Shown: piece after piece, positions 1 to 64,000 of the stretch | How positions within the stretch are numbered: the first letter of the stretch is position 1 | How the letters are laid out: each line of letters begins with the position of its first letter | Virus record (IMG/VR): IMGVR_UViG_3300009177_000036 | Location: 2,853-66,852 of that record | From: a virus | Strand: one strand, 5' to 3' | Length of the DNA: 64,000 bases | The notes under the pieces: model-generated | Seen by the model: the letters and a program-made list of their open reading frames with translations, nothing else | Told to the model about the DNA's origin: nothing | Databases searched by the model: none | Program-made: the position numbers and the translations under genes

Positions 1-40
1 GGCCTCCGAGTTGGCGTGGCTTGAGATCAACGGCTGAGTC

Positions 41-586
41 GTGATTACTAAACCGTCAGGCCCGCACCGCAGTAAGCTGACTGGAGTTAAAGCCAAACGC
101 CGTGGGGGTCGCAGGCGGCCCGTGTTAAAGGACCCTAAGAATATAGTCCTGCTGGACGAGTCCCCGATGCCCAAGCCCCGGGGGTTGAGCGCGGCCCAGC
201 GGGCGGGGTTGGCGTACGAGCGGAAGGTTCAGGCAAAGCTCACCGCCGAGATTCTCAGTGATCCGGAGTTTGAGGGCTTTGAGATTCATAGTAATCCGTG
301 GATTGCCTTCTGGGAGAACAAGCCTAGCTGGGCCTCCCCGGACATTGTGATTGTGGGTCCAGAGGACCTGTGGATCATTGAGATTAAGCTATCGTATAAG
401 AAAGAAGTGGAGAAGAAGCTCCGCAATGTGTATGAACCGTTGTGTGTGGCCATTTGGCCCGACCGCCGCGTTCATAGATTGCAGGTTACGCGGAATTTAT
501 TGTTTGGGACCCGGCCCCGGTTTGTGGATCATTGGCTTGAGGCCGGGACCGAATACCTTCATACGTGGTTCTTACGGGATGTCTAG
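41..586 (+). CDS. PD-(D/E)XK nuclease-family protein
   Basis: E...SPDIV...IIEIKL motif. Confidence 0.6.
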   Translation: MITKPSGPHRSKLTGVKAKRRGGRRRPVLKDPKNIVLLDESPMPKPRGLSAAQRAGLAYERKVQAKLTAEILSDPEFEGFEIHSNPWIAFWENKPSWASPDIVIVGPEDLWIIEIKLSYKKEVEKKLRNVYEPLCVAIWPDRRVHRLQVTRNLLFGTRPRFVDHWLEAGTEYLHTWFLRDV

Positions 587-1357
587 TTCAATCAGATGAT
601 TGGGGTCGAAGTTCCGGTTCTCGGGGAGCCCGCCGTTGCCGCTACGCATATACCCCCGGGGATTGGCCACGACGCGGCAGTTTCCAATCATATAGTCTGA
701 CGATGCGTGCATGTGTCCATGGGTCCAGAGCCTGATCTCCGGATGAGCAAGGATGAACTGTTCCAGGTTTGAGGCGTAGCCCCCGTTCGTGAAATAGTCG
801 TCGGCAAAATCGGGGTCGACGCTTTTGAAACTCGGGGCATGGTGGGTTACCATCACTGTGGGGATGCCCTTATAGAATTCCCTGTCTAGCTCGTTGAGGG
901 TGGCTAGGTGGATTTTGCGGGTGTCCTGCGGCGTGAGGGCCCTGTAATCGTCTTTGGCCACACGGATAAGCCGATAATCATTCATACCATGTCGGAGAAC
1001 ATCTTCGGTGATGGGGTCATTGCCGTTAAGGTCGGTCCAAAGGGTGCCGCCCTGGAAGTGGACTTTACCAAACATCCAGCCCCCATTTTCTAAGAGGGCT
1101 ATATTATCGAACTCACAGAGGGCGAGGCACAGCTTATCAAGGCTGGTGTCAATAGCCCCCTTGTAGTATTCATGGTTTCCCGGAACGTAGAAAGTCAAGG
1201 GAAAACGCTGCGACACCTTCTCAAAGAACGGAATAAATCTGTCAATTTTATCGATGACGCAGATATCGCCTGAGAGAATTAGGACGTCGGCCCCGTTGTT
1301 GATGGGATCGAAATCCGCACCCTCCAGGTGAAGGTCAGATAGGACTTTGATTCTCAT
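572..1357 (-). CDS. Calcineurin-like metallophosphoesterase
   Basis: DLH, GD, GNHE, THH, HGHMH motifs. Confidence 0.9.
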   Translation of the reverse strand: MRIKVLSDLHLEGADFDPINNGADVLILSGDICVIDKIDRFIPFFEKVSQRFPLTFYVPGNHEYYKGAIDTSLDKLCLALCEFDNIALLENGGWMFGKVHFQGGTLWTDLNGNDPITEDVLRHGMNDYRLIRVAKDDYRALTPQDTRKIHLATLNELDREFYKGIPTVMVTHHAPSFKSVDPDFADDYFTNGGYASNLEQFILAHPEIRLWTHGHMHASSDYMIGNCRVVANPRGYMRSGNGGLPENRNFDPNHLIELDIP

Positions 1358-1599
1358 TGCGCTGCCTCCAGCCGAAGGAGCCTCCGGTTGATCTCCTGGG
1401 TGCCCTGATGTGGGCGATAGGTGGCCCCCGGGTATTTGGCCTTTAGAAGGACAAGCTCCTCACGGGAAAGGGCCATGGGCCGTACTCGGTATGCCCGCAG
1501 TCCTTTTTTACCAAGATTAGATACGGCATTTCGTTTACCGGGTGAACGTGCCGGAACTGCAAAAATTTGGCCTTTTGGAATAATTACATCATCTAGCAT
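1354..1599 (-). CDS. Hypothetical protein
   Basis: ORF tightly coupled to neighbours, GGAG RBS. Confidence 0.55.
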   Translation of the reverse strand: MLDDVIIPKGQIFAVPARSPGKRNAVSNLGKKGLRAYRVRPMALSREELVLLKAKYPGATYRPHQGTQEINRRLLRLEAAQ

Positions 1600-2126
1600 C
1601 AGAGTTCTCCTTTGAATGAATCGTCGCCAACCAGGGTCTTCTTGTACATCTGGCGACTTTTGGTATGGAATAGGACGATGCCCTCCGGATTCATAAAACC
1701 CCTGGAGGCGGCGCTGCCATACTGGTTTAGACAGTTCAAGCAGTCATTGATTTCCAGTTCACTCCAAGGGCCTTGGTACAAAACGGGAACAACATTACAG
1801 CACGCGGGCCGCTCTAGTGACCAACGACTACTATTGAAGAGGCTAAAGCGGCGCTCATTGAGGCCATAGCCGCGTTGTATTCCCCGTCCCCACCACTCAC
1901 CAAAGTGTCGTCCGGGGCCCAGTAGTCGTAGCTCCTCTTCGTTCTCTTTGACCCACGCCGCAAAACCAAAGTTGTCAGCTTCTGGTGTAATCCAGCGAGT
2001 ACGCGAGCCAGCCTGAACTGTACCATCATCATTGATTGCAATTTGAGCATTGGTACCGTCGATTTTCTCTGTGATTATGATTTCTCGGGAGAGGCGTGGG
2101 ATTTTGCCGAATGATTCGAATTCCAT
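1599..2126 (-). CDS. RNA ligase (Rnl2-like adenylyltransferase domain)
   Basis: TEKIDGTN motif I, FGEW, EGIVL motif IV, terminal KK. Confidence 0.85.
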   Translation of the reverse strand: MEFESFGKIPRLSREIIITEKIDGTNAQIAINDDGTVQAGSRTRWITPEADNFGFAAWVKENEEELRLLGPGRHFGEWWGRGIQRGYGLNERRFSLFNSSRWSLERPACCNVVPVLYQGPWSELEINDCLNCLNQYGSAASRGFMNPEGIVLFHTKSRQMYKKTLVGDDSFKGEL

Positions 2127-2140
2127 AAATACTCCGTAGA

Positions 2141-2956
2141 TTAGATGGCGTACATATGCTCCAGTTGGCGCATGGTGATGTAGCGGCTAAGGTATACATG
2201 TTTGTCGATAATGTCAAGCTCTGTTATGCCGTAGCTCCAGGCGTTCATACTGTGCTTGGCATAGTCCTCGACGTGGCCCTCCGGAAGCGCGCAGCTTAAG
2301 TCGATAACGGTGACCCGGTCGCCGCCGATCTTGGCCCGGTTGATGACTTGGAACTTGTGGTCGTGGCCGTGGACAACATCGACATTGGAATGGAGCGCGA
2401 TGGCCTGGGAGACGTTGGCCCCGCCGATAGGCTGGCCCATTGCAGACATAGGTACATGGGTGAAAAGCACCCCGTCCAGGTTGAGATACTCTTTGTAGGG
2501 GATGATGTTGCAGCCCTTGAAGAGATCGATGATCTGTGGTAGGAGTTGGTTCTTCATCGGCGGGTGGTCGTTCTCGTAGCGAGTGGCCCGGGCCCAATCA
2601 TGATTTCCCATGACGGCATGGATGTGGGGGATTTTGGGGCGCGCAAGGTGTAGTCGGCGGGCCTTGTCGATACGCTGTTTAAACGGCGAGAGGAGCCGGT
2701 GGGCGGTCGCTCTCCCATCAGACATGTCTTCCTCGAAGCTGGGCTTCAGCCTGCCCTTGAGGGTATCGTCCTTATCGTGGGAATTGAGGGAGTCCATAGT
2801 AAGGAAATCCCCGATGAACACCACATCATCGAAATCCCCTTGGGCGAGGTGCTGCCCGATCCAATCGTAACGGTCTTTCTGATATTCGGATTGGCGGGGG
2901 TCAGCGTGAAGGTCGCCAATTCCCAGAACTCGACGCGGGCGTCCGAGGGATGTCAT
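2141..2956 (-). CDS. Metallophosphoesterase (phage type)
   Basis: GDLH, GD, GNHD, FTH, HGHDH motifs. Confidence 0.85.
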   Translation of the reverse strand: MTSLGRPRRVLGIGDLHADPRQSEYQKDRYDWIGQHLAQGDFDDVVFIGDFLTMDSLNSHDKDDTLKGRLKPSFEEDMSDGRATAHRLLSPFKQRIDKARRLHLARPKIPHIHAVMGNHDWARATRYENDHPPMKNQLLPQIIDLFKGCNIIPYKEYLNLDGVLFTHVPMSAMGQPIGGANVSQAIALHSNVDVVHGHDHKFQVINRAKIGGDRVTVIDLSCALPEGHVEDYAKHSMNAWSYGITELDIIDKHVYLSRYITMRQLEHMYAI

Positions 2957-3300
2957 TCGTCGTTCTCCGGGATGTAGTCGGTGTAGCTGTTTTGGGAGAG
3001 GGCCTCCCGGGCTTGATACTTCAGGAAATTCATCTCGAAGAGTTCGTCATTGAGAGCATTGACGTAGACCCCGGCCCGGATCATTCCGTAGCGGTAGGGG
3101 GTGACGTTGTTGCCATTCATGACGAGGACCGAGAAGCTTTGCTGCGGATCGCCCGTTACGCTATCCACTATCTTCTGGAGTTCGCGCTGCATATATGCCT
3201 TGACGATGGCCTGATCCTGATCTATAACTTCTTGAGGCTTAGCCTCCGCCTCTTTGGAGGTTTTGGTTCCTCTTTTTTGGAAATCAATCACGTCGGCCAT
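2953..3300 (-). CDS. Hypothetical protein
   Basis: AGGAG RBS, first gene after a sigma70 promoter. Confidence 0.7.
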   Translation of the reverse strand: MADVIDFQKRGTKTSKEAEAKPQEVIDQDQAIVKAYMQRELQKIVDSVTGDPQQSFSVLVMNGNNVTPYRYGMIRAGVYVNALNDELFEMNFLKYQAREALSQNSYTDYIPENDE

Positions 3301-3332
3301 GGGTCATCTCCTGGCAGGATACAAACAGATGT

Positions 3333-3361
3333 ATCATATACCGGCGGGGCCGGATTGTCAA
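3333..3361 (-). promoter_or_regulatory. Sigma70-type promoter TTGACA-17-TATGAT
   Basis: Near-consensus hexamers with 17-bp spacer upstream of the 3300 ORF. Confidence 0.75.
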
Positions 3362-3580
3362 TTAGAAAAGGGAAAGGGGGAAACTCATAATCTTGCCGAG
3401 ATTTTCCGGAAGGTCCCCTGATACAAGAATTAGGAGGGCCAGAATCCACAGCATTTTTTCGAGAAATGACAACTTAGTCCTTAATTCTTTATAACGCACC
3501 GCACAAAGGGTAACGTGAGCCGCCAAGTCCTGGGCCTCAAGCTCCTCACCGAAGCCAACATACTCACGAGCCATCACCAA
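3362..3580 (-). CDS. Small membrane protein
   Basis: HxxxCAxRY motif, coiled coil, C-terminal hydrophobic helix. Confidence 0.6.
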   Translation of the reverse strand: MVMAREYVGFGEELEAQDLAAHVTLCAVRYKELRTKLSFLEKMLWILALLILVSGDLPENLGKIMSFPLSLF

Positions 3581-6500
3581 TTTAACCCCTTCAAAATCTG
3601 CATGGCCTTTTCCTTTCCGACAAGCGGCACCCCTTTGATCTTGGCCTCTTGGGGATTTTTCTCCTGCATTATACCAGATATGATTCCCTTAATCAACATA
3701 TTGGGCATGATCCGGTCTTCGGGGGCGGCGGTTTTATTATACTGTTTGAACTCTTTAAGCACAGCCTGTAAGTCCTTCTGGGACTGGGTCCGGACTGCGA
3801 TATCGGGGCTCGCTACGCCATTAACGGCCTCGATGCCCCTGCCGATAAAGGGCTGAACCACGGTGTCTAGGCGGGCGCTTTCCTTCGCAACTTGGGCGAT
3901 CCGGTTCTGATATTCTGCAACTCCTGAGGGTGTGAAGCCGAAGGCCCCCGCTATCCGCTGCGCCGTGGTTATGGGTTTGAGGCCCCACTCTGGAGACCCG
4001 TTCTTGATTTCCTCAGGGGTGAGGATGGTGCGGCCAGACTGGGACTTTAGCCCGTTCTGGGGAATATCCCACAACCACTGATAGGCGCGCTGAGCCGAGA
4101 TGGGGGCGATGGACTGGAGGACCATGGAGCGCCAGTTCGGATTCCCCGAGAGGGTGGCAAAAATGCCCTGGACGATGGATTGGAGGCCCGACCCAGAGGC
4201 CCCGAGCATATCGGAGGGTTTGGCCCCGCCCAAGGAGAGGACCGCGCTGAGCATGGAGGTATAGGGCAGTTCGAGCCCGCTTCGGGTGTGGAGATCGAAG
4301 CCCGCGAGGTCATTCATTTCGCCCCGGTTCAGGCGGTCGATCCACTCGTGGCTCATCCCCGCATGGGCCAGCATCTCCTGCATGTGGCGCTCGATATCGG
4401 CATGAGGCACCCCAGCAAGATCGGCAATCTTGTCCCCAAGTTCCACAAAGAGATGGCCTGACGGGACCGCCCCCCAAACTCCGTTGATCAAGCCCCCGGC
4501 CAGGAGCATCATCCCTAAGTTGGCGGCGGCTTGCTTATTGCCCCGGGCACTCAGAACTGCAAGGGTGTACATGGAGCCCAGATAATTGGTCTGAACTTTG
4601 TTAAACATGCCGATAAGGCCCGGGACCGCGCCCTGCATGATGATGGGGGTGTTGGCCCGCCCGTAGTCGAAGAAGCTCTCGCGGGCCATGTGTTCGGCAA
4701 ACATGTCAGGGGTGAAGCCCCGGCTCTGTATTAGCTGCTGGAGGACCGGGTCCTTCTTAGCCGCGTCAAGGACGGCTTTCTGAACTGCGGGGTCGGAGAA
4801 CATAGAGCGCCCGGCCAAATAGGTGGACATGCGGCCCAGCTTCTCAGCCTCGCGGACAAAGACGCCCGCGGCATTGAGGGCCCCCGCATATGTACGTTGT
4901 AGGGGTGTGGCCTTGATCCCGGTGTTGGATTGAGCGTAAAGGTCATCGGTCCAGCGGCTCCCGAGGAAGCCCTTCGCCGAGCCCTCTTCCAGGATTTTAT
5001 ATAGAGGATTAGTCCGGTCCATTCTGCCCATCTGGAAAGCCACGGCATCCGCGAGGCCCTGGGCCATATGTGCCCCGATCTTCAGGGGGTTGACCCCATA
5101 GGACATGAAGAGCGGAAAGGTCCGGATCGGAACGTTCAGGGTGTGCTTATAGGCCACGGGCAGGGAGAAGCCAATGTCGCGAAGGGCCAGGAGGGACTTG
5201 ATGCCGGAAAGCTGCTCCACGGGGTTGAGAGCGTGGGTGACATGGGTGTCGAGGGTGGCCTTCAACTTGGGCTGCCGAAGATCGACGGAGTTAACTTCTG
5301 CGTGGATGTTGTCAGCGTGCAGCATATTGGAGAGGAGGCGGGACATCCCAAGAATATAGTTCGCGCCCACCTTTAGTCCGTCATCTGCGTCGAACCCTGG
5401 GATCATCTTACGCTGGAGAAAATGGGAGCCGGGCCCTTCACCCCTTAATTTATTAAGGGCCTGCTCAAAAATGTTATTCCATTCATTGTGGGAAACGTTG
5501 CCAAGGGCCTGGACCATTCGATCAAGGGACATAAGTTCAGGGACGCCCACACCCTCAGGGTCGCGGAAGGGGGCCATCTTGTCTGTGGTGAACGTAACCT
5601 CGGGGCCGAAGCCATGCTGGGCCCGGGCCGCATCGATGAACTTCTTCTGCTCGGCAACCGTAGGGACATGATCAAGCTGCTGCCGATATACGGTGTCGCC
5701 GCTAATGTCCTTGCCGACAATTTCCCAGGTCTTGCCGAAACGCATCACCGGGAAGTAGTGGCCTTGGCTCATGGCCTCCCAGGAACTCAGGAAAGTCAAG
5801 GCCTGCTTCTGCTGATTCTTCCCCATGCCCTGGAAGGTCGGATCGGCGGCGATAGTGGTGGAGTCAAGCTTGGGGTCGAGGCCCATCTTCGTTAACTGCA
5901 CAGTCTTCATTTCCTGCAGGGCCCGCTGGGTCATGTCCACCGCAGACTGGTAGCCCTTGGACTGCTCCGGTGTAAGGGTCGTCCCATTATAGGTGATGTT
6001 GCCGTCTTTATCGGGAATGGCCTTGGCCCCCGGATTATTCACACGATCAGCCTGTATTTCATAGAGCATCCGCGTGACCGCTTGCTGGTCTTTGGAGCCG
6101 AGGGCAGTGAAGTCCTTGAAGCGGTTACTGAAGTCTCGAAGGAGACTGCCCTCATACTGGCTCTTCCGGACCAAAGCGTCATAGACCCGGGCCGCCGCAG
6201 GGAACAGTTTACCTAGGTAGCTGGGGGTAAGTACTTTCGACTCGAATAGATTAACGTCGCGGGGGATCGAGTTCGGGTTGGTGATGGAATCGGGCCCGGC
6301 TATGTTGGGGGGCGGAGGGTTCTCTGATAGATTCTCCAACTGCGCACTAAGGGGCTGACGTTGCCAGACCTCGGGCGGGGCGTCTTCGCCACTGGCAAGC
6401 TGCTCTTGGACCTGGGGGTTTCGGACGGCTTGGACTTGCGGGGGCGGGGCTCCTGGTTCCACCGGAGTCTCTGCAGATGGTACCCCCTTCGGGGGCGCAG

Positions 6501-8148
6501 CCTCAGCGGCCTGTTGCGTGAGCGCCTGTACAGGATTGACCTCTTCTTCTAACTTAGCAGATACACTGCCAGGAAATGGGCCGAGGCGTTGGTTGATGGC
6601 ATCGAGGTCCTGGGCCGCCAGGGATTCAGCCTGACCCTTCACCGCCCGATTAAGTAGAACTTCCTGGGGAGTAGCTACACCTATGGTGGCATCGGGGGCC
6701 TGGGCCTGGAGGGCTTGTGATGTTTCCTCTGCTTTGCCAGGGGAAGACAGAGCTTCCGTCACAACATTTCCCTCAGCATCCTTGGCCTGGACCACTTGGG
6801 GAGCACCGGAGGTGCTAGCTTCGACCTTGGATTCGGGGAACCCGAGGATATTGGCCATGGTCTTGTCGGACAAGCTCTGGGCATTGGTGAAAGTCTCGGC
6901 CTTGGTGGGGTCGCTCGTAATAAGTGTACCCTCAGGGCGTTTCACAACTTCCAGTTCAGGAGGGAGGTCCTTGGGGATCGCAGACTCATTGCCCCGGGCT
7001 ACGAAGACCGAATCCTTGGTGCTTTTGGGGTCGAGGAGGGCCTGGACCTGGGCGGCGATGTCGGCTTTTGGTTCGGGGGTTGAGCCGGACTCGGGGCCGA
7101 AAAGACCTTCGAGACTATCGGACATGACGTCGCCACGCTCTTGCAGATTTATCTGCTCGCGCTCGTTCTGTGGCCCCTTCGGAGCGTCGCGGATGGTGCG
7201 GATTTCATCGAGGCCCGGGCGTTTCCCGAATTCTAGGCCTGCGGCAATTTGGACCTGGGGGACGGTCAGGCCTGCGTCGAGCTTCTCCTTAATGAAGTCC
7301 GCCATTTTGGGAACTGCGCCCGGCTCGGTCGGGGGGCCCTCGAAACCTTCATTAAGTTTGGCCGTTAGGTCCGGGGCTGCTTCGACAAGGGGTGTGGGCG
7401 CTGGGGCGCTGGCCTCCGGCTCTAGAGCAGGGGCTGCAGGGGCAGGGGCAGGGGCTTTGGGACCGAAGCCTAGTTTCTCGGCGATGTAGCGACGCAGGCC
7501 GCCCAGAAGTTCAGGGGTCATGTGGAGACCCCCGGCCACAAGCCCGTTGACTGCGGCGTCTTCTATGGTTTGGGCCAGATCGGGGCCTTCCCCCACACCC
7601 CTTTCTTTTCGGGCCTCGGCAATGAGGGGGTCGACCACTGCAGTGTAGGCTGCGTTTAGCCCGCCGAACTTCAGGGCCTGGGCCAGCATCGAGCCGCTGC
7701 CTGAAGGCAGGAGCATCTGTTCCGGGGCCGCACCCACCGAGCCGATGACGTTGCCCGCGACGGAGGTCAAGGCTTCGAGGGGATGGGTCAGACCTCCGGG
7801 CTGGAAGTTGGCTTTCTCGGACTCAAGCTTTTGTTGTTCGGTGGCGGCTTTTGCAGTCCGGGCTGCTATGGCTTCTGGGCTTTGGTCGGCCAGAGGATGT
7901 TGGGCAGCATAAGCGGCGGCCGCCCCTTCGGCCCCCGGGGCCACGCCCATCATGGGAATCCGGCCCTGAATGTAGTCTTGGATTGCCTGCTCGCCCAGAT
8001 GGCCCCCGAAATAGGAGGACAGGATGTCGGTCTTGAAGCGGTGGGCTAAGCTTGGGTTTGTGGGTTCCGGGGCATTGAGTTGGTCCAGGACACTGGGCCC
8101 CGACTCATCGGAGGCGTTGAGTTGATCGAGCAAGCTCGGATCGGCCAT
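3574..8148 (-). CDS. Large internal virion / DNA ejection protein
   Basis: ~1520 aa, helical, last in the tail module; start MADPS overlaps the upstream stop. Confidence 0.7.
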   Translation of the reverse strand: MADPSLLDQLNASDESGPSVLDQLNAPEPTNPSLAHRFKTDILSSYFGGHLGEQAIQDYIQGRIPMMGVAPGAEGAAAAYAAQHPLADQSPEAIAARTAKAATEQQKLESEKANFQPGGLTHPLEALTSVAGNVIGSVGAAPEQMLLPSGSGSMLAQALKFGGLNAAYTAVVDPLIAEARKERGVGEGPDLAQTIEDAAVNGLVAGGLHMTPELLGGLRRYIAEKLGFGPKAPAPAPAAPALEPEASAPAPTPLVEAAPDLTAKLNEGFEGPPTEPGAVPKMADFIKEKLDAGLTVPQVQIAAGLEFGKRPGLDEIRTIRDAPKGPQNEREQINLQERGDVMSDSLEGLFGPESGSTPEPKADIAAQVQALLDPKSTKDSVFVARGNESAIPKDLPPELEVVKRPEGTLITSDPTKAETFTNAQSLSDKTMANILGFPESKVEASTSGAPQVVQAKDAEGNVVTEALSSPGKAEETSQALQAQAPDATIGVATPQEVLLNRAVKGQAESLAAQDLDAINQRLGPFPGSVSAKLEEEVNPVQALTQQAAEAAPPKGVPSAETPVEPGAPPPQVQAVRNPQVQEQLASGEDAPPEVWQRQPLSAQLENLSENPPPPNIAGPDSITNPNSIPRDVNLFESKVLTPSYLGKLFPAAARVYDALVRKSQYEGSLLRDFSNRFKDFTALGSKDQQAVTRMLYEIQADRVNNPGAKAIPDKDGNITYNGTTLTPEQSKGYQSAVDMTQRALQEMKTVQLTKMGLDPKLDSTTIAADPTFQGMGKNQQKQALTFLSSWEAMSQGHYFPVMRFGKTWEIVGKDISGDTVYRQQLDHVPTVAEQKKFIDAARAQHGFGPEVTFTTDKMAPFRDPEGVGVPELMSLDRMVQALGNVSHNEWNNIFEQALNKLRGEGPGSHFLQRKMIPGFDADDGLKVGANYILGMSRLLSNMLHADNIHAEVNSVDLRQPKLKATLDTHVTHALNPVEQLSGIKSLLALRDIGFSLPVAYKHTLNVPIRTFPLFMSYGVNPLKIGAHMAQGLADAVAFQMGRMDRTNPLYKILEEGSAKGFLGSRWTDDLYAQSNTGIKATPLQRTYAGALNAAGVFVREAEKLGRMSTYLAGRSMFSDPAVQKAVLDAAKKDPVLQQLIQSRGFTPDMFAEHMARESFFDYGRANTPIIMQGAVPGLIGMFNKVQTNYLGSMYTLAVLSARGNKQAAANLGMMLLAGGLINGVWGAVPSGHLFVELGDKIADLAGVPHADIERHMQEMLAHAGMSHEWIDRLNRGEMNDLAGFDLHTRSGLELPYTSMLSAVLSLGGAKPSDMLGASGSGLQSIVQGIFATLSGNPNWRSMVLQSIAPISAQRAYQWLWDIPQNGLKSQSGRTILTPEEIKNGSPEWGLKPITTAQRIAGAFGFTPSGVAEYQNRIAQVAKESARLDTVVQPFIGRGIEAVNGVASPDIAVRTQSQKDLQAVLKEFKQYNKTAAPEDRIMPNMLIKGIISGIMQEKNPQEAKIKGVPLVGKEKAMQILKGLNW

Positions 8149-10811
8149 TACGGAGTCCCCGGAACCGCGTACCACTGACCTTGATGGGTGACGTAAGTCT
8201 TACCGTTAAGGATTTTCTGAGTTGCCTCGGGGGCTTTGCTGGGGCCGAGAGGTTGACCAGCCGGGGCACCTGTAGCTCCGGGGACTCCGGGAGCGGTGGC
8301 TGCAGTCGGGGCCGTTATTGCCGGAGCAATTTGGGCTGCCAGGGCTGCCTCGTTGGGGTCGAAAGATTCACCCGGGTGGCCCATCTCTGCCATTGCTCTG
8401 GAATAAGCGGCGTTCCACTTGGCTTGACCTTCGGCGTCCAGGTTTCCCAGGGGCCCGAGTTCTGCCGTTACCTTATGTGTAGCAGCGGTCATATCTTTGG
8501 CGTATTGTCCGGAGCCTGCGAGGCCCATGCCCTTACCAGCAAAGTTGCCCTTGACCTTATTGCCCTCGGCGTCGGTGACATATTTGAACTGGGCCGTGAG
8601 CGGATCGACCATTCCCATATAGCCCTGGGAGTCGAGGGACGGGCTGCCCTTGCTGGCAAGTTCGAGGCGACGCTGCTCGATGGCCAACTCCTCGGAGTAG
8701 TGTTGCATCTGGGCTTCGGTGGCGCGCTTCTGCTGTTCGAGTTCGCCCTTCTGGTAGGGAGTAAGGCTGGTCTCGCCAAAGGTGATCTGCTGTTCGAGGG
8801 CCTTGTGGTATTCCCCGAGGCTTTGCAATTGCTGTTGGGCCTGCTGGAGCTTGGTGATCTCGGAGCCCTGAGTGAAGCTTGTGTTGTTCTGGTCCTTAAG
8901 ACTGGACTGAAAGGCGTTGATGCCGTTGCCGAGGGCCGCGAAGGTCGGGTTTTGCCCAGGCTGACGCCCTGTGGCCATCATTGCAGCCCCTGCGGCTAGG
9001 AGCGGGCTCTGCAGATCGGTGCCGCGCCCAAAACTGTTAGGATTAATGATGCCGCCGAAGTTGTCGGGCTTGTCGGACGAGCCGCCGAAGAGATGGCTAA
9101 CAAGGGCCCCGAGGCCATAACTCTTGTTGTCGTCGACCTTGGTGCTGGCGAGGGCCTTGTCCCGGAGGTCCTTGTCGGTGTAGAGTGGAAGGGAGTCTGT
9201 GGCTTGGCTGACAACATCGGAGGAGTCGAGACCCATTGGGAGCACCCCTCCGCCTGCGTCATAATGTCGCACCCGACCCCCGCGCCGGAACATCCCGAAA
9301 CCGGTGTCTCCTGCCAGTGAGTTCCAATCTCCGCCAATTGGAGTGTCGATTCTAGAATGGTCCATCTTGATGGGGTCAGAGTAATCGCCACCAAAGAGTT
9401 TTCCAAGGAGGCCCATACCGCTATCTACATTGGCTCCCATCTTACTAAGGCCGCCCGTGTGGGTTCCCGTGAGAAGATCGGATAGGGATTTGATGCCCCC
9501 GCTAAAGTCCGTGCCGGAATCTTTCTTGGTCCCTGCACTCGCCATCGAGGAACTTCCGGACTGGGCAAGAGATGCCATCAAGGCTGAGAGGTCACCCCCG
9601 CCGCCGGCCCAAGGATTGAGAGTGACGCCCCCTGGGATGTCGCCCCCCATGTCTCGATGGAGGGTTTTGGCCGGTTTGACTGCGCCACCTTCATTCATGA
9701 AGAGACTGGCAATGGTGGCTACGCCGCCGATTATGTTACCAATGCTGGGGTCATTGTTGGTGGTTGTCTGCCCGGTCGAGGTGCCCGTCTGGGTGTAGGC
9801 TTGCATGGGGCCCTGCAGAAGATTCTCTAGGGCCGACATGTTATTGATGGTGGAGTTGTTGCCCTGCTGAGCGTAACCTGTCTGATATTGGCCGACATTG
9901 TTGAGGATATTGGCCCAGCCTTGGTTGGCGCTGTTGAGCCCCACCTGACCCTGAGTGGCAAGGTTGCCCGCCCCCAGAAGGCCCTGATTGGCGATGGCCC
10001 CAGTCTGGTTCATGTTGGAGGCCGAGCCCAGGATGCCCTGAATGCCGATCTGATTGGCTTGGTTCTGGAGGCCTGTTGCCCCATTAAGGAGCGAGCCCAG
10101 GGTACCCTGCTGCTGGAGCCGCTGGTTTTGCTGGGTGTTGTATTCGTTCTGGGCCTGCCCGTAGTTTTGGGACAAAAGTCCAGAAATGGTCTGTTGTTTG
10201 TTAAGGTCGTAGTTTTTGGCAAGCTGAGCCTGAGCGATCGCCGCCCGGTCTCCGCCGAAAGCCCCGGTAGCCTGGGTCGCGGAGGCACTGAGGTTGTTGG
10301 AGTCGATGCCTTCTTGATTGTTAATCTGGTTAAGGCTGGAGTTGATGACGCCCTGTGTGTAGGGGTTCATCAGGTTGGTGAGATTCTGACCCTGGCCCGG
10401 GGTGATCGCTTGGGACCCTGTGAGGCCCGACTGCGCGGTATTCTGGATGACGGAGTTGTTGGCCTGCGGGGAGTACATGGCCTTGGAGGCAGCCCCCGCC
10501 GCTTCCCAGTCGAGACCATTGGCCCCAGAGTTTGTGCCCGCCACAGAGTTGGCAACAAGGTCAGCCCAGTTATTGGCCGTCCCGGCGATGCCGCTCGTCC
10601 CCTGAGACTGGGGGATTAGGTTGCCCTGGATGTATTTGGAAAGTTCGCCCTGAGGGGCCTGAGTCCAAAGAGGGGCATTGGTGCCGCTCTGAACGCCCGA
10701 TAAATATTTAGTAATCCCGTCTAGGACAGACTGGACCTGGGGGGAAAACGACTTGGATGTGGTGGTATTCTGACTGGAGCCGCCCGAAGGTGTATTTGAC
10801 TTACCGCCCAT
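8148..10811 (-). CDS. Internal virion / DNA ejection (pilot-like) protein
   Basis: MGGKS start, Q/N/G-rich, NPYTQGVI...AFGGDR motif, follows a GNAT gene. Confidence 0.7.
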   Translation of the reverse strand: MGGKSNTPSGGSSQNTTTSKSFSPQVQSVLDGITKYLSGVQSGTNAPLWTQAPQGELSKYIQGNLIPQSQGTSGIAGTANNWADLVANSVAGTNSGANGLDWEAAGAASKAMYSPQANNSVIQNTAQSGLTGSQAITPGQGQNLTNLMNPYTQGVINSSLNQINNQEGIDSNNLSASATQATGAFGGDRAAIAQAQLAKNYDLNKQQTISGLLSQNYGQAQNEYNTQQNQRLQQQGTLGSLLNGATGLQNQANQIGIQGILGSASNMNQTGAIANQGLLGAGNLATQGQVGLNSANQGWANILNNVGQYQTGYAQQGNNSTINNMSALENLLQGPMQAYTQTGTSTGQTTTNNDPSIGNIIGGVATIASLFMNEGGAVKPAKTLHRDMGGDIPGGVTLNPWAGGGGDLSALMASLAQSGSSSMASAGTKKDSGTDFSGGIKSLSDLLTGTHTGGLSKMGANVDSGMGLLGKLFGGDYSDPIKMDHSRIDTPIGGDWNSLAGDTGFGMFRRGGRVRHYDAGGGVLPMGLDSSDVVSQATDSLPLYTDKDLRDKALASTKVDDNKSYGLGALVSHLFGGSSDKPDNFGGIINPNSFGRGTDLQSPLLAAGAAMMATGRQPGQNPTFAALGNGINAFQSSLKDQNNTSFTQGSEITKLQQAQQQLQSLGEYHKALEQQITFGETSLTPYQKGELEQQKRATEAQMQHYSEELAIEQRRLELASKGSPSLDSQGYMGMVDPLTAQFKYVTDAEGNKVKGNFAGKGMGLAGSGQYAKDMTAATHKVTAELGPLGNLDAEGQAKWNAAYSRAMAEMGHPGESFDPNEAALAAQIAPAITAPTAATAPGVPGATGAPAGQPLGPSKAPEATQKILNGKTYVTHQGQWYAVPGTP

Positions 10812-11283
10812 ACCTATACGAAGCCCCGACTTTGACGAATCCAAAAAGCTCAAAGAGTCTGCCTTTTGATTCTACATCAACTCCGGAGTTCATATCAAGA
10901 TTTAGTGGGAGATGGGAGGCCTGGGCTGTTATTTTGGCCAGTTTAATCAATTTCAGGCCCAGTTTACTGGTGGCCCGGGCTTCGGGGGTCAGGTAGAGCC
11001 ATACATTAATCAGGTATTCATCCTCAGACCAGTGAGGGGAAGTGACTACGAACGCCAGCGATCCAACCAATTCATCATCAAGGAAAGCCAAGAAGGTGAG
11101 GCCCTCCTGGAGCGTCTGCGCGATAAACCTCTTGAGCTTAGGCTCTGAGAGTCTACCAACATTATATGAGCACTCAGAATGGGCCGCCTCTAGCAGGGGA
11201 TATATTTCATTGACGCATCGATCGGTGATGGGGGCCCGCAGAATAAGTTCACGACGAGCCGGAGCCTGGGATTTCTTTGCCAT
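10801..11283 (-). CDS. GNAT-family acetyltransferase-like tail protein
   Basis: VWLYLTPEAR...G and FGF motifs; typical position before ejection proteins. Confidence 0.7.
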   Translation of the reverse strand: MAKKSQAPARRELILRAPITDRCVNEIYPLLEAAHSECSYNVGRLSEPKLKRFIAQTLQEGLTFLAFLDDELVGSLAFVVTSPHWSEDEYLINVWLYLTPEARATSKLGLKLIKLAKITAQASHLPLNLDMNSGVDVESKGRLFELFGFVKVGASYRYGR

Positions 11284-11301
11284 CTTGGGAGAATAGTCCC
11301 C

Positions 11302-11640
11302 CTAGAGGTTTTTGTCAAGTTCCTTCATCCGAGCCGCCAGCTTATCCCACGAGATTTTGGAGGCTTGGCGCGGGCCGCTCTGGGCTTTCTGCTCCCGTAT
11401 GGCCTGATGGAAGTGCTTCATTCTCTTATGGCCTGCGGCACTGGAACCGTCTCCCAGCATTGAGACCACGTCTGCAGGGGTGATGTGCTCATCTTCAGCG
11501 AGGGCAATGGGACGGCCTCCCGGACCCACGGCAGGGATGGAGTCGGACAGGCCGGTGCCACCACCCTTGATCATCGTGGTCGGTCGGGTTGCGACCCGGT
11601 GCTTGTGAATGACTTCGAGAAGCGCGCTCTTAGGGTCCAT
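11302..11640 (-). CDS. Conserved phage virion-associated protein
   Basis: GGGTGLSDSIPA...LAEDEHITPADVVS.LGDGSS motif. Confidence 0.65.
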   Translation of the reverse strand: MDPKSALLEVIHKHRVATRPTTMIKGGGTGLSDSIPAVGPGGRPIALAEDEHITPADVVSMLGDGSSAAGHKRMKHFHQAIREQKAQSGPRQASKISWDKLAARMKELDKNL

Positions 11641-11672
11641 GGGGGATTAAGCCTTTCTTCTGAGGCCCTGCC

Positions 11673-11969
11673 TCAAGTGACAACAGTTCCGGGCACGAGG
11701 GCTAGCCAGTCTGAGCCATCGGAGTAGGCTGGGGTTAAGGGGCCCGCCGACGGAAGGTACATGATAATTGAGTGGATCCATTTGGCCGGATCGGGAAGGT
11801 TGCCCTCTGCGTAATGGCCGGTTAGAACTGGACTATGCTTCCATTGATAATTGTTTTCAATGGTTTGAATAGTATTATTGAGCCACCGATCGAGTTGTTC
11901 AGGATAGTTTTGAATCCCTGGCCTGGGGGGAGGAGGAAAGAGTGGGTTTGGGGAATCGGGGTTCGCCAT
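11673..11969 (-). CDS. Putative tail component
   Basis: Coupled to the nozzle gene, AYSDGSDW motif. Confidence 0.55.
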   Translation of the reverse strand: MANPDSPNPLFPPPPRPGIQNYPEQLDRWLNNTIQTIENNYQWKHSPVLTGHYAEGNLPDPAKWIHSIIMYLPSAGPLTPAYSDGSDWLALVPGTVVT

Positions 11970-13997
11970 TTAATAACGAGACCCTGGGTCAATATCTGCA
12001 CGGATTTCTCCCGGAACTATGCGCCAGTAATCGTTGGTCCCATTAGTGGAAAACTTCATTCCAAACTGCCGGGCCTGGAACAAAACGTCCACCCTCTGGG
12101 TTGTGGGGGTAATGAAGTAGGGTCCTTTGTTCACTTCCAGCGGCCCAAACGGATTCCGAGAGCCTGTAAATGTAACACTAACGCCCGGGCCTGTCAAGTA
12201 GAAGCTGGGGATAAATTGACTGAAGTTTGCTGTTAATTCACCGGAGGGGATTTCCTGGGGTCCGAGTTCAACCCAAGCATTGATGGCCGCCCCATTGTCC
12301 GAGGTCCCCGACTCCTGGAAGTAGATTTGTCCTGAAGAGTCCACCGATATGGGATTGGGGAAGACGTCGGCGTCGCGCCACACATTCCGGTCGTAAGTGC
12401 CATTCATCCAATGCCGTTCTTTATAATTGAAGATGATGTAGATTTGCTTTGGGGGATAGATGACCCAGACTTCGTCGAAGGCCGTGTTGAAGCTGACGAA
12501 TATTTGCTCGTTCTGAACTGGGTCAACTTGGTTGAAGAACCACTGACGGACCGGGCAAGTGACCTCTTGGGGCTGGCCTCCGGCATACTCAAAGAAAAGC
12601 TGCTCGCTGCTGGTCCAGAAGGCGTAGCCCCCCGTGACATCGCAGGCATTTTCCCCAATGAGTCCGCAGTTAGCTCCCAGTAGGGAATATTGGTAAGTGG
12701 CCTGGGGCAGCCCGAGGAAACGCTGAGAGTAGAGGGAAGTGTCGGACCAGATGAGGTTTTCGCCCCGGGCCCGCTTGCCGCGCATGAGTCGACTGCCTGC
12801 GGAAAGGGGTGTGGAGCTTGCTTGATTGTTGGCGGCGGCGACCCAGATTGTGTTGTTGCCGAGATCGGAGTTAGCCTGGGTCATCGGCTCGAAGGTGCCG
12901 GTGTCGTTGGTCCCAAGAGCGTTGAGGAGAGCCAGGGTGTCAACGTAAATGGCGTTGGTCTCAGTGGGCGCATTCAGGAGGGCGATCGCTCTCCGGGAGG
13001 GATTATTCTGCCACTCAAAAATGCCCTGGCCCCGGGGACACGCCTCAAGGAACTGGCCGAAATTGTCGAGGGTCCAAACCCCAGGGTAGATCGGAGCGCC
13101 CGTGCGGGCCGTGCCCCAGGGACCCAGGCCCCAGCCGCCCACGCCCCAACCTTGGCCGCCCACGCCCGTGTTGCGCATGGAGTTTATCTCAAAAAGATAA
13201 TTATCCAGGGTGGTGCCCCCGGTAGCGGTGGCTGTGGCGTTATGACCCGCGTCGAAGATGAAGGTGTTGGCGTTGGTGACGGTGGTGACGTGGAAGCCCT
13301 TGAAGGTAGCAATCGTCGGGGTGCCACCACCTACCGCTGTAGAAGTGGCGGGAACATCGTTGTAGAAGGTGACGGTATTGGAGTTGACAATCTGGACTGA
13401 GTATTGACCGGTGGGAAGTATGCCACCAACGATTGACGCCCCCGAAATGGAGATAAGATCATTGGCCACAAGGTTATGGGACGGAAGGGTCAGGGTGACG
13501 AGGGCCGACCCTGCGACTGTGCTGAAAGGATTGTTGTAGGTGTTTGTGGTCCCCGAGAGAACCAAACCTCCGACGAAGAGGGGGAAGGCCGTGCCGGAAT
13601 TAATCCAGACGGTGTCATTCGGAAAAGCCCCATGATTGGTCAGGGAGACCGTGACGAAGGGAGAACCCACTGTGGTGCTGAATGAGTTGATGCCGAAAAC
13701 CCCCTGGGACCGGATCGGGGTGATATCAAAAAGTTGATTAAACTTCATGACATACAACTTTGAGGTCGTGCCAAATGCCGCGATGGGGTTGCCCGCAAGG
13801 TCAGCATAATCGTAAATGCCGCAGCACCGCCCGTACATTTTGAGTCCAGAGGTGATCGCCGCTATTGAGCCGCCGATTTTCTGGACCCCACCCCGGTAGC
13901 TGCGCATCCGGTTCGAGTCGACAAGAGCCCCCTTAGCGGCATAGTAAGAGTCATCCTTGGTGACGCCAGGGAGGAAATTGATGGGGGTGATAGTCAC
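11970..13997 (-). CDS. Tail nozzle / stabilisation protein (beta-propeller, P22 gp10-like role)
   Basis: 675 aa, WTLDNFGQ, EVWVIYP, YNYKE-like motifs; beta-rich insertion. Confidence 0.7.
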   Translation of the reverse strand: MTITPINFLPGVTKDDSYYAAKGALVDSNRMRSYRGGVQKIGGSIAAITSGLKMYGRCCGIYDYADLAGNPIAAFGTTSKLYVMKFNQLFDITPIRSQGVFGINSFSTTVGSPFVTVSLTNHGAFPNDTVWINSGTAFPLFVGGLVLSGTTNTYNNPFSTVAGSALVTLTLPSHNLVANDLISISGASIVGGILPTGQYSVQIVNSNTVTFYNDVPATSTAVGGGTPTIATFKGFHVTTVTNANTFIFDAGHNATATATGGTTLDNYLFEINSMRNTGVGGQGWGVGGWGLGPWGTARTGAPIYPGVWTLDNFGQFLEACPRGQGIFEWQNNPSRRAIALLNAPTETNAIYVDTLALLNALGTNDTGTFEPMTQANSDLGNNTIWVAAANNQASSTPLSAGSRLMRGKRARGENLIWSDTSLYSQRFLGLPQATYQYSLLGANCGLIGENACDVTGGYAFWTSSEQLFFEYAGGQPQEVTCPVRQWFFNQVDPVQNEQIFVSFNTAFDEVWVIYPPKQIYIIFNYKERHWMNGTYDRNVWRDADVFPNPISVDSSGQIYFQESGTSDNGAAINAWVELGPQEIPSGELTANFSQFIPSFYLTGPGVSVTFTGSRNPFGPLEVNKGPYFITPTTQRVDVLFQARQFGMKFSTNGTNDYWRIVPGEIRADIDPGSRY

Positions 13998-14016
13998 TTA
14001 GGACTCCGTCCCGCCT

Positions 14017-14613
14017 TTAGATGAACTGCTGATTCATAATGAGGGCCAGCGCCGGGGCCGATATGGTAAGGCTCTGATCGCCGCCACCCGGGAAAGCTTC
14101 CGTGGCGAGGAGGCCCGGGCCGATGAGAATTTTGGCATTAAGAAAATCTGCCGTAGTGTCACTGGCGCTGAAGAAGACTGTGCCGGGAGAGGCTTGGCCG
14201 CTCTGCGTTATGATGGGGGCGTAGAAGATATTGACCCCATCGGTGTAGATAATCCCCACACCCCCAGGCTGCATAACTACGCTATTAATACCATTTGTGA
14301 TTGTAACCTGTTGGGCTACGAGGGTCTGGTTAGCTGCAATGTAGAATTTCTGGACTGTGGGAATCTGGACAGTTCCAGGGACCCCGGGGTTGCCCTGAAT
14401 AAGAAGAATGGGGGAGCGCGCCTCATTGGTGGCGAAGACGGTGGTTGTTAGGATGTAGGTCGTGGCGTCCACAAGGGTGATCGCGGTGACGCCCGCGCAG
14501 GCCTGATCCACAAGCTGAAAGACTGCATTATTGGCCTCAGTCCCCCAAGTGTCGACGAAGGACCCGGTGGACATAAGCTCAAAGCCGAGCCTAGTGCTGG
14601 GAGTTGAAACCAT
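14017..14613 (-). CDS. Tail fibre N-terminal/anchor protein
   Basis: STRLGFELM.TG....TWG..AN N-terminal pattern. Confidence 0.55.
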   Translation of the reverse strand: MVSTPSTRLGFELMSTGSFVDTWGTEANNAVFQLVDQACAGVTAITLVDATTYILTTTVFATNEARSPILLIQGNPGVPGTVQIPTVQKFYIAANQTLVAQQVTITNGINSVVMQPGGVGIIYTDGVNIFYAPIITQSGQASPGTVFFSASDTTADFLNAKILIGPGLLATEAFPGGGDQSLTISAPALALIMNQQFI

Positions 14614-14626
14614 TAGATAGCTCCCT

Positions 14627-15310
14627 TCATTGGGTCACGGGCCCGTTAGCAAGATTCATTTCCGGCGTACCCATATTGAATGTCTGGGTGGTGTTGACCC
14701 GGTAGTCCGAGCGCTGAGTGGTGATGTATTCGGCGATGACAGCTTGGCGCGCCGCGAGGAAAAGCTTTTCCCAATAGTCCTTCAGGGCCGGGTCCTGCTT
14801 GAAAAGCGCGCCCTCCAAGCAGACCGAGGAGAGAAGGGCATCCTGGGCGTTGGTCGAAATCCAGTCCGATGGGTTGGCCACTGATAGGCTCGGAAGGCGG
14901 CGCGCATAGATAAAGTTGTAGTTATAGGACTGATTGGGGGTCGGCCCCAGGAAAAGCTGGGTATCGGAGTATTCTGCGAAGAAACGTGGCTCCCCGGTGT
15001 CATTGACATTTGAATACATGGAGCGCAGGCTATCAAACTCGCGCATCTCCAAAATGGTGCTCGTCCCGTCCGGACCTAGGACCTCGAAGTCTCGGACGAA
15101 GATGCAATCGGTGGGCAGGGTGAATAGACTCACGGCAGCGGGTAGGGCCCCGGACTGAATCTTGCGGAACTGTCGGAGGATGGCAAAGGCCCGGCCCATG
15201 CGCGCGTAGGCCTGATCGATCAGGGTCGGCATCGCAGTCATGAGTTCAGTGCTATTGTCCCGAAGGTAGGCGGGGACCGCAACTATAAGTTCAGGGTAAT
15301 CTAGGGCCAT
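14627..15310 (-). CDS. Head-tail adaptor protein
   Basis: GEPRFFA, LGPTP, WISTNAQDALL..L.EGA.F pattern. Confidence 0.7.
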   Translation of the reverse strand: MALDYPELIVAVPAYLRDNSTELMTAMPTLIDQAYARMGRAFAILRQFRKIQSGALPAAVSLFTLPTDCIFVRDFEVLGPDGTSTILEMREFDSLRSMYSNVNDTGEPRFFAEYSDTQLFLGPTPNQSYNYNFIYARRLPSLSVANPSDWISTNAQDALLSSVCLEGALFKQDPALKDYWEKLFLAARQAVIAEYITTQRSDYRVNTTQTFNMGTPEMNLANGPVTQ

Positions 15311-15311
15311 C

Positions 15312-15968
15312 TTAGCCGAACTCGAATATCATGCACAGGCCGTCACCGCCCGCCGCCCCATCGAACCGAGTGGAGGGGGAAATGAACGTACCGCTGGCCC
15401 CACCGGACCCGGGAACAATGGCTGGCGTGGGCGTTGCAGATAGGCCGCCCGGGGAACCGCCGCCCCAGAAACTGGAGCCGCCCTCGCCGCCGTAGGTGTT
15501 GGCCCCGTCGTTATTGAAGCCACCCCCGTCGCCCCCGGGGATGTGAAGACCGGGCCCGATACCCCCGCTACCACCACAATGGCTGGGGGGTGTGACTGCT
15601 CGAAGGCCGCCCGCTGCAGAGAGGATCGTGCCAAAGAGGGCCGGGGACCCATTGGTCGCCAGGACGGGCCCGCTAACTGTGCCGCCCGTGCCCTTGGATG
15701 GGACGGTGATCTGAACTGGAAATTTATAGGTGGCAACATTTAGAAGGGCGATGACAGTTTCCCCAGCCCCTGCGCCGCTCACGGGACCCCCGGCTCCAGA
15801 ACTGGAGTAGTTGCCGCCGGCCCCCGAGCCAGTGAGGAACACGAGGATGTTCTTTGTCCCAGCAGTCGGGGTGTACTGGAAGGTCCCAGGCGTAGAATAG
15901 ACAAACTGACGGACAGCATGGAGGGGAATGCCCAGGCCCTGCGGGAATCCTGCAATCCCGAACTGCAT
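15312..15968 (-). CDS. Glycine-rich tail fibre-related protein
   Basis: Gly-rich repeats, PGTFQYTPTAG. Confidence 0.6.
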   Translation of the reverse strand: MQFGIAGFPQGLGIPLHAVRQFVYSTPGTFQYTPTAGTKNILVFLTGSGAGGNYSSSGAGGPVSGAGAGETVIALLNVATYKFPVQITVPSKGTGGTVSGPVLATNGSPALFGTILSAAGGLRAVTPPSHCGGSGGIGPGLHIPGGDGGGFNNDGANTYGGEGGSSFWGGGSPGGLSATPTPAIVPGSGGASGTFISPSTRFDGAAGGDGLCMIFEFG

Positions 15969-15970
15969 GA

Positions 15971-16363
15971 TTAAAGGCTCCCGGACGATACGATAATATT
16001 GATGACTTCGGTGTTCTGGGTCGAGGCCCGGAGGAGAGCCGCAGTTCCGGGCAGGGTGAGGCCAACGAGGATGGGCACCGTGGTTTCGAAGGTCGCAACA
16101 TTGGACCCCGGGGTGATCGCAGTTACCGGGACTTCGGTGTAGAGACGATTGGTGGCTCCACCATCCGGGCTCACGAAGAACCGGACCATGCCTGCGGCGG
16201 AGGTTGAGGTGTGCTTGATCTGGACATTCTGAAGGAACTTGCCGTTGGTAGTTCCCGAGGCGATGGTCACGATAGTGCCGGTGCCGTCACGGTTTGTGTT
16301 GGCGGTCGTGACTTGGCCGACGTCGATGATGGGGGTATTGGCGAATGCGGGGTTCGTAGCCAT
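15971..16363 (-). CDS. Structural protein (beta-rich)
   Basis: GGAGG RBS, Thr/Ala-rich. Confidence 0.6.
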   Translation of the reverse strand: MATNPAFANTPIIDVGQVTTANTNRDGTGTIVTIASGTTNGKFLQNVQIKHTSTSAAGMVRFFVSPDGGATNRLYTEVPVTAITPGSNVATFETTVPILVGLTLPGTAALLRASTQNTEVINIIVSSGSL

Positions 16364-16401
16364 CTTGGTCCCTCCGGGACGAAGTTACAGAATTCCCCTA
16401 T

Positions 16402-16431
16402 ATTCTAACAGGCGGCAAAGCCGCAGTGCAA
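16402..16431 (-). promoter_or_regulatory. Putative late-class promoter TTGCAC-18-TAGAAT
   Basis: Intergenic, TGn extended -10, shared pattern with four other sites. Confidence 0.55.
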
Positions 16432-16448
16432 GTTATCGCAGCCCGGCT

Positions 16449-16775
16449 TTAGGTTCCGGGAGGGAAGTGCTGGACTGGGATAGTAAGATTCGGGGCGAGG
16501 GGATCATACTGCTGTCCCTGCTGATTGAAGTTGATGTCCGCAGGGCCAACGTCTATTTCCTGAACGGGTTGGGGATGTTGAAGAGACGCCCCCTCAGGTC
16601 CCTGAGGTTTCCGTAGTTCAAGCTGAGGATGAAAAGAATCATAACACTCAGGGCAGCAATATACAGTCTTAGTCCGTGAAAATCCATGGTATTCCTGCAG
16701 ATCATTGTAACCAACCCAACGCCCGCAAATATAGCAAACTTGGATTTCGTAGTTATTTCGAGAGCTTCTACGCAT
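16449..16775 (-). CDS. Small zinc-binding virion-module protein
   Basis: CxxCG...CPECYD..HPQL motif. Confidence 0.7.
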   Translation of the reverse strand: MRRSSRNNYEIQVCYICGRWVGYNDLQEYHGFSRTKTVYCCPECYDSFHPQLELRKPQGPEGASLQHPQPVQEIDVGPADINFNQQGQQYDPLAPNLTIPVQHFPPGT

Positions 16776-16804
16776 CGACTATTGCACTTCCATCAGCTAT
16801 TGCC

Positions 16805-18208
16805 CTACCTACGCCAAGCGTGGCGGACCGAGGGCTTCCAGTAGAAATTATTGCGTTCACGATCCTCTTCCCGGGCATCATTAAAGACTTCGTCATACTC
16901 GGCCTTAAGGGCGGAGATCACCTGTTGCCGGGCAGCAGGGTCCTTGACCCAAAGTTCGGGACTCTTAAGGGCAAGCTTATAGGATAGTCCGGAGACCAGG
17001 GCCGGGAGGAACCGCTTCGGAATGTCGAGGCTATTGCTCTGAACCCCCGGATCCTGAATGTATCGGATTTGGATGTACGTTAGTACATAGGTGTCGTTGT
17101 TTGGGACGGGCCAGACTGTGACGGTGGTGAACCCAGATTGACGGTCGGTCCAGTATTTCAGAGGCTGGCTCTGGTTGGTCTTGTCGTTAATGTTGAGGTA
17201 TTGCTCCCGGGAGATGCGCTCCATCGGAATGTCAGTCTTAGTGTTGACGGGCCCTCCGGGGAGGGTCATCACAGCCTGCAGGATGTCGGAGGTGTTCGAG
17301 GGCAGAAGGTAGGTGGCCACGCCCGAGACCAGGGGAAGAGTCAGGGTCTCCAAGGTCCAGAGGTTAATGCCTTTATTGGTCCACTCCTGAAGGAGCAGGG
17401 GCAGGGTCTGGGTGACGGCTTTGGCTTGCTGGGAGCCTGTGACTTGTTCACCGCCCACCCGAGAAAACGCCTCGTCGGTGATGGCAATGATGTCAAGGGT
17501 GAAGCAGTAGCTGCCTGAAGTTGGGGGGATGACGCAGTTATCGGGGGCGGTTGTGACGGCAAAGGTGGTCGTGTCGCCCGTCGATGGATCCGTGACAACG
17601 ATGTTCTGTGGGGTGGCGGGACTGGAATAGGTCAGCGTTGCTGACGTAGTTGAGATGATCGTCTGGGCGGTAATGATTCCCGAAGAGACCGTGAAAATAG
17701 GGGAACCTGGGGTTCCAGGAGTCCAAGAAGTATTGGTTCCTGTGACCGTGAGGGTGTTGCCTGAGGTGGACACCTGGACGCTGGTCGGCAGGACCGTGAT
17801 GCTAGAAGTGATTGCCCCGGTTGCAGTATAGGCGAACGGTGTCGGATTGGACAGGACCCCGCTGGCCACGGCAGAGATATTGATGGCCCCCGACTGATGA
17901 GGGGTGTAGGTGAAATTAAGGGGTGTGGCTGTGCCGCCCGCAGGCGTCAGGATCGAGGCCGGGCTGAAAGTCCCGTGGGGGATGACGTTGTCCGAAAGGG
18001 TGATCGTGATGCCCGAAGGCCAGTTGCCGCCGATCGGGGTCAGGGTTATCGTGCCCGAAGAAACGTTTATCTGACTGGTATTGGACCCGGAGATGGAATA
18101 AGATGTGGCGGTGACTGGGGGCCCGGCAGAGAACATACCGGCATAGGAAATTATCCCAGGTCCACCGCCTAGAACATTTTGATTCCCTGCCGAATAATTT
18201 ATAAGCAC
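16805..18208 (-). CDS. Head-tail adaptor with N-terminal Ig-like extension
   Basis: C-terminal ~230 aa: EWTNKGINLWT, ISREQYLNI..K, VWPVP, DIPKRFLPALVSGL; N-terminal Thr/Ser beta-rich region. Confidence 0.7.
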   Translation of the reverse strand: MLINYSAGNQNVLGGGPGIISYAGMFSAGPPVTATSYSISGSNTSQINVSSGTITLTPIGGNWPSGITITLSDNVIPHGTFSPASILTPAGGTATPLNFTYTPHQSGAINISAVASGVLSNPTPFAYTATGAITSSITVLPTSVQVSTSGNTLTVTGTNTSWTPGTPGSPIFTVSSGIITAQTIISTTSATLTYSSPATPQNIVVTDPSTGDTTTFAVTTAPDNCVIPPTSGSYCFTLDIIAITDEAFSRVGGEQVTGSQQAKAVTQTLPLLLQEWTNKGINLWTLETLTLPLVSGVATYLLPSNTSDILQAVMTLPGGPVNTKTDIPMERISREQYLNINDKTNQSQPLKYWTDRQSGFTTVTVWPVPNNDTYVLTYIQIRYIQDPGVQSNSLDIPKRFLPALVSGLSYKLALKSPELWVKDPAARQQVISALKAEYDEVFNDAREEDRERNNFYWKPSVRHAWRR

Positions 18209-18222
18209 AATGGCCCCAACCT

Positions 18223-19164
18223 TTAGGGCTGAGTGATGATCAGAATGTTAAGGTCATCAGCCCCAGTTGCAGTAAAGCGTAGCGCCACGGTGTTGCCATT
18301 CAGATCGCCCGCTGCTAGATTTATAGCATACAAGCCGTTGCCCAGTCCAGTTACACTGTTCGCGCAGGCAGAATATGAGCCCGCATCCAGGGATCGAGTG
18401 GCCGTGACCGTGAGGCCCGGGTCAGGATTGTGGTTGGTACTATCCTTCATTTCAAAGACAAATCCGTTAAGGGCCTGATTCTTCTTGATGTTGGAGGCCG
18501 AGCCATTGACGGTGCCGATAGTGACGGGGTTGGTGACGCTGCCCACTGCCCCGGTGACGGAGCCGACGCTGCCTACGACATTACCACCCACGTTACCGAC
18601 AACGCTCCCTACAGTTCCATTGACGTTGCCGCCGACATTGCCTGTGACTGAACCCACTGCGCCTGCAACACTGGAAGCCACAACTCGGCCCGTGCCATCG
18701 ATTGTCAGGAGACCAAAGTTGGTGGGCACGGAGATACTGGTCGCCCGCGAAGAAATCGTGGCGTCGAGGTTCGAGAGGCCCAGATTAACGCCGCTCTGTG
18801 GATTATAGGCTACGATGTCGATAACCAGCGAGGCCGGTGACATGCTGGAGGCCCCAGAGAACACGAATTCCACATAGTCACCCTGGAGTCCCGTGCCGGT
18901 GAATTGGTTGGGCAATCCGACCTCGTAGACTCCGGGAGCGTTGGCCGCGTCGACCTCTTTGAACCAACCTGAGGCCCAGGTCCCAAGGGAACCGGTGGAA
19001 GTCAGGGTGAAGGTTGTGTATGCTCCCGCGTGACCCCGAACCCGATAAGCCCCGGTGATTCCTGACGAAGCGGAGGAGAGTCCCGGAAGAGGAGCCCCGG
19101 TGGTGGAATTATAGACGGTGATTTCACGAAGGACGCTGGTCGCCCCTGCAAGAACTGCTACCAC
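18223..19164 (-). CDS. Tail fibre/spike-associated protein
   Basis: GNVGGNV/GSVTG repeats. Confidence 0.6.
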   Translation of the reverse strand: MVAVLAGATSVLREITVYNSTTGAPLPGLSSASSGITGAYRVRGHAGAYTTFTLTSTGSLGTWASGWFKEVDAANAPGVYEVGLPNQFTGTGLQGDYVEFVFSGASSMSPASLVIDIVAYNPQSGVNLGLSNLDATISSRATSISVPTNFGLLTIDGTGRVVASSVAGAVGSVTGNVGGNVNGTVGSVVGNVGGNVVGSVGSVTGAVGSVTNPVTIGTVNGSASNIKKNQALNGFVFEMKDSTNHNPDPGLTVTATRSLDAGSYSACANSVTGLGNGLYAINLAAGDLNGNTVALRFTATGADDLNILIITQP

Positions 19165-19166
19165 TT

Positions 19167-21551
19167 TTAGCTACTCCCAACCTGAACGCGGCCTGCTGCA
19201 TTAAAGCTCCTGGGGAAAATAACCCGCGCAATGGCATATCCCCACAGTGTTCCCTGAAGCTGCGCTCCAGCGTCATTCATATGAACTCCATCAAACATAA
19301 GGCCATTGGCCGTAGTGCTACCCTCGTTTGTGGAATTGTATACGGTCAGAGAATTAAAATCTCCCGGGAATACAGTGATATTGTCAATTAGACTATAATA
19401 TCCCGCAACATAGCCCCTGAGGTTATTTAGGGTAGCAGCCCCATATCCGGTGAGACCTGCAGCATTTCCGCGAACACCGTTTAGCCAAGAGGGTGCGCTG
19501 AGGAAAATCGGAACACCTGGAAAATCGCCCTTGATTTGGGAGATGAGGGTCGCCAGCCGGGCCTTAACATTTGCTGGAGTTTGTGGTCCAGAATTGTTGG
19601 TCGTGGCGTCGTTAGTGCCCAGCATAATGTGGATGACGTTGACGCCTGATCCCTGGAAAGAGGTTTTGGCGGCGGGGTAATAATTGCTGCCCTGTCCAAT
19701 AACCCAATCTAAAGTTGAAGCCCCTGGGACACCCTGGTTATTCTGAGTGACTGTGCCCGAGGAGACGATGTTCTGCAGAAACCGAACACACTGCCCAGTC
19801 GAGCCGCCAAGAGATGCGCCTGTTGCATTTCCGATAGTTCCGGTCGGGATAGTGGTGTGGTCGTCATGGGTGATAGAATCACCAATAAAACCAATAACAA
19901 GATTCAGGGTGGTCCCATTCAATTGATTGGACAAGACAGTGAGTCCAGAAGTATCGGTATAGGCTGCCTGATAGTAATAGGTTTTACTAGGAGCCACAGT
20001 TCTGTCCGTTACGGACTGAGAAGCGCCCCAAACCGCAGGAGTCACCGCAACACCAGGAACAACTGCATTTGCCCCTAAGTCAGCAACATTAAGGCTAGAT
20101 GCTGGAAGATTAATTTCCGACCGGTAAAGCTGCATAACATAGGGTGGGACGCCTCCCGTAGGGGCAGTTGAAGTAAATGGGATAGCCCCCTGAACTATGG
20201 TTCCCATGGAAAGAGTTCCCGCAGCCAACGGAGAGGAGGATACAGAAATAGATGCCGATGAAGTTTGAGTAAGTGAAGGTACTGAGGAGGCCCCAATAAC
20301 TTCCGTTCCAGACGAGCCACCAGCAGTGTATGTCGTGGTGCCAACAGTGGAAAGTTCAGGAATGCTGACTGTGGGTGGGGTCGTGCTACCGCCCGGAGGG
20401 CCCGAAAGGGTGGGAGTTAGAACAACGCCGCCGTGCGGTGCCGGATTATCGAGAGTATAGGTAATGGTTGAGGTGCCGCCCGTCGCGATCGAGGTCGGGG
20501 AAGCTCCAGTGGTGAACGATACCGCAGACGTCAGGACGGTGATATTAAGGGTATGCGGCCCACCAGTAATGGAACTGCCGCCACTCTGCGTAAAGGTGAG
20601 AGTATTGGAGCCGATGGTCGCCCCGGACGGGGCAGTCGCAGTGAAAGTGACGGTGCTGCCAGACCCTACATTAATAGTTTGAGTTGTAGGGGTGAAAGTC
20701 CAACCAGCGGGCCCTGTCGGCGTAATGATACAATTTGCAGTACCAACGGTCCCATTAGGAGTGACGTTAATATTGGCTGTGGTTCCGCTACGAACAACAC
20801 TAGAACCACCAGAAACTGAGAAATCAGTGGCGGTGATAGTTTGGTTGGTAACAAGATAGACCGGAGGCCGAATCCAGGGAGTTGTAGGGGCACCGATGGC
20901 GGCAAGGGGTGTGCCCGAAAGGGTAAGATTAACGCCATTACCGGATTGATCTGGGACAGTGGCCTGATTCTGAGGGTCCCAAAAACCTGCAAGATTGCCG
21001 GGCCGTATGTCAAATGGACTAGCACCATTCGCAAGAGCAATCATCTCCAGGTCCGTAAGGACCACATTCCACATGGCGCAGATGCCAACGGTCTGTCCGG
21101 AGAACCCTGAAGGGGAGTGACCAAAGACGTTGATGTTGGTGACGGTCAATCCAGAAGGGAAAGCCGCCGGATTTGCAGAGCCTACAGTTTTGGTACCATT
21201 GACCCAAATAGTTGGGGTGACATTGCCGCCTGAGGTGACGCAGGTGCCGCCAATAGCATACCATGTATTAAGGGTTGGGGCTCCCGCTGCCGGAGAAACG
21301 CCATTAAAGCTACCTCCAGTGATGTAGTTCATTCGCCATGCGTTAAAGGCCGCTGGCTGGTTGAACTCAATATAGAAACCGTTAGCATTCGTCGCGTCCC
21401 AACAGCCCATGATCTGGAGGCCAGTAGAACCTGACGGGGCAATTTGAGGGTTTACCCAGGCAAAAAGAGTTACCGCCCCCGAGGCTCCGGTGATGGCAGC
21501 CGTAGTATTATTATTAAGGAATCCTGTGGGACTAGCGAACTTAATTGCCAT
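19167..21551 (-). CDS. Receptor-binding/tail-spike protein: LamG-like + Ig/FN3-like + SGNH esterase
   Basis: N-terminal LamG pattern (WY.I...IWVNG); GDSIT, GVPG, LGTND, DGVH SGNH blocks. Confidence 0.8.
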   Translation of the reverse strand: MAIKFASPTGFLNNNTTAAITGASGAVTLFAWVNPQIAPSGSTGLQIMGCWDATNANGFYIEFNQPAAFNAWRMNYITGGSFNGVSPAAGAPTLNTWYAIGGTCVTSGGNVTPTIWVNGTKTVGSANPAAFPSGLTVTNINVFGHSPSGFSGQTVGICAMWNVVLTDLEMIALANGASPFDIRPGNLAGFWDPQNQATVPDQSGNGVNLTLSGTPLAAIGAPTTPWIRPPVYLVTNQTITATDFSVSGGSSVVRSGTTANINVTPNGTVGTANCIITPTGPAGWTFTPTTQTINVGSGSTVTFTATAPSGATIGSNTLTFTQSGGSSITGGPHTLNITVLTSAVSFTTGASPTSIATGGTSTITYTLDNPAPHGGVVLTPTLSGPPGGSTTPPTVSIPELSTVGTTTYTAGGSSGTEVIGASSVPSLTQTSSASISVSSSPLAAGTLSMGTIVQGAIPFTSTAPTGGVPPYVMQLYRSEINLPASSLNVADLGANAVVPGVAVTPAVWGASQSVTDRTVAPSKTYYYQAAYTDTSGLTVLSNQLNGTTLNLVIGFIGDSITHDDHTTIPTGTIGNATGASLGGSTGQCVRFLQNIVSSGTVTQNNQGVPGASTLDWVIGQGSNYYPAAKTSFQGSGVNVIHIMLGTNDATTNNSGPQTPANVKARLATLISQIKGDFPGVPIFLSAPSWLNGVRGNAAGLTGYGAATLNNLRGYVAGYYSLIDNITVFPGDFNSLTVYNSTNEGSTTANGLMFDGVHMNDAGAQLQGTLWGYAIARVIFPRSFNAAGRVQVGSS

Positions 21552-21566
21552 TTAGGATGACTCCTA

Positions 21567-22073
21567 TTAGAGCCACACTAGGAAAAACTGAAAATTAGCA
21601 ATTGAAGATATAGTCCAACCCGTGTTATTAAAGGTCACTGCCACCACAACAAACTGGTCTGCGGTTGGGGACGTAAGGGTTAGGGGAACATTGACAACCT
21701 GATAGAAATCGGTCATCGTAGCTGGAGTGCTAGACGGAATTGTAGTCTGAGCCTGTGCCTGCAGAGTTGCCGCCGACGGGGAAGCTCCTGAAGAAACTGC
21801 CGCACTACTGATCGTAAGCTTTCCAACATGGGAAGTAGTGGCATCTGAGGTCAACATAACACAACGCAGATTCAGAGTCCCTGTGGGGATCGTGTCTGGC
21901 ATGGCGAATCGAAGCTGGGCCACCGCATTTGAACTAAGGGAGGCCGCGACCTGAATTCCCATATCGTCAGGGGCCGCATTCCCGCCCGCGCCAGTATAAG
22001 GACCATAAGAAAGTAGCCCCGAAGCAGTCCGCAACGAAACACTATGCGGGGCAATGATAACAGAACCGGCCAT
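21567..22073 (-). CDS. Structural protein
   Basis: Beta-rich, AGGAG RBS. Confidence 0.55.
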   Translation of the reverse strand: MAGSVIIAPHSVSLRTASGLLSYGPYTGAGGNAAPDDMGIQVAASLSSNAVAQLRFAMPDTIPTGTLNLRCVMLTSDATTSHVGKLTISSAAVSSGASPSAATLQAQAQTTIPSSTPATMTDFYQVVNVPLTLTSPTADQFVVVAVTFNNTGWTISSIANFQFFLVWL

Positions 22074-22083
22074 TTATAAGCTC

Positions 22084-22416
22084 CTAGTTGGACGAGATTC
22101 CGGCCTGGATAATGGACAGGGTTGAGGTGCCCGCGCCCGAGGCCTGGACCAGTCGGATTCCACGTACCGGATATGTGAAAGTCGAAACGAGGGAGGCCGA
22201 AGCCGCAGTTGCCGCAGTGTCCGGAGTGTTAAGCCACGTAGTTGCGGTACCCCAGCCCCCAGAGGCAAAGGGATCGTCTTCGGTGTACTGGATGCCCGAA
22301 GTGGCGGCCCCGGAGATTTTCAACCCCAGGGCGATGCTAACCGGGTCCTGGTAGATATCCATGACCACCGGGGCCGAAGTTCCCGTACCCGTCTGTGTAA
22401 TTACGATGGGACGCAT
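22084..22416 (-). CDS. Structural protein
   Basis: QYTEDD...PVRGIRL pattern. Confidence 0.6.
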   Translation of the reverse strand: MRPIVITQTGTGTSAPVVMDIYQDPVSIALGLKISGAATSGIQYTEDDPFASGGWGTATTWLNTPDTAATAASASLVSTFTYPVRGIRLVQASGAGTSTLSIIQAGISSN

Positions 22417-22440
22417 CTGACTCTCCTAGGGCGCAGCCCC

Positions 22441-22947
22441 TTAATAGTCTGACAGGTATTCGATGACAATGTTTGCCACACCCGTGCCCGCATCCGTCGC
22501 AGCGAACGCCCCATAAAGAACCGCATTCGTGCCCGTCGAACCCGAGCCGCCCGTGCCGCCAACAACCGGGCCCATCGCAGTTAGCTGCGCCAGGGAGAAG
22601 GCCGAGAGATTCTGCCGCCCTACTGAAGTGGCTGCAACTGCCGTAGCGAACTGGCCCGAGGTGCCGAGAACATCGATCGAGAGGGTGGCCGCCGTCCCGA
22701 AAGTAACTTTGGTGTCGACGATAATCTGGTCAATGTAAGCACCCGCCGAAATGACTACGTTGTTGCCATTACGGTCGAGAAGGGGGAAGGCGGCGGTGCT
22801 TAGGGACTGGCCTGCGGGAATGACCGCGACCTGACCGATGGTGGCGTTGCCGACCTGTCGAAGCTGGTTCGGGTTACCACTTGCGGGCTGGAGACCAACC
22901 TTCAGTGGACCTTGAAAAACTGTAGCATTACCGGGAGCGGAGACCAT
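22441..22947 (-). CDS. Capsid decoration/cement-like protein
   Basis: TVFQGPLKVG N-terminus, downstream of the capsid gene. Confidence 0.55.
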   Translation of the reverse strand: MVSAPGNATVFQGPLKVGLQPASGNPNQLRQVGNATIGQVAVIPAGQSLSTAAFPLLDRNGNNVVISAGAYIDQIIVDTKVTFGTAATLSIDVLGTSGQFATAVAATSVGRQNLSAFSLAQLTAMGPVVGGTGGSGSTGTNAVLYGAFAATDAGTGVANIVIEYLSDY

Positions 22948-22981
22948 GTCGATTTACCTCAATGAGGGTTCAGAGACCTGT

Positions 22982-23011
22982 AGTTTAACATGCGCCTTCT
23001 GGGAGGGGCAA
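22982..23011 (-). promoter_or_regulatory. Putative late-class promoter TTGCCC-18-TAAACT
   Basis: Intergenic, TGn extended -10. Confidence 0.55.
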
Positions 23012-23020
23012 GTTTTAGCC

Positions 23021-23049
23021 TTGACAAGGGGTGTGGGATGTGTTACGAT
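23021..23049 (+). promoter_or_regulatory. Sigma70 promoter TTGACA-17-TACGAT
   Basis: Consensus match upstream of the 23081 ORF. Confidence 0.75.
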
Positions 23050-23080
23050 AGGATGGTTTGTATTCTAAGGAGCATAGGTC

Positions 23081-23554
23081 ATGACGGTCGTAGCCTTCCG
23101 GGACGGGGTGATGGCCTCGGATTCTGCAGTTACCACAGGGGATGAGTTCTTCTGCACCACACAAAAGCTGTTCCGGGCCAAGGATGGGTCGATCGCCGGG
23201 TTTACCGGAAACCTCAGCCAGATGGGAACGTTTAAACGCTGGTTCGAGGAGAGCTACCCAGAGGTCGAAGTGCCGAAGATGGGGGGCACCTGGGAGACCC
23301 TGATTGTCCACCCTGACCTTTCGATGTGGTGGACCAACGGGAAGGGCCTGCTCGTAGAGATCAAGGGCCAGAGTATGACCATCGGGTCCGGGGGGATGTG
23401 GGCCAAGGGCGCACTTGAAGCGGGGGCCACCCCAGCCCAGGCAGTCCAGGTAGCTATCGATTATAATACGGCGTGCCGGGGCCCCATACAGATAATGCAG
23501 CTAGAGCAGCCCAACCCCCGCCCCAAAAAGAAAAGAGCCCCGAAGGGCCCTTAA
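23081..23554 (+). CDS. HslV/proteasome-beta-like Ntn peptidase
   Basis: N-terminal MT, ASDS, KLF, IGSGG, AVQVAI motifs; AAGGAG RBS. Confidence 0.75.
   Translation: MTVVAFRDGVMASDSAVTTGDEFFCTTQKLFRAKDGSIAGFTGNLSQMGTFKRWFEESYPEVEVPKMGGTWETLIVHPDLSMWWTNGKGLLVEIKGQSMTIGSGGMWAKGALEAGATPAQAVQVAIDYNTACRGPIQIMQLEQPNPRPKKKRAPKGP
23525..23551 (-). terminator. Rho-independent terminator after the capsid gene
   Basis: Minus strand GCCC-TTCG-GGGC followed by TCTTTTCTTTTT. Confidence 0.75.
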
Positions 23555-23578
23555 CTTTTAGTTCACTGGGCGAAGCCC

Positions 23579-24490
23579 TTAGCCAGTTAAATTACCAGAT
23601 CCATAGACCCCACGCCAATCACTGTAGCCGAAGGACTCGCGGAGCCGGGCCACGTACATCAAATCTCCGGTGTGAGGGTCTTCCGTCATCTTGGTCTTGA
23701 CCGCAACACGCTCGAAGTGCTTCATGCCATCAGCGATGTCCGTCCGGATATACCACTTACGGGTACCGGTAAAGCGGTGGTTGATGAAGTAGCCCTTCGG
23801 CAGCTTGCCCAGGTTCTTCAGGGCGTTCAAATCATTGTCAGCGGTGCCGACCCGACCCGGGCTCTTCAGAATACGCTCGGCCTGATACTCAAGCTGACGC
23901 GGAATATGGAGGGACTCGCCGATGGCAGCAACCGGAAGGCCGCGATCATCGAGGAAACCACCGATGTCAATGCCCGCCTGCTCCAGCGAGGTTTCGGACA
24001 AGTCCGCCGCCGTCGCTAGGATGTTGCTGAGGTTGCCCGCCTGGACCGTGGGGTGAGCGGAGCTAAAGAGCGCGACGCCGTCCCGGGTACCGTCTGCGGT
24101 GTAGCCCAGGTTGTAGACCGCCGCCCCGTTGACTTCCGTGGCATTCTTCATCGAGCGCCCGAGCATCTTCGTCAGTCGACGCGCCCCGGTGTCGTAAAGA
24201 TTGTCCTCGATGGCTTCCTGGGTGATCCGGAAACCGAGGGCCATGGTGTAGTGAGTGTACCGGGCAGCGTAGCTTTCCTGCGCCGAGTCGAACTCATACG
24301 AAGCACCTTCAGCCTTGAACGGGGCCGAGCCGAAGCCGGTGAAGAGCACTTCCTCCTCAAAGGCGCGATCCGAGGTCTCCGAGTCGAACAGCACGAGGTA
24401 CTCATTCTCGTAACGGTTATACTCAGTTCCGAAGATCGCATTCAGCCCGGGGACTAGTTCGCGGGCAATGTCACTACGAGTGATTGTCAT
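23579..24490 (-). CDS. Major capsid protein
   Basis: ITRSDIARELVPGLNAIFG, SDRAFEEEV, ITQEAIEDNLY, RESFG.SDWRG. Confidence 0.9.
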   Translation of the reverse strand: MTITRSDIARELVPGLNAIFGTEYNRYENEYLVLFDSETSDRAFEEEVLFTGFGSAPFKAEGASYEFDSAQESYAARYTHYTMALGFRITQEAIEDNLYDTGARRLTKMLGRSMKNATEVNGAAVYNLGYTADGTRDGVALFSSAHPTVQAGNLSNILATAADLSETSLEQAGIDIGGFLDDRGLPVAAIGESLHIPRQLEYQAERILKSPGRVGTADNDLNALKNLGKLPKGYFINHRFTGTRKWYIRTDIADGMKHFERVAVKTKMTEDPHTGDLMYVARLRESFGYSDWRGVYGSGNLTG

Positions 24491-24502
24491 TTAAGCGGCT
24501 CC

Positions 24503-25111
24503 TTACGCAACGCCAGTGGACGAATCTTTGAACGTCACGCCAGCATTCCAGATGACTTCAACATCAGGATAAGCGTCGGAGGCGGTGCCATTCGCGGGCG
24601 AAGGAGCGTTGGTCCCCTTCTGGATGAACTTCAGAATCTTGAAGGGCAGCGTGGCCGTGGTGCCGATGGTGCTATCCGTCAGATATGCCGCACTCTGGCC
24701 GATGAGCGTGGAGCCCGTGCCGAGAGTGTAGTTGGCATTCGCGCCGACCGTGTTGGCCTGGGTCCGGGCCGTGCCCGAAGAGCCAATCTGCGCATCGAAG
24801 ATCGTGTCGCGCGAGTCATAGACCAGAGCAACGAGGTCATTCGCCGTGGTGCTCGCGGGGTAGAACTCCGACCAGCCCCGGACAAACGTCTGAGAATTGC
24901 AGCCCTGGAAAACCCCAAGATACGTGCCATTCTGCGCGGTGCCGCCAGTGGCCGCCACGGCAGTGATCGTACCATCGGTCCCCAGGAGGACCGGGTCACC
25001 CTTGAAGATGTTCGTCCCATAGGCAGACGCGATGGGATATTCGTTCACACGAACCTCTCCCACGTTGCTGCGCGAGGGCTTTAGCCCATACGGCGAAAAA
25101 GCTGTAGACAT
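24503..25111 (-). CDS. Capsid-associated (decoration) protein
   Basis: PYGLKP, IFKGDPV, GVFQGC pattern, immediately upstream of the capsid gene. Confidence 0.7.
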   Translation of the reverse strand: MSTAFSPYGLKPSRSNVGEVRVNEYPIASAYGTNIFKGDPVLLGTDGTITAVAATGGTAQNGTYLGVFQGCNSQTFVRGWSEFYPASTTANDLVALVYDSRDTIFDAQIGSSGTARTQANTVGANANYTLGTGSTLIGQSAAYLTDSTIGTTATLPFKILKFIQKGTNAPSPANGTASDAYPDVEVIWNAGVTFKDSSTGVA

Positions 25112-25147
25112 ATTTTCTGCTCTCCACTATGGGCCGAAGCCCCTAAG

Positions 25148-25606
25148 TTACCCAAAAGTGGGCCGACTACTTACACTCTGTTTGGACTCATCAAAGGTCG
25201 GCATCTTCTCTGTCGAGGCATTGAGAAGTTCCTTCTTCTGTGCCAGCAACATTTCCCGCGCCATATCTTCTTCGCCCCACTCCAGGTCTTCGGCATCTTC
25301 CAAAGAGACCTTCATAAGTACGAGGTCCCCCACAATGCACCGATTACCTGCCGTCTCGTCTGCAACCAACTCGAAAGTCGGATCGCACTTCTTCAACTCA
25401 TCCGGCGTGACGAACTCAAAACCCTCTCGCTGCTTCAAGAGAAAGTTCTGCACATCATCCTTGCCACCATCACGAAACCGGTTTGCCCAATAGAACTTGA
25501 AACCAACCGGAGGCTTGGGGGTCGACAGGACGGAAACCTTCTGGTTCTTCCGACGCTTACGTGACTCTTCCCGACGCCGCGCAATATCCCTACGTTCACT
25601 AGCCAT
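25148..25606 (-). CDS. Conserved head-module protein
   Basis: PPVGFKFYW, REGFEFV, VGDLVLMK. Confidence 0.65.
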   Translation of the reverse strand: MASERRDIARRREESRKRRKNQKVSVLSTPKPPVGFKFYWANRFRDGGKDDVQNFLLKQREGFEFVTPDELKKCDPTFELVADETAGNRCIVGDLVLMKVSLEDAEDLEWGEEDMAREMLLAQKKELLNASTEKMPTFDESKQSVSSRPTFG

Positions 25607-26613
25607 TACATGTTCGCCTTTTCACGCTGGTACAGATAAACCCGGAAAGCATTGGCCTCGTTCTCTTCAAGTCGCTCGAACTTACCATTGCCAATATCAA
25701 CGGGCCTGCGGAGAACTCCGGAATTCAGGATAAGCTTGCGGGCCATCTCCTGTTCCCTGGGCGAGAGCTTCATGTTCTTCTTGACTGCAACCTGTTGGCC
25801 CGCCACCCCAGAACTCCTACCCCCCACTGCCAAGTCCCCTGTCATCTTTCCCTGGGCCTTCACCTTATCCGGGAACATCTTTGGGAAATTCTCTCCGAGA
25901 CGCTTGTCCATCTCATCAAGATACTCTTTGGTCCCAAACTCGAACCCGTCGGCTGAAAGCTCTTTATCCAGGTCGACAGCGTAACGCATCTTCTGTTGCT
26001 GAGCATCTGACGGATTTGTTGGATTGAACCAGCTAGAGTTGGAATCCATCCAGTCACGAAGCTCTTCCGTAACCTGCTGCTGCGGGGCCTGGGCCCTCTG
26101 CGGCTGACGCTCTGTTCGATCTTCTTGGTCCTCTGGAATCGAAGCCTTGACTCGTTCCAGGTCCCTTAGCTCGAAGCGGGCCTCAAGGAGCTTGTCCTCA
26201 AGTTCACCCTGCGCATCAACATCACCAGCATTCCGCGCCGCCTTGATCTGAGACTTCAGAGAATCGATCTGACCCTTAAGGGCCCCCTCAGTCTTGTCCA
26301 CCGCGAGGCGCGTGCCTGCAGTAGCTGTCTTTTTGAGGGTTTCGTTCTCTTCCTTAAGTTCCTGAGCAATGCGGGCATTCTCTGCAGCAAGCTCTTCCGC
26401 GAGGCGGCGGTCCTTAAGGAGTTTCTTGATCCGGCGCTGGGTGCTATCTACGAGTTTGGCCGGGGCGTCGCCCTCGCCTTCCTCTTCAGTACCCTCATTT
26501 GCTAGATTTTCAGGTTCTTTTTCGAGGCCCTGATCCCCGGAGAGAACTTCGTTCTCCAACTCATTTTCGGCTAAGTCAACACCGGTTTTTACGGTCAATG
26601 GACGTGATCCCAA
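25606..26613 (-). CDS. Scaffolding protein
   Basis: Acidic coiled coil, QRRIKKL, W...N.WF, LSPREQEMARKL. Confidence 0.75.
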   Translation of the reverse strand: MGSRPLTVKTGVDLAENELENEVLSGDQGLEKEPENLANEGTEEEGEGDAPAKLVDSTQRRIKKLLKDRRLAEELAAENARIAQELKEENETLKKTATAGTRLAVDKTEGALKGQIDSLKSQIKAARNAGDVDAQGELEDKLLEARFELRDLERVKASIPEDQEDRTERQPQRAQAPQQQVTEELRDWMDSNSSWFNPTNPSDAQQQKMRYAVDLDKELSADGFEFGTKEYLDEMDKRLGENFPKMFPDKVKAQGKMTGDLAVGGRSSGVAGQQVAVKKNMKLSPREQEMARKLILNSGVLRRPVDIGNGKFERLEENEANAFRVYLYQREKANM

Positions 26614-26628
26614 AGTTACACTGCGAGT

Positions 26629-26658
26629 AGTGTATCAGGGTCCTTGACATAGTTGCAA
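26629..26658 (-). promoter_or_regulatory. Putative late-class promoter TTGCAA-18-TACACT
   Basis: Directly upstream of the scaffold-capsid operon. Confidence 0.6.
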
Positions 26659-26665
26659 GTTTTTG

Positions 26666-26965
26666 CTAGGCTCTAGTACGATAGGGCCCGACTCTGATTA
26701 GGTCGCCATTCTTAGAGCGGTCGAACTCCCCGGTATCAAAGCCCAATTCCTTAAGCTTTGCAGATATCGCAGTCCAGTCCTCCCGAGTGAAGCCCTCGCG
26801 CCGCAACCCCTTGACCACGGCCCGTGAATTGTCGCCCACAACTGTAACTTGATATTCCGGGGTGCTCTTCTCGTCCCACGACCCAGTGTAATAGATACGA
26901 AGCTGGGCGCACAGAATCTCAGCGTGTACTAAAGGTATCTCTCTCCTGTCTGGCACCTCTGTCAC
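26666..26965 (-). CDS. Hypothetical protein
   Basis: ORF with GGAGG RBS. Confidence 0.5.
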   Translation of the reverse strand: MTEVPDRREIPLVHAEILCAQLRIYYTGSWDEKSTPEYQVTVVGDNSRAVVKGLRREGFTREDWTAISAKLKELGFDTGEFDRSKNGDLIRVGPYRTRA

Positions 26966-27294
26966 CCAAGCCTCCCAAATAGTCGATTAAGTCCAACTGG
27001 ACCGGCTCGTTAACTATACCATAACCCAAGGTCATTTGCGAGTGATTGCATTCAGGGACAAAAGGGGCCTTGCCTGCCCCACATACGGGACATTTCCAAC
27101 CTTCAGACATTTCAAAACTCCTGGAATTCGGTCTTATAGAATAGCCCAGACGGGCCATTAGGTCAAGATTTTGATAAGCTTTTCTAACTGCTCTTTTTCT
27201 TCATCAGTTGCATGTTTCATAAGTTTCTTGGCTAGTTGTGAGAGGTCTACCTTTGCGGCATTGAAGCTCGCTCGAAGTTGATCTTTAGCGTAAC

Positions 27295-28392
27295 TCACCC
27301 AAAAAGGGTCCCGGAGAAGTGATGAATAGCCTCATGACTTTCGGAGATGCCGACGACGACTTGCTCTCTAGTCCAAGAATGTGAATCAAGGACTGCTGTC
27401 CAGCCAGTAAGACCGGCAGTTTCGGGATCTCGACCAAGAGACGACTCATAAAGCTGAGTGACAAAAGCCGCATTCGACAAGGGGCCATGGGATAGGAACT
27501 CCGGTGAGTTAAGGAAACCATCCACAAGATTCAGGTGTGAATTAAGAACTGAGGCCTCACTCTGAAACCGGGCCGCCCCGTTAAGACCACTCTGCGTTGG
27601 GATCGTCATGTCTGAAACCAGGAGACTAGACCATGCCGCAAGGCCAGCCTTATCCGGCGAACGTCCGAGAAGGCCTTGATATAGAAGCGCAATGGCCGGG
27701 CTCTCACCCTCTTGGGCCATCCACATCCCAATTTCATTGTAAGAATTGTAGTCCATGGCCGCTTGGATTCCGGCCCCCGCGAAAAGGCCACTCATAATGG
27801 AAACCACTTCGGGATGCCCATTTGCCCCCAAGACCCACGAAGCTCCGCCCGATGCCCCCGGCCCATGAACATCACTGAAGTAGTCGAAGAAGATATTGGG
27901 GTCAGATGGGTTCCTCAAAACATCTGGGACATTGACCATCGGCCCAGAAGATACAAAGTTGCCCGCCGAATCAAGAATGGCCGGATAGCCTGAGTAGGTG
28001 ACGGGGCCTCCCGTGAAGTCCTGATTGATACCCATGTAGCCGGAAGTGACGGGGTGGGCCAGTTTCACTATTGCAAAATCCGCACCCTGGATGGCGAACG
28101 GGGTGGTCGCGACGTCATTATAGTGGATGGAAACCCCAGCTATCGTACCATCGAGACCAGTGGCATCGAACGGATTGCCTACTACGGTGTTGTTGGGAGT
28201 TATCCGAATATCAGTGAATGGAACTGGCAGGGGTGTGGCTGCGGGGTCGCCCTGGACTATATCCCAGGATTCAACAACATGGGAAGCCGTGAGCATAATA
28301 TCCGGGGCGATCATAACCCCCGAGCCCTGAGACCACGATCCATTATGATTGTCAATTACAAATGTTACGGTGTTCTGCACGTTGATGGTCAT
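27295..28392 (-). CDS. Trypsin-like serine protease with C-terminal DUF4214-like domain
   Basis: LTASHV (His), DFAIV (Asp), GASGG (Ser); LY..LLGR.PD..GL..W repeated twice, F..SPEF. Confidence 0.8.
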   Translation of the reverse strand: MTINVQNTVTFVIDNHNGSWSQGSGVMIAPDIMLTASHVVESWDIVQGDPAATPLPVPFTDIRITPNNTVVGNPFDATGLDGTIAGVSIHYNDVATTPFAIQGADFAIVKLAHPVTSGYMGINQDFTGGPVTYSGYPAILDSAGNFVSSGPMVNVPDVLRNPSDPNIFFDYFSDVHGPGASGGASWVLGANGHPEVVSIMSGLFAGAGIQAAMDYNSYNEIGMWMAQEGESPAIALLYQGLLGRSPDKAGLAAWSSLLVSDMTIPTQSGLNGAARFQSEASVLNSHLNLVDGFLNSPEFLSHGPLSNAAFVTQLYESSLGRDPETAGLTGWTAVLDSHSWTREQVVVGISESHEAIHHFSGTLFG

Positions 28393-28404
28393 TTAGATAG
28401 TCCT

Positions 28405-28833
28405 TTATTTAGTAACGCCTTTAGTCTTTTCCCAAGTCCGACTGCCCGTATATCCCAAATATCCCACACCGAAAAGTTGCCACATACTGTCCGGGATTGC
28501 CCCAAGCCATGCTTGAAAACCCGCCGCAACATGCGTAGCTATCGTTGGACTAAAAGCTGAAACAAATCCCATTGGCAAAGCAAAAAGAATACAGGTATAA
28601 ATGACATATAAGAAAGACGGTCGGGCTCGTGATGTCCATGGATCAGCGGATTGAGCCTCAGCAAGCATAACAGCATTAGCTGCAGTAATCTGAGCTATGG
28701 CCGCATCACTGGTAGCCTTAAGAATCGCAACTTTTGCCGCAGCCTCATCCTGAGGATTTGGCCAAATCTTATCGATGCCATCTTTAATCAAACTAGATGC
28801 AGCAGCAATCGCATCATCAATTCCAAAGGCCAC
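28405..28833 (-). CDS. Holin (3TM, GTA-type)
   Basis: AEAQSADPWTSRARP, LFGVGYLGYTGSRTWEK. Confidence 0.85.
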   Translation of the reverse strand: MAFGIDDAIAAASSLIKDGIDKIWPNPQDEAAAKVAILKATSDAAIAQITAANAVMLAEAQSADPWTSRARPSFLYVIYTCILFALPMGFVSAFSPTIATHVAAGFQAWLGAIPDSMWQLFGVGYLGYTGSRTWEKTKGVTK

Positions 28834-28857
28834 GTCTGTTCTCCTGGCGCTCTGCGC

Positions 28858-29256
28858 CTACTTCACCTTAACGATAGCGTCGGGGGCCGGAACCACTGCA
28901 ATCACGTCCTCATCCATAAGGGCGATCAATTCAATCCCGTCGACCTGGACTTTATTCGACTGATATTTGCTGTACAATACGACATCGCCCAGTTCAAACG
29001 GCGCACCGTGGTTGATTTCATCCGAGTAAGTGGGTCGCCCGATGTCTGGACCCATAGCCACGACGAGACCAATGGACCGGACGAAAGCCTCAGCTTCTTT
29101 GGAGATGTCCGCGAGGATGATGCCCCCCGCAGTCTTGCTCGGGACACTCATGGGCCGAACGAAGAGGCGCTTACCTAGGGGCTGGGGGACCCGGGAAAGA
29201 TCAAGTTCCTTACCATCGTCCCGGGAGAAAAACTTAGAAAGCTCCGTTTCCGTCAT
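28858..29256 (-). CDS. groES: Co-chaperonin GroES
   Basis: PLGKRLFVRP, KTAGGIIL, GLVVAMGP, GDVVLYSKY, DEDVIAV. Confidence 0.9.
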   Translation of the reverse strand: MTETELSKFFSRDDGKELDLSRVPQPLGKRLFVRPMSVPSKTAGGIILADISKEAEAFVRSIGLVVAMGPDIGRPTYSDEINHGAPFELGDVVLYSKYQSNKVQVDGIELIALMDEDVIAVVPAPDAIVKVK

Positions 29257-29435
29257 CTTGGGAATCCTTATTGGCCTCTCGAAGGGCACTGAGTGCAAAG
29301 ATAAGACCATCTCTGGTGCCCCTTAGCCTAAGAGTATCTTCCCAAGTTTCAGTTTTGTCAAGCAAATCGTTTTCGACCATCCGAAGCTGGTCAGTGAGGG
29401 TTTTCTTCACCCGCTCATGGACGGACAAGCTCAAC
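29234..29435 (-). CDS. Hypothetical protein
   Basis: Helical ORF upstream of GroES, GGAGG RBS; start approximate. Confidence 0.5.
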
Positions 29436-29637
29436 CTCCAGGCGGCTTGCGGGCAGCGTTGTAAGCTCGGTCGGTCCGGGGATCGATGCGCCGCTGCCGA
29501 ACACCCCAACGAATCGTCTCACCGGGCTTCGGGCTCATCGGCCCATGTGGGTCTTCGGCCAAAGGCCACACCCAAGACGTGTTCGAGCGGTTAATATTCC
29601 CTTCAGGGAAATCTACCTTCGATCGATCACCAGCCAT
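29431..29637 (-). CDS. Hypothetical protein
   Basis: Coupled ORF. Confidence 0.5.
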   Translation of the reverse strand: MAGDRSKVDFPEGNINRSNTSWVWPLAEDPHGPMSPKPGETIRWGVRQRRIDPRTDRAYNAARKPPGG

Positions 29638-29873
29638 TATCTTTTCCTCTTCGGTTTAAAGCCAATCAAAATTACCAACCCAGGCTTAGTCTTTGGGGCC
29701 TTAATCGAACCACCTTTGCGCTTGCGCGAAAGCCCGGCCTCACTCAATGAGATGGCGATGGCTTGCTTACGGTCCTTCACGATCGGACCTCTCGGGCCCC
29801 CAGAGTGAAGCGCACCGGCTTTGAACTTGGCCATTTCCTGCTTGACCCCGGCGGGGCCTTTCTGGACAGGCAT
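29637..29873 (-). CDS. Small basic protein (DUF6496-like)
   Basis: M.KFKAGALHSG...VKDRKQAIAISLSEAG. Confidence 0.75.
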   Translation of the reverse strand: MPVQKGPAGVKQEMAKFKAGALHSGGPRGPIVKDRKQAIAISLSEAGLSRKRKGGSIKAPKTKPGLVILIGFKPKRKR

Positions 29874-29874
29874 C

Positions 29875-30300
29875 CTACTTCTTCCGCATACCTTTAAGGG
29901 TCTCAGCAAACCGAGCCCGCTGGCCTATCTTACCGGGCTTCTTCTCCGCAGCCTCAAGCTTGGCCTCCGGAATCTTCTTGCCCTGAGGTACCCCAAGGTC
30001 CTTGTGCAACTGACCGGGCTTCTTGATCGCCTTCTGAATGAACTTGACCCCGCCCCCGGCCTTCATGCCCTTGTGCTTCATGACCTTAGACATAAGTTTG
30101 GCATCGCTCTTCTTGTCCTCGGCCTCGAACTCCTTCAGCGCGCCCTTGACATCCCCGCCCTTGGCATAGATGTCGGTCTTCTTAACGCCCTTGTTTCGCA
30201 GCCCCTGGCCCCGAGCCATAACCGACCCGCCCTTGGCGTAGTTCTCCAGCGTCAACTTCGCCCCGGGGTCCCAGTGTGATGTGCCCTGCCTACGATACAT
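29875..30300 (-). CDS. Small basic internal protein
   Basis: Three xxGG motifs; FIQKAIKKPG.LH..LGVP.GKKIP...RARFAETLK. Confidence 0.75.
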   Translation of the reverse strand: MYRRQGTSHWDPGAKLTLENYAKGGSVMARGQGLRNKGVKKTDIYAKGGDVKGALKEFEAEDKKSDAKLMSKVMKHKGMKAGGGVKFIQKAIKKPGQLHKDLGVPQGKKIPEAKLEAAEKKPGKIGQRARFAETLKGMRKK

Positions 30301-30447
30301 GTCAGCCTCTACTTCGTTTTAGTCCAAGATTTCGGAAAGTCTTTACCTGCGGGAATCCAACCCCTGGGCGTCTTCTCAACACCCTTTTCACCTGGAAAGT
30401 TCAAGGCCTCCTGACGGCTAACGCCGGGCCACCCCTTGCCGTCCACC

Positions 30448-30783
30448 TTAGTTCCAGCCGCCCTTGAACCAACGGGAAGCCTCGGAGCGCCCATTGGCAG
30501 AACCCATCTTAGCACGACCGGTCGACCCGCCATCAGACATCTTCTTGGACACGCGACCACCCTTCTTCATCGGCGGGGGTGGGGCCATAGCACCAGGGGG
30601 AGGAGCCATCCCAGCGCCAGGGCCAGGGCCACCCATAGGCGGACCACCAGCACCAGCGCCGCCTTTAAGAGCAGACAACATAGCCAGAGCCGCCAGAGGA
30701 TTTGCCTTAGGCTTGCTCTTAGCTTTGCCACTTCTCAAACCTGGGGTCATCATTCGAGGGGTGTTTGAACGCGAAATTGCCAC
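30448..30783 (-). CDS. Small basic Pro/Gly-rich protein
   Basis: MAISRS start, MKKGGRV. Confidence 0.6.
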   Translation of the reverse strand: MAISRSNTPRMMTPGLRSGKAKSKPKANPLAALAMLSALKGGAGAGGPPMGGPGPGAGMAPPPGAMAPPPPMKKGGRVSKKMSDGGSTGRAKMGSANGRSEASRWFKGGWN

Positions 30784-30821
30784 GATTTAGGGTTCCTTCC
30801 CTAGAGGAGTATTGCCCTTCG

Positions 30822-30851
30822 AGTGTAACGCATGCCAAGGCAAGTACGCAA
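30822..30851 (-). promoter_or_regulatory. Putative late-class promoter TTGCGT-18-TACACT
   Basis: Intergenic, after the portal gene. Confidence 0.55.
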
Positions 30852-30854
30852 GTT

Positions 30855-33287
30855 TTATTCTTCGACGTTAATTCCCTTGGCCTGAAGCTCGGCCCGCTTG
30901 ATAGCCTGATTACTAGCCGCTATGCGACCCTGGACGATAAGGCGGTTATCTTGCTGCTGACCCTGGGCTGCAGTGTGTGCCCACTTATAGGCCGTCGCGG
31001 CTTGGTTATGGGACTGTTTTTCCAGCAAAGTTCCCCGAGAAGTCTCAGCGTTCATTCGATCGATCTCAAGCTTCTGCTGCTGAATAGGATCGATTGCCCC
31101 CTGACCCAAAGGATTGGCCAGAGATGGGGGCCGGGCCTGGGCAAGCCCAGTGATAACTTTAGCGGCCATCTGGTCGAAGTGAGCCTGAACCGGTGGGGGC
31201 ATCGGCTGCCCGGGCTGAGGCTGCGGCAATCCAAGCTGAGCCTGAACTTCCTGGCCCCGCAAGAATGCAAGGTGACTGAACAACAGAGCCTGGGCTGCCG
31301 GGCCGACCATCTCCATGGCCACAGTATATTGAGGGTCCTGGAGGAATGCCAAAAGGGCTTGAACGTGGGCAGCGTGATCTTGCTGAGGGTAGGCCTGGAC
31401 AGGCTGCTGCCGCAAGAGGGCCTGCTGTTCGGAGATCGGGTCCATCGGAGGCGGCGGAGCCTGGGGCTTCTGTTCCGGGGGCAGATACATGTCGGGGTTT
31501 TCCTCACCCATTCCCACAAGGACTTCCCGGTACGAATTGCGCTTCCATGGAGTCATTTGAGGATCGGCAGACATCTGCTGAATCAGGGCCTGTTTAGCTT
31601 GGGCGATCGCGAGGCGCTGACTCTGGGAGAAGATGTTAGGGTCGCTGGCCGGGATAATCCCAATGCCCCCATTGAAATCAGACTTAAAGATCGTCCGGGG
31701 CGCGTTGGCTACATCATACGGGTAGACCGGGGGTAAAACCTCGTAGTTGAGTTCCTTAATCTGCGCAAGCTCTTGACCCTGACTCCGGTGGATGCGCTTA
31801 TGAAGGGCATTCTGCAGCCTGGAACTCTGCTCCAGAAGAGCCACTATCGTCCCGACCGGCCCATAAGTCGAAGAGTTCCCAACGATCTGATCCGTGGAAT
31901 CGGCAAAAGTGGAGGCATCCTTGGTCATCTGAACAATTAAATTCAGAAGAGTCTGGCTCGGCTCCGCATAGTTGAACGGAAGGATGGACTTCTGCAAATC
32001 CCCGGCAGTGGTCTCTACTTCCCTGAATTCACCGGGGCGAATCGGGTCGTCTTGATCACCTGTGGTCCGGAGACCACGAGAGCGCCATCCTCCACGTAGA
32101 TTCGCGAAAGTCCCGGCATCAACCAGTTGGCGCTGAGAAGAAGTGATGGTGTCCGCGTACCCGCCGATGAGATGATACAGCCCGTAACCATAGAACCCGG
32201 GTCCTTTGACGAAATAGTAAGGGGTGTGCCAGACCCTGATCCGGCGATCGGGATCGGCCTTTCTCCAGTTCCTGCGAATGGCGAGGATTCGGCCCGTTGA
32301 TCTTTCCAATGTGACCACATACGGCAGAAGGGTTCCGGCATCTGCATTGTCCTTATCATCACAATCCTCCACTGGATCAAGATAATAGAAAGCTTCAATA
32401 ACCTCCCACTCCGTCCGATGCGAGATGTCTGAGTCCATACCCTGCTGGCGGCGAATCTCCACATCCACTCGGGACTCATCGCCGCTCTGGGCCGGGCCCC
32501 CGACTATATCAGGATCAACATAATAGCCTTTGGCAATCCGCGAGGCCATATCCGGAATCGACACCGGCATAATCTCAAAGAACCGGGCCGCTGTCTCCAA
32601 GGAGGTGGCGTCTATCGGAACAATAAGACGATCGTCAGGAACATACGCCGAAGCCAATCGGCCCCGCGCCGGGTCGAACCAGTTCTTTTTGAAGCCGGTC
32701 CCCATAAGACCCACGCCAAAAAGAAGGCGCTCCTGCTCGTCAAAGAATTCCGGAATCTGCTCAGTAAGCTCATAGTTCATAAATTCCTGGACGCGCTGGG
32801 CCTGATCTTGTTTAGCCGGGGTGGGGTTGCCCACAATCTTCGTGCGCACAGGCCCATTGGCCGGGAAAATCTCAACGATCGCCTTGGACTGATACGTGAT
32901 GACATGCTGGGCTAAGATCGGGTGAACGGCGTTGCATGCGCCCTCAAATGGGTCGGACGTCTCGTCATAGTGAAAGCCCAGAAGCTGAAGAGCCCGCTCC
33001 CCATCCTGCCGCCGCTGTTCGAGGGCCTCCCAATCGATATCGAAATCACAGAGAATCCGGTGACCTATACCACAAAGGGCCCGCTCATCCAAGCCCTCCG
33101 CCAGATTCTCATAGAATTCATCCTGAAGGTGCTGGCCCGCTGTCGGGGTATCACCCTGAACATCCACAAATTCCACAGACCCGTCCGGGTTCTGGATCAT
33201 CTGCGGAGGCACTGGGCTCGCGCCCACAGACAGCGCAGGGGACGCCCCGCCCGCCATAAGACTTTGGATATTATCAATGAGAGCCAA
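30855..33287 (-). CDS. Portal protein
   Basis: PFEGACNAVHP, GPVRTKIVG, FMNYELTE, GFYGYGL, RQLVDAGT..NL. Confidence 0.9.
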   Translation of the reverse strand: MALIDNIQSLMAGGASPALSVGASPVPPQMIQNPDGSVEFVDVQGDTPTAGQHLQDEFYENLAEGLDERALCGIGHRILCDFDIDWEALEQRRQDGERALQLLGFHYDETSDPFEGACNAVHPILAQHVITYQSKAIVEIFPANGPVRTKIVGNPTPAKQDQAQRVQEFMNYELTEQIPEFFDEQERLLFGVGLMGTGFKKNWFDPARGRLASAYVPDDRLIVPIDATSLETAARFFEIMPVSIPDMASRIAKGYYVDPDIVGGPAQSGDESRVDVEIRRQQGMDSDISHRTEWEVIEAFYYLDPVEDCDDKDNADAGTLLPYVVTLERSTGRILAIRRNWRKADPDRRIRVWHTPYYFVKGPGFYGYGLYHLIGGYADTITSSQRQLVDAGTFANLRGGWRSRGLRTTGDQDDPIRPGEFREVETTAGDLQKSILPFNYAEPSQTLLNLIVQMTKDASTFADSTDQIVGNSSTYGPVGTIVALLEQSSRLQNALHKRIHRSQGQELAQIKELNYEVLPPVYPYDVANAPRTIFKSDFNGGIGIIPASDPNIFSQSQRLAIAQAKQALIQQMSADPQMTPWKRNSYREVLVGMGEENPDMYLPPEQKPQAPPPPMDPISEQQALLRQQPVQAYPQQDHAAHVQALLAFLQDPQYTVAMEMVGPAAQALLFSHLAFLRGQEVQAQLGLPQPQPGQPMPPPVQAHFDQMAAKVITGLAQARPPSLANPLGQGAIDPIQQQKLEIDRMNAETSRGTLLEKQSHNQAATAYKWAHTAAQGQQQDNRLIVQGRIAASNQAIKRAELQAKGINVEE

Positions 33288-33317
33288 GGCACGATTCCCC
33301 TAGATACGTGAGGCTAA

Positions 33318-33347
33318 AGCTTATCATAGAAAACCGGAGCGGGGCAA
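33318..33347 (-). promoter_or_regulatory. Putative late-class promoter TTGCCC-18-TAAGCT
   Basis: Directly upstream of the portal gene. Confidence 0.55.
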
Positions 33348-33355
33348 CTTATAGC

Positions 33356-33384
33356 TTGACAGGGATGTGGGACTTTGGTATACT
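33356..33384 (+). promoter_or_regulatory. Sigma70 promoter TTGACA-17-TATACT
   Basis: Near-perfect consensus. Confidence 0.8.
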
Positions 33385-33390
33385 TCCAAT

Positions 33391-33496
33391 ATGGCTGTCC
33401 TCAGCCCGGATATTTGAAAGTAGATTTCTGGCCCAGGCCTCAAGTCCTCTCCGCTTTCACACCCCTTTCCGGGTGCGGGGATAACTGTCTCTTTTT
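33391..33496 (+). ncRNA. Candidate rod-shaped small RNA or structured leader
   Basis: Starts at the predicted TSS; its ends pair; followed by CTCTTTTT. Confidence 0.4.
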
Positions 33497-33509
33497 ATAG
33501 GATTAACCT

Positions 33510-33788
33510 ATGTGCGCCGTTTCTGCAGTATATGACCGTTGGGCCAAGATACCATTCCCGCAGTTGCCGTGGCAGCCCCTGACCCCTGTGCCATTTTGGA
33601 CCCCGGAGCGCATTCAAGAGTTTAAAGATCAGATTGAGAAAGCCCGGGCCCAAGACATTGCTAATAATGAGCCCGATTGTCACAAGCCTGAGATGGCCGA
33701 GTTCATGCGACGAATTGACGCACTTGAGGCAGGGATGAAACGTATTGAAGACAAACTGGGAGATATCGAATATGATCAGGGACGTTAG
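33510..33788 (+). CDS. Hypothetical protein
   Basis: MC..S.VYD start, AR..D..N.EPDC pattern. Confidence 0.6.
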   Translation: MCAVSAVYDRWAKIPFPQLPWQPLTPVPFWTPERIQEFKDQIEKARAQDIANNEPDCHKPEMAEFMRRIDALEAGMKRIEDKLGDIEYDQGR

Positions 33789-34179
33789 GATACATCGTGG
33801 TGAGGTTTTCTTTGCCGTCGATAATGGTAATGTATATAAAGTGACCGACGCCCGCGCGGCCTGGGGTGTGGAGGTTCAGATGATTGGCCGTCTTTCCTCA
33901 GGGTCTGTTTCTGATGCTGTAATTGATTACATCACGTCTATGGGTGGCATCGCCCCCAACTTTACCGGGTGTGTTTCGGATGTCTCCTTGCCCCCCGAGG
34001 AGCCAACTCCAGAACAGGTGGCCTGGATGTATGGAATGCCTTACAAAACCGGAGTACCCCCGATTATGTCAGATGGGAGTGGGGCCCCGACCCAGGGTTC
34101 AGAGGCTGCACCGGTCCGGGAGACTGAGGCTGAGATGAAAGCTCGGATTTGGAAGGCGGTCGAGGCGGCCTGCAAATAG
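33772..34179 (+). CDS. Hypothetical protein
   Basis: Coupled ORF, GGAG RBS. Confidence 0.5.
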   Translation: MIRDVRIHRGEVFFAVDNGNVYKVTDARAAWGVEVQMIGRLSSGSVSDAVIDYITSMGGIAPNFTGCVSDVSLPPEEPTPEQVAWMYGMPYKTGVPPIMSDGSGAPTQGSEAAPVRETEAEMKARIWKAVEAACK

Positions 34180-34230
34180 GGCCCCGGACTTTGTCTGAAG
34201 TTTGTATACATTTTTCGGACAACTATTGCA

Positions 34231-34258
34231 GTTAATGGAACACAGATATTCCATTAAC
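34231..34258. terminator. Inverted repeat between convergent genes
   Basis: GTTAATGGAA-N8-TTCCATTAAC perfect 10-bp stem. Confidence 0.5.
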
Positions 34259-34286
34259 CCGCTTTAGTGGAACACGAAGATTACAA

Positions 34287-35804
34287 TTAGCGGCCTGCGT
34301 AGAAGCGGCGGCGCGATTTTGGGGGCCTACGCCCCTGGGTCTCCCAGTCCCGGTCCACTGACCAGTCCTCGGGCTTGACGATTGAGGCGGTGTCCTGCAG
34401 GTATTTTAGGGCCATGATCACAGTATCAACGTAATCGTCGTGAGGTAGATTCGGAAATCCGCAGCATTCGAGACAAACTTCAATGTGACTCTCGATGTTG
34501 GGGTTGAACCAAACGAGGCCCGCGCTCATGATGGGAGTGACGGAGTGGGCCCGCGCCTCCTTGTCTGTCTTGCCCGGCTGGAAGGCCCGAACCGGCAGTC
34601 CGGTTCTGCGAAGGTCCTGGATGAGTGACTGGCCGCTGGCCTTGTCTTCCACGATGATCAGGGCCGGGTGCTCGCGGTAATAGAGTTCGATGGCCCGGGC
34701 CTTGAGGGTCGGGAAGTCCATGCGGGCCTTTTCCGCCTTGAGGAGGATGATTTGAGTCACCCCAGCGGGATTGTCCCACAGGCCCCAGGTGGTGCAGGCG
34801 CTGTAGTCGGCCCGCTCCTTTTCACTGAAAGCAGTGTCCCAGACCTGGATTTTGGTATGACAGGCCGGGGCCGTTTCATCTTGCCACTCCTGCCACCACG
34901 CCTCCTTTAGGATGTTGCCCCCGTCAGCGATCGGGCGCTGCATGTAGACCGATTCCCACTGGTAGGTTGGGAGGTTGTCCCGGGTCCGCTCCATTTCCTC
35001 CAAGGGCCACCACTCCGGCCAGAGGGCCGAGCCGATCGGGAGCCCTAGCCTATCTGCGATATCCTCGTAGCCCTCTTCCAGGATGGCCGGAAGTTCAAGG
35101 ACCTCCCACTGATCCGCCCCAGGATTTACAGCCGCTTCATGTAATAGCCACCCTGAGAGGTCGTCCTCAGCCCATCGGGTGTTAATGATGATGATGGCCC
35201 CGTTGGGCATTAGGCGGGTCCGGAGACCAGCGGGCCACCACCTCTGCAGTTCAGCTTTGCGGGCCTTCGAGAAAGCCTCCTGCTCCGAGATCGGGTCGTC
35301 GATGATGGCGATATGAGCCCCGCGCCCAGCAATTTTGGCCCCTGCGCCCCGGGCAATGTAGACGCCCCCAAGGGTGGTCTGGAAACGGCCCCGGGCCTTG
35401 GCATCCTGGTTGACGTAGACCTTTGGAAATATGTCATGGAATTCGGAAGTCTGCATGGCATCCCGAACATCTGCGCCAATGTCTTCGGCGTAGCCCGTCG
35501 AGTGCGAGATTTGAATTAGCTGAGAGCGGGGATGGTTGCCGTAGAACCAAGCTGGGAAGTGTCTGGAAACTAACTGAGATTTCCCGGTCCGAGGTGGGGC
35601 GAAGATCATCAGGCGCTTGATTCGGCCCTCGGCCACATCCTGTAGCTTCTGGCAAATGAGCTTATGGTGGCGGCCCATTTGATAGTCGGGCTGCATCATT
35701 TGAACGTATGTGGCGAAATCTTTCCGCGCTTGCGCATTCAGAGCAATTAGGAGTTGGCGCTCTAGGTCCTGGGAATTTAAAGTGGGGTCTAACTGGAATG
35801 TCAC
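34287..35804 (-). CDS. terL: Terminase large subunit
   Basis: PPRTGKS Walker A, IIDDP Walker B, WDTA, EDKASG, HDDYVD. Confidence 0.97.
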   Translation of the reverse strand: MTFQLDPTLNSQDLERQLLIALNAQARKDFATYVQMMQPDYQMGRHHKLICQKLQDVAEGRIKRLMIFAPPRTGKSQLVSRHFPAWFYGNHPRSQLIQISHSTGYAEDIGADVRDAMQTSEFHDIFPKVYVNQDAKARGRFQTTLGGVYIARGAGAKIAGRGAHIAIIDDPISEQEAFSKARKAELQRWWPAGLRTRLMPNGAIIIINTRWAEDDLSGWLLHEAAVNPGADQWEVLELPAILEEGYEDIADRLGLPIGSALWPEWWPLEEMERTRDNLPTYQWESVYMQRPIADGGNILKEAWWQEWQDETAPACHTKIQVWDTAFSEKERADYSACTTWGLWDNPAGVTQIILLKAEKARMDFPTLKARAIELYYREHPALIIVEDKASGQSLIQDLRRTGLPVRAFQPGKTDKEARAHSVTPIMSAGLVWFNPNIESHIEVCLECCGFPNLPHDDYVDTVIMALKYLQDTASIVKPEDWSVDRDWETQGRRPPKSRRRFYAGR

Positions 35805-36307
35805 TCCACTTCCCCGGGGCCGTCGATCTGCGCCTGCTCGACAACACGGAAGTCGCCCTCGACTATCCCCGCATTCTGGGCGATGCCCATGAGCCGGGCC
35901 AGATTACCCGAGGCCCCGTGTTCCACAGCCCCCTGAACATTAATGGTCTGGACCGAGCGGGTCTCAAACATCCCGACGTCCTTGCCCATAAGTTCGGCGG
36001 CCCGGATTGCTGCAGAGAACTGCCCATTGGCCATGGCGTTATCATAGGCCTCGACGAGCCGGGCCCGGACACTATCAGGTGTAATGCCTGACTTGTTTGC
36101 AACTTGTTGCCGCTTCTGCTGAATGTAGGCCTGGATCGCCGGGTTCTTAAAAAACTGGGAAGCCTGATTGACGGAGCTTTCCTTGTAGCCCGCCGCCCGC
36201 ATGGCCGCCGATTTATTGGACGGGTCCAGGATAAAGGCCTCGGCGGCCCGGATTTGCATGGGGGTCAGGTCCCCGTCGAGTTCCCTAAATAGATTAGGTG
36301 CTGTCAC
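35801..36307 (-). CDS. terS: Terminase small subunit
   Basis: N-terminal HTH (AAMRAAGY), AIRAAELMGK..GMF, adjacent to terL. Confidence 0.85.
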   Translation of the reverse strand: MTAPNLFRELDGDLTPMQIRAAEAFILDPSNKSAAMRAAGYKESSVNQASQFFKNPAIQAYIQQKRQQVANKSGITPDSVRARLVEAYDNAMANGQFSAAIRAAELMGKDVGMFETRSVQTINVQGAVEHGASGNLARLMGIAQNAGIVEGDFRVVEQAQIDGPGEVE

Positions 36308-36315
36308 TAGCGCTC

Positions 36316-37098
36316 CTAGGGGCCGCGCCCCTCAACCTGAATGAAACCGCGCGTGATCGGGGGTGGGTTGGTGCCCTCGAACGCGAAATGAACCGAGTCC
36401 CCTGAGTGTACCACAGACCAACCGTGTTCTGCAAATAATTCCACCAAGCTCCGTTTGGAGTAGAAAGTGATGTGTCCGCTCCGGGGGGCTATGTACCACC
36501 AGCTTGGGTGGAGCTTGCCCGGGACAGTGACAGTGGTGAACATCAGACAGGCTCCGGGGGCCGCAACATTTAGGATATCGGCAACAAGGTCCCGGGGATT
36601 GGGGTGATGCTCGAACACCTCGAAACAGGTGATGAAGTCATAGGGCGGTGAAATGCTGGGGGCCGTGTCCTGGTAGAAGGGGTCGCAGGTGGTCACGTTC
36701 TCCCAACCCATCTGCCCCATATACATCTCAAAATGCCCAGAGCCCCCGCCCCAATCTACAATTTTAGGGTCCATCTTAACCCCAGCGGCTCGGGTTTTCC
36801 AGAGGAGGTCGTGGGTGACGATGGCATTGTTCATAGCCCTTGAGCCCCCGAAGCCAGGGTCGAAGCGCCCATAGTCCGGGGTGTAGATTTGGGCCTTGAA
36901 TTCCTCCGGAGTCATACGCCACATAATTGGAGCCCATGCAAATTCACAATCCCAGCACTGCCAGTAGGTGACGCTCTGCCCCGTAAAGATGTCGGGCTCG
37001 TTGGTCCCCGCGTGGCTCATGTCCATGGAAATCCGGGGCACGGCGTCGCCCCTGCAGATTGGGCAGTGGAATTCAAAATCTTTCTGCGAAGCAGTCAT
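36316..37098 (-). CDS. Class I SAM-dependent methyltransferase (Methyltransf_23-like)
   Basis: VDWGGGSG, YDFITCFEVFEH, WWYIAPRSGHITFY; N-terminal CxxC/CxxC. Confidence 0.85.
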   Translation of the reverse strand: MTASQKDFEFHCPICRGDAVPRISMDMSHAGTNEPDIFTGQSVTYWQCWDCEFAWAPIMWRMTPEEFKAQIYTPDYGRFDPGFGGSRAMNNAIVTHDLLWKTRAAGVKMDPKIVDWGGGSGHFEMYMGQMGWENVTTCDPFYQDTAPSISPPYDFITCFEVFEHHPNPRDLVADILNVAAPGACLMFTTVTVPGKLHPSWWYIAPRSGHITFYSKRSLVELFAEHGWSVVHSGDSVHFAFEGTNPPPITRGFIQVEGRGP

Positions 37099-38591
37099 CG
37101 GCGAAGGTCCTTCTGTGTAATTTCATCTTCAGAGGTTAGCTCGACCCCAATCTCGGGGGCCCAGGTGATCTGGATGAGGCGCGCCCCATTGCTTCGAACT
37201 TTGTCTATGATGATACCCATCTTTCGGAGGGCGGGGGCGATCTTCATCAGGGTGGTAGTCATGGCCCGGGGGCCTGAGGGCCAAAAGGTTTCGCGGCCCC
37301 GCTCTTTCGGCTGGTAAATCCACAAGGCCTTAAGGAGTTCGGAGGAATGTCCCCGCCACTGCTTCTTGTCCTTCATGAAGTCATGGACACCCCGGGCCAC
37401 ATAGGAGTCGTCGAAGCTCTCCTCAAGGCTGCTGCTGTGCCCGTCCCGGACCGCCTGGATGATGGCATTCTTGGGCAGCCCCAGAGCCTCGCAGGCCGAG
37501 TTTGCCCACACCACCGGGTCCCGAAGAGGCAGCGGCTCGTTAAGTGGAGTCGACCCCCGGGCCCGGACCTTGAAGGCCTCGACCACCCCATCTAGAATTA
37601 TTGCCAATAGCGAGGGGTGTGCTTGGGCGAACTCTTCGTAAATGGAGAGCTTGTCTCGTTGCCCGGAGGTTACCGGAGGAATGTATATGTGGAACATCCG
37701 TCGCTTCAGATCATCCAGCTTGGCAAATTCAGGAATGCCATTTAAGATGACGGGCCGGACCGCAGAAAACCGGGCGCTCTCATTGTCTGAGTAAAGGCGG
37801 CGGCCCCCGAAAGTTCCTCCCGTCGAAAGGTTGCAGAGGGCGTTGGAAAGCCACTCCTCAATTCTGGAAAGGTTATCATAAGCTAGGACGAAACGGGTGG
37901 CAATATCAGACACCATGTCCCGGTCGTTCGAGGGCTTCGTCAAAAGGTCCAGGCCTCTCATGGGATCAAGCAGCCCCCGGATCACGTTTGTGTTGGTGGA
38001 CTTGCCGGAGTTCTGCTGCCCGTTCATTACCAAAATCGGGACTTCATATCCCATGAAACACCCCATAACCCAGGCGATTATGAGATAGAAATCTTCATTA
38101 CTAGATATATTGACAAACCGCTTCAAGTCTGTTATGTTATAATTACCCCCCGGGGGGATGGGGCGGGGCAGCGGGGCGGCGTTCGGGTTGCGGATAAACC
38201 GGACATCGAACGGACACTTAATGATGCGCCAGCCCTCAGCGTCGATCTCCACCACCTCACGCTCGGCGTTGTTCAGGTCCAGGTAGGCCACGTTGTTTCG
38301 ACGCAGAATTCGGACCGCCGCCTCCTTCTCCCCATTCTTCTCGGCCCGGTCCTCCAGCGCCTTGACAGCAAAGGACATAGCCTCAGGCTGAAGGATGATC
38401 GCAGTTTGGGACTGGAAGTGGCGGCGATACCATTCTCGAAAGGTCCCGCTCTTGATGGGGCGATGGTCCCATTGGCCGGGCACCTCGTCAGAGGGGATTG
38501 TAATGAAGTGGGTATTGCAGGGCCCCATCCAAGGCCGCATGGTTTCAATCTGGGCGTAGATGGCCTTAAGAGTTGTTTCCCGAATGGTCAT
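37095..38591 (-). CDS. P-loop ATPase, primase-associated/SF3-helicase-like
   Basis: GQQNSGKST Walker A, AYDN Walker B, RRLYSD, PVILNGI; no primase domain visible. Confidence 0.75.
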   Translation of the reverse strand: MTIRETTLKAIYAQIETMRPWMGPCNTHFITIPSDEVPGQWDHRPIKSGTFREWYRRHFQSQTAIILQPEAMSFAVKALEDRAEKNGEKEAAVRILRRNNVAYLDLNNAEREVVEIDAEGWRIIKCPFDVRFIRNPNAAPLPRPIPPGGNYNITDLKRFVNISSNEDFYLIIAWVMGCFMGYEVPILVMNGQQNSGKSTNTNVIRGLLDPMRGLDLLTKPSNDRDMVSDIATRFVLAYDNLSRIEEWLSNALCNLSTGGTFGGRRLYSDNESARFSAVRPVILNGIPEFAKLDDLKRRMFHIYIPPVTSGQRDKLSIYEEFAQAHPSLLAIILDGVVEAFKVRARGSTPLNEPLPLRDPVVWANSACEALGLPKNAIIQAVRDGHSSSLEESFDDSYVARGVHDFMKDKKQWRGHSSELLKALWIYQPKERGRETFWPSGPRAMTTTLMKIAPALRKMGIIIDKVRSNGARLIQITWAPEIGVELTSEDEITQKDLRR

Positions 38592-38764
38592 TAAAGGACC
38601 GCCACAATGTTATCATCATTAATGTAAGCACGTACACTATGGCTATCGTTTTTCGAAAACCAAAGCTGAAGGTACTCAGGATTCCCGGAGCGCGTGATGT
38701 ATCGGACTTGGGAAAGGTTGATTAGGCAGGGCTCGTCGTCGAAGGACCGGAAGAAAGTTAACAT
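38591..38764 (-). CDS. Small hypothetical protein (57 aa)
   Basis: AAGGAG RBS; stop overlaps the ATPase start. Confidence 0.55.
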   Translation of the reverse strand: MLTFFRSFDDEPCLINLSQVRYITRSGNPEYLQLWFSKNDSHSVRAYINDDNIVAVL

Positions 38765-38795
38765 GGAAAGCGCGCTCCTTGGTTAAGACCCCTGG

Positions 38796-38824
38796 AAGCT
38801 AACACAGGTCATAAGGGTTGTCAA
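38796..38824 (-). promoter_or_regulatory. Sigma70 promoter TTGACA-17-TAGCTT
   Basis: Head of the leftward operon. Confidence 0.7.
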
Positions 38825-39008
38825 GTGATGCGTGCTCCCTTCTTCTATTTATTTTTTCTCTAGTATAAAGTAAGATAGTTATGGCATGTGACCCTATTGC
38901 CTCTTTTGTTATTATTTTCAAGGAGATAAGCAGTGACACATGCTGTGACAACAGGGGCACAACTTATGACCCTGCGGCCCCGCCGCTCCCACACCCCTTA
39001 CATCCTGC

Positions 39009-39037
39009 TTGACATCGGGGCCCCTGAATGTTAGATT
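39009..39037 (+). promoter_or_regulatory. Sigma70 promoter TTGACA-17-TAGATT
   Basis: Consensus with TGn. Confidence 0.7.
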
Positions 39038-39228
39038 GTGGCATCTTTTGTATAGGAGGGATCGATTATGAAGCTATGGGCTTGGTCGCTGATTTTGGCA
39101 GGGGCGTTCGATATTGGGGTCTTCTTTTGGGGGCTGTGGTCCCAGGACCTCGGATTCTTGCAGGCCCTGACGTTACCGGTTGGGGTTTTTGCTGTGAGTC
39201 AGGGGGCCATTGAATTGGAGCGGAGTCA

Positions 39229-39639
39229 ATGATTGTCTTGGTTGATATAGATGGGACGTTGACTCGGGACTTTCAGTGGGGTATGACCTGGGATGACGTA
39301 GACACCCAGACCCCCAATATACCGGTGATTTCTGTAGTTCAGGGCCTCGCTATGCAGGGCCATATTATTGTGGTGATGAGCTTTCGGCCCGAGTTCACGA
39401 GGCGCGCGACCGTGGCATGGCTCGATAAGTGGCATGTTCCATTCAAAAATCTTTTGCTCCGCAGGGATGATGATCGAAGGTCAGCGCCGGAGGTTAAGCG
39501 GGAGATGGTTCAAAAAGTGAAAGATATGGGGCTGGGCCACGAGGTGTCCTTGGCGCTTGAAGATGATCCGAGGAATGCTGAGATGTTTAGGGATGAGGGG
39601 ATTCAGACGATGATGGTCCTCCAGCCTGCGACAATTTGA
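39229..39639 (+). CDS. HAD-family (PNKP-type) phosphatase
   Basis: DIDGTL, RP, R..DD.R.APEVK, EDD. Confidence 0.85.
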   Translation: MIVLVDIDGTLTRDFQWGMTWDDVDTQTPNIPVISVVQGLAMQGHIIVVMSFRPEFTRRATVAWLDKWHVPFKNLLLRRDDDRRSAPEVKREMVQKVKDMGLGHEVSLALEDDPRNAEMFRDEGIQTMMVLQPATI

Positions 39640-39983
39640 CACAGGGGTGTGAAATGGATGCGTTTACGGGTGGTAAGTTCGCGGGCTGGTTCGAGGCCCT
39701 AGATTATATTGAAGGCTATCTTGATGAGCATGGATTGATGGTTGATATATTTAATTTAGTGAAACAAATGAGGAGCGCGGGGCCCGCGTCAGCGGGCATT
39801 TTAGCTGCAGGTTCTTCCGCGTCAGCGGCGACCGATACTCCCCCGCAAGGGGCGTCTGCGAAGCAGTTGGAGAAGGCGGTGTTAGATTATCCATATGGGT
39901 TGGATGCTAGTGCCTTTGAGCCTGGGACGGATATGTGGGATTTGGCCATTCAGGTCAATTGGAAGTTGGGTCTGGGGAAATAG
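39636..39983 (+). CDS. Hypothetical protein
   Basis: ORF; start may be ATG 39654. Confidence 0.5.
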   Translation: MTQGCEMDAFTGGKFAGWFEALDYIEGYLDEHGLMVDIFNLVKQMRSAGPASAGILAAGSSASAATDTPPQGASAKQLEKAVLDYPYGLDASAFEPGTDMWDLAIQVNWKLGLGK

Positions 39984-40691
39984 CTATGGCCCTGATGTAT
40001 GTTTTCTTCTGTGCGTTAGCACTGGTGTGGTGGATTATTGGGGGGCCCCGGGGCCCGGATGGGTTTGTATGATGATGGGAACTTTCTTTGAGCTTAGCTC
40101 GGGCGAAGCCCGTTGGGCTGTTATTAGTTTAGCTAAGCCATTCTAAAATTTTTATTTTTTGTGCTATTGGTCTCTCGTGTAGCGAAAATTTTGTACGAAC
40201 TACCCCCCTAAAGAATAAAATCACCCTGGAGTCCCTTTTGGGGGACCCCCTCTTTAAAAGAACCTTCCCCCTTGGGTCCTCGGGCCGCTGGGCTCACGCC
40301 CGGAGGATTAGGGCCGCGCCGATGGCTGCGATGAAGGCGAGGTAGGCGCAGCAGGCTGCGAAGTCCCGGGCCGTGAGGGTGAGGGCGTGGCCCCGGTGCG
40401 TGAGGCTTAGGCCCTCGGTCGTCAGGGTTGCCTTAGTGCGGTACAGCGTGGGGTAGGCGTTCCGGTAGGTCATGGGGCGGCTCCAAGTGTTTAAACGATT
40501 GCTATTGCCCATGGTAGGCTCGCTTCGCTCGGGCTGACCAGTGCAGTTATTGCATGGCTGCTTTGCATTCTTTGCACTTGTGCGGGATGTTTAAACGGTG
40601 GCACATTGGGCAGGTCAGCGCCAAGCGAAACAACTTGGGCCGAGCCGGGGACTGCGATAGTGTCCCCACCCCTTATGGGCGGAGTCCACTT

Positions 40692-40910
40692 ATGTGCGAA
40701 GCACGACCGGTGGCTTATGTGATTGTCGATAGACGGACTGGGCGGCAGGTGGGCAAGCCTTATAGCTATGAGCAGCGCAATCGGTGCCGGGCCCGGGTTG
40801 ATAGATTGGATTTGGAGTACGGTGCGTACCGGTATTCTGCCCAGCCAGTCTACGAGAGCCCTAACTTGAACAACGTTCAATCCAACACCCCCGGCTCCAC
40901 CAATCTGTGA
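40692..40910 (+). CDS. Early hypothetical protein
   Basis: GGAG RBS; R.RARVDRLDLEYGAYRY pattern. Confidence 0.55.
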   Translation: MCEARPVAYVIVDRRTGRQVGKPYSYEQRNRCRARVDRLDLEYGAYRYSAQPVYESPNLNNVQSNTPGSTNL

Positions 40911-40998
40911 AAAATCACACATATAACCATTCGGTTATATAAAGAAACCTTTATATCGCCACAATCCGCCCCTTCGGGGGACTAAGAGAGGATCAATC

Positions 40999-41277
40999 AT
41001 GACCTACTATGCCTCCGACTTCGGGTATCGCCCCGCCTCCGCATGCATCGATTGCGGTTCGTTTGAAATGCCATGTTGCTATCGCGGGTCGACCGATGCT
41101 CATGTGGCCTACCACCACGCCCACGTTAAGGACCTGGAGATTATCGACATACTCCACACCCATTGTGCTTACTTCAAGGGCGGGCGTACATGGGCTCACA
41201 CTCGTGCCACCATAGGCCTGCCCTTCGACATCGTCGAAGACATTTGGACCGACATGGCCATTGGATATACTGGCTGA
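40999..41277 (+). CDS. Early hypothetical protein
   Basis: GAGG RBS. Confidence 0.55.
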   Translation: MTYYASDFGYRPASACIDCGSFEMPCCYRGSTDAHVAYHHAHVKDLEIIDILHTHCAYFKGGRTWAHTRATIGLPFDIVEDIWTDMAIGYTG

Positions 41278-41388
41278 CGCCAGCCCCGCTTCGCGGGCAT
41301 AGCTGACCTGCAGTAAATGCATTAGGGCTGGGCTGCCATAGCTGGTAGTCTGGCCCTAGTCGTTTAAACGCCCCAACGGAGACCAATC

Positions 41389-41703
41389 ATGGCTTATCAG
41401 ACTAAATATGGTGCGTACATTTCCCTGGGCTCTGTGTCATGGGGAACCTTGCGTTCTGAGGATTTGCTTCGTAGTTTCCTTGCCGAACTGGATCGCGTGC
41501 GGCCTTTTAACGAGCGATCCCTTCGGTTCGACATCAAAGAATACCTCGAAGGCCAGCGTTTGGAAGATGAATATGCGGCGGAATTGGTTGAGCGTGCCTT
41601 TGATTCGCTTAACAACGTCGCCCCTCCCGGTATGTACTTTGGAGCCCATGAGGGGGACGGCTCAGACTTCGGATGGTGGGAAATGTCAGGAGACGATCAA
41701 TGA
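41389..41703 (+). CDS. Early hypothetical protein
   Basis: GSVSWGTLRSEDLL...YFGAHEGDGSDFGWW, a recurrent phage early-protein pattern. Confidence 0.75.
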   Translation: MAYQTKYGAYISLGSVSWGTLRSEDLLRSFLAELDRVRPFNERSLRFDIKEYLEGQRLEDEYAAELVERAFDSLNNVAPPGMYFGAHEGDGSDFGWWEMSGDDQ

Positions 41704-42332
41704 TCGATCAACCCGAACCGTATGCGACCCGTGAGCAATGGCTTGAAGCCGCCGTATTTGAAATGCGGCCACTCTACCTTGCGGCGGGTCAGCCTGTCCC
41801 CGTTGCCCTAAAGGTGTCGTGCGGCTTTGCTCAAGGCAAGAAAAAGGCCATTGGCCAGTGTTGGAGCGACGCAAACTCCGAGGGTCATGTCTTCGAGCTT
41901 TTCATATCGCCGGTCTTGTCGGACCACACTGAAGTCCTAGCTACTCTAGCCCACGAAGTGGCGCATGCTTGCGTCGGTGTTGACGTTGGCCACAAGAAGC
42001 CGTTTAAACAACTTGTGACCAAGATCGGGCTTGAAGGCAAGGTCACTGCGACAGTGGCGGGCCCGGCGTTTAAACAGTCAATCGGCCCGATCCTCGAAAA
42101 GCTTGGGCCCTATCCTCATGCACGTTTAAACACTGAGACGGCGAAGGGAGGTTCCAAGAAGCAAACCACACGCCTACTCAAGGCCGAATGCCCGCTCTGT
42201 GGATACACTGTCCGCGTGACCAAGAAATGGGTGGATGAAGTCGGCGCGCCCCACTGCCCGGCCCATGGTGCTATGGACATTGACGGACTGCCAGGGGCAG
42301 AAGAACCGGACGATGAGACCATAGACGAATGA
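41700..42332 (+). CDS. SprT-like zinc metalloprotease with C-terminal Zn ribbon
   Basis: LAHEVAH HExxH, GH..PF, CxxC...CxxH. Confidence 0.8.
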   Translation: MIDQPEPYATREQWLEAAVFEMRPLYLAAGQPVPVALKVSCGFAQGKKKAIGQCWSDANSEGHVFELFISPVLSDHTEVLATLAHEVAHACVGVDVGHKKPFKQLVTKIGLEGKVTATVAGPAFKQSIGPILEKLGPYPHARLNTETAKGGSKKQTTRLLKAECPLCGYTVRVTKKWVDEVGAPHCPAHGAMDIDGLPGAEEPDDETIDE

Positions 42333-42353
42333 ACCTTGGACTATATCACAACT

Positions 42354-42379
42354 AGAGGGGCTTCGGCCCCTTTCTTTTT
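42354..42379 (+). terminator. Rho-independent terminator
   Basis: GGGGC-TTCG-GCCCC plus TTTCTTTTT. Confidence 0.85.
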
Positions 42380-42460
42380 GCATACCAGATATGCATTAAT
42401 TGCACAAGACATTTCCCGACCTATGGTGCATCGTTTCTTTGCAACAGGAGTACAGGCATC

Positions 42461-42628
42461 ATGACCAAAAAAGACTTCCAACTTATTGCCAATGCCATCA
42501 ACAGTCTCTCGCTTCCCATTGACACTAAGGAGACGGTGGCTAAAACCTTCGCCGCCTACCTGCGGACCACAAACCCTCGCTTCGATCAGTTCCGCTTTAT
42601 CGAAGCCTGTATCGGTTCCCCCAAATGA
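42461..42628 (+). CDS. Early hypothetical protein (55 aa)
   Basis: AGGAG RBS; MTKKDFQLIA...NPRFD..RF..AC. Confidence 0.7.
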   Translation: MTKKDFQLIANAINSLSLPIDTKETVAKTFAAYLRTTNPRFDQFRFIEACIGSPK

Positions 42629-42927
42629 CCCCGAAACATACCCCCGGACCTTGGAAGGTTCGCAAATATGCCGGAGGCAAACGGGCCGAAGTGGTTGGTG
42701 CACCTATGCGGGATGATTTGTGGTCTCCCTTGGTTGCCCAAATGAGTTTTCATCCTGACGCTCGCGAAGAGGCAATCGCCAACGCTCACATAATTGCCGC
42801 TGCACTTGATATACTGGAAGCGCTAGAAGGCGTAAACCGGTTCAACCAAGGTAAGTCGGATATGCCTTGGGAACTTCATCAAGAACAGATTGACGCAGCA
42901 ATTGCCAAAGTCCGGGGGCAATCATGA
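42625..42927 (+). CDS. Early hypothetical protein
   Basis: HTPGPW...ANAHIIAAA pattern. Confidence 0.75.
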   Translation: MTPKHTPGPWKVRKYAGGKRAEVVGAPMRDDLWSPLVAQMSFHPDAREEAIANAHIIAAALDILEALEGVNRFNQGKSDMPWELHQEQIDAAIAKVRGQS

Positions 42928-43079
42928 CCGACCGGCCTAAGGTTGACCCTCGCGACCCTGACCCGACCCGGGAAGGTATCTTCCAGTACCACAATTGCTG
43001 GCGATGCGACGACGGCAAGAAGGCTTGCCCCCTGGGGTCTCCCTCCCGTTGTGACTATCCACGAGCAAGGAACGATTAG
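42924..43079 (+). CDS. Small Cys-rich protein
   Basis: HNCWRC...C...C, coupled start and stop. Confidence 0.5.
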   Translation: MTDRPKVDPRDPDPTREGIFQYHNCWRCDDGKKACPLGSPSRCDYPRARND

Positions 43080-43082
43080 GCC

Positions 43083-43262
43083 ATGAGTATCTATAAAGAG
43101 CAATTCCAGTATGAGTGGGACGCCATCTATGATGACGCCATCGACCGGGGCTTAACGGAGGGGCAGGCGTCTGCTATAGCAGATACCCTCGCTTTGGGCC
43201 GTTTAAACAATAGGTTAGCGGACATGGCAGATATGTTGCGCGACCGTGCAAAAGAGGCTTGA
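43083..43262 (+). CDS. Small acidic protein (59 aa)
   Basis: Tightly packed ORF. Confidence 0.5.
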   Translation: MSIYKEQFQYEWDAIYDDAIDRGLTEGQASAIADTLALGRLNNRLADMADMLRDRAKEA

Positions 43263-43263
43263 C

Positions 43264-43446
43264 ATGAACCGGGGATTGTTTACGATAACAGTTCAACGTG
43301 TCGACGGTACTTCATCGGAAGTTCAGGCCATGGATCGAAATGCAGCGTTTAAACGCTTCGAGCAGGCCCGGGGTCTTGTGGATGCCCTAAGGGTTCAACT
43401 TCGTGAGGGGCAACAGCTTATTGCCTCGGACAATCTGGGAGACTGA
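43264..43446 (+). CDS. Hypothetical protein
   Basis: GAGG RBS. Confidence 0.5.
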   Translation: MNRGLFTITVQRVDGTSSEVQAMDRNAAFKRFEQARGLVDALRVQLREGQQLIASDNLGD

Positions 43447-43447
43447 C

Positions 43448-44902
43448 ATGCCCAACAATGACGATGATTTTTTTGAACTGCTGTCCTACACCTCTCCGGG
43501 AGTTTCGATTTCGACAATGTCACCTCGGTGGATGTTGGTGGATGGCCCCACCCTTCTCCGGCCCGAAAGTGAATTCCGGCGTTTCGTTAACTGGGCTAAA
43601 GGACTGCGGAACAATCGGTTTTCTCATACTAATCTTTGGTTTTTCGAGCAGTTGAAGGAATTCTCGAAAGGCGACTTTGCCCGCGCCACGCGCTTTGTCT
43701 ATTGGCTCAACCGTGAGCAGATTGCGGAATGCGTCGAGTGCGGTACGTGGCTACCCGACCGTTTCGTTGAATTCGGGACCGGGATGCCGACCCTTGGAGT
43801 TTGCCCTTCCTGTGCTTCGGACTATGAGTGGTCAGAGCGGGCCCAGAGCTTCATTCACTCAAATGACTGGGATGAGGACCTCCACGCAAATCGGCCCTCT
43901 CCAATTCATGATTATAGTTATAATGTTCTCGACATGTACAACGAATTCATTGCGGCCCCCGGGGAGCGGTGGAACGAAGAAACAATGTTCATGGGCATTG
44001 AGCTTGAGGTTGAGCGCCCTTCTGAATTCAATGTCGAAAACGAGATCGGCCTCGACAATCTCCTGGGGGAAAACAAGTTCGGTATTCTGAAGTACGATGG
44101 TTCGCTGGACAATGGTTTCGAGCTTGTCACTGTCCCCGCGACCTTCGCCTACCACACCGGCCCCGCCAGCCCCTGGCCAGAGCTTCTTAAGCATATGCGC
44201 GACCAAGGCTTGCGGTCCTTCGATACCACAACCTGCGGCTTGCACGTACACGTCTCCAAAGCGGCGATTTCCCACCTAACACAGGGGAAACTTGTAGAAT
44301 TCGTCAATTCGCAGCACAACCGGGCTTTCATCCAATCCATCGCCCAACGTCGTCTTGAAGGTGGCCATAGTTACGCGCCCCTCAAGGAAGAACATGATCT
44401 GATGTGGGGTTGGAGGCACCGCGACGATATTGTTGTTCGGAAGACTTCAAGGCCCGAGCTTACGTGTGACTGCGACGCCTGCCGGTCTGAGCATAGGGAT
44501 AGGCTGCGCCGCTACGAAGCGATTATGGCCGAGCTTCAACCCTCGAATGTTCGGAAGGTCCGGTCAAAGAAACTCTATACTTTCGACTGGGACCATGACG
44601 AGCGGTATTCCTCTATCAATCTCACTAATGCCGAGACGGTGGAGTTTCGTATTTTCAAGGGTACCCTTTCCCAAAATGGGCTTTACAGGTATCTCGAATT
44701 CGTGCACTCTATCCTCTCCTATCTGCCCCAGGTGGGGATCACGGAACTCGGCCACGAAGATTTTTGCAAATGGGTTGCCCGCAAGGGTCGGAAGTCCTAC
44801 CCCCATTTGCTACGGTGGATGCAGGTAAAGGGCCACCTCCCGGCTCCGCGCCACATACCCCCGGACCGCGTCACTCTCGAAAGGAACCAACTATGTGCTT
44901 GA
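43448..44902 (+). CDS. Putative amidoligase (COOH-NH2 ligase family)
   Basis: GIELEVE, DGSL..GFELV, CGLHVHVS, RY..INL, TVEFRIFKGT. Confidence 0.85.
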   Translation: MPNNDDDFFELLSYTSPGVSISTMSPRWMLVDGPTLLRPESEFRRFVNWAKGLRNNRFSHTNLWFFEQLKEFSKGDFARATRFVYWLNREQIAECVECGTWLPDRFVEFGTGMPTLGVCPSCASDYEWSERAQSFIHSNDWDEDLHANRPSPIHDYSYNVLDMYNEFIAAPGERWNEETMFMGIELEVERPSEFNVENEIGLDNLLGENKFGILKYDGSLDNGFELVTVPATFAYHTGPASPWPELLKHMRDQGLRSFDTTTCGLHVHVSKAAISHLTQGKLVEFVNSQHNRAFIQSIAQRRLEGGHSYAPLKEEHDLMWGWRHRDDIVVRKTSRPELTCDCDACRSEHRDRLRRYEAIMAELQPSNVRKVRSKKLYTFDWDHDERYSSINLTNAETVEFRIFKGTLSQNGLYRYLEFVHSILSYLPQVGITELGHEDFCKWVARKGRKSYPHLLRWMQVKGHLPAPRHIPPDRVTLERNQLCA

Positions 44903-45798
44903 TCGTTATCAAAGAGCCCGGCATTGAAATCCCCCCGGAAGACATATACAACTCCTACTCCCATAACCCTGACGGGTGGGGCCTCATGTGGGCTAAGGAA
45001 GGGAAGCTTCGGACCCTTAAGGGGCTGGGGCACATCCAACATGCCATGAGCTACCTCGACGGGCTGAAGGACGAAAAGGTCTATTTCCATATGCGCTTCG
45101 CCACCCAAGGTGGGGTCAATCTGGAAAACGCCCACCCTTACCCGGTGCTGAATTTTGCCGACCATGGGGTCGACCTGCACATGATGCATAACGGGGTCCT
45201 CTCCAACGATCTGGACTTCATCGATGACCGGTCAGACACTTGGCACCTCGCGGCGATCCTGACCACTTGCTTTGCGAAGAACCAAGGTGAGCCCCTTTTC
45301 GACCGGGACTTCCAAGAATACCTGGGCAACGCGGTCCGGGGCTCCAAGCTCGTCTTCCTGTTCGGCGATGGCCGGGAGGTTATCATTAACGAACAGGACG
45401 GCTGGCGCTGCAAGAAAACCAACCTGTGGTATTCCAACACCTATAGCCTTATGCCCTATCGGGACTACACGGAGAAAAAAGGCGACTGGGTCGTCGAGGG
45501 GGGCTGCTACGTCTTCAAGCCCAATAGTTCCAGCCTGAAGGTCCCGGCCCTGGGGGCCCCCGCCGATGAGCATCGGGACTTCTTTGCGGACCTTGATAAC
45601 CGGCTCAACACCGAACAGGCTTACGAAGAGGTTTTCGGGGAACTGGGCGAAGATCACTACGGGGGGCCGTATGTCGATCTCGTGGACAAGCTGGGCGACC
45701 TCTACATGGCCGACATTGAAAGCCTCGTGGCCAACAATCCCCAAGAGGCCGTGGAAATGCTGATGCAGGCCCGCGCCAAGCTCTGGGGCCCTCTCTAA
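44893..45798 (+). CDS. Class II glutamine amidotransferase
   Basis: MC N-terminus, NPDGWG, HMRFATQG, NAHPY, MHNG, SDT. Confidence 0.9.
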   Translation: MCLIVIKEPGIEIPPEDIYNSYSHNPDGWGLMWAKEGKLRTLKGLGHIQHAMSYLDGLKDEKVYFHMRFATQGGVNLENAHPYPVLNFADHGVDLHMMHNGVLSNDLDFIDDRSDTWHLAAILTTCFAKNQGEPLFDRDFQEYLGNAVRGSKLVFLFGDGREVIINEQDGWRCKKTNLWYSNTYSLMPYRDYTEKKGDWVVEGGCYVFKPNSSSLKVPALGAPADEHRDFFADLDNRLNTEQAYEEVFGELGEDHYGGPYVDLVDKLGDLYMADIESLVANNPQEAVEMLMQARAKLWGPL

Positions 45799-45845
45799 CC
45801 TTAGTTGCGGAACCCCTCAATAATACAACTTAATGGAGTCTTGAG

Positions 45846-46115
45846 ATGGGAATTAAGACAGCTAAAGAATTCGCGGACCGCATTCTAACCCTTGTGACTG
45901 AGGTGGAAGGGAGTGCGGCCCCTATTGTAACCGTGGGCGTCATTGACGCGGCGGCTAACATCCTGGTCGTTTGTGGGAACGGGTCCCCGAACACTCTGGA
46001 GAGCGCCATTCACACCCTTTCCGTCTATTTCACACACTACGCGGAAATTCTGAGGCAAAAGGGTGGCACCCCGCAAATGATGGCCGATGCTGAGCGCCGG
46101 AGGAAACTCAATTGA
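45846..46115 (+). CDS. Hypothetical protein
   Basis: GGAG RBS. Confidence 0.55.
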   Translation: MGIKTAKEFADRILTLVTEVEGSAAPIVTVGVIDAAANILVVCGNGSPNTLESAIHTLSVYFTHYAEILRQKGGTPQMMADAERRRKLN

Positions 46116-46504
46116 TCATTTATCAGAAAACCATTCTCCGGGCGGACCTAATGCGCAACCCCTCGGTGCTCTATATCTTCGGGGATAATGTTAAGCGCGA
46201 AGGGCTCGGGGGCCAAGCCTGGGAAATGCGGGGCGAGCCTAACGCCTTTGGCATCTGCACAAAGCGCGCGCCTGACAGTCGGGCCGAGTCCTATTTCAGC
46301 GATGATTCTGTCGATGATTTAATCCAAATTATCAACGACCTAAAGGCCTTACGAAAACATATTGATTGGGGTCTGGATGCCATTGTGTTTCCTGCAGATG
46401 GTATCGGTACGGGCCTATCGGACCTCCCGCAGAAAGCCCCTAGGCTTTGGGCATACCTGAATACCGAGCTTATGAAGTTTGGGATTGTAAATGCCCCGGG
46501 CTAG
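46112..46504 (+). CDS. Conserved phage protein (possible macro-like fold)
   Basis: YIFGDN....G.GGQA..MRGEPNA.GI.TK; P.DGIGTGL. Confidence 0.7.
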   Translation: MIIYQKTILRADLMRNPSVLYIFGDNVKREGLGGQAWEMRGEPNAFGICTKRAPDSRAESYFSDDSVDDLIQIINDLKALRKHIDWGLDAIVFPADGIGTGLSDLPQKAPRLWAYLNTELMKFGIVNAPG

Positions 46505-46842
46505 GGTCCCAAGGGTTCCGGCGCACCTGAAGCTAACGCCCATGGTGCCTCCCGGGTCCCCGGAGCCCAAACTCACACCCCTGGCTAAGGCCCAATTGAA
46601 AAGGCTTGCGGCGTTTCGAAAAAAGCGCTGGACATTGCGGTGGGCCTATGCTAATCCTGACAAATCACGTATCGACTTTTAGGGGACTTTCAATGACCAG
46701 TGAATATGAAAAAAAGCCTTGCCTTTGGTGCGCGCTATTGACAGTGTTGGTATTTGTTGTGATCTTTGGTAATCTTATTGAGTTGCTATTTAGTTTAGTT
46801 TAGCCCCGGCTAGCCGGGCACACCCCTTCTTAGGAGCACCCT

Positions 46843-48888
46843 ATGCAAATCAATACGGCCCGTCGGGAGGTTTCGTCCTCCGCCGACCTTCAACAGAATG
46901 ACTTCAGCATATCGATGGGGCCGGGGATGTTCAAAATCCTCACCTCGTCCATCTACTCTGATGTGCAGCGCATCGCCATGCAGGAGCCTATCTGCAACGC
47001 CATCGATGCCAACACTGCGGCGGACCGGCCCCTGGAGCCTGTGAAGGTCCACCTTCCCAATCGGCTGGAGCCGTTTTTCTCCGTCGAGGACGCGGGCCTG
47101 GGTATGTCCCATGACTTTGTGATGACCAATTACAACCGTTACGGGCACTCCACAAAGGCCGAGGACAACCAATCCATCGGGGGTTTCGGGCTGGGGTCTA
47201 AGGCCCCGCTCGCCTATACCGACACTTTCGAAGTCCATACCCGGCAGGCCGGGGAGGAACGCAAGTACGTAGCCTATATCGGGCAGGACGGCACCCCCTC
47301 AATCGCCCTTGTCTTCACTGGGCCTTGGGCCGGGGCCTCGGGGACTCTGGTCAAATTTCCTGTGAAAGGGGCCGACGTACAGAGCTTCCGGGAAAAGGCG
47401 GCGCGGAATTTCGCTTTCCTCACCCCTCAACCGGCATGGCCCCAGGGTTTCACAATTGAACAGCCGAAATATGTACTTAAGGGAAGTAACTGGGCTTTCC
47501 GTGAACGCTATTACCCAATGCCCGACAGGGCAGCCCACATTATCATGGGTGGCATCGCTTATCCCGTGAATGCGGAGAGCCTTGACAGTTCTGTCAAGAG
47601 GTTGGCCGCATTTCCTATACACATTACTGTACCTGTGGGGACCGTTGAGCCCTCAGTGTCCCGAAGTGAGCTTAACTATAATAAAGAAACTGTAGAAAAG
47701 CTTACCCAAATCTTTAAGCAAGTTCAGGCCGAGATTATCCAGAATATTGAGGCGGAAATTACCAAGTGCCCCACTTTGTGGCAGGCAATCGAAGCCTACA
47801 ATAAATTCTACACTAGTATGGGCTACGCTTGGTTTAGTGGCCAGAATGTTAAATGGAAGGGCCTTAACTGCATTGAGGGTATCATAGTAGAATTGAATAA
47901 ATTTCCGGGAGTCGATTTCGCCACCTATAGTAAGAGCTATTCCGGGTCGGGCATCGGCAAGATAGCCCCCTGGAAGTCAAGCTACTCAATGTGCCCCACC
48001 TATACCTACAGTCCTCGGGAGGGGGAGCGGACTATCTTTGTTTATGACGACCGGACCCACAAAAACCCGACCCGCGCCCTTCACGAACTTCTGGGCAAAC
48101 AGTCCTTTCGGCAGGTTTTCATTATGCGGGGTGGCTCCCTTGATGACCGGGCTCGTTTCATCGAAGCTCTGGGTAACCCCCCTGAAGTTATTGACCTGGG
48201 TTCCCTCCCGGCCATTGTTCGGGCTAAGCCTCAGAAAGTGCTGACCACAACCTTAACGTGTACTGTCTACAAAAACGGCACTAAACTACGGAATCAGATT
48301 GTAAATCTTTCTGAGGGCGGCGTCTACTTCATCGAGAGTCGAGGTACCATCACCGGATGGTATTCCTATGGCATTTTTCTAACCCAAGCAGCAAGCAATT
48401 CCTACTACTTTCCGGGTCCAGTCTATATCTTTCCGGCCTCGGCCCGGCGCAAATTAGCTAAGGCGGCGGGTTGGGTTACCGGGGAGACCTTCCTCCAGGA
48501 GCGCCATGAAAAGGCCACAATTGAAGAGGGTTTCGATTATGCAAAGGCCACCGTTGCCCAGAACACTTGTACTTGGATTGCTGAGACCCTTCATCTTGAG
48601 GGCCTGTACACTGAATGGCTGAAGGACCGCCTTTCGATATCCCGGGAATTTAATCAGCTAATGAAGTTAGTGGAGCAAAACCGCCCTGACTTTGAGACCC
48701 TAGAACATCGGCGCGTCGCTGAAATGCTGGGGCAGGCTACGGATGTAGAGTATGTCAGGGCAGGAAAAATCGAAGAGATTTGGCAGAAATTGCTTGACAA
48801 ACTCCCTTTGCTGCCGTACATTTCTCATAACACTCCCTCAGAACGCATTTTCAATTACGTAACGTCAACACTCCGCAGGAGAACCTAA
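46843..48888 (+). CDS. rIIA: rIIA-like protein (GHKL ATPase N-terminus)
   Basis: IYSD, E..CNA.DA, D.GLGM, STK, IGGFGLGSK. Confidence 0.9.
   Translation: MQINTARREVSSSADLQQNDFSISMGPGMFKILTSSIYSDVQRIAMQEPICNAIDANTAADRPLEPVKVHLPNRLEPFFSVEDAGLGMSHDFVMTNYNRYGHSTKAEDNQSIGGFGLGSKAPLAYTDTFEVHTRQAGEERKYVAYIGQDGTPSIALVFTGPWAGASGTLVKFPVKGADVQSFREKAARNFAFLTPQPAWPQGFTIEQPKYVLKGSNWAFRERYYPMPDRAAHIIMGGIAYPVNAESLDSSVKRLAAFPIHITVPVGTVEPSVSRSELNYNKETVEKLTQIFKQVQAEIIQNIEAEITKCPTLWQAIEAYNKFYTSMGYAWFSGQNVKWKGLNCIEGIIVELNKFPGVDFATYSKSYSGSGIGKIAPWKSSYSMCPTYTYSPREGERTIFVYDDRTHKNPTRALHELLGKQSFRQVFIMRGGSLDDRARFIEALGNPPEVIDLGSLPAIVRAKPQKVLTTTLTCTVYKNGTKLRNQIVNLSEGGVYFIESRGTITGWYSYGIFLTQAASNSYYFPGPVYIFPASARRKLAKAAGWVTGETFLQERHEKATIEEGFDYAKATVAQNTCTWIAETLHLEGLYTEWLKDRLSISREFNQLMKLVEQNRPDFETLEHRRVAEMLGQATDVEYVRAGKIEEIWQKLLDKLPLLPYISHNTPSERIFNYVTSTLRRRT
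48794..48822 (+). promoter_or_regulatory. Internal sigma70 promoter for rIIB, TTGACA-17-TACATT
   Basis: Inside the 3' end of rIIA. Confidence 0.6.
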
Positions 48889-49707
48889 ATGACCGGCATT
48901 CCCCCACACATCTACACCCCCACCTCCCTAACTGTTGTTATCGACGGCGTCCCCTACACCAGCAACGAGGGCCAATCCACCTTCAAAGCAGCGGTCGATG
49001 CGTTTAAACAGGGCCACTACTCCGACATTCCGGGCCTATGTGATGTCGCCTCGGCCATCACTCAATTCGCAGGCCACGCGGGCATCTTGGTCCAGGACGG
49101 CGAAGTCTCTTACTGGGGAGAGGTCCTGTCGGGTTATGCTATCGACCGTATCCTGGCCCTTCAGGCCGAGGGTTTCGATATTGCCCCCATGGCTAAGTTC
49201 CTTGAGAACCTGATGGAGAACCCCTCGAAGCGGGCGGTCGACCATCTGTGGGCTTTCATGGAAAAGGGCTCGATGCCGATTACCTCCGACGGGTACTTCT
49301 TGGCCTACAAGCGGGTCCAGGAAGACTATAAGGATATACATTCGGGCACTGTAGATTATACCCCCGGGAACATTGTCGAGCAGGCCCGGAATACCGTCGA
49401 CGAGGACCCGGACCGCACCTGTAGCCATGGCCTGCATGCCTGCTCTCTCGATTATCTGCAGCACTTCGGCGGGGCCCGCACCGTCATTGTTAAGATCAAC
49501 CCCCGGGACGTTGTGGCCATCCCCCGAGACTACAATGATGCCAAGCTCCGGGCCTGCCTAATGGAAGTTGTGGGCGAGATCGAAAACACAACTAATGGCA
49601 CCAAGGCCTTCCACCACAGTGTCCAGGACTGGGGGCGTGATGAGTTTGGTTATTCGGAAGGAGCCTTTTACGAGGAGAATGGTTATTACGATTATGACTT
49701 TGACTAA
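48889..49707 (+). CDS. rIIB: rIIB-like protein
   Basis: NPS, IT.DG.FLAYK, CSHGLH, VKINPRDVVAIP.DY...K.R.C. Confidence 0.92.
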   Translation: MTGIPPHIYTPTSLTVVIDGVPYTSNEGQSTFKAAVDAFKQGHYSDIPGLCDVASAITQFAGHAGILVQDGEVSYWGEVLSGYAIDRILALQAEGFDIAPMAKFLENLMENPSKRAVDHLWAFMEKGSMPITSDGYFLAYKRVQEDYKDIHSGTVDYTPGNIVEQARNTVDEDPDRTCSHGLHACSLDYLQHFGGARTVIVKINPRDVVAIPRDYNDAKLRACLMEVVGEIENTTNGTKAFHHSVQDWGRDEFGYSEGAFYEENGYYDYDFD

Positions 49708-49819
49708 CTGAGCGAAGCTCAGGGGCGGCACCCTAAGGGGCCAATACGGCAAATCGCTCACGTATTTTCAGGGGTGTGGATACTGAGCGCCGCCTCGCTA
49801 CGCGAATAGGATTGATCAA

Positions 49820-50461
49820 ATGAATTATGATGAAGCTTGGGCCATTATTGGTGGCTTGTCTGCCCCGAGTAAAATGCCCTGGTATTCTTGGAGCATCGAT
49901 GCCCGTCTTTGCAAGACTGGAGGTAAGCTCCACGAAGTTGAAGGGTCCGTCTGTGAGAAATGCTATGCCCTCCGGAATAATTACAATTTCCCCGTAGTTA
50001 AAAATGCTCAAGCTCGGCGGCTCGCAGGCTCGATCCATGAGGATTTCGTCCCGGCCTTCATTTTGGTTCTGAAAACCCTTTTTGGGCGAAGCAAGGGGGA
50101 GAACCGGTTCCGGTGGTTCGATGCCGGAGACCTTCAGGACGTTAAGATGTTGGAGAAAATCCGCACCATTGCCCTAGCGACCCCGGAGATCGTGCATTAT
50201 CTGCCCACAAAGGAACCGGGCATCATAGCTAAGGCCCTCAAAAAAGGCCCCTTCCCGCCTAACCTGATTGTCCGTATCTCCAACCCTATGGTGGGTCAGA
50301 CCTTCAAAGCGCCGCCCATGGGCCTGTCCTATAGCACCGTAGGGGTTAGCTCGGCCCAGGACTCCTCAGTCTTTCACTGCCCGGTTTCACAGCAGGGAAA
50401 TAAGTGCTTGACATGTAGGGCCTGTTGGGAGCATATGAACATCAACTATCACATTCACTAA
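49820..50461 (+). CDS. Gp88-like (radical-SAM-related) protein
   Basis: SKMP..S, C..G, C..CYA, FRWFDAGDL, C..CRACW. Confidence 0.75.
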   Translation: MNYDEAWAIIGGLSAPSKMPWYSWSIDARLCKTGGKLHEVEGSVCEKCYALRNNYNFPVVKNAQARRLAGSIHEDFVPAFILVLKTLFGRSKGENRFRWFDAGDLQDVKMLEKIRTIALATPEIVHYLPTKEPGIIAKALKKGPFPPNLIVRISNPMVGQTFKAPPMGLSYSTVGVSSAQDSSVFHCPVSQQGNKCLTCRACWEHMNINYHIH

Positions 50462-50475
50462 GTGGAGCTTAGACC

Positions 50476-50826
50476 ATGATCGAAGAGATTGCTAATCAGC
50501 GTATGGATCCCGAGGCCAAAGCTAAGTGGATTGAGGCCCTTCGCTCGGGAATATATCCCCAAACCCAGAAGATTCTTCGCAATGATGAGGGCTTCTGTTG
50601 CTTAGGGGTGGCCTGTGATGTTTTCGGGGCAAGGTGGAAGCCTGCAAGGAGTTCGGACAGTTCATATTTTGCCGTAGCTAAAGGGGAAGCTCAATCTGCG
50701 ATCATACCTACACCTATCCGAGATAAAATCGGATTGGGTGCCGATGATGAGTGGACCCTTACCCGAATTAATGACAACGGACATAGTTTCGCAGAGATCG
50801 CCGACTGGATTGAGGCCAACCTATGA
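50476..50826 (+). CDS. Hypothetical conserved phage protein
   Basis: W..ALRSG.Y.Q, FCCLGV.CD, ND..SF.EIADWIE. Confidence 0.75.
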   Translation: MIEEIANQRMDPEAKAKWIEALRSGIYPQTQKILRNDEGFCCLGVACDVFGARWKPARSSDSSYFAVAKGEAQSAIIPTPIRDKIGLGADDEWTLTRINDNGHSFAEIADWIEANL

Positions 50827-51050
50827 CTTTTGTAGGTAGGCAATATGCAGCGAATGTCTTAACACGTGCAGCGCGATTGATCATTGTTGAAGTTGCTTCC
50901 CTACGTAGTTCGGCGAAAGTATACAGAGAGCGCGGCGACCCAAGTTCGTATTGGGACGATATCGAGTGCGCCCTGATTAAGTTGGAAGATGCTGAAGATG
51001 GGATGCAAAAGCTAATTAATAATGTGTGGAATGAAAATCATGACCATTAG
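50823..51050 (+). CDS. Hypothetical protein
   Basis: Coupled ORF. Confidence 0.5.
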   Translation: MTFVGRQYAANVLTRAARLIIVEVASLRSSAKVYRERGDPSSYWDDIECALIKLEDAEDGMQKLINNVWNENHDH

Positions 51051-51957
51051 TTTGAACATTGTTATATTCGATATCGACGGGACCCTGGCCAACTGCGACC
51101 ATCGCCTCCACTATGTGCAGAATGGCAACACGGATTGGTTGAGTTTCTTCGAGACCATGTACAATGACACGCCCTACCCGAATGTTGTCAAACTCCTGCA
51201 CTCGCTGGCCGAGAAGAACGTTATCATTTTGACCACGGGCCGCCCCGAGGATCACCGCTCGGTGACTGTGGAATGGCTCGCCAAGCACGGTATCCCATAC
51301 ACTGATCTGTTCATGCGGCCCTCGGAAGATTACCGGCCCGACCATGAGATCAAGCGGGAAATGCTTGAGGAAATCCGCAAAATCTACGGGGAGCCCTGGT
51401 TTGTAGTGGACGACCGGGACAGTGTGGTCAAAATGTGGCGGACCGAGGGTCTGACTTGTCTTCAAGCCGCGACCTGGGCCGACCGGCGTACCAAGGTGCG
51501 GGAAGGAACCCTTATTCTGATGGTGGGCCCCTCCGGGGCTGGCAAGAGCACATGGCTGATTGACAATAGTCGGGGTTATGTTATTTCTTCCGATGAAATG
51601 CGCTATGAACTCACTGGAAATTTCCAAGACCAGTCCCAGAATGAGGCGGTTTTCGACGCCGTTCACGATTTGGCCCGGACCCGACTTCGCCATGGGCTAG
51701 ACACCGTAATCGACGCCACCCATCTCCGGCGAAAGGACCGGCTCGCTAGTGTTGCATGTGCCGAGGGCGGTCCCGTCAAGTACATTGTAATCGACCGGCC
51801 CATGGAAGATAAGCGGCGGGACGGGGGCTGGCGCAACGCGCTGGACTTCGACCTTATCGGCAAGCACGACCAAACTTTCCGCAGCCAACTGAAAGACATC
51901 CTGGCCGGCGACGGCCTTCCCAATGTAACCGTTCGAGATCTGAGGATCACAGAATGA
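51031..51957 (+). CDS. pseT: Polynucleotide kinase/3'-phosphatase (phosphatase-kinase order)
   Basis: DIDGTL, TGRP, VDDR HAD motifs; GPSGAGKST, ISSD..R, IDAT; start approximate. Confidence 0.85.
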   Translation: MKIMTISLNIVIFDIDGTLANCDHRLHYVQNGNTDWLSFFETMYNDTPYPNVVKLLHSLAEKNVIILTTGRPEDHRSVTVEWLAKHGIPYTDLFMRPSEDYRPDHEIKREMLEEIRKIYGEPWFVVDDRDSVVKMWRTEGLTCLQAATWADRRTKVREGTLILMVGPSGAGKSTWLIDNSRGYVISSDEMRYELTGNFQDQSQNEAVFDAVHDLARTRLRHGLDTVIDATHLRRKDRLASVACAEGGPVKYIVIDRPMEDKRRDGGWRNALDFDLIGKHDQTFRSQLKDILAGDGLPNVTVRDLRITE

Positions 51958-52181
51958 CCATCACAACAGAGCAGCTTGGATTTAACAAGGCCAATTTACG
52001 GACAGCAAATTTAGCCCCGATGGTGGCCGTTAGTGGCTCTAACACGGCCCATTATTTCACCTTGGGATGGGGCGAGAAAGAGCTTAGGTATGCTTGGTAT
52101 ATTGAGGACCTAGAAGAGGGCATCGATTTCTTTAAAGTCCTTATTGCCGAACTACGCCGCCGCCAGGAGACCTCCAGATGA
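51954..52181 (+). CDS. Hypothetical protein
   Basis: Coupled ORF. Confidence 0.5.
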   Translation: MTITTEQLGFNKANLRTANLAPMVAVSGSNTAHYFTLGWGEKELRYAWYIEDLEEGIDFFKVLIAELRRRQETSR

Positions 52182-52278
52182 CCAAAGAGTGGGAAGTTTT
52201 CTGGACGGTCTACACCATAACCATCGGGATATACATTCTATTTCTGTATATCCGAACCTTCTGGATAGGTAAGTAGCC

Positions 52279-53412
52279 ATGACCCGGCACCCGGCCTATG
52301 ACTATACATACGAGGACCTTCTCCAGGGACTGCTAGTGGGCCGGGATGCGGGCCTAATCTCCATGCGCCGTCTCGGGGACCTGGAGCAGTTTACCTATAC
52401 CCGCGAGTGCCAATACAGCAAAAGCTGGAACCCCTTCACAATTATGGCGCGCGGCCTAATTATAGATACACAACTTAAGCGAGTGGTGGGCGCGCCCTTC
52501 CCTAAATTCTTCAATTTCGGGGAGCAGGCGGAGCTTGTCATTCCGGACGAGCCCTTCGAGGCCACGGAGAAGTACGATGGTTCTCTGATCATTATCTTCT
52601 GGCATCAGGGGGAATGGCTCACCGCGACCAAGGGCTCCTTCGATAGCAGTCAAGCCCGGGCAGCGGGAGTGCTCCTCCGGAATTCCGGGACTATGGGGCT
52701 CACGGCGGGCTTCACCTATCTCTGTGAGTATGTCGCGCCTCACAACAAGATAGTCATCTCCTATCCCCAAGAAAAGCTTGTACTTCTTGGGGGGTATGAC
52801 TGCTTCGGGGTGGAATTGACGCGGGCTTGGTTGGAGAAGGTGGCGAGCGCCCAGGGATGGGACCTTGCCCAGGTACATGAGTTCCCCAGCATCCAACATG
52901 CCGCTTCGCGGGCCGAGCAGCTTCCTGCCTCGGAAGAGGGCTATGTCCTGCGCTTCCAGAGTGGCCTACGGCTGAAGATCAAGGGGGCCGAGTACCGTCG
53001 AGTGCATTCCCTTATCTCCCGGGTCACACCCCTCGCTATCTGGGAAGCTCTAGCAGCCCGAGATAATATGAACCTGCTGCGTCAGCAACTCCCCGAGGAA
53101 TTCTGGACCGACTTCGATACCATACATGCTATCCTTTTCTCGAATATGATGGAGTTGTTGACCATAGTTCAGACTTGGGGTTTCAGTGTGCAACATTTGT
53201 CCGACAAGGAACTGGGGTTGGCTCTGCCAACTATCCCGCCCCCGGTCTGTCAATTCATGTTCCCGTTTCGGAAGTGCGGGTCTATTATGGGTATGCTGGC
53301 CAACGATAAGACTCGGAAGGGGCTCTTCCGGCATATTAGACCAACTGGCAATATATTGGATGGGTGGGTGCCGAGCTACGCCTTCAAGCAAGTACAGGAG
53401 AACGAGGAATGA
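52279..53412 (+). CDS. T4 Rnl1-type RNA ligase
   Basis: ARGLI, PFPKFFN, EKYDGS, ATKGSF, EGYVL, KIKG.EY. Confidence 0.92.
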   Translation: MTRHPAYDYTYEDLLQGLLVGRDAGLISMRRLGDLEQFTYTRECQYSKSWNPFTIMARGLIIDTQLKRVVGAPFPKFFNFGEQAELVIPDEPFEATEKYDGSLIIIFWHQGEWLTATKGSFDSSQARAAGVLLRNSGTMGLTAGFTYLCEYVAPHNKIVISYPQEKLVLLGGYDCFGVELTRAWLEKVASAQGWDLAQVHEFPSIQHAASRAEQLPASEEGYVLRFQSGLRLKIKGAEYRRVHSLISRVTPLAIWEALAARDNMNLLRQQLPEEFWTDFDTIHAILFSNMMELLTIVQTWGFSVQHLSDKELGLALPTIPPPVCQFMFPFRKCGSIMGMLANDKTRKGLFRHIRPTGNILDGWVPSYAFKQVQENEE

Positions 53413-53560
53413 ATTGCCCTAAATGCAAATCAAAAAATCTTGTATTTAATTCAGCATTTAGCTATGAGAATGGGGTCGGGGCTATTTACAATTGTTCTGA
53501 TTGTGGGTATTGTTGGGACGAAGATGATCGCAGTATGTGGGAATCCGAGGAGAATGAGGA

Positions 53561-53827
53561 ATGAAGATTTCAGGGATTAAGGAAAATCCTACCACCTGGG
53601 AAACCTCAGACGGGAGTATATTCCACTCCAAACTCAGGGCTCAGCAGCATGCTAGGAAATTGGGAGTCGAAAAGGACTTGCAGAAATTGACGGGGGCCAT
53701 AATTATAGGGGTTTCCTACTTTCCCGAGGGTGGGGGCTCATACTCTATTTCGCTGGAGGACGGGCGCACAATCTACATTTCGTCCAGTGGTGAAGCCGCT
53801 TACACAATCTTTGGCATAGTGGGATGA
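53561..53827 (+). CDS. Hypothetical protein
   Basis: Coupled ORF. Confidence 0.5.
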   Translation: MKISGIKENPTTWETSDGSIFHSKLRAQQHARKLGVEKDLQKLTGAIIIGVSYFPEGGGSYSISLEDGRTIYISSSGEAAYTIFGIVG

Positions 53828-54231
53828 TCATGATTAAACATATCGAAGATATTGCAGTAATGCCTGGAGTTGTAATCACTCCATGTGGGTCTCGTGTCAC
53901 GTGTAACCCACCGGTCCTCGATACGGACGCAGATTATTTGGTTTTTGTTTGCCCAACATTTGAAAAGAGTGCCAACAATTGTTTGAGTGATCTGGTGAAA
54001 TATTTTGATCAAAATGGATTTATATGGGAAGGCTCTGAACACTATCAAGATATGTCTGAGAATAGCTTCACATCCTGGAGAAAGGATAACATCAATTTGA
54101 TAGTCACTAAAAATTATAATTTCTGTAAGAATCATATTAACGCAACGGCGTTATGCAAAGCCCTTAATCTACTGGATAAGAGAGATCGTGTTACGGTGTT
54201 TCAAGCTATCTTGTACGGGAGTTTTCCTTAA
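53824..54231 (+). CDS. Pol-beta-like nucleotidyltransferase
   Basis: GSR...DTDADYLV motif; AT-rich gene. Confidence 0.65.
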   Translation: MIMIKHIEDIAVMPGVVITPCGSRVTCNPPVLDTDADYLVFVCPTFEKSANNCLSDLVKYFDQNGFIWEGSEHYQDMSENSFTSWRKDNINLIVTKNYNFCKNHINATALCKALNLLDKRDRVTVFQAILYGSFP

Positions 54232-54440
54232 TGAGGTTGGGGAATTTGATTAAGGGCCTTCAGCTTATTGAGAAATATGAGGGGGCCGGGGCCTATTGCA
54301 TGAATGCGGTCAACGATCAGATGTTTGTGGGGGACTACACTAAGTTCAGCCCCGAGGACCGGGACGAGATGTTCAAGCTGGGCTGGATTGAGACTATGGA
54401 AACTGATTGGGCCGAGCCCCAGTGGAGCGCTTACCTGTAG
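54231..54440 (+). CDS. Hypothetical protein
   Basis: Coupled ORF. Confidence 0.55.
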   Translation: MRLGNLIKGLQLIEKYEGAGAYCMNAVNDQMFVGDYTKFSPEDRDEMFKLGWIETMETDWAEPQWSAYL

Positions 54441-54475
54441 GGATGGGGGCCAGCCGAAGCCAGCCCCCGCACCTA

Positions 54476-54766
54476 TTAGACTGCCGACAGGACGACGCTA
54501 TCCGGAAACAGATCGACTACAACGTCTAGGGTTCCGGTGACAGTGTCGCTGCCCCGGGTAGCGGTGAACGTAATAGTTGCAGGACCGTTGGCCACACCCG
54601 TAAAGGTTGCCGAGAGGCCATCGTCCGAGGGGGTCAGGACCAGGACTGCCGGGTCGGAGACGGCCCAGACGAAGGTCGCGCCCTGAGGTGCAGCAACGGA
54701 GACGCCCTTAAGGGCAAAGGCTACGGAGACGGTGTGGGCCGAGAGGTCGCGAAGGTCAAACGCCAT
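54476..54766 (-). CDS. Single Ig-like (Big_2-like) domain protein
   Basis: AGGAG RBS; W.VSDPAV..L, G.A.G.ATITFT. Confidence 0.7.
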   Translation of the reverse strand: MAFDLRDLSAHTVSVAFALKGVSVAAPQGATFVWAVSDPAVLVLTPSDDGLSATFTGVANGPATITFTATRGSDTVTGTLDVVVDLFPDSVVLSAV

Positions 54767-54933
54767 GTGGGAACTCCTGAAAATAAGGTTATCGAACACA
54801 AAAAACGCCTTGACTTTGGGCTGGAAAAGGCGGAAGATGCAACATCGAGGGCAGTGCATGGACTCTCCTGGGCTTGCCCGGCGAAGCACGCACCCCGGGT
54901 AGCTTATAGATTGTATCAAAGCTAAGGGGCCGA

Positions 54934-55152
54934 GTGCAAGTTATTGTGAGGAATGAGATGGATATTAGGGAACTTAAGGATTTGTTGACGGGATTTCAAC
55001 GGGTGCTGGAGATGATCCCGGCTCGGGCGTTTGCCCTGTTTCGGAAAGACAATGGGGACTATATGTTGACGGGCGGGCCGATAACAGTGGGCCCTGGGAC
55101 CTTGGAGTTTTGCATGATTGAACTGTACAATAAGCTAGGGGAGTTGAAATGA
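54934..55152 (+). CDS. Hypothetical protein
   Basis: ORF. Confidence 0.45.
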   Translation: MQVIVRNEMDIRELKDLLTGFQRVLEMIPARAFALFRKDNGDYMLTGGPITVGPGTLEFCMIELYNKLGELK

Positions 55153-55352
55153 GCGAAGTTCTAGAGGAAGCCATTCAGCGTCTGGACCAGCTTAAGACAG
55201 CGGAGGCTAAGGTACGCCTGTTGGCGGGGCTGATGTTGGATGAAATGGAGGGGTGTGGGATTTCCGTTCTAGGATATCGGGCCTCATTGGAGTTCTTCAT
55301 TTCGACGGCTTTCCGGCAGGAACGGGCAAAGCTGCCCCTGGCAACGGAGTGA
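55149..55352 (+). CDS. Hypothetical protein
   Basis: GGAG RBS, coupled. Confidence 0.55.
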   Translation: MSEVLEEAIQRLDQLKTAEAKVRLLAGLMLDEMEGCGISVLGYRASLEFFISTAFRQERAKLPLATE

Positions 55353-55616
55353 AGCGGGTGGAGAAAGAGGTTGTGGAGTATGAGGGGGACTGCCTTCATT
55401 GCATGATCCTAAAGATTGCCGGAGAGTCCAGGGATGCCGTTGAGTATAGAGGGTATGTTATGGACGTAGTTCAGGCCCTCGCCCAGATGCTCAAGGAAGA
55501 AGAGGATGCTACGGTGGATGCAGTCCTAAGGGATGTTAAGAAGGTTTGGGAGTCTGTGAAAGACGAGGCTCAGGATTCAGTGTTCGAGGGAATTGATATG
55601 AAGAAGGTCAATTGAG

Positions 55617-55796
55617 ATGCTTAGCATTGATCACATTGATATTCTAGACATTGCCGCAGATAGGTATATTGAGGCCCTGGGGCGGATCAATTGGGATAAG
55701 TTGGAGCCCAGTGAGATAAAGGCGCTGATGAACAGGACGAAGATGTTAAATGAGGCCCGTGAGATTCTGGCCCAGCTTGTGGTAGAATCCTGTTGA
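55617..55796 (+). CDS. Hypothetical protein (59 aa)
   Basis: Packed ORF. Confidence 0.5.
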   Translation: MLSIDHIDILDIAADRYIEALGRINWDKLEPSEIKALMNRTKMLNEAREILAQLVVESC

Positions 55797-55821
55797 CAAT
55801 TCTAACCAGGGCTGCTATAAT
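55793..55821 (+). promoter_or_regulatory. Consensus sigma70 promoter TTGACA-17-TATAAT
   Basis: Perfect consensus with TGn; heads the replication module. Confidence 0.85.
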
Positions 55822-55866
55822 TTTTATGATGTGCTTCGCTGGAAGCTGTGTCGGAGGGATTTTCAA

Positions 55867-56148
55867 ATGACAGAAGATGCGGGGGCGCAGCCTCAGGAGA
55901 CCGATCCTTTGCTTAGGGGGATACGGACCCGGGCTCTGTTCGATAAAATTAAGGAGAGTCCCGAGGCGTTTGCGCTGCCTGAGAACCGGGCTGAATTAGA
56001 GGTTATTGTCAGTGCGATGCGGCTTGCCCGAGAACGGTTCCAGGAGGCTGAAGAGGCCGGGACTAAGAAGAAAGGAGCCCGGGGGCCTAAGAAGAAGGGC
56101 GAGCCGGAGCCCACTGAGGTTTCGGACCTTTCGTTTCTCACAGAATAA
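55867..56148 (+). CDS. Hypothetical protein
   Basis: GGAGG RBS. Confidence 0.65.
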   Translation: MTEDAGAQPQETDPLLRGIRTRALFDKIKESPEAFALPENRAELEVIVSAMRLARERFQEAEEAGTKKKGARGPKKKGEPEPTEVSDLSFLTE

Positions 56149-56160
56149 GGATGAAAGAAG

Positions 56161-56382
56161 ATGTATGATCAATTTTTGCTTTGGGTTTCTGTGATTACTA
56201 TGGCTTGGGCCCTTTATGCAACGGTTGAGTGGCGTATAACTACCGGGGAGCTTGACCTTCTAGGGAGGGATATGCAAGAACTGTTGGATGACTATGAGGA
56301 CCTTTTCCTTGAGTATTCTCAGGTTTTGAATGATCAGCAGCCCCGGGATGAGAAGGGCCGCTTTGCCCCCAAGAAGTCATGA
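56161..56382 (+). CDS. Membrane-anchored small protein
   Basis: N-terminal TM helix, PRDEKGRF. Confidence 0.6.
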   Translation: MYDQFLLWVSVITMAWALYATVEWRITTGELDLLGRDMQELLDDYEDLFLEYSQVLNDQQPRDEKGRFAPKKS

Positions 56383-57245
56383 TCAGAGTTTCCGTCTCTG
56401 ACCTGGACACATCGACCTGTATGAGGAAGCTGGCTTTTGGAAAAACCTATTCGCGGGCCGGTACTCCAGACACTGACTTTGGCACTTTACTACATTATGG
56501 CCTGGAGGTTTATGATGATGGATTGGTGCAAGGTCTGGGTCCAGAAGATGCTCTGGCGAGCGCTTGTGAGAAGCTATGGATTCAAGCAGCCGGGTCCGGG
56601 TTCGATTATCCGGATCGCCGAGACGCCGGGCCCCGAGGGCCGGATAATTCACGAAGTCCGGATACAATTCTAAGGGCCCTTATTTGGTACGCGGATCAGT
56701 TCAAGAATGATGAGACCTTAGATGTAGTCCAGGGGCCGGAGTCCGGAAAGGCTTTTAATGAGGCTCGATTTGAGTTGCCGTTTATTGACGGTGTGAACTT
56801 CTCGGGCCGGGTGGACAAGATTGCACTTGAGCGAAGCTCCGGGGAGCTTGTTCTTGGGGAGCGGAAAACTACAAAGGCCGTGGTGACGAAAGACATTATT
56901 AAGCGGTGGCTGCCTAGCAATCAGATTATTGGTTATGTGTGGGCGGGGCGTCAGGCTTTTGGGCTTACTCGGAATGTGGTTTATTATGATATCTGTCAGA
57001 CTATGGTTGGCGGGTGTCGGTGGGCTCGGATTCCCCTAGAGGTTGAGGACTGGATGATTGATGAGTGGCTGGTGTTCGCAAAGCAGCGGGCCGCCGAGAT
57101 CAGGGATCGGGCTGATGCGCCGCCACCTAATTTTGCAGTGTGCTCGAATTATGGTGGGTGTGGATATCACGGAGCTTGTATGACACCCCCGGACCTTCGT
57201 GAGCAGTATCTTAAAGAAACCTATGCCGAACGAATCTCTAACTAA
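56379..57245 (+). CDS. PD-(D/E)XK exonuclease (Cas4/RecB-like)
   Basis: FGT..H, GRVDKI, ERKTT, Q...Y, C....GC.Y...C. Confidence 0.85.
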   Translation: MIRVSVSDLDTSTCMRKLAFGKTYSRAGTPDTDFGTLLHYGLEVYDDGLVQGLGPEDALASACEKLWIQAAGSGFDYPDRRDAGPRGPDNSRSPDTILRALIWYADQFKNDETLDVVQGPESGKAFNEARFELPFIDGVNFSGRVDKIALERSSGELVLGERKTTKAVVTKDIIKRWLPSNQIIGYVWAGRQAFGLTRNVVYYDICQTMVGGCRWARIPLEVEDWMIDEWLVFAKQRAAEIRDRADAPPPNFAVCSNYGGCGYHGACMTPPDLREQYLKETYAERISN

Positions 57246-57256
57246 GGAGCAATTTC

Positions 57257-57799
57257 ATGAACGGTGCATCATGGCGTTGCTGTCATGACCATACGAAGTT
57301 CTGTCCGATTGAGGGGTGCCCAGCATCCTATGGATGCGCTCGCGATCATGGCTGGAAGCCCGGTGACCCGTCACCGAGAGAGTGCCTGGGTATGAAACCC
57401 TTCCAGCCCGAATTCGCGATGACGCCGCTCGACGAACTGAAGGCGCAATATGAGGTCAAGAGCACAAATCCGCTTGAGGCAATTTTGATAACTCAGCTTT
57501 TCAAAGAGGCGATCGATAAGGCTTACGCTCTCGGCCAGGACGACGTGTTCGACCGTTACGCGGAACTCTTTACCAACCCGCCAATTAACAAGCAGGAGCG
57601 CGCCGTGAAGCAGAAAATTGAGATGATCAAGGAAAGGCTGGAGCGCCGGTACAATATCGGGTCTGAATCGGGTGACGAGCCGTCCCTATGGGAGATGGCG
57701 GTGCACTATTACAAAAGCCACGGGATTGAACCTGATCGCGCCGTGACATTCGCGAGCATCCTTTGCGCGCGAACCGCCGCTGCAATAGAAAACCCCTAA
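57257..57799 (+). CDS. Hypothetical protein with Cys-rich N-terminus
   Basis: AAGGAG RBS. Confidence 0.55.
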   Translation: MNGASWRCCHDHTKFCPIEGCPASYGCARDHGWKPGDPSPRECLGMKPFQPEFAMTPLDELKAQYEVKSTNPLEAILITQLFKEAIDKAYALGQDDVFDRYAELFTNPPINKQERAVKQKIEMIKERLERRYNIGSESGDEPSLWEMAVHYYKSHGIEPDRAVTFASILCARTAAAIENP

Positions 57800-57847
57800 C
57801 AGACGAGCCTTTTATAGGTGTTTTTAATTTTGTGAACGGAGTGAACA

Positions 57848-58636
57848 ATGCCGAGTATTAATGGGATTATCCAGACGACGCCAATCAAAGTTTCGATCAT
57901 GGGCGAGTCTGGATCGGGAAAGACCGGGCTTGCAGGGTCGTTAGCGGCGGCGGGCTATAAGGTCCGGATTGCCGATATCGATTCGGGAACTGACATTCTC
58001 CACGATCCAACCATTCTAAAACCTGAGTTCCGGGGCAATGTTTCGGTGATCAATTTGCCGGTGGATGAGGTTGAGACCTGGGACCGGTTCCGGAAAGTTT
58101 TGCAGAAGTGGGACGACGGGGAGGAGAATTACGGGGCGATCACGGAGTGGGGCTCAGATGTGGTGCTCTTTGTGGACTCGGCCAGTTTGCTTACGAAGAC
58201 TGCCCTCAGGGCGGCGCTGAAAACTGCAGGCAAGAGCCCGGACTCGGCCCAGTTTGATCAGGTGATCTATGGAACGATGGCCAACATGGTCTATCCGGTT
58301 TTCGCGGGGCTGCAAAGCAAGCGTATCAAGTGCAATATTGTGTGGAACTATCATATCCGGTTTCGCGAGGATGACATGGGCGTCCAGCGGGGCAACTTTG
58401 CGACCGAGGGGGCGAAGCTCGCGGGAGATATTCCGAAAATTTGCAATGACGTCTGGGGCCTGGAGATGACCAAGGAGGGCAAGCGCCAGATTCGGACCCG
58501 GCCCACGCGGCTTTTGGGACTGAAGACTACGATGCCCTCGGTGGTGAAAGAGATTGAGGAGCCGGACTTGGGTGCGATTTTCCGGCGAATGGAGGCCGGG
58601 ATGGGCAAGGAAGCGGCTTCGTCTCAAGAAGGTTGA
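57848..58636 (+). CDS. AAA_24/Sak4-like ATPase
   Basis: GESGSGKT, FVDS, between the exonuclease and SSB-like genes. Confidence 0.8.
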   Translation: MPSINGIIQTTPIKVSIMGESGSGKTGLAGSLAAAGYKVRIADIDSGTDILHDPTILKPEFRGNVSVINLPVDEVETWDRFRKVLQKWDDGEENYGAITEWGSDVVLFVDSASLLTKTALRAALKTAGKSPDSAQFDQVIYGTMANMVYPVFAGLQSKRIKCNIVWNYHIRFREDDMGVQRGNFATEGAKLAGDIPKICNDVWGLEMTKEGKRQIRTRPTRLLGLKTTMPSVVKEIEEPDLGAIFRRMEAGMGKEAASSQEG

Positions 58637-58661
58637 CAGAATCGCAAAGCGATGGTAGTTT
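58633..58661 (+). promoter_or_regulatory. Sigma70 promoter TTGACA-17-TAGTTT
   Basis: Upstream of the SSB-like gene. Confidence 0.65.
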
Positions 58662-58703
58662 TGCGGGGATGCCTTAAGGGGCTTAACTTGGTAGGATAAG
58701 ATA

Positions 58704-59165
58704 ATGTCAAATGATTTGGACTTTCTGAACGAAGAGACGTCGAGTGTTGTTGAGCCGACCTTTCTGAAGGACAAGCAGCGCTATCTGTTTGTGACCACTG
58801 CGTACAAGGGCGAGCGTCTCCCGGGTGAGAAGCGTACCCCGAAGGTCACACTGACGCTGCGGGCCCTGGAGCCGATCGATGAGGACGGTGACTTTGAAAC
58901 GGCAGTAAAGGAGACGGAGGCGGTTTTCTTCGTAACTCCGAAGTCTGAGTTCCGCCTGTTGCGCGTCCTGCGTGACGTGTATGGCCAGCCCACGGATGCC
59001 GATGGTTTCCTGTGGAAGGACGGCCTCGAAGGTGCGGTCGGCCAGGAAGTGGTCGGGACGGTGTTCCACGAGGAACGCAAGGGCAAGGACGGTCAGGGCA
59101 CGGGAAAGTATAACATTACCGTGTCTAACCTGAGCAGCCCGGAGGCTCTGCGCGCCGCCGCTTAA
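58704..59165 (+). CDS. ssDNA-binding protein-like (DUF669-type OB fold)
   Basis: Position after the Sak4-like gene, beta-rich, own promoter and terminator. Confidence 0.6.
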   Translation: MSNDLDFLNEETSSVVEPTFLKDKQRYLFVTTAYKGERLPGEKRTPKVTLTLRALEPIDEDGDFETAVKETEAVFFVTPKSEFRLLRVLRDVYGQPTDADGFLWKDGLEGAVGQEVVGTVFHEERKGKDGQGTGKYNITVSNLSSPEALRAAA

Positions 59166-59170
59166 TAGGA

Positions 59171-59212
59171 TAGGGGCAGGGCCCGCGCCTGTAAGTCCCC
59201 TACCTTCTTTTT
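59171..59212 (+). terminator. Rho-independent terminator
   Basis: TAGGGG...CCCCTA stem plus CTTCTTTTT. Confidence 0.55.
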
Positions 59213-59439
59213 GGGAGTATCCCACATGGCACGATCCCCGGACTACATCAAGGGATTCGAGGCAGCCCGTTCGCGGGCTCTAATTATTGCTGACGAACAG
59301 GAACGTAGGTGCCGCGCGGCCCTCGATCCCGCAGGGGAGGTGGCTATCCGGTGGATTTTCGCCGAGCTTATCCGGATGCGCCCGGCCCCTGAAATTGAAC
59401 CCCGCGAAACATAAATAGCGGCCCGCGCCGCATTCAAGG

Positions 59440-59718
59440 ATGAAATCTATGCGAGTTGAGCAGATTATTGATAAGTTGACCCCGGGGGCGAAGTTCCTCT
59501 ATCACACGGGGGATTTGGCCCGGGACCGGCTGAAGGACCCTGAGTTGGATAATTTAGCGACGTTTATTTATGGACGGGCCGCGCCCAAGCATTTTGTGAT
59601 TGCCGCCGACGAAGATACGGGCTATGTTCAGATGGGTCAGGGTAAGGGCCAGTGCATTCAGGAGCGGCGCGGCGACCACGACTATCAGTATTTTTACATC
59701 GAGAACAGCCATGGATGA
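59440..59718 (+). CDS. Hypothetical protein
   Basis: YH.GDLARDR pattern. Confidence 0.6.
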   Translation: MKSMRVEQIIDKLTPGAKFLYHTGDLARDRLKDPELDNLATFIYGRAAPKHFVIAADEDTGYVQMGQGKGQCIQERRGDHDYQYFYIENSHG

Positions 59719-60076
59719 TAAAGAATTGAACAAACGCCTGGAGCAGTTTAATCTGCAGACCCGGCAGTTGGTTGAAGCCTTTGGGGCGATCGCCCGGGCA
59801 ACATTCGAGATGGCTAATCAGGGTGAGGACCGGGCCGGAAATTTGACGGTGTGGAACTATTCCTACATCGCGGCCTTGGAGCATCAGATGATTGTGATGC
59901 TTAGACAGCTTCATGCTAATTTGCCGGAGAAAGAGTATCTGGAAACCCGGGAGTTTACTCTGGGCAACATTCGGTCCTTTACGCCCCCGGATGGGGATTC
60001 CGGTGAGGTGGTGGCCAACATTAAGGGCGACGGAACTCTGGAGCCAGTCCGGGACCCCGACGATACAGTCCATTGA
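59711..60076 (+). CDS. Hypothetical protein
   Basis: Coupled ORF starting MDDKEL. Confidence 0.55.
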   Translation: MDDKELNKRLEQFNLQTRQLVEAFGAIARATFEMANQGEDRAGNLTVWNYSYIAALEHQMIVMLRQLHANLPEKEYLETREFTLGNIRSFTPPDGDSGEVVANIKGDGTLEPVRDPDDTVH

Positions 60077-60087
60077 GGGGAATATGA

Positions 60088-60405
60088 ATGAGTGTCCTTT
60101 ATTTGCATGTGTCTTATGAGCAGTACAAGAAGGTCGAGGAGCAGATGCGGGCTTTCAAGGAAACCCAGCACAAGACAACCGGGGGCTTTTACCATAAGAG
60201 CATTCGGATGCCGATCGACGATGGGCTAATTCTAGAGATTCATGGGCCGCTCGTCGGGGGCTACGGTCACCGGGACGAAGAGATTAATGCCCCCTTGAGG
60301 ACTTTAGGGCCTTCGATTTATTTCAATCCACTTACTGACCCGCTGCCTCGAAATGAGCCCAGTGAGTGGGAGCCTCCGTCTGATGATGATCTGAAGGGGT
60401 TTTAG
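60088..60405 (+). CDS. Hypothetical protein
   Basis: GAGG RBS. Confidence 0.55.
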   Translation: MSVLYLHVSYEQYKKVEEQMRAFKETQHKTTGGFYHKSIRMPIDDGLILEIHGPLVGGYGHRDEEINAPLRTLGPSIYFNPLTDPLPRNEPSEWEPPSDDDLKGF

Positions 60406-60423
60406 CCGATCGGGGGTTGGTAA

Positions 60424-61530
60424 GTGGCGCTGCCGTTTGTCCCGCTGATTGATAGGGTCCCGGCGAAGTGGCCCCAAGGGGCACCAGCCCCGACTCGGGT
60501 GGCCATTGTAGGAGATTGTCCTGATGAGGCCGGGGAAATCTCACGGACCCCATTCGCGGGCCACCCCGGTTATCTGCTGCGCAAACAGCTAGCGGCCCAG
60601 GGCCTGGACCTCGACGAATGTTTGGTGACCAATGTCTTCTCATATCGGCCCACAAAGGGCGAGATCAAGCGGTTTTTCATTAAGAAGATGGAGTGGAACC
60701 GGCTCAAGAAAGCTGGGGATTTGGAGTCTTCGACCTATCCCGCATTCGGGACCAATGGTTTCGTTCATCCCAAGCTGGAGCCCGAGCTTCAGAGACTGAA
60801 AGAGGAACTTGGCGAAGCCAAGCCGCATCTTGTTATTGCCCTCGGGGCGGCGGCGCTTTGGGCACTCACAGGGCAGGATAAAATTACTGTCCACCGGGGA
60901 TCGACAACTCTTAGCACCTTGGTGCCAGGACTAAAGGTGTTGCCTACTTACCATCCGGCGGGCATAAATAGCCAGTGGGAATTGCTGCCGACATTCGTGG
61001 CGGACCTGGGTAAGGCTCAAAAAGAGGCTGAGTTTCCGGAGATTAGACGTCAGTCCAGGATCATACTGATCGAGCCCACGCTCCGGGAGGTGGAGGAATT
61101 TTTCCAAGAGCACATTCTCCCGGCACCACTGGTCTGTTTGGACATTGAGACGAAGCGGCGGCAGATTGACTGTATCTCGCTGGGGCCGAATGAGAATCTG
61201 ACGATGGTGATTCCCCTTTGGGATACACGGAAGCCGGGCTGGAGCTACTGGACCCGGGAAGAAGAGCTTGAGATTTGGCGCATGTTGAAGTGGGCCCTGA
61301 TGCTCCCCAACGCCAAGCTCGGACAGAATGTGGCGTATGATCTGAGTTATCTGCTGGCCTACGGCATTCCCACGGGCGGGGTGTGTCAAGACACGATGTT
61401 GATGTCTCATTCGATGGACCCTGAGGGGCCCAAATCCCTGGGACATATGGGCTCCATCTACTGTTCGGAGACGGCGTGGAAAGCCCTGGCTCACTTTAAA
61501 TCTGAGAAAGCTTTGGAGTCCGAGACATGA
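60424..61530 (+). CDS. Uracil-DNA glycosylase (family 4-like) fused to a partial 3'-5' exonuclease; N-part of a split polymerase
   Basis: VGDCP..E...PF.G..G, TNV, PTYHPA; LDIET (ExoI), GQNVAYD (ExoII), DTM. Confidence 0.85.
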   Translation: MALPFVPLIDRVPAKWPQGAPAPTRVAIVGDCPDEAGEISRTPFAGHPGYLLRKQLAAQGLDLDECLVTNVFSYRPTKGEIKRFFIKKMEWNRLKKAGDLESSTYPAFGTNGFVHPKLEPELQRLKEELGEAKPHLVIALGAAALWALTGQDKITVHRGSTTLSTLVPGLKVLPTYHPAGINSQWELLPTFVADLGKAQKEAEFPEIRRQSRIILIEPTLREVEEFFQEHILPAPLVCLDIETKRRQIDCISLGPNENLTMVIPLWDTRKPGWSYWTREEELEIWRMLKWALMLPNAKLGQNVAYDLSYLLAYGIPTGGVCQDTMLMSHSMDPEGPKSLGHMGSIYCSETAWKALAHFKSEKALESET

Positions 61531-62042
61531 CCGAACGTAAGGAAGATGAAACCTTCTCAACTGCCGGCGATCGCCGAATTCCGTATCATGAGGAGATGGG
61601 GAGGATGGTTCCACGTCCGGGAAGTTTCACAGAAATGAGTTTCAAAGATATGGATAAAGCCCTCACAGCTATTGCAAATACAGCCCCGGCCCCTAATGAT
61701 CCGGGGTATGCTCCGCTGAGGGCCTTTCTTGATGAGGCATTCCTTCGGGCGTCCCAGGGGAAGGGTAAAGAGCGCCATGCCAATGGGTTCCCTTTCCTTG
61801 AGCAGCCCCTGTTCATGATCATGAGGGGACTAGGGCCTGGGGGCGTTAATGGCGCGATCTTCCAGGCCATCAAGAAGCTCATGGAGATCAAGAATCTTAA
61901 GCCTGAGAGTCAGGTGGCCGAGCTAATGGACGTGGTCGTTTACGCTGCTGCGGCGGCCATCTACCTCAGAGAAATTTATGATGCATCCACAAATTCACAC
62001 CCCTCTAAGGATGCAGGTACTTGGAAAGAGACCAACGGCTAA
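61527..62042 (+). CDS. All-alpha NTP pyrophosphatase-like protein
   Basis: GKG.ERH, QAIKKL.E, ELMDVVVY. Confidence 0.5.
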   Translation: MTERKEDETFSTAGDRRIPYHEEMGRMVPRPGSFTEMSFKDMDKALTAIANTAPAPNDPGYAPLRAFLDEAFLRASQGKGKERHANGFPFLEQPLFMIMRGLGPGGVNGAIFQAIKKLMEIKNLKPESQVAELMDVVVYAAAAAIYLREIYDASTNSHPSKDAGTWKETNG

Positions 62043-62326
62043 GAGTTACCGGGGACGGCAACACACCCCTTGACAGGTTTACGCTTTTGTGGTTGTCTGT
62101 GTTGCACAGGGCGCTAGACGATGCCTGCGGGCAAACTCTAGTTAACCCCACGGATAGCACACGACAGCAGCAGCACATGGAGTTTCAGCTTCGGGCCCGT
62201 GAATGGTTCCGGACTGCCGGGCAGGACTTCCGGGATCTTTGTGCCCTTGTAGATATTCCTTGGGAAACAGTGAGGGCTGCGGCCCTCAAAGCTATGGAGA
62301 AATCAGATGACGAGCATAGTCGATAA
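62021..62326 (+). CDS. Conserved phage protein
   Basis: LW.SVL.RA..DA...AREWF...DF..LC. Confidence 0.6.
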   Translation: MERDQRLRVTGDGNTPLDRFTLLWLSVLHRALDDACGQTLVNPTDSTRQQQHMEFQLRAREWFRTAGQDFRDLCALVDIPWETVRAAALKAMEKSDDEHSR

Positions 62327-62744
62327 AATCAATACTCATATCTTTGATGTTGTCGACGCCCTCTATGATATTGGAGGGAACAAGCCCCTTCTGGCCGAGG
62401 TCGCGCGGGCCGGGGTGTGGGCCGGGTCCCGGTTGAAAATGGGCAACAGCATACAACTTCTTTATGGTGGCGCGCCCCAGGTTATTACACAGGGTGACGT
62501 TGTTATTTACATTGACCGGACCCCTTCCGCCGCTATGATTAAGTTTGCTCGTGAGGGTGGGATGATTGTCTTCTTAATTACGGACAATCCGGTGGAGACT
62601 TCTGCCGATGTGACCTTCTATCTTGATCTGGGCGACTCTCAGGAGACGGGCCTGTTTAATGAAGTATCGGGGGTCGTGACGAACATTGTCCTTGAGATTG
62701 CCCTTGATGTCAGGGATGCTCCGGCCTCGGAGGGTCAGCAATAA
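62307..62744 (+). CDS. Degenerate SIS-domain (GmhA/DiaA-like) protein
   Basis: GDVVIYI, FAREGGMIVFLIT, ADV, QE resemble the SIS fold. Confidence 0.45.
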   Translation: MTSIVDKINTHIFDVVDALYDIGGNKPLLAEVARAGVWAGSRLKMGNSIQLLYGGAPQVITQGDVVIYIDRTPSAAMIKFAREGGMIVFLITDNPVETSADVTFYLDLGDSQETGLFNEVSGVVTNIVLEIALDVRDAPASEGQQ

Positions 62745-62754
62745 GGCCGCGCCG

Positions 62755-64000
62755 ATGATCAAGATTGACACGTCCTCTCTTGTCTTGGCGGACTGGGACC
62801 CGCAGCAGATTCACTATATCTATAATGGGCTTGATGTCCTGATGACCCATGAGATTTGGGGCAAGCAGCAGGCCCGGGCCGACGCGGACCCCTACACGCG
62901 GGACATCTATAACTTTGAGCAGGCCTTGCTGGAACCGGCGATCCTTATGGGGCGGCACGGAGTCCGGGTGGACATGAAGGCCCGGGAACGGGGCATTCGC
63001 AACTATACCCAGAAGATATATGATGTGGGGGGCCTAGCTCGGGACCGGGAGGGGAAGTGGCGCATTATTAATGAGGACGCCCCGCTGCAGCGAGTGGCCC
63101 AGGCAGTATGGGATCGGACCCTTAATCCCAATAGCTCGCCCCAGCTTGCTGACTTCTTCTATGATAAGCTGAAGATGGTCCCGATTTTCACAAGAAAAAA
63201 GGGTATAACTAAGGGGCTGTCCACGGACCGGGAGGCCCTGGAGCGGATGATGGAGCATGCCCCTCGGGCGGTGCCCCCTGCGGCTTTGGTGCTGGCGACC
63301 CGGGACTATATGGGCATCCTGGAGATGTTAGAGAGGGGTGTGGACTCGGACGGGCGGATGCGCTACAGTCTGAATGTGGCGGGGACCGAAACTTTCCGCC
63401 TTAGCTCTAACAAGGACCCTTTCCGTATGGGCGGCAATATTCAAAATGTCCCCATGGACCTTAGGCACATATTCATTCCGGATGAGGGCTGCGTTGCCTT
63501 CGGGATCGATAAGTCCCAGGCAGAGAGCAGGGGTGTGGCCTATCTTAGTGGGGATGAGAATTATATTGCAGCGGTGGAGGGGCCCGATTTGCATACTGAC
63601 GTGGCGAAGATGGTGTGGCCCGCGATTGTGTTCGATCGGGCAACGGCTGACGCCATTATGTATCGGACTTATACGTATAGGTTCATGAGTAAGAAGGGCA
63701 GCCACGCTACGAATTATCTTGTGACGCCTTATACGATGGCTCGCGCTCTGAAGATCGAGAAGAAGGTTGCGGAGGATTTTCAGGATAGCTATTTTGAGGC
63801 CTTCCCTGGAGTCAAGAAGTGGCAAGAGGATACGATCAAGGAACTGATGCTTACCAATGAACTAGTCACCCCCTTAGGGCAGCGGCGGCACTTCTGGGGC
63901 CGGGCCTCAGACGGATCAACGCAGCGGGAGGCTATTGCCTTCAAGCCTCAGGCCATGATCTCGGCGGACATTAATGTGGGTATTCTAGACGTGTGGGATA
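62755..64000 (+). CDS. polA: Family A DNA polymerase (truncated by the window edge)
   Basis: My translation: YNGLD (ExoIII), NPNSSPQL, TETFRLSS, NIQN, DKSQAESR (motif A), DLH, RFMSKKGSHATNY (motif B), TPLGQRR. Confidence 0.92.
   Translation, partial: MIKIDTSSLVLADWDPQQIHYIYNGLDVLMTHEIWGKQQARADADPYTRDIYNFEQALLEPAILMGRHGVRVDMKARERGIRNYTQKIYDVGGLARDREGKWRIINEDAPLQRVAQAVWDRTLNPNSSPQLADFFYDKLKMVPIFTRKKGITKGLSTDREALERMMEHAPRAVPPAALVLATRDYMGILEMLERGVDSDGRMRYSLNVAGTETFRLSSNKDPFRMGGNIQNVPMDLRHIFIPDEGCVAFGIDKSQAESRGVAYLSGDENYIAAVEGPDLHTDVAKMVWPAIVFDRATADAIMYRTYTYRFMSKKGSHATNYLVTPYTMARALKIEKKVAEDFQDSYFEAFPGVKKWQEDTIKELMLTNELVTPLGQRRHFWGRASDGSTQREAIAFKPQAMISADINVGILDVWD

Follow-up and report, generated by a model that had tools for sequence, protein, structure and literature searches.

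Exact copies of a ten-letter palindrome are packed at the head of a soil phage's early genes and co-occur with an SprT-like module across unrelated phages

The stoperators of Cluster A mycobacteriophages are asymmetric, orientation-dependent words of 13-14 bases that are distributed genome-wide, serve lysogeny and are read by a helix-turn-helix immunity repressor of the L5 gp71 type to stop transcription. The 16-base palindromic site parS occurs in clusters that are read by a ParB dimer encoded nearby, whereas HIP1 (GCGATCGC), the highly iterated palindrome of cyanobacteria, is found chromosome-wide in cells and has, to our knowledge, no agreed reader. The metalloprotease Spartan recognizes DNA structure rather than sequence and is not known to have a site array; its zinc subdomain binds single-stranded DNA without sequence preference. 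Here, we describe a phage locus that shares features with each of these systems and differs from all of them.

The window, that is, the whole 64,000-nucleotide stretch of DNA analyzed, belongs to a 66,852-base virus record of a soil phage, and exact copies of the palindrome YGTTTAAACR are packed at the head of its early genes. The eight-base core, GTTTAAAC, occurs 11 times (exact count; positions 2677, 23230, 40489, 40589, 41362, 42002, 42068, 42124, 43201, 43347 and 49002), with 8 of the copies located in 40489-43354 and none further in the window or in the whole virus record. The expected number is 0.46, the mean of 100 dinucleotide shuffles (maximum 3), or 0.44-0.55 under Markov models of order 1-4, which corresponds to a ~24-fold enrichment in the window. 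Across the virus record, GTTTAAAC is the most over-represented of the palindromes of 6, 8 or 10 bases. The 11 copies are flanked by T..G (3), C..G (3) or C..A (5), never by T..A, and this preference for Y/R flanks lengthens the word to 10 bases. Twelve one-mismatch variants are present in the window, every one outside 40-44 kb. The palindrome cluster had been reported in the first-pass annotation, and its eleven positions (eight clustered, only three outlying) proved exact; its description of the flanks also holds.

The sites, numbered along the cluster, and the features around them are as follows.

36319-37098: class I SAM methyltransferase domain (Pfam Methyltransf_23, a general family)
40297-40473, minus strand: 59-aa gene with site 1 upstream
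40474..40691: non-coding control region separating the divergent 59-aa gene and first plus-strand early gene; contains sites 1 and 2 and, presumably, promoters
40488..40497: site 1, TGTTTAAACG, non-coding, just before the GGAG of the minus-strand 59-aa gene, whose start lies 15 bases downstream of the site
40588..40597: site 2, TGTTTAAACG, divergent intergenic, 100 bases from site 1 and ~95 bases upstream of 40692
40692, plus strand: start of the first plus-strand early gene
41361..41370: site 3, CGTTTAAACG, non-coding, just before the GGAG that precedes the ATG at 41389, which lies 20 bases downstream of the site
41700..42332, plus strand: SprT-like gene (210 aa, HEVAH motif), fourth gene of the first plus-strand unit, proposed binder
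42001..42010: site 4, CGTTTAAACA, within the SprT-like gene, encoding P-F-K-Q of the family's GH..F motif
42067..42076: site 5, CGTTTAAACA, within the SprT-like gene, encoding A-F-K-Q (other residues in relatives)
42123..42132: site 6, CGTTTAAACA, within the SprT-like gene, encoding R-L-N with a rare TTA codon (other residues in relatives)
42153..42269, plus strand: C-terminal cysteine module, ~residues 152-190 (KKQTTRLLK..CPLCGY.VR...KW....G.P.CP), proposed DNA-reading part
42354..42373, plus strand: terminator-like hairpin of 8 pairs followed by a T run, 22 bases past the SprT-like stop, closing the first early unit
43200..43209: site 7, CGTTTAAACA, in the 59-aa ORF 43083-43262, encoding R-L-N with a rare TTA codon
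43346..43355: site 8, CGTTTAAACG, in the 60-aa ORF 43264-43446, encoding A-F-K-R
2676..2685: outlying site in the minus-strand ORF 2141-2956, encoding P-F-K-Q
23229..23238: outlying site in the plus-strand ORF 23081-23554, encoding T-F-K-R
49001..49010: outlying site in the rIIB-like gene 48889-49707, encoding A-F-K-Q

The word is kept by selection at the DNA level. As stated in the first-pass annotation, the clustered copies are either non-coding (the 3 at 40489, 40589 and 41362) or lie in ORFs (5), where they use two reading frames (PFKQ, AFKQ and AFKR in one, RLN twice in the other). Among the peptide positions that could encode the word, 5 of 6 carry it in the early genes, compared to 3 of 28 elsewhere. 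The codon-preserving null proposed in the annotation left the enrichment standing: in 2000 within-gene synonymous shuffles, the early genes contained on average 0.35 coding copies (maximum 3), and none reached the observed 5; for the 3 coding copies in the rest of the window (mean 0.28), this number was reached in 1 of 300 shuffles. Moreover, both R-L-N copies use TTA, which accounts for 3.9% of Leu codons. In alignments of 65-70% identity, 72% of the sites but only 9.5% of other 8-mers are intact, the pairs compared not being independent. At the position aligned with site 4, FKQ is also found in the relatives L007 and L017, each with one site inside the gene. Thus, the annotation's suggestion of DNA-level selection is borne out, and the word is almost certainly a selected protein site.

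Like the Cluster A stoperators, the word is present in many exact copies inside transcription units, often at gene borders, is kept there by selection and has one candidate reader, a phage-encoded DNA-binding protein. In contrast to the stoperators, it is a palindrome of 8-10 bases, and a perfect palindrome gives no orientation; it is mostly confined to the early arm, where it saturates the codable positions. The candidate reader is an SprT-type protein with a cysteine module, and Pfam detects no other DNA-binding domain, helix-turn-helix included, in the small ORFs of the cluster. Furthermore, unlike in the temperate phages with stoperators, no integrase was found among the window proteins scanned (45 ORFs against Pfam or PHROGs). 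The resemblance to HIP1 lies in an exact 8-base palindrome that far exceeds its expected count and occupies coding DNA in all usable frames; here, however, the word belongs to a virus, is regional in its distribution and goes with a single gene. As in ParB-parS, several palindromic sites lie within a few kilobases and a candidate dimer is encoded nearby, but the word measures only 8-10 bases and neither ParB nor ParA was detected among the 45 window ORFs scanned against Pfam or PHROGs.

The connection to the SprT-like gene emerges from relatives. Of 15 viral contigs found via the SprT-like protein alone (GC content 36-60%), 13 are enriched in the word, for example, with 25 copies against 0.68 expected, 20 against 0.36 and 10 against 0.74. 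The sites adjoin the SprT-like gene, 20 of 24 falling inside 10.6 kb of a 37.7-kb record, so the positional clustering in relatives that the first-pass annotation had named as a check does exist. When every window ORF was compared by tblastn with these loci and two isolates, the SprT-like stretch alone matched in all, and a few structural genes of the window matched in 3-6 loci. In the reverse search, the only criterion for drawing loci was three copies of the word at spacings of 40-70 bases, the protein not being used. The protein, or its C-terminal cysteine module (~40 residues) alone, was present in 52 of 119 partial loci (53 when shorter ORFs were included) and in 47 of the 87 loci with at least 10 sites, compared to none of 52 loci drawn by a control word of the same composition. 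Of the 39 searchable records lacking the protein at the locus, 12 hold it elsewhere, and all records longer than 15 kb have it except G031 (23.5 kb, 61% complete) and a 440-kb giant-virus record. Among the 86 searchable array loci with at least 10 sites, no module was seen in 27, of which 25 are records under 14 kb and two are G031 and the giant-virus record. Thus, the word is real, selected, conserved and co-occurs with the SprT-like module across unrelated phages. No description of this pairing was found in literature searches, in agreement with the annotation, whose author knew of no system that would explain the palindrome.

In 12 of the loci and 5 further records, the protein is represented only by a free-standing form that matches profile positions ~137-179, that is, the C-terminal module; in the ten loci with a called start, these forms are 53-57 aa long. 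Three full-length homologues (L024, L027 and L070) have lost HExxH and sit in arrays of 16-31 sites. The common denominator of the arrays is thus the C-terminal module. The reverse does not hold, because no array accompanies the gene in locus L015, where the module is canonical, or in 40.5 kb of Bordetella phage CN1; the gene is therefore not sufficient. In relatives, arrays can be as dense as one site every 300-400 bases. The array spans the early arm in most loci. Where the gene is flanked by at least 2 kb on each side (20 loci), there are 2.75 sites/kb downstream of it versus 0.95/kb upstream, and the downstream density is the higher one in 18 of the 20. In the Venkman-type loci (L037 and L102), the gene is at the tail of the array, and in Crewmate and R26L the sites are genome-wide.

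The SprT-like protein of the window matches phrog_6361 over residues 9-192 (E 7.9e-51) and Pfam SprT-like (PF10263) with E 7.3e-5 and 23.0 bits, under the curated cut-off of 25.6. The zinc-binding catalytic motif HExxH is present as HEVAH. In the predicted structure (pLDDT 87, pTM 0.69), a protease subdomain is followed by a zinc-binding subdomain, as in the Spartan fold, and the best solved folds are Spartan SprT domains (6mdw, E 6.5e-4; 6mdx, E 1.3e-3; 196-199 aligned columns); the low TM-scores (0.29-0.34) and the rmsd of 12 Å suggest a domain arrangement different from that in the Spartan structures. Similarity to the Spartan/SprT metalloproteases, including human SPRTN, thus extends to the order of subdomains, HExxH and DNA as a presumed partner, whereas some array-linked homologues depart from them in lacking HExxH or consisting of the C-terminal module alone. 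The Cluster AZ preprint likewise reads the actinophage homologue as being of the Spartan/SprT type.

A symmetric homodimer is predicted for the SprT-like protein, with a score of 0.80 against 0.00 for the best of 3 controls, agreement in at least 88% of contacts between runs and a partner pLDDT of at least 79. Of 30 proteins solved as same-chain pairs, 20 attain this mark, as does 1 of 23 with single-chain structures; these counts hold only roughly here because our own alignment was used. The predicted interface is formed by the N-terminal domain and residues 140-147, parts absent from the free-standing modules. The SprT-like gene had served in the first-pass annotation as an example of coding copies; the same gene, unrecognized there in this role, encodes the likely binder.

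Homologues in Arthrobacter phage Crewmate and Microbacterium phage Percival are accompanied by a one-letter variant, GTGTAAAC, present in 21 copies against 0.08 expected and in 14 against 0.03, respectively. Several copies directly follow TAnnnT hexamers before gene starts, including that of the SprT-like gene itself. The variant is asymmetric, yet both orientations occur (14 and 7). For the SprT-like proteins of the window, Venkman (gp1) and Crewmate (gp53), the candidate target duplexes would be YGTTTAAACR or CGTGTAAACG.

Because the word is palindromic and its candidate binder is a predicted homodimer, it is best read as the site of a dimeric protein, as the first-pass annotation had proposed. 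We suggest that YGTTTAAACR is a docking site for the phage's own dimeric SprT-like protein encoded at 41700-42332. That the SprT-like module reads the word is probable, with the C-terminal cysteine (zinc-ribbon-like) module as the putative reading part; binding as a dimer appears plausible, and transcriptional control as its outcome can be put forward with less assurance. The gene lies inside its own array, with two sites in the control region, one before the preceding gene, three within the SprT-like gene and two in the transcription unit that follows. With rising amounts of the protein, the sites would become filled and transcription of the early unit or units would be dampened or blocked, so that the array would act as an autoregulated operator and roadblock comparable to the Cluster A stoperators. 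A role in early-operon control is a tentative proposal, as is the chain as a whole, from docking of the dimer to control of the operon. That no more than 3 of the 8 clustered sites lie in non-coding DNA speaks against this proposal, as do the layouts that vary between phages, which a simple early shut-off does not predict.

An unlikely but serious alternative is that the sites position the SprT-type metalloprotease on early DNA, where it would cut a host protein bound to the DNA (for instance, a restriction or other defense enzyme, a silencer or a stalled complex); this would amount to counter-defense or clearing rather than transcription control. HEVAH is retained in the window protein, its closest fold is that of the DNA-dependent protease Spartan, the genes surrounding the array are of types commonly employed in host takeover (rIIA/rIIB and RNA repair genes), and the CN1 homologue is labeled 'antirestriction protein' by its depositors. 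However, this last point is an annotation label only, and because dense arrays persist with the three HExxH-less homologues and with lone modules, proteolysis cannot be the shared function. About as unlikely is a broader proposal, a portable two-part system of an undescribed kind, in which a zinc module that reads sequence, in most cases joined to a Spartan-type protease, would find sites at every codable position of early DNA; the parked protease would remove host proteins binding or attacking that DNA, protease-less forms would act by occupancy, and specificity would drift by single letters (GTTTAAAC to GTGTAAAC), with the array following. It is less probable still that another phage protein or a host factor reads the word and the SprT-like gene merely rides in the same early cassette. 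Co-occurrence is not binding, L015 and CN1 carry the gene without arrays, and one 23.5-kb array record shows no module; on the other hand, no other gene is common to the window and all array phages compared, the control word never drew the protein, Pfam shows no other DNA-binding domain in the cluster, and the hosts belong to different phyla (Methylophilales and Dinoroseobacter; Arthrobacter and Microbacterium with the variant).

The remaining explanations are further from the evidence. The early arm enters first in many phages and the array covers it in most loci, so the sites could act on first-entering DNA, through a co-injected protector, a translocase or an injection pause, with the cluster starting at a genome end. 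This is improbable: the putative end at 40150-40290 is internal to a linear contig and bridged by short contigs from three other runs (39946-40230, 40194-40362 and 40212-40485), the virus record has no end repeats on record, and related arrays in isolates are not confined to one end, the variant sites running from 3 to 43 kb in end-defined actinophage genomes. Marginally less credible is a site-specific nuclease that cuts the word and shuffles small early genes at cassette boundaries. In the pooled set, the TAA within 313 of 1395 sites terminates an ORF that is at least 45 codons long, 53 of these 313 sites have a start codon exactly 8 bases on, and the early genes between sites are unrelated from phage to phage; the other 1082 sites are away from gene ends, however, no nuclease co-occurs with the word, no site in the window is a stop codon, and relatives keep the sites in the same places, not at breakpoints. 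Restriction-modification, with the word retained as a decoy or as methylation sites, is very improbable. The core is identical to the PmeI recognition site, GTTT^AAAC, and a methyltransferase domain, the only one seen, is encoded at 36319-37098, but this domain matches a general family and not a DNA methylase family, no PmeI-type cognate enzyme was seen among the window proteins scanned, phages normally lose restriction targets whereas this word is enriched and extended to 10 bases by its Y/R flanks, and neither its recurrence across host phyla nor its clustering in one arm would be explained. Since the word recurs across phyla with one phage gene, the host nucleoid protein and the restriction decoy suggested in the first-pass annotation are unlikely; of its interpretation, DNA-level selection, a dimeric-protein site and the lack of a described system are supported, and these two candidates and the genome end are not.

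If the SprT-like module does read the word, a large uncharacterized phage protein family (4273 clusters at 50% identity with E up to 0.001, 1708 at 1e-30; present in 164 of 50,697 deposited phage genomes) would gain a concrete role as a sequence-specific DNA reader. Selection would have placed its sites in coding DNA even where this required rare codons and altered residues, and the array would provide a simple genomic mark of the early or controlled arm in uncultured phages. The variant word would represent a natural case of protein-site co-evolution with one-letter changes in specificity. Because cultured members exist (Methylophilales phage Venkman, Dinoroseobacter phage R26L, Cluster AZ Arthrobacter phages and Cluster EH-type Microbacterium phages), the question is directly open to experiment.

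The palindromic octamer GTTTAAAC, the core of the 10-base word YGTTTAAACR, occurs 11 times in the window, and the same 11 copies are found in the whole source record, which is linear, 66,852 bases long and 74% complete by CheckV (the window comprises its bases 2853-66852). All eleven positions reported in the first-pass annotation are exact, with none elsewhere in the window or record, and 8 of them fall within 40489-43354. The rough estimate of less than one chance copy per window was borne out, with expectations of 0.46 from 100 dinucleotide shuffles of the window (maximum 3) and of 0.44-0.55 from Markov models of order 1-4, and GTTTAAAC is the most over-represented of the 6-, 8- and 10-base palindromes of the record. 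As originally described, all 11 copies carry the YGTTTAAACR flanks and none has the TGTTTAAACA form. One-mismatch variants of the word number 12 in the window and are absent from 40-44 kb, indicating that the word is kept exact. The genes around the cluster are arranged as follows:

Within 1 to ~38.6 kb, minus strand: portal, a virion protein
34290-35804, minus strand: large terminase
35804-36307, minus strand: small terminase
From 40692, plus strand: four small genes, the last being the SprT-like gene (41700-42332)
42354-42373, plus strand: terminator-like hairpin after the SprT-like gene
After the hairpin, plus strand, in order: five small ORFs, amidoligase, class II glutamine amidotransferase, rIIA and rIIB
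Further on, plus strand: polynucleotide kinase-phosphatase, RNA ligase, exonuclease, Sak4-like annealing protein and DNA polymerase

From this layout, we regard 40.5-43.5 kb as a presumably early region. The divergent non-coding region 40474-40691 contains sites 40489 and 40589, the ATG at 41389 has site 41362 on its 5' side at a distance of 20 bases, the SprT-like gene contains 3 sites, and the ORFs at 43083 and 43264 hold 2 more.

Within a gene, GTTTAAAC can be read only as xxG-TTT-AAA-Cxx, as xGT-TTA-AAC or, at a gene end, as GTT-TAA. Among the peptide positions that permit the word, 5 of 6 use it in the ten genes of 40294-43446, versus 3 of 28 in the other 81 listed genes. The early genes contain 5 coding copies compared to a mean of 0.35 under within-gene synonymous shuffling, and none of 2000 shuffles reached 5; outside the early genes, there are 3 coding copies against 0.28 expected, a number reached by 1 of 300 shuffles. 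Both copies read as R-L-N use the TTA codon, which accounts for 3.9% of Leu codons. Selection on GTTTAAAC acts on DNA, as the first-pass annotation had proposed, the codon-preserving null having set 5 early copies against 0.35. Furthermore, the family alignment showed other residues in relatives at 2 of the 3 copies inside the SprT-like gene, so that the protein sequence itself seems to have been bent to accommodate the sites.

Searching viral contigs with the SprT-like protein yielded 15 loci with 31-51% identity and 36-67% GC, 13 of which contained GTTTAAAC above expectation (for example, 25 copies versus 0.68 expected, 20 versus 0.36, 10 versus 0.74, 5 versus 0.16 and 4 versus 0.18). The counts extended down to 3 copies in the 4.1 kb of one locus with 60% GC (L012) and 2 in another (L005), and two of the 15 loci, L015 and L019, had none. 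The predicted positional clustering in relatives was recovered in whole records, where the copies gather beside the SprT-like gene: a 37.7-kb record has 20 of its 24 copies within 10.6 kb, and a 54.7-kb record has 7 of its 11 within the final 6 kb. Besides the SprT-like protein, no protein of the window was common to all these loci, and each phage has its own, unrelated set of early genes between the sites. Among cultured phages, Methylophilales phage Venkman (34% GC) carries 34 copies (1.71 expected), and its initial 7 kb contain both 19 of these and the SprT-like gene; Dinoroseobacter phage R26L (63% GC) has 11 copies in 40.5 kb versus 0.01 expected; and Pseudomonas phage Persinger has 4. 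GTTTAAAC is absent from Arthrobacter phage Crewmate and from the 40.5 kb of Bordetella phage CN1. Megablast of window positions 40000-44000 against deposited phages returned no match.

To escape the bias of loci chosen by the protein, we also drew loci by the word alone, requiring three GTTTAAAC copies 40-70 bases apart, which gave at least 119 loci. The SprT-like profile matched 52 of the 119 loci listed, themselves partial sequences, when ORFs of at least 60 aa were considered and 53 of 119 with ORFs of at least 45 aa, the matches comprising 47 of the 87 listed loci with at least 10 sites and 6 of the 32 with fewer. By comparison, none of the 52 loci retrieved in a complete scan with the composition-matched control word CAAATTTG matched the profile. 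Whole records were searched for 39 of the 40 dense unmatched loci, and the protein was found elsewhere in 12 of them; of the 27 records in which it was not found, 25 are shorter than 14 kb, one measures 23.5 kb and one is a giant-virus record of 440 kb that contains tandem repeats. Among records at least 90% complete, 4 of 5 encode the protein.

The 92 loci with at least 10 sites were pooled into a set of 1395 distinct sites. The word was preceded by T at 52% of the sites and by C at 32%, and hence the Y/R flanks are general. The 1187 pooled gaps displayed no periodicity at 3, 10, 10.5 or 11 bases, and helical or codon phasing of the sites was accordingly rejected; a peak of gaps at 50-75 bases arises because the loci were drawn by closely spaced copies. 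At 313 pooled sites, the TAA of the word terminates an ORF that is 45 or more codons long, with a start codon 8 bases on in 53 of these. The sites are strongly conserved: in alignments of 65-70% identity, 72% of the sites are intact versus 9.5% of other 8-mers, in those of 80-85% identity 88% versus 32%, and in those of 95-97% identity 97% versus 81%, the pairs overlapping in ancestry and the counts thus being non-independent. In the 20 loci where the gene is flanked by 2 kb or more in both directions, site density from the gene start was 2.75 per kb downstream and 0.95 per kb upstream, and was higher downstream in 18; the 2 exceptions are low-GC, Venkman-like loci in which the gene closes the array.

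The SprT-like proteins form a large family, comprising 4273 clusters at E <=0.001 and 1708 at 1e-30, and 164 deposited phage genomes carry the gene. Invariant or nearly invariant columns of its alignment (Y138, P139, H140, Q155, T157, R158, C164, P184 and C186) lie mostly in the C-terminal half. In 12 word-drawn loci and 5 further whole records, we found a free-standing protein rather than the full SprT-like one, 53-57 aa long in the ten loci with a called start and aligning only to profile positions ~137-179 (KKQ-x-TR-x-x-K, a cysteine and Y-x-x-R, followed by G-x-P-x-CP-x-C). In addition, the HExxH motif has been lost from three full-length homologues that are nevertheless accompanied by arrays of 25, 31 and 16 sites. 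Because both the free-standing modules and the HExxH-less homologues still go with arrays, the C-terminal cysteine module, not the protease, is, judging from these sequences, the part common to all array-bearing phages. The only families hit by the module were phrog_34373 and, at its C-terminus, phrog_6361, neither with an assigned function; no Pfam match reached the cut-off.

An AlphaFold model built from a 19-sequence alignment (pLDDT 87, pTM 0.69) comprises an alpha/beta protease region and, at the C-terminus, a small beta-hairpin region. The only solved structures near an E value of 0.001 are those of the human Spartan SprT domain, 6mdw (6.5e-4) and 6mdx (1.3e-3), with low TM-scores of 0.29-0.34; the next match is the archaeal metallopeptidase 4jiu (0.034). 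A symmetric homodimer was predicted with a score of 0.80 (0.80, 0.81 and 0.80 in the three runs) versus 0.00 for the best control. Of proteins with solved structures, 20 of 30 one-chain pairs and 1 of 23 single chains attain this score, figures that apply only approximately to the present prediction, for which a custom alignment was supplied. Contact agreement is at least 88% and partner pLDDT at least 79, and the predicted interface (residues 9-16, 38-48, 55-74 and 140-147) lies outside the C-terminal module. The pairing prediction supports a dimeric SprT-like protein.

Crewmate and Microbacterium phage Percival carry the SprT-like gene together with 0 and 2 copies of GTTTAAAC, respectively. 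Their most over-represented 8-mer is the one-letter variant GTGTAAAC (21 copies versus 0.08 expected in Crewmate, 14 versus 0.03 in Percival), with the consensus CGTGTAAACG. The Crewmate copies are spread over 3-43 kb, 14 in one orientation and 7 in the other, and several are located directly 3' of TAnnnT hexamers, 30-45 bases before gene starts, including that of the SprT-like gene. Just before four Crewmate genes, at 35187, 35911, 40839 and 41370, GTTTACAC is embedded in the longer conserved context TA..CT-GTTTACAC-GA.GCA.GA.CA, which looks like a promoter-operator unit. Modules of phages with the variant word have KKQGTR and CAEGSGY, compared to KKQ(T/S)TR and CxxCGY in GTTTAAAC-type modules, differences which, in a comparison of two groups only, fit a reader with shifted specificity.

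L019, devoid of a GTTTAAAC array, has a degenerate module; it contains 14 copies of CTCCTGAA versus 1.84 expected, mostly in one orientation, which may reflect either a coding bias or an array of a different word. In L015 and CN1 the module is of the ordinary type although an array is absent, exceptions that module type does not explain. CCACGACC was considered as an alternative word of L015 (67% GC) and rejected: the top-ranked 8-mers of this locus stem from a tandemly repeated hexamer (CCACGA/CCGCGA/CCCCGA variants) that forms two blocks at 5229-5740 in a single gene. In addition to the SprT-like gene, CN1 carries a deoxyuridylate hydroxymethyltransferase-type gene; the thymines of this phage may be modified, although any link to the absence of an array is speculation.

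Several other features of the window were noted. At 36319-37098 (minus strand), adjoining the small terminase gene on its upstream side, lies a SAM methyltransferase domain of class I (Methyltransf_23, E 1.1e-24) that falls outside the recognised DNA methylase families. The 498-aa ORF at 37098-38591 (minus strand) was discarded as a terminase candidate, the terminase being located at 34290-35804; it had no PHROG or Pfam match, and the one related protein among deposited sequences, from Microbacterium phage Zeta1847 (24.5% identity), is labelled 'DNA helicase/primase'. A stand-alone PNKP-type HAD phosphatase (39229-39636) adjoins the cluster and forms an RNA-repair set with the full kinase-phosphatase and Rnl1-type RNA ligase (51022-53409). 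Between convergent genes, 40140-40290 is AT-rich and non-coding, with T runs and a C-rich tract. Directly after the sites, Amidoligase_2 (E 2.9e-9) and GATase_4-like (E 8.2e-5, below the cut-off) genes overlap by ~10 bases at 43448-45795, a pair that may modify a small molecule or peptide. They are followed by rIIA-like (phrog_612, E 2.3e-93) and rIIB-like (phrog_609, E 5.4e-67) genes at 46843-49704, the latter including the outlying site 49002. A sigma-70 consensus scan of 38500-44000 returned 7 sites (4.3 expected), all of them outside the divergent region; the boxes TGGTCA-18-TACCAT and TTGCAC-16-TATGGT were read by eye and given no weight. TTGCAT/TTGCAC boxes recur at 40540-40585 and 42385-42435, in two non-coding stretches before early units, and the box at 42404, with TATGGT 16 bases on, resembles the TTGCNN-N18-TANNNT class noted elsewhere in the genome.

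The common factor of the arrays is the small cysteine module, usually fused to an SprT-type protease with a predicted dimer. The array surrounds the gene, which in most cases stands at its beginning, with two of the window sites in the putative control region upstream of its operon. Most likely, and most simply, the protein would bind the palindromic word as a dimer and feed back on the site-bearing transcription unit or units, perhaps as a repressor, acting at promoters and, within genes, as a roadblock. In the main rival reading, the sites serve to park an active protease on the DNA; the window protein indeed retains HEVAH, but protease-less forms keep their arrays, and parking is thus not the shared function.

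A host factor or restriction system reading the word, including the host nucleoid protein or restriction decoy initially suggested, is unlikely, since the word follows the phage gene across hosts of different phyla. CtrA sites, with the motif TTAA-N7-TTAA, do not fit single exact GTTTAAAC words. The stretch at 40140-40290 had also been taken for a putative genome end, a reading without support: it lies within the contig and is bridged by short Logan contigs from three further rhizosphere runs. Feedback through in-gene sites, as favored here, is how stoperators, the site arrays of Cluster A mycobacteriophages, act for the L5-type repressor; however, two defining stoperator features were tested and are absent here, so that this is not a stoperator system.

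Full-text searches of the literature returned no description of a GTTTAAAC or GTGTAAAC array in phages. In Cluster AZ Arthrobacter phages, a homologue encoded upstream of the integrase has been called a conserved SprT-like DNA-binding protein with a suspected role in the control of lysogeny, and the preprint mentions unspecified repeats ('data not shown') (10.1101/2025.05.26.655371). The arrays described here would fall into a recognised category, that of multiple sites serving one DNA-binding protein of the phage, and the protein that probably reads them belongs to the SprT-like fold family.

Follow-up and report, generated by a model that had tools for sequence, protein, structure and literature searches.

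A soil phage family A DNA polymerase encoded on two open reading frames, with the cut inside its proofreading exonuclease domain

Phage replication genes that are broken into separately translated pieces have been described in several settings. In S-SBP1, one of the T7-like cyanophages, the family A DNA polymerase (PolA) is encoded by two adjacent genes whose products are thought likely to re-associate non-covalently; the cut lies at the border of the exonuclease and polymerase domains, where a 1-nt frameshift produces overlapping genes (Czernecki et al. 2023; PMC10201439). The passages of that paper used here call this the first exo/pol gene split in PolAs, and they present UDG-PolAs as fusions only. 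Such fused UDG-PolAs are described from N4-like cluster 17, SPO1, SP-15, YerA41 and phiLo (PMC10201439, PMC13697223; PDB 9qhs, 9qlh). Free-standing homing endonucleases are described as splitting Aeh1 nrdA (by mobE) and the gp43 PolB gene of T4-like phages (PMC2677866), and the split B-family polymerase of PhiKZ, DNAP-N/DNAP-C, is reported from experiment to consist of two gene products that associate stably at 1:1 (PMC13648687).

We analysed a 64,000-nucleotide stretch of virus DNA (the window) in which one soil phage carries a family A DNA polymerase on two open reading frames (ORFs), with 1,224 nt between the stop codon of the first (N-half) and the ATG of the second (C-half). Three tightly packed ORFs, g1 to g3, occupy this gap. 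The features are listed below in window positions, with the evidence for each in brackets.

60424..61530, + strand: N-half (A), 368 aa, UDG-like domain plus exonuclease core with ExoI and ExoII (Pfam UDG, phrog_17, AF2)
60427..61035, + strand: family-4 UDG-like domain, residues ~2-204 (VIA-align, PDB profile)
61048..61515, + strand: DEDDy exonuclease domain, incomplete (residues ~209-364), corresponding to Klenow 324-483 (VIA-align, Klenow profile)
61141..61149, + strand: ExoI, D240-I-E242 (DIET) (N-half column counts)
61327..61341, + strand: ExoII, N302-V-A-Y305-D306 (NVAYD) (N-half column counts)
61477..61530, + strand: conserved W352-K353 followed by the C-terminal tail of 15 residues, ALAHFKSEKALESET, and the stop codon (column counts, DNA, pLDDT)
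61527..62042, + strand: cargo gene g1, 171 aa, uncharacterised phage protein family (phrog_13898, phrog_8209)
62021..62326, + strand: cargo ORF g2, 101 aa, orphan (ORF length, overlapping fit)
62307..62744, + strand: cargo ORF g3, 145 aa, possible SIS-like fold (low-confidence model)
62755..64000, continuing to contig 1-415, + strand: C-half (B), 22-residue head, ExoIII helix and family A polymerase domain (DNA_pol_A, phrog_17)
62821..62835, + strand: ExoIII, Y23-N-G-L-D27 (C-half alignment, fused model)

The N-half TGA overlaps the g1 ATG (ACATGA), g1 overlaps g2, g2 overlaps g3, and 10 nt separate g3 from the C-half. The C-half is open at the end of both window and contig. The contig wraps, placing the end of this ORF at contig position 415 for a total of 492 aa, with motif C (QVHDA) on the wrapped part. 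In the terminal overlap of the contig, the copy at the start contains an artefactual stop. The ORF listing begins the C-half at a TTG at 62686; the N-terminus typical of the clade, M-[KR]-I-I-x-T, favours the ATG at 62755 (MIKIDT). Neither a further PolA nor a further exonuclease of PolA type is present in the record.

The source record is a metagenome contig of linear class, 74% complete, and together with the artefactual stop this could point to gene decay in a defective phage or to a chimeric assembly that took up 1.2 kb of foreign DNA. Such damage or artefact is nevertheless extremely improbable. All ORFs are intact and tightly packed, and 85 other loci, together with the plaque-forming phage Kuura, show the identical cut. 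The whole stretch is covered by a Logan contig of 23,987 nt, although its source sample is possibly the same. Short contigs from three other runs, belonging to three other studies, cross the junction of the N-half with g1 (61443-61669), the g1/g2 overlap (61973-62123) and the junction of g3 with the C-half (62607-62951) without a difference.

The first domain of the N-half belongs to the UDG superfamily. Residues 18-187 match Pfam UDG (PF03167; E = 2.2e-17, 63.9 bits against a cut-off of 24.3), and a profile of the N-half finds family-4 UDGs in the PDB at E = 1.7e-29. Its predicted fold superposes on 1l9g (Z 19.2, rmsd 2.5, 166 residues aligned) and on UdgX 6ail (Z 19.0) in VIA-align. Because TIGR00758 reaches 47 bits, below its cut-off of 125, the assignment is to the superfamily and not to a certified family-4 enzyme. 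Family-4 UDGs carry four Fe-S cluster cysteines and a motif A of the form GE[AG]PG. The window phage deviates from the latter with G30-D-C-P-D34, while F44, N70 and H177 are retained. In the best 150 N-half representatives the second position of motif A is E in 119 and D in 20, and fused relatives read GEAPGE. Since motif A is degenerate in the window (GDCPD), its UDG-like domain may be non-catalytic.

The remainder of the N-half is an exonuclease core that stops short of its third motif. It matches the PHROG family phrog_17, annotated ‘DNA polymerase’, over profile positions 480-785. Residues 209-364 superpose on Klenow 324-483 (1d9d_A; Z 12.8, rmsd 3.2, 152 aligned, VIA-align), and the N-half profile finds Klenow at E = 1.6e-7. 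The Pfam exonuclease model PF01612 does not match the N-half even at E <= 1, so the assignment depends on the phrog_17 hit, on the profile match to Klenow and on the fold. The AF2 model of the N-half is confident (pLDDT 91.1, pTM 0.87), with disorder confined to the last ~15 residues, where pLDDT falls to 64 and then 42. Both acidic residues of ExoI and D306 of ExoII are present in 150/150 stand-alone N-half representatives; N302 is kept in 147 of these, and position 305 is Y in 135 and F in 14 more. The WK pair is kept in 149 of the 150, followed by tails of 3-17 aa (median 14). The tail of the window phage, ending in KALESET, is unlike the conserved T-I-K-R-D-E end of the clade.

The missing helix begins the second ORF. 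Its product matches phrog_17 at positions 802-1138, carrying on directly from the N-half, and Pfam DNA_pol_A (PF00476; E = 9.5e-32, 110.8 bits against a cut-off of 34.3); a profile built from 37 C-halves finds Taq, Bst and Klenow at E of about 1e-40 to 1e-45. The C-half of the window phage has the carboxylates of motifs A and C, and the lysine of motif B, that characterise family A polymerases. The polymerase residues D220, D229, K301 and H414-D415 (L006 numbering) are invariant in all 65 complete C-halves of the split clade, as are Y, N and D of ExoIII; over 85 split loci ExoIII reads YN..D in 81 and YC.LD in four. Thus the DEDDy motif set (ExoI DxE, ExoII Nx2-3[FY]D, ExoIII Yx3D), carried in PolAs by a DnaQ-like fold, is complete but shared between two ORFs. 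The earlier note on this DNA had described a UDG domain with DIET and NVAYD followed by a stop, and ExoIII about 22 residues into a separate polymerase ORF at 62755; the ORFs, Pfam and phrog_17 confirm the first description, and Y23-NGL-D27 bears out the second.

The cut falls in the loop directly before the ExoIII helix, near Klenow residue 483 and ahead of Y497. In a model of the fused relative L013 (pLDDT 93.4), WK lies in a loop at 312-324 and ExoIII starts the helix at 325-349. The equivalent of the break in the fused relatives Mel-JY34 (810 aa) and MW202489 (779 aa) is at residues ~340/354. These data establish how the domains are arranged, that they are conserved and where the cut lies.

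An alternative is that no working exonuclease is formed, with the C-half acting as a proofreading-free polymerase and the N-half as, for example, a UDG-like DNA-binding or processivity factor. Some PolAs function with a truncated exonuclease domain, as CCPol is described as keeping three exonuclease helices only (PMC10201439), and both the degenerate GDCPD motif and the blindness of PF01612 to the exonuclease part fit this reading. We nonetheless judge it unlikely, as a dead site is hard to square with ExoI and ExoII kept in 150/150 N-halves and ExoIII in 65/65 C-halves, with an N-half core that is full and confidently folded in the model, and with halves that always occur together and co-diverge.

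Related loci reveal that the cut is widespread. Caulobacter phage Kuura, an isolated, plaque-forming phage, has the same cut at 35% identity, and 85 IMG/VR loci share it. In the first 80 IMG/VR loci, nine are split here, 64 are fused (counting L028, which has an apparent interruption at a second site), three are split at that second site, one is broken inside the N-part and three run off the contig. A further 79 loci comprise 76 split and three truncated examples and none that is fused. The best 150 of 1.84 billion 50%-identity cluster representatives are all stand-alone N-halves of 254-396 aa that end 3-17 aa past WK. Split forms score up to 311 bits, whereas the closest fused proteins score at most 167 bits and share no more than 36% identity with the window phage. 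The survey of fused and split homologues that had been proposed thus yields a large split clade, with fused relatives also present.

A tree of 84 rows, built by a ‘quick’ method and containing long branches, places the window phage, Kuura and L006-L012 in one clade (SH-aLRT 99); L058 and L078 are separate splits nested in fused sequences, so that at least three changes are needed. The halves always occur together in related split loci, and their pairwise identities are correlated (r = 0.91; none of 999 Mantel permutations was as high). The cut is a family trait of a large, old and so far undescribed phage group, and not a quirk of one phage.

One of the separate splits records how such a locus can arise. 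When L058 is compared with its near-identical fused sister L076, DNA homology ends after the WK codons and restarts at LWEYN; between these points L058 has ~497 bp where L076 has 68 bp. Besides an HNH-family gene (phrog_3377, E = 6.7e-31), the longer segment brings a tail and a head that are both new. On this comparison, L058 is evidently a recent insertion of an HNH-family gene exactly at the cut site. HNH genes occupy the same gap in relatives, though at most three of 81 gap ORFs (set A5, which includes that of L058) match any one HNH family. In the window phage an HNH gene instead lies directly after the polymerase gene (contig 400-831), and Pfam, PHROGs and NCBIfam show no HNH, GIY-YIG, LAGLIDADG or intein match for any of g1-g3. 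Hence an endonuclease between the halves, the mark of a homing-endonuclease split, is present in L058 and absent from the window. The view in the earlier note that the gap holds no intein or homing endonuclease therefore stands for the window itself, but an HNH gene adjoins its polymerase gene and others sit in the gaps of relatives. Extrapolating from L058, and from the few other gaps that contain HNH genes, we infer a homing-endonuclease origin for the old split as well.

The content of the gap is otherwise variable. Spacing between the halves in relatives ranges from an overlap to 1.36 kb, and the cargo includes nucleoside-deoxyribosyltransferase-like, MazG-like and HNH genes. In the window, g1 matches phrog_13898 (E = 7.6e-26) and phrog_8209 (E = 1.2e-17), has six homologous proteins outside its own cluster at E <= 1e-3, and has no Pfam or NCBIfam match. 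A homologue search with g2 returns its own cluster only, with no family match in Pfam, PHROGs or NCBIfam, and it is a candidate gene by the length of its ORF and by the way it overlaps both g1 and g3. There is no sequence-family match for g3, whose Atlas model is of low confidence (pLDDT 0.57) and has SIS-domain clusters as its nearest folds (TM 0.56-0.63 by query). Because g2 and g3 lack homologues, perhaps not both are real genes.

Among 81 loci measured, 17 have adjacent halves with nothing between them; six of these pairs overlap by 4 nt and four by 1 nt, and the L078 junction reads GGAGG-TAA-CCC-ATG. Such overlaps, and the tight gene block, suggest coupled, equimolar synthesis of the two chains and not independent regulation. 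The idea that splitting allows fidelity to be tuned finds no support, and the 4-nt or 1-nt overlaps in 10/17 adjacent pairs speak for coupled synthesis.

The adjacent pairs also bear on whether the halves are rejoined, either by splicing of a group I or II intron, by split-intein trans-splicing, or by read-through or frameshifting. Introns and inteins are described in phage polymerase genes, including SPO1 and T7-like examples (PMC2677866), an intron has been considered possible in the case of a different split polymerase from a phage (PMC10580990), and HNH genes surround the polymerase gene. Even so, rejoining is very improbable. Genes that abut or overlap in 17/81 related loci argue against it, as do the conserved stop and ATG that each half has of its own. 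Rfam gives no hit at E <= 1 over 59000-64000, although a divergent intron could escape such a search. The adjacent pairs are in frame in 3/17 cases against ~6 by chance, and in the window read-through is ruled out by 1.2 kb and three frames. The 15-aa tail and 22-aa head are far below the size of an intein half, and UDG and DNA_pol_A are the only families matched by the halves in Pfam and NCBIfam. A fractured gene with a split intein was rejected, as no N- or C-intein fragments flank the break.

We consider it likely that this locus encodes a polymerase of two chains that together complete the DEDDy site in trans, with an opened loop and gap ORFs that are cargo. Subunit 1 (60424-61530) would comprise the family-4 UDG-like domain and the exonuclease beta-sheet core with the ExoI and ExoII carboxylates, and subunit 2 (62755 onward) the ExoIII helix with its Tyr and Asp, a linking helix and the whole polymerase domain. 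Both chains would be translated from one tightly packed gene block. Assembly would most likely be non-covalent, with the ExoIII helix docking onto the exonuclease core to complete the DEDDy site and rebuild the UDG-exo-pol architecture of the fused relatives. The loop before this helix appears to have opened on three or more separate occasions in this polymerase family, in one recent case by insertion of an HNH-family (homing-endonuclease-like) gene. In the old clade that includes the window phage, the opened site has probably come to serve as a slot for varied cargo genes, and g1-g3 would be such cargo and not enzyme parts. The earlier proposal of a proofreading site assembled in trans thus gains backing from the clade-wide cut, the invariant residues, the co-divergence of the halves and the position in a loop; physical association of the chains and exonuclease activity are what we infer from these sequence data.

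A more speculative possibility, which we hold tentatively, is that the loop serves as a dedicated cargo slot in an essential gene, with docking termini, exchanged accessory genes and a split allele that is kept. The most likely opener would be a homing-endonuclease cassette bringing its own tail, stop, start and head. The C-terminal T-I-K-R-D-E motif of subunit 1 and the N-terminal M-K-I-I-x-T motif of subunit 2 could then have evolved as docking elements that keep the exonuclease site together, while the space between the genes gathers and swaps accessory genes. If true, accessory genes in the slot would be assured of co-expression with the replicase and would be hard to delete. That nucleoside-2-deoxyribosyltransferase-like and MazG-like genes are enriched next to a UDG-like domain would, on this view, suggest a module for modifying nucleotides or DNA built around the polymerase.

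The locus differs from each described system in at least one respect. S-SBP1 shares a two-gene phage family A polymerase for which the cited account gives no intron or intein, but that account also gives no cargo and no UDG domain. In the window phage the cut lies between ExoII and ExoIII of a UDG-PolA, and cargo genes are usual in its clade; an exo|pol split of the S-SBP1 type was rejected for the window, as ExoIII is in the second gene. The fused UDG-PolAs, as described in these sources, share the order of domains (family-4 UDG-like, 3'-5' exonuclease, polymerase), but each consists of one chain about 800-1,250 residues long. The cited text of PMC10201439 defines a UDG-PolA as one polypeptide, and the window phage has two ORFs 1,224 nt apart. 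Its N-half model aligns with the phiLo polymerase 9qhs at Z 14.0 and rmsd 15.4, and this high rmsd suggests a different relative placement of the modelled domains.

At L058, comparison with L076 reveals an event of the Aeh1 type at the cut site of the window phage. As described for Aeh1 nrdA/mobE and gp43, an endonuclease gene breaks an essential gene of replication or nucleotide metabolism, and the pieces reassemble into an active protein (PMC2677866). The window phage differs in that the gene is a PolA, the gap holds no endonuclease, and the split is not sporadic but old and shared by a whole clade. PhiKZ DNAP, which as described belongs to family B, is cut elsewhere and has an extra clamp-like subunit, is a functional analogy and not a relative.

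In LUZ24-like Bruynoghevirus (NC_010325), the pieces of PolA are described as likewise parted by many unrelated genes (PMC3890496), eight in LUZ24, one of them an endonuclease gene; the pieces carry the names ‘DNA polymerase exonuclease subunit’ and ‘part II’. LUZ24 differs in lacking a UDG domain and has no detectable sequence relation to the halves of the window phage (E > 0.01). Its gp25 (169 aa) has all the Exo motifs (YDLEGD, HNILDYD and YCLQD), so the LUZ24 cut is at a domain border. Split PolAs are already known from S-SBP1 and LUZ24, cut between domains; in the window phage the cut lies inside the exonuclease domain.

An earlier note had described a UDG-exonuclease-PolA split into two genes with three others between the halves. 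This observation was confirmed, as was the proposed layout of five ORFs:

60424-61530, plus strand: N-half gene (A), 368 aa; PF03167 at residues 18-187 (E = 2.2e-17), phrog_17 positions 480-785
61527-62042, plus strand: g1, ORF between the halves
62021-62326, plus strand: g2, ORF between the halves
62307-62744, plus strand: g3, ORF between the halves
62755 (ATG) onward, plus strand: C-half gene (B); PF00476 (E = 9.5e-32), phrog_17 positions 802-1138

Given these matches to phrog_17, the PHROG family ‘DNA polymerase’, the two ORFs together span one profile end to end. The N-half carries ExoI as DIET (D240, E242) and ExoII as NVAYD (N302-D306). Although the ORF listing calls the start of B at TTG 62686, the ATG at 62755 (MIKIDT…) fits the conserved N-terminus of its relatives, M-[KR]-I-I-x-T, and with this start ExoIII is Y23-NGL-D27 (62821-62835). 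The 1,224 nt from the stop of A to this ATG are occupied by g1, g2 and g3. The ATG of g1 overlaps the stop of A (ACATGA), g1 and g2 overlap, as do g2 and g3, and the spacer between g3 and B is 10 nt long. A promoter-like site (62512-62539, TTGACC-16-TATGAT, 10/12 matches) is located inside g3, upstream of the C-half. Promoter and terminator scans did not rise above shuffled sequence (6 versus 4.7 ± 2.1 and 11 versus 7.8 ± 3.4, respectively) and neither support nor contradict an internal promoter at 62512.

Contig and window (G000:C1:2853-66852) end together inside B. Contig positions 1-181 repeat the contig's end (window 63819-63999) at 95% identity, indicating that the record wraps and is either circular or terminally redundant; a cluster of G-to-A differences in the start copy creates a stop codon. 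Despite the wrap, its classification is linear, with 74% completeness. When the reading frame is followed over the wrap, B encodes 492 aa, ends at contig position 415 and has QVHDA as motif C. An HNH endonuclease gene with a C-terminal helix-turn-helix (contig 400-831, outside the window; phrog_3593, E = 3.6e-14) overlaps the polymerase stop. No other PolA or PolA-type exonuclease was found in the whole record.

The closest relative in the phage collection, Caulobacter phage Kuura (35% identity), is arranged alike, with Kuura_029 (369 aa, annotated hypothetical) followed by two small genes and Kuura_026, ‘DNA polymerase’. Because Kuura is a plaque-forming isolate, its arrangement speaks against the possibility that the split is an assembly artefact or the product of decay. 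Positions 59500-63999 are also covered in one piece by a 23,987-nt Logan contig from a sequencing run (X1), which may derive from the source sample. None of the runs listed for this stretch is an RNA run. Moreover, short contigs from three other runs of three other studies (X2-X4, which hold small shares of the stretch only and were used just for this comparison) cross the A-g1 junction (61443-61669), the g1/g2 overlap (61973-62123) and the g3-B junction (62607-62951) without a difference. An artefact or decay is thereby excluded.

The position of the cut was established from profiles and structural models. Against the Klenow fragment, the N-half profile matches chain residues 18-126 (residues 341-449), while a profile of 37 C-halves matches from chain residue 169 (residue 492), just before Y497. 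An AlphaFold model of the window's N-half (pLDDT 91.1, pTM 0.87) is confident to approximately residue 350, and its last ~15 residues are disordered. Its residues 2-204 resemble the family-4 UDG 1l9g (Z 19.2, rmsd 2.5, 166 aligned) and residues 209-364 resemble Klenow 324-483 (Z 12.8, rmsd 3.2, 152 aligned). The model of a fused, single-chain relative from IMG/VR (L013; pLDDT 93.4, pTM 0.92) matches the Klenow, Bst and Taq large fragments with target-normalized TM values of 0.74-0.82. In it, strand 202-208 carries ExoI, helix 267-278 carries ExoII and loop 312-324 contains a conserved W317-K318 pair, with ExoIII (Y328/D332) opening helix 325-349. Together these placements show that the cut falls within the exonuclease domain and opens the loop that leads directly into the ExoIII helix. 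The W-K pair (W352-K353 in the window) lies ~8-17 residues from the YN of ExoIII in fused proteins; in split forms ~14 residues follow it on the N-half (the tail) and ~22 precede ExoIII on the C-half (the head).

Fused proteins are known from Microcystis phage Mel-JY34 (810 aa) and MW202489 (779 aa), and the breaks of both the window and Kuura map to Mel-JY34 residues ~340/354. A first scan of viral contigs with a single protein returned no relative, and the IMG/VR relatives (loci numbered L) were obtained by alignment-based scans. Among 80 loci from the first such scan, 64 are fused, 13 were called split and 3 run off the contig. Nine of the 13 are cut at the ExoII/ExoIII site (L006-L012, L058, L078), three at a second site, which falls in the polymerase domain (L042, L056, L084), and one, L046, within the N-part. 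A second scan, seeded with split types, matched at least 600 stretches, and 588 of the matches listed encode relatives; the best 80 of these 588 gave 79 new loci, of which 76 are split, 3 truncated and none fused. An exhaustive search of 1.84 billion representatives returned 5,471 matches at E <= 1e-3 (724 at E <= 1e-30). Every one of the best 150 of these is 254-396 aa long, and in their alignment all end 3-17 residues (median 14) past the near-invariant W-K. In a length-restricted search, the closest fused proteins reach at most 36% identity and 167 bits, compared with up to 311 bits for split forms. These comparisons identify the ExoII/ExoIII cut as a family trait.

A tree of the N-part (84 rows) unites the window with Kuura and L006-L012 in a single clade (SH-aLRT 99). 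L058 and L078 are split yet nested among fused sequences, and at least three changes of state are required. The deep branching order is not firm, given the ‘quick’ method used and the long branches. The second break site, just past an …NLQNI… motif, is also recurrent (L042, 7687-8622; L056, ~7647-7655; L084, 7632-8464), and the ORF of L028, which was called fused, ends there as well (7656). The second-site gene in L042 belongs to an HNH family (phrog_374, E = 9.8e-44) and that in L084 appears MazG-like by eye.

Residues expected to build the exonuclease site are retained on both chains. Both acidic residues of ExoI are present in 150/150 N-halves, as is D323 of a DTM motif, and ExoII retains D306 in 150, N302 in 147 and Y305 in 135 (F in a further 14). 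The split clade provides 65 complete C-halves, and none of them departs from the ExoIII Y, N and D or from the polymerase motif residues; across 85 split loci ExoIII reads YN..D in 81 and YC.LD in 4. This invariance on both chains is hard to reconcile with a dead exonuclease. In motif B of the C-half (window 63505-63725; consensus KklgHgtnY, aligned with Taq KTINFGVLY), a His occupies the place of Taq F667 and Klenow F762 in 65/65 members of the split clade.

The two halves have also diverged together. Loci with similar N-halves also have similar C-halves: over all pairs of loci the two identities correlate with r = 0.91, a value reached by 0 of 999 Mantel permutations, and with r = 0.83 for pairs below 60% identity; mean identities are 52% (N-halves) and 51% (C-halves). 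Comparison lends good support to the proposal that the halves form a two-subunit polymerase. It is unlikely that they are instead rejoined by splicing, trans-splicing or read-through, as an E-value scan of 59000-64000 against Rfam found nothing, the halves directly abut in 17 of 81 loci, and just 3 of those 17 pairs share a frame. An intein was likewise rejected, because neither tail nor head is long enough and the polymerase halves match UDG and polymerase families only. A further suggestion of the earlier note, that a two-chain enzyme might allow fidelity to be tuned, found no support.

The new termini created by the cut show sequence conservation. N-halves end in …WK.MR….T-I-K-[RK]-[DE]-[ED] and C-halves start with M-[KR]-I-I-x-T, although the window's own tail (…FKSEKALESET) is off consensus. 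Synonymous variation among 73 distinct tails (four codons for T, three for I, two for D) argues for constraint at the protein level. At the same time, a bias of the K and R codons to AAG and AGG, with a Shine-Dalgarno-like word in 52 of the 73, argues for an extra role as the ribosome-binding site of the next gene.

One opening of the loop is captured as a before-and-after pair. L058 has a fused sister, L076, that is nearly identical to it. DNA homology between the two ends directly after the W-K codons and resumes at LWEYN, and where L076 has 68 bp, L058 has ~497 bp. Encoded in the longer segment are a novel tail with its stop codon, then a 131-aa member of an HNH family (phrog_3377, E = 6.7e-31), and finally a novel start codon and head. 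Relatives of this HNH gene occur in other loci, where they precede the polymerase gene (L073), interrupt it (L042) or follow it (L078, L082). The cassette, whose transfer from the split clade was considered, has no nucleotide match to any of the loci retrieved. L078 is split without cargo at a clean GGAGG-TAA-CCC-ATG junction, and its sister L082 is fused. In all, this one loop has been opened at least three times.

Across 81 loci, the distance from N-half stop to C-half start has a median of 344 nt (range -56 to 1,360 nt), which places the window's 1,224 nt near the top. Seventeen loci have 30 nt or less (six with a 4-nt overlap and four with a 1-nt overlap), 3 have 31-150 nt, 42 have 151-600 nt and 19 have more than 600 nt. 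The cargo is diverse: clustering of 159 ORFs of at least 40 aa gave 119 clusters, of which 106 are singletons, although some small gap ORFs are surely not genes. Among 81 non-nested gap ORFs of at least 60 aa, the commonest cargo is phrog_355, ‘nucleoside 2-deoxyribosyltransferase’ (18 ORFs; this type occurs in gaps of L086-L164, L010 and L011). Pfam matches in the same set are DUF7768 (12) and DUF1937 (7), both counted with the deoxyribosyltransferase-like type, Nuc_deoxyrib_tr (2) and HNH_3 (2), and a few ORFs are MazG-like pyrophosphatases or HNH endonucleases. That deoxyribosyltransferase-like cargo lies beside a UDG-like domain may indicate a connection with nucleotide or DNA modification. 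In L149 (7012-9102), the C-half frame is open for 468 nt upstream, back to the N-half stop, and the C-half may therefore be extended at its N-terminus by ~156 residues instead of being preceded by a cargo gene.

The window's g1, g2 and g3 are singletons in this clustering, as are both Kuura gap genes. The three show no homology to the gap genes of Kuura by blastp or to those of 85 other loci by clustering, no Pfam match even at E <= 10, no NCBIfam match and nothing usable in PDB sequence searches. Only g1 belongs to a known group, a small unnamed phage family (phrog_13898); g2 is an orphan found in its own cluster only, and g3 has a weak SIS-like structural neighbourhood drawn from a low-confidence model.

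If the two-subunit reading is correct, the phage would possess a naturally occurring PolA in which two polypeptides, separated by a cut inside a domain, jointly form the proofreading site. Such an enzyme would be a ready-made system for examining the role of the ExoIII helix in exonuclease assembly and the partitioning of primers between polymerase and exonuclease sites. The stand-alone UDG-exonuclease protein is a ‘hypothetical protein’ in Kuura and is unnamed or called ‘uracil-DNA glycosylase’ in metagenomes. Naming it the first replicase subunit would correct the annotation of a large phage group, which comprises at least 150 clusters at 50% identity and a further 588 IMG/VR stretches with relatives among the matches listed. 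Repeated opening of one loop, together with its use as an insertion slot, clearly illustrates how mobile endonuclease genes make two genes from one, and how the scar of gene fission becomes a place for gene gain.

In a search of the main texts of openly accessible papers, we found no published description of a PolA or UDG-PolA cut between ExoII and ExoIII. UDG-PolAs have been described as fusions, and an exo-pol gene fission of the S-SBP1 type in T7-like cyanophages was reported as the first in PolAs (Czernecki et al. 2023, PMC10201439). The accessible text of a paper on UDG-fused PolAs (PMC13697223) leaves split forms unmentioned, and that of the Kuura paper mentions merely ‘a DNA polymerase’ (PMC9959647). 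Brief mentions of split polymerases exist for OM43 phages (PMC10580990) and uncultured cyanophages (10.1101/325100). Endonuclease-split genes (Aeh1 nrdA, T4-like gp43) and split-intein ‘fractured genes’ have been described (PMC2677866), and the two-subunit PolB of PhiKZ is a demonstrated 1:1 complex (PMC13648687). In LUZ24-like phages the polymerase has long been annotated in parts with eight genes between them. The LUZ24 PolA (L165, NC_010325, 15146-20305) is in three pieces, with the order gp25, eight genes, gp34, endonuclease VII (gp35) and gp36. However, gp25 holds all three Exo motifs, so that LUZ24 is cut at the domain border, whereas the split described here lies within a domain of a UDG-PolA, is clade-wide and has become a cargo slot.
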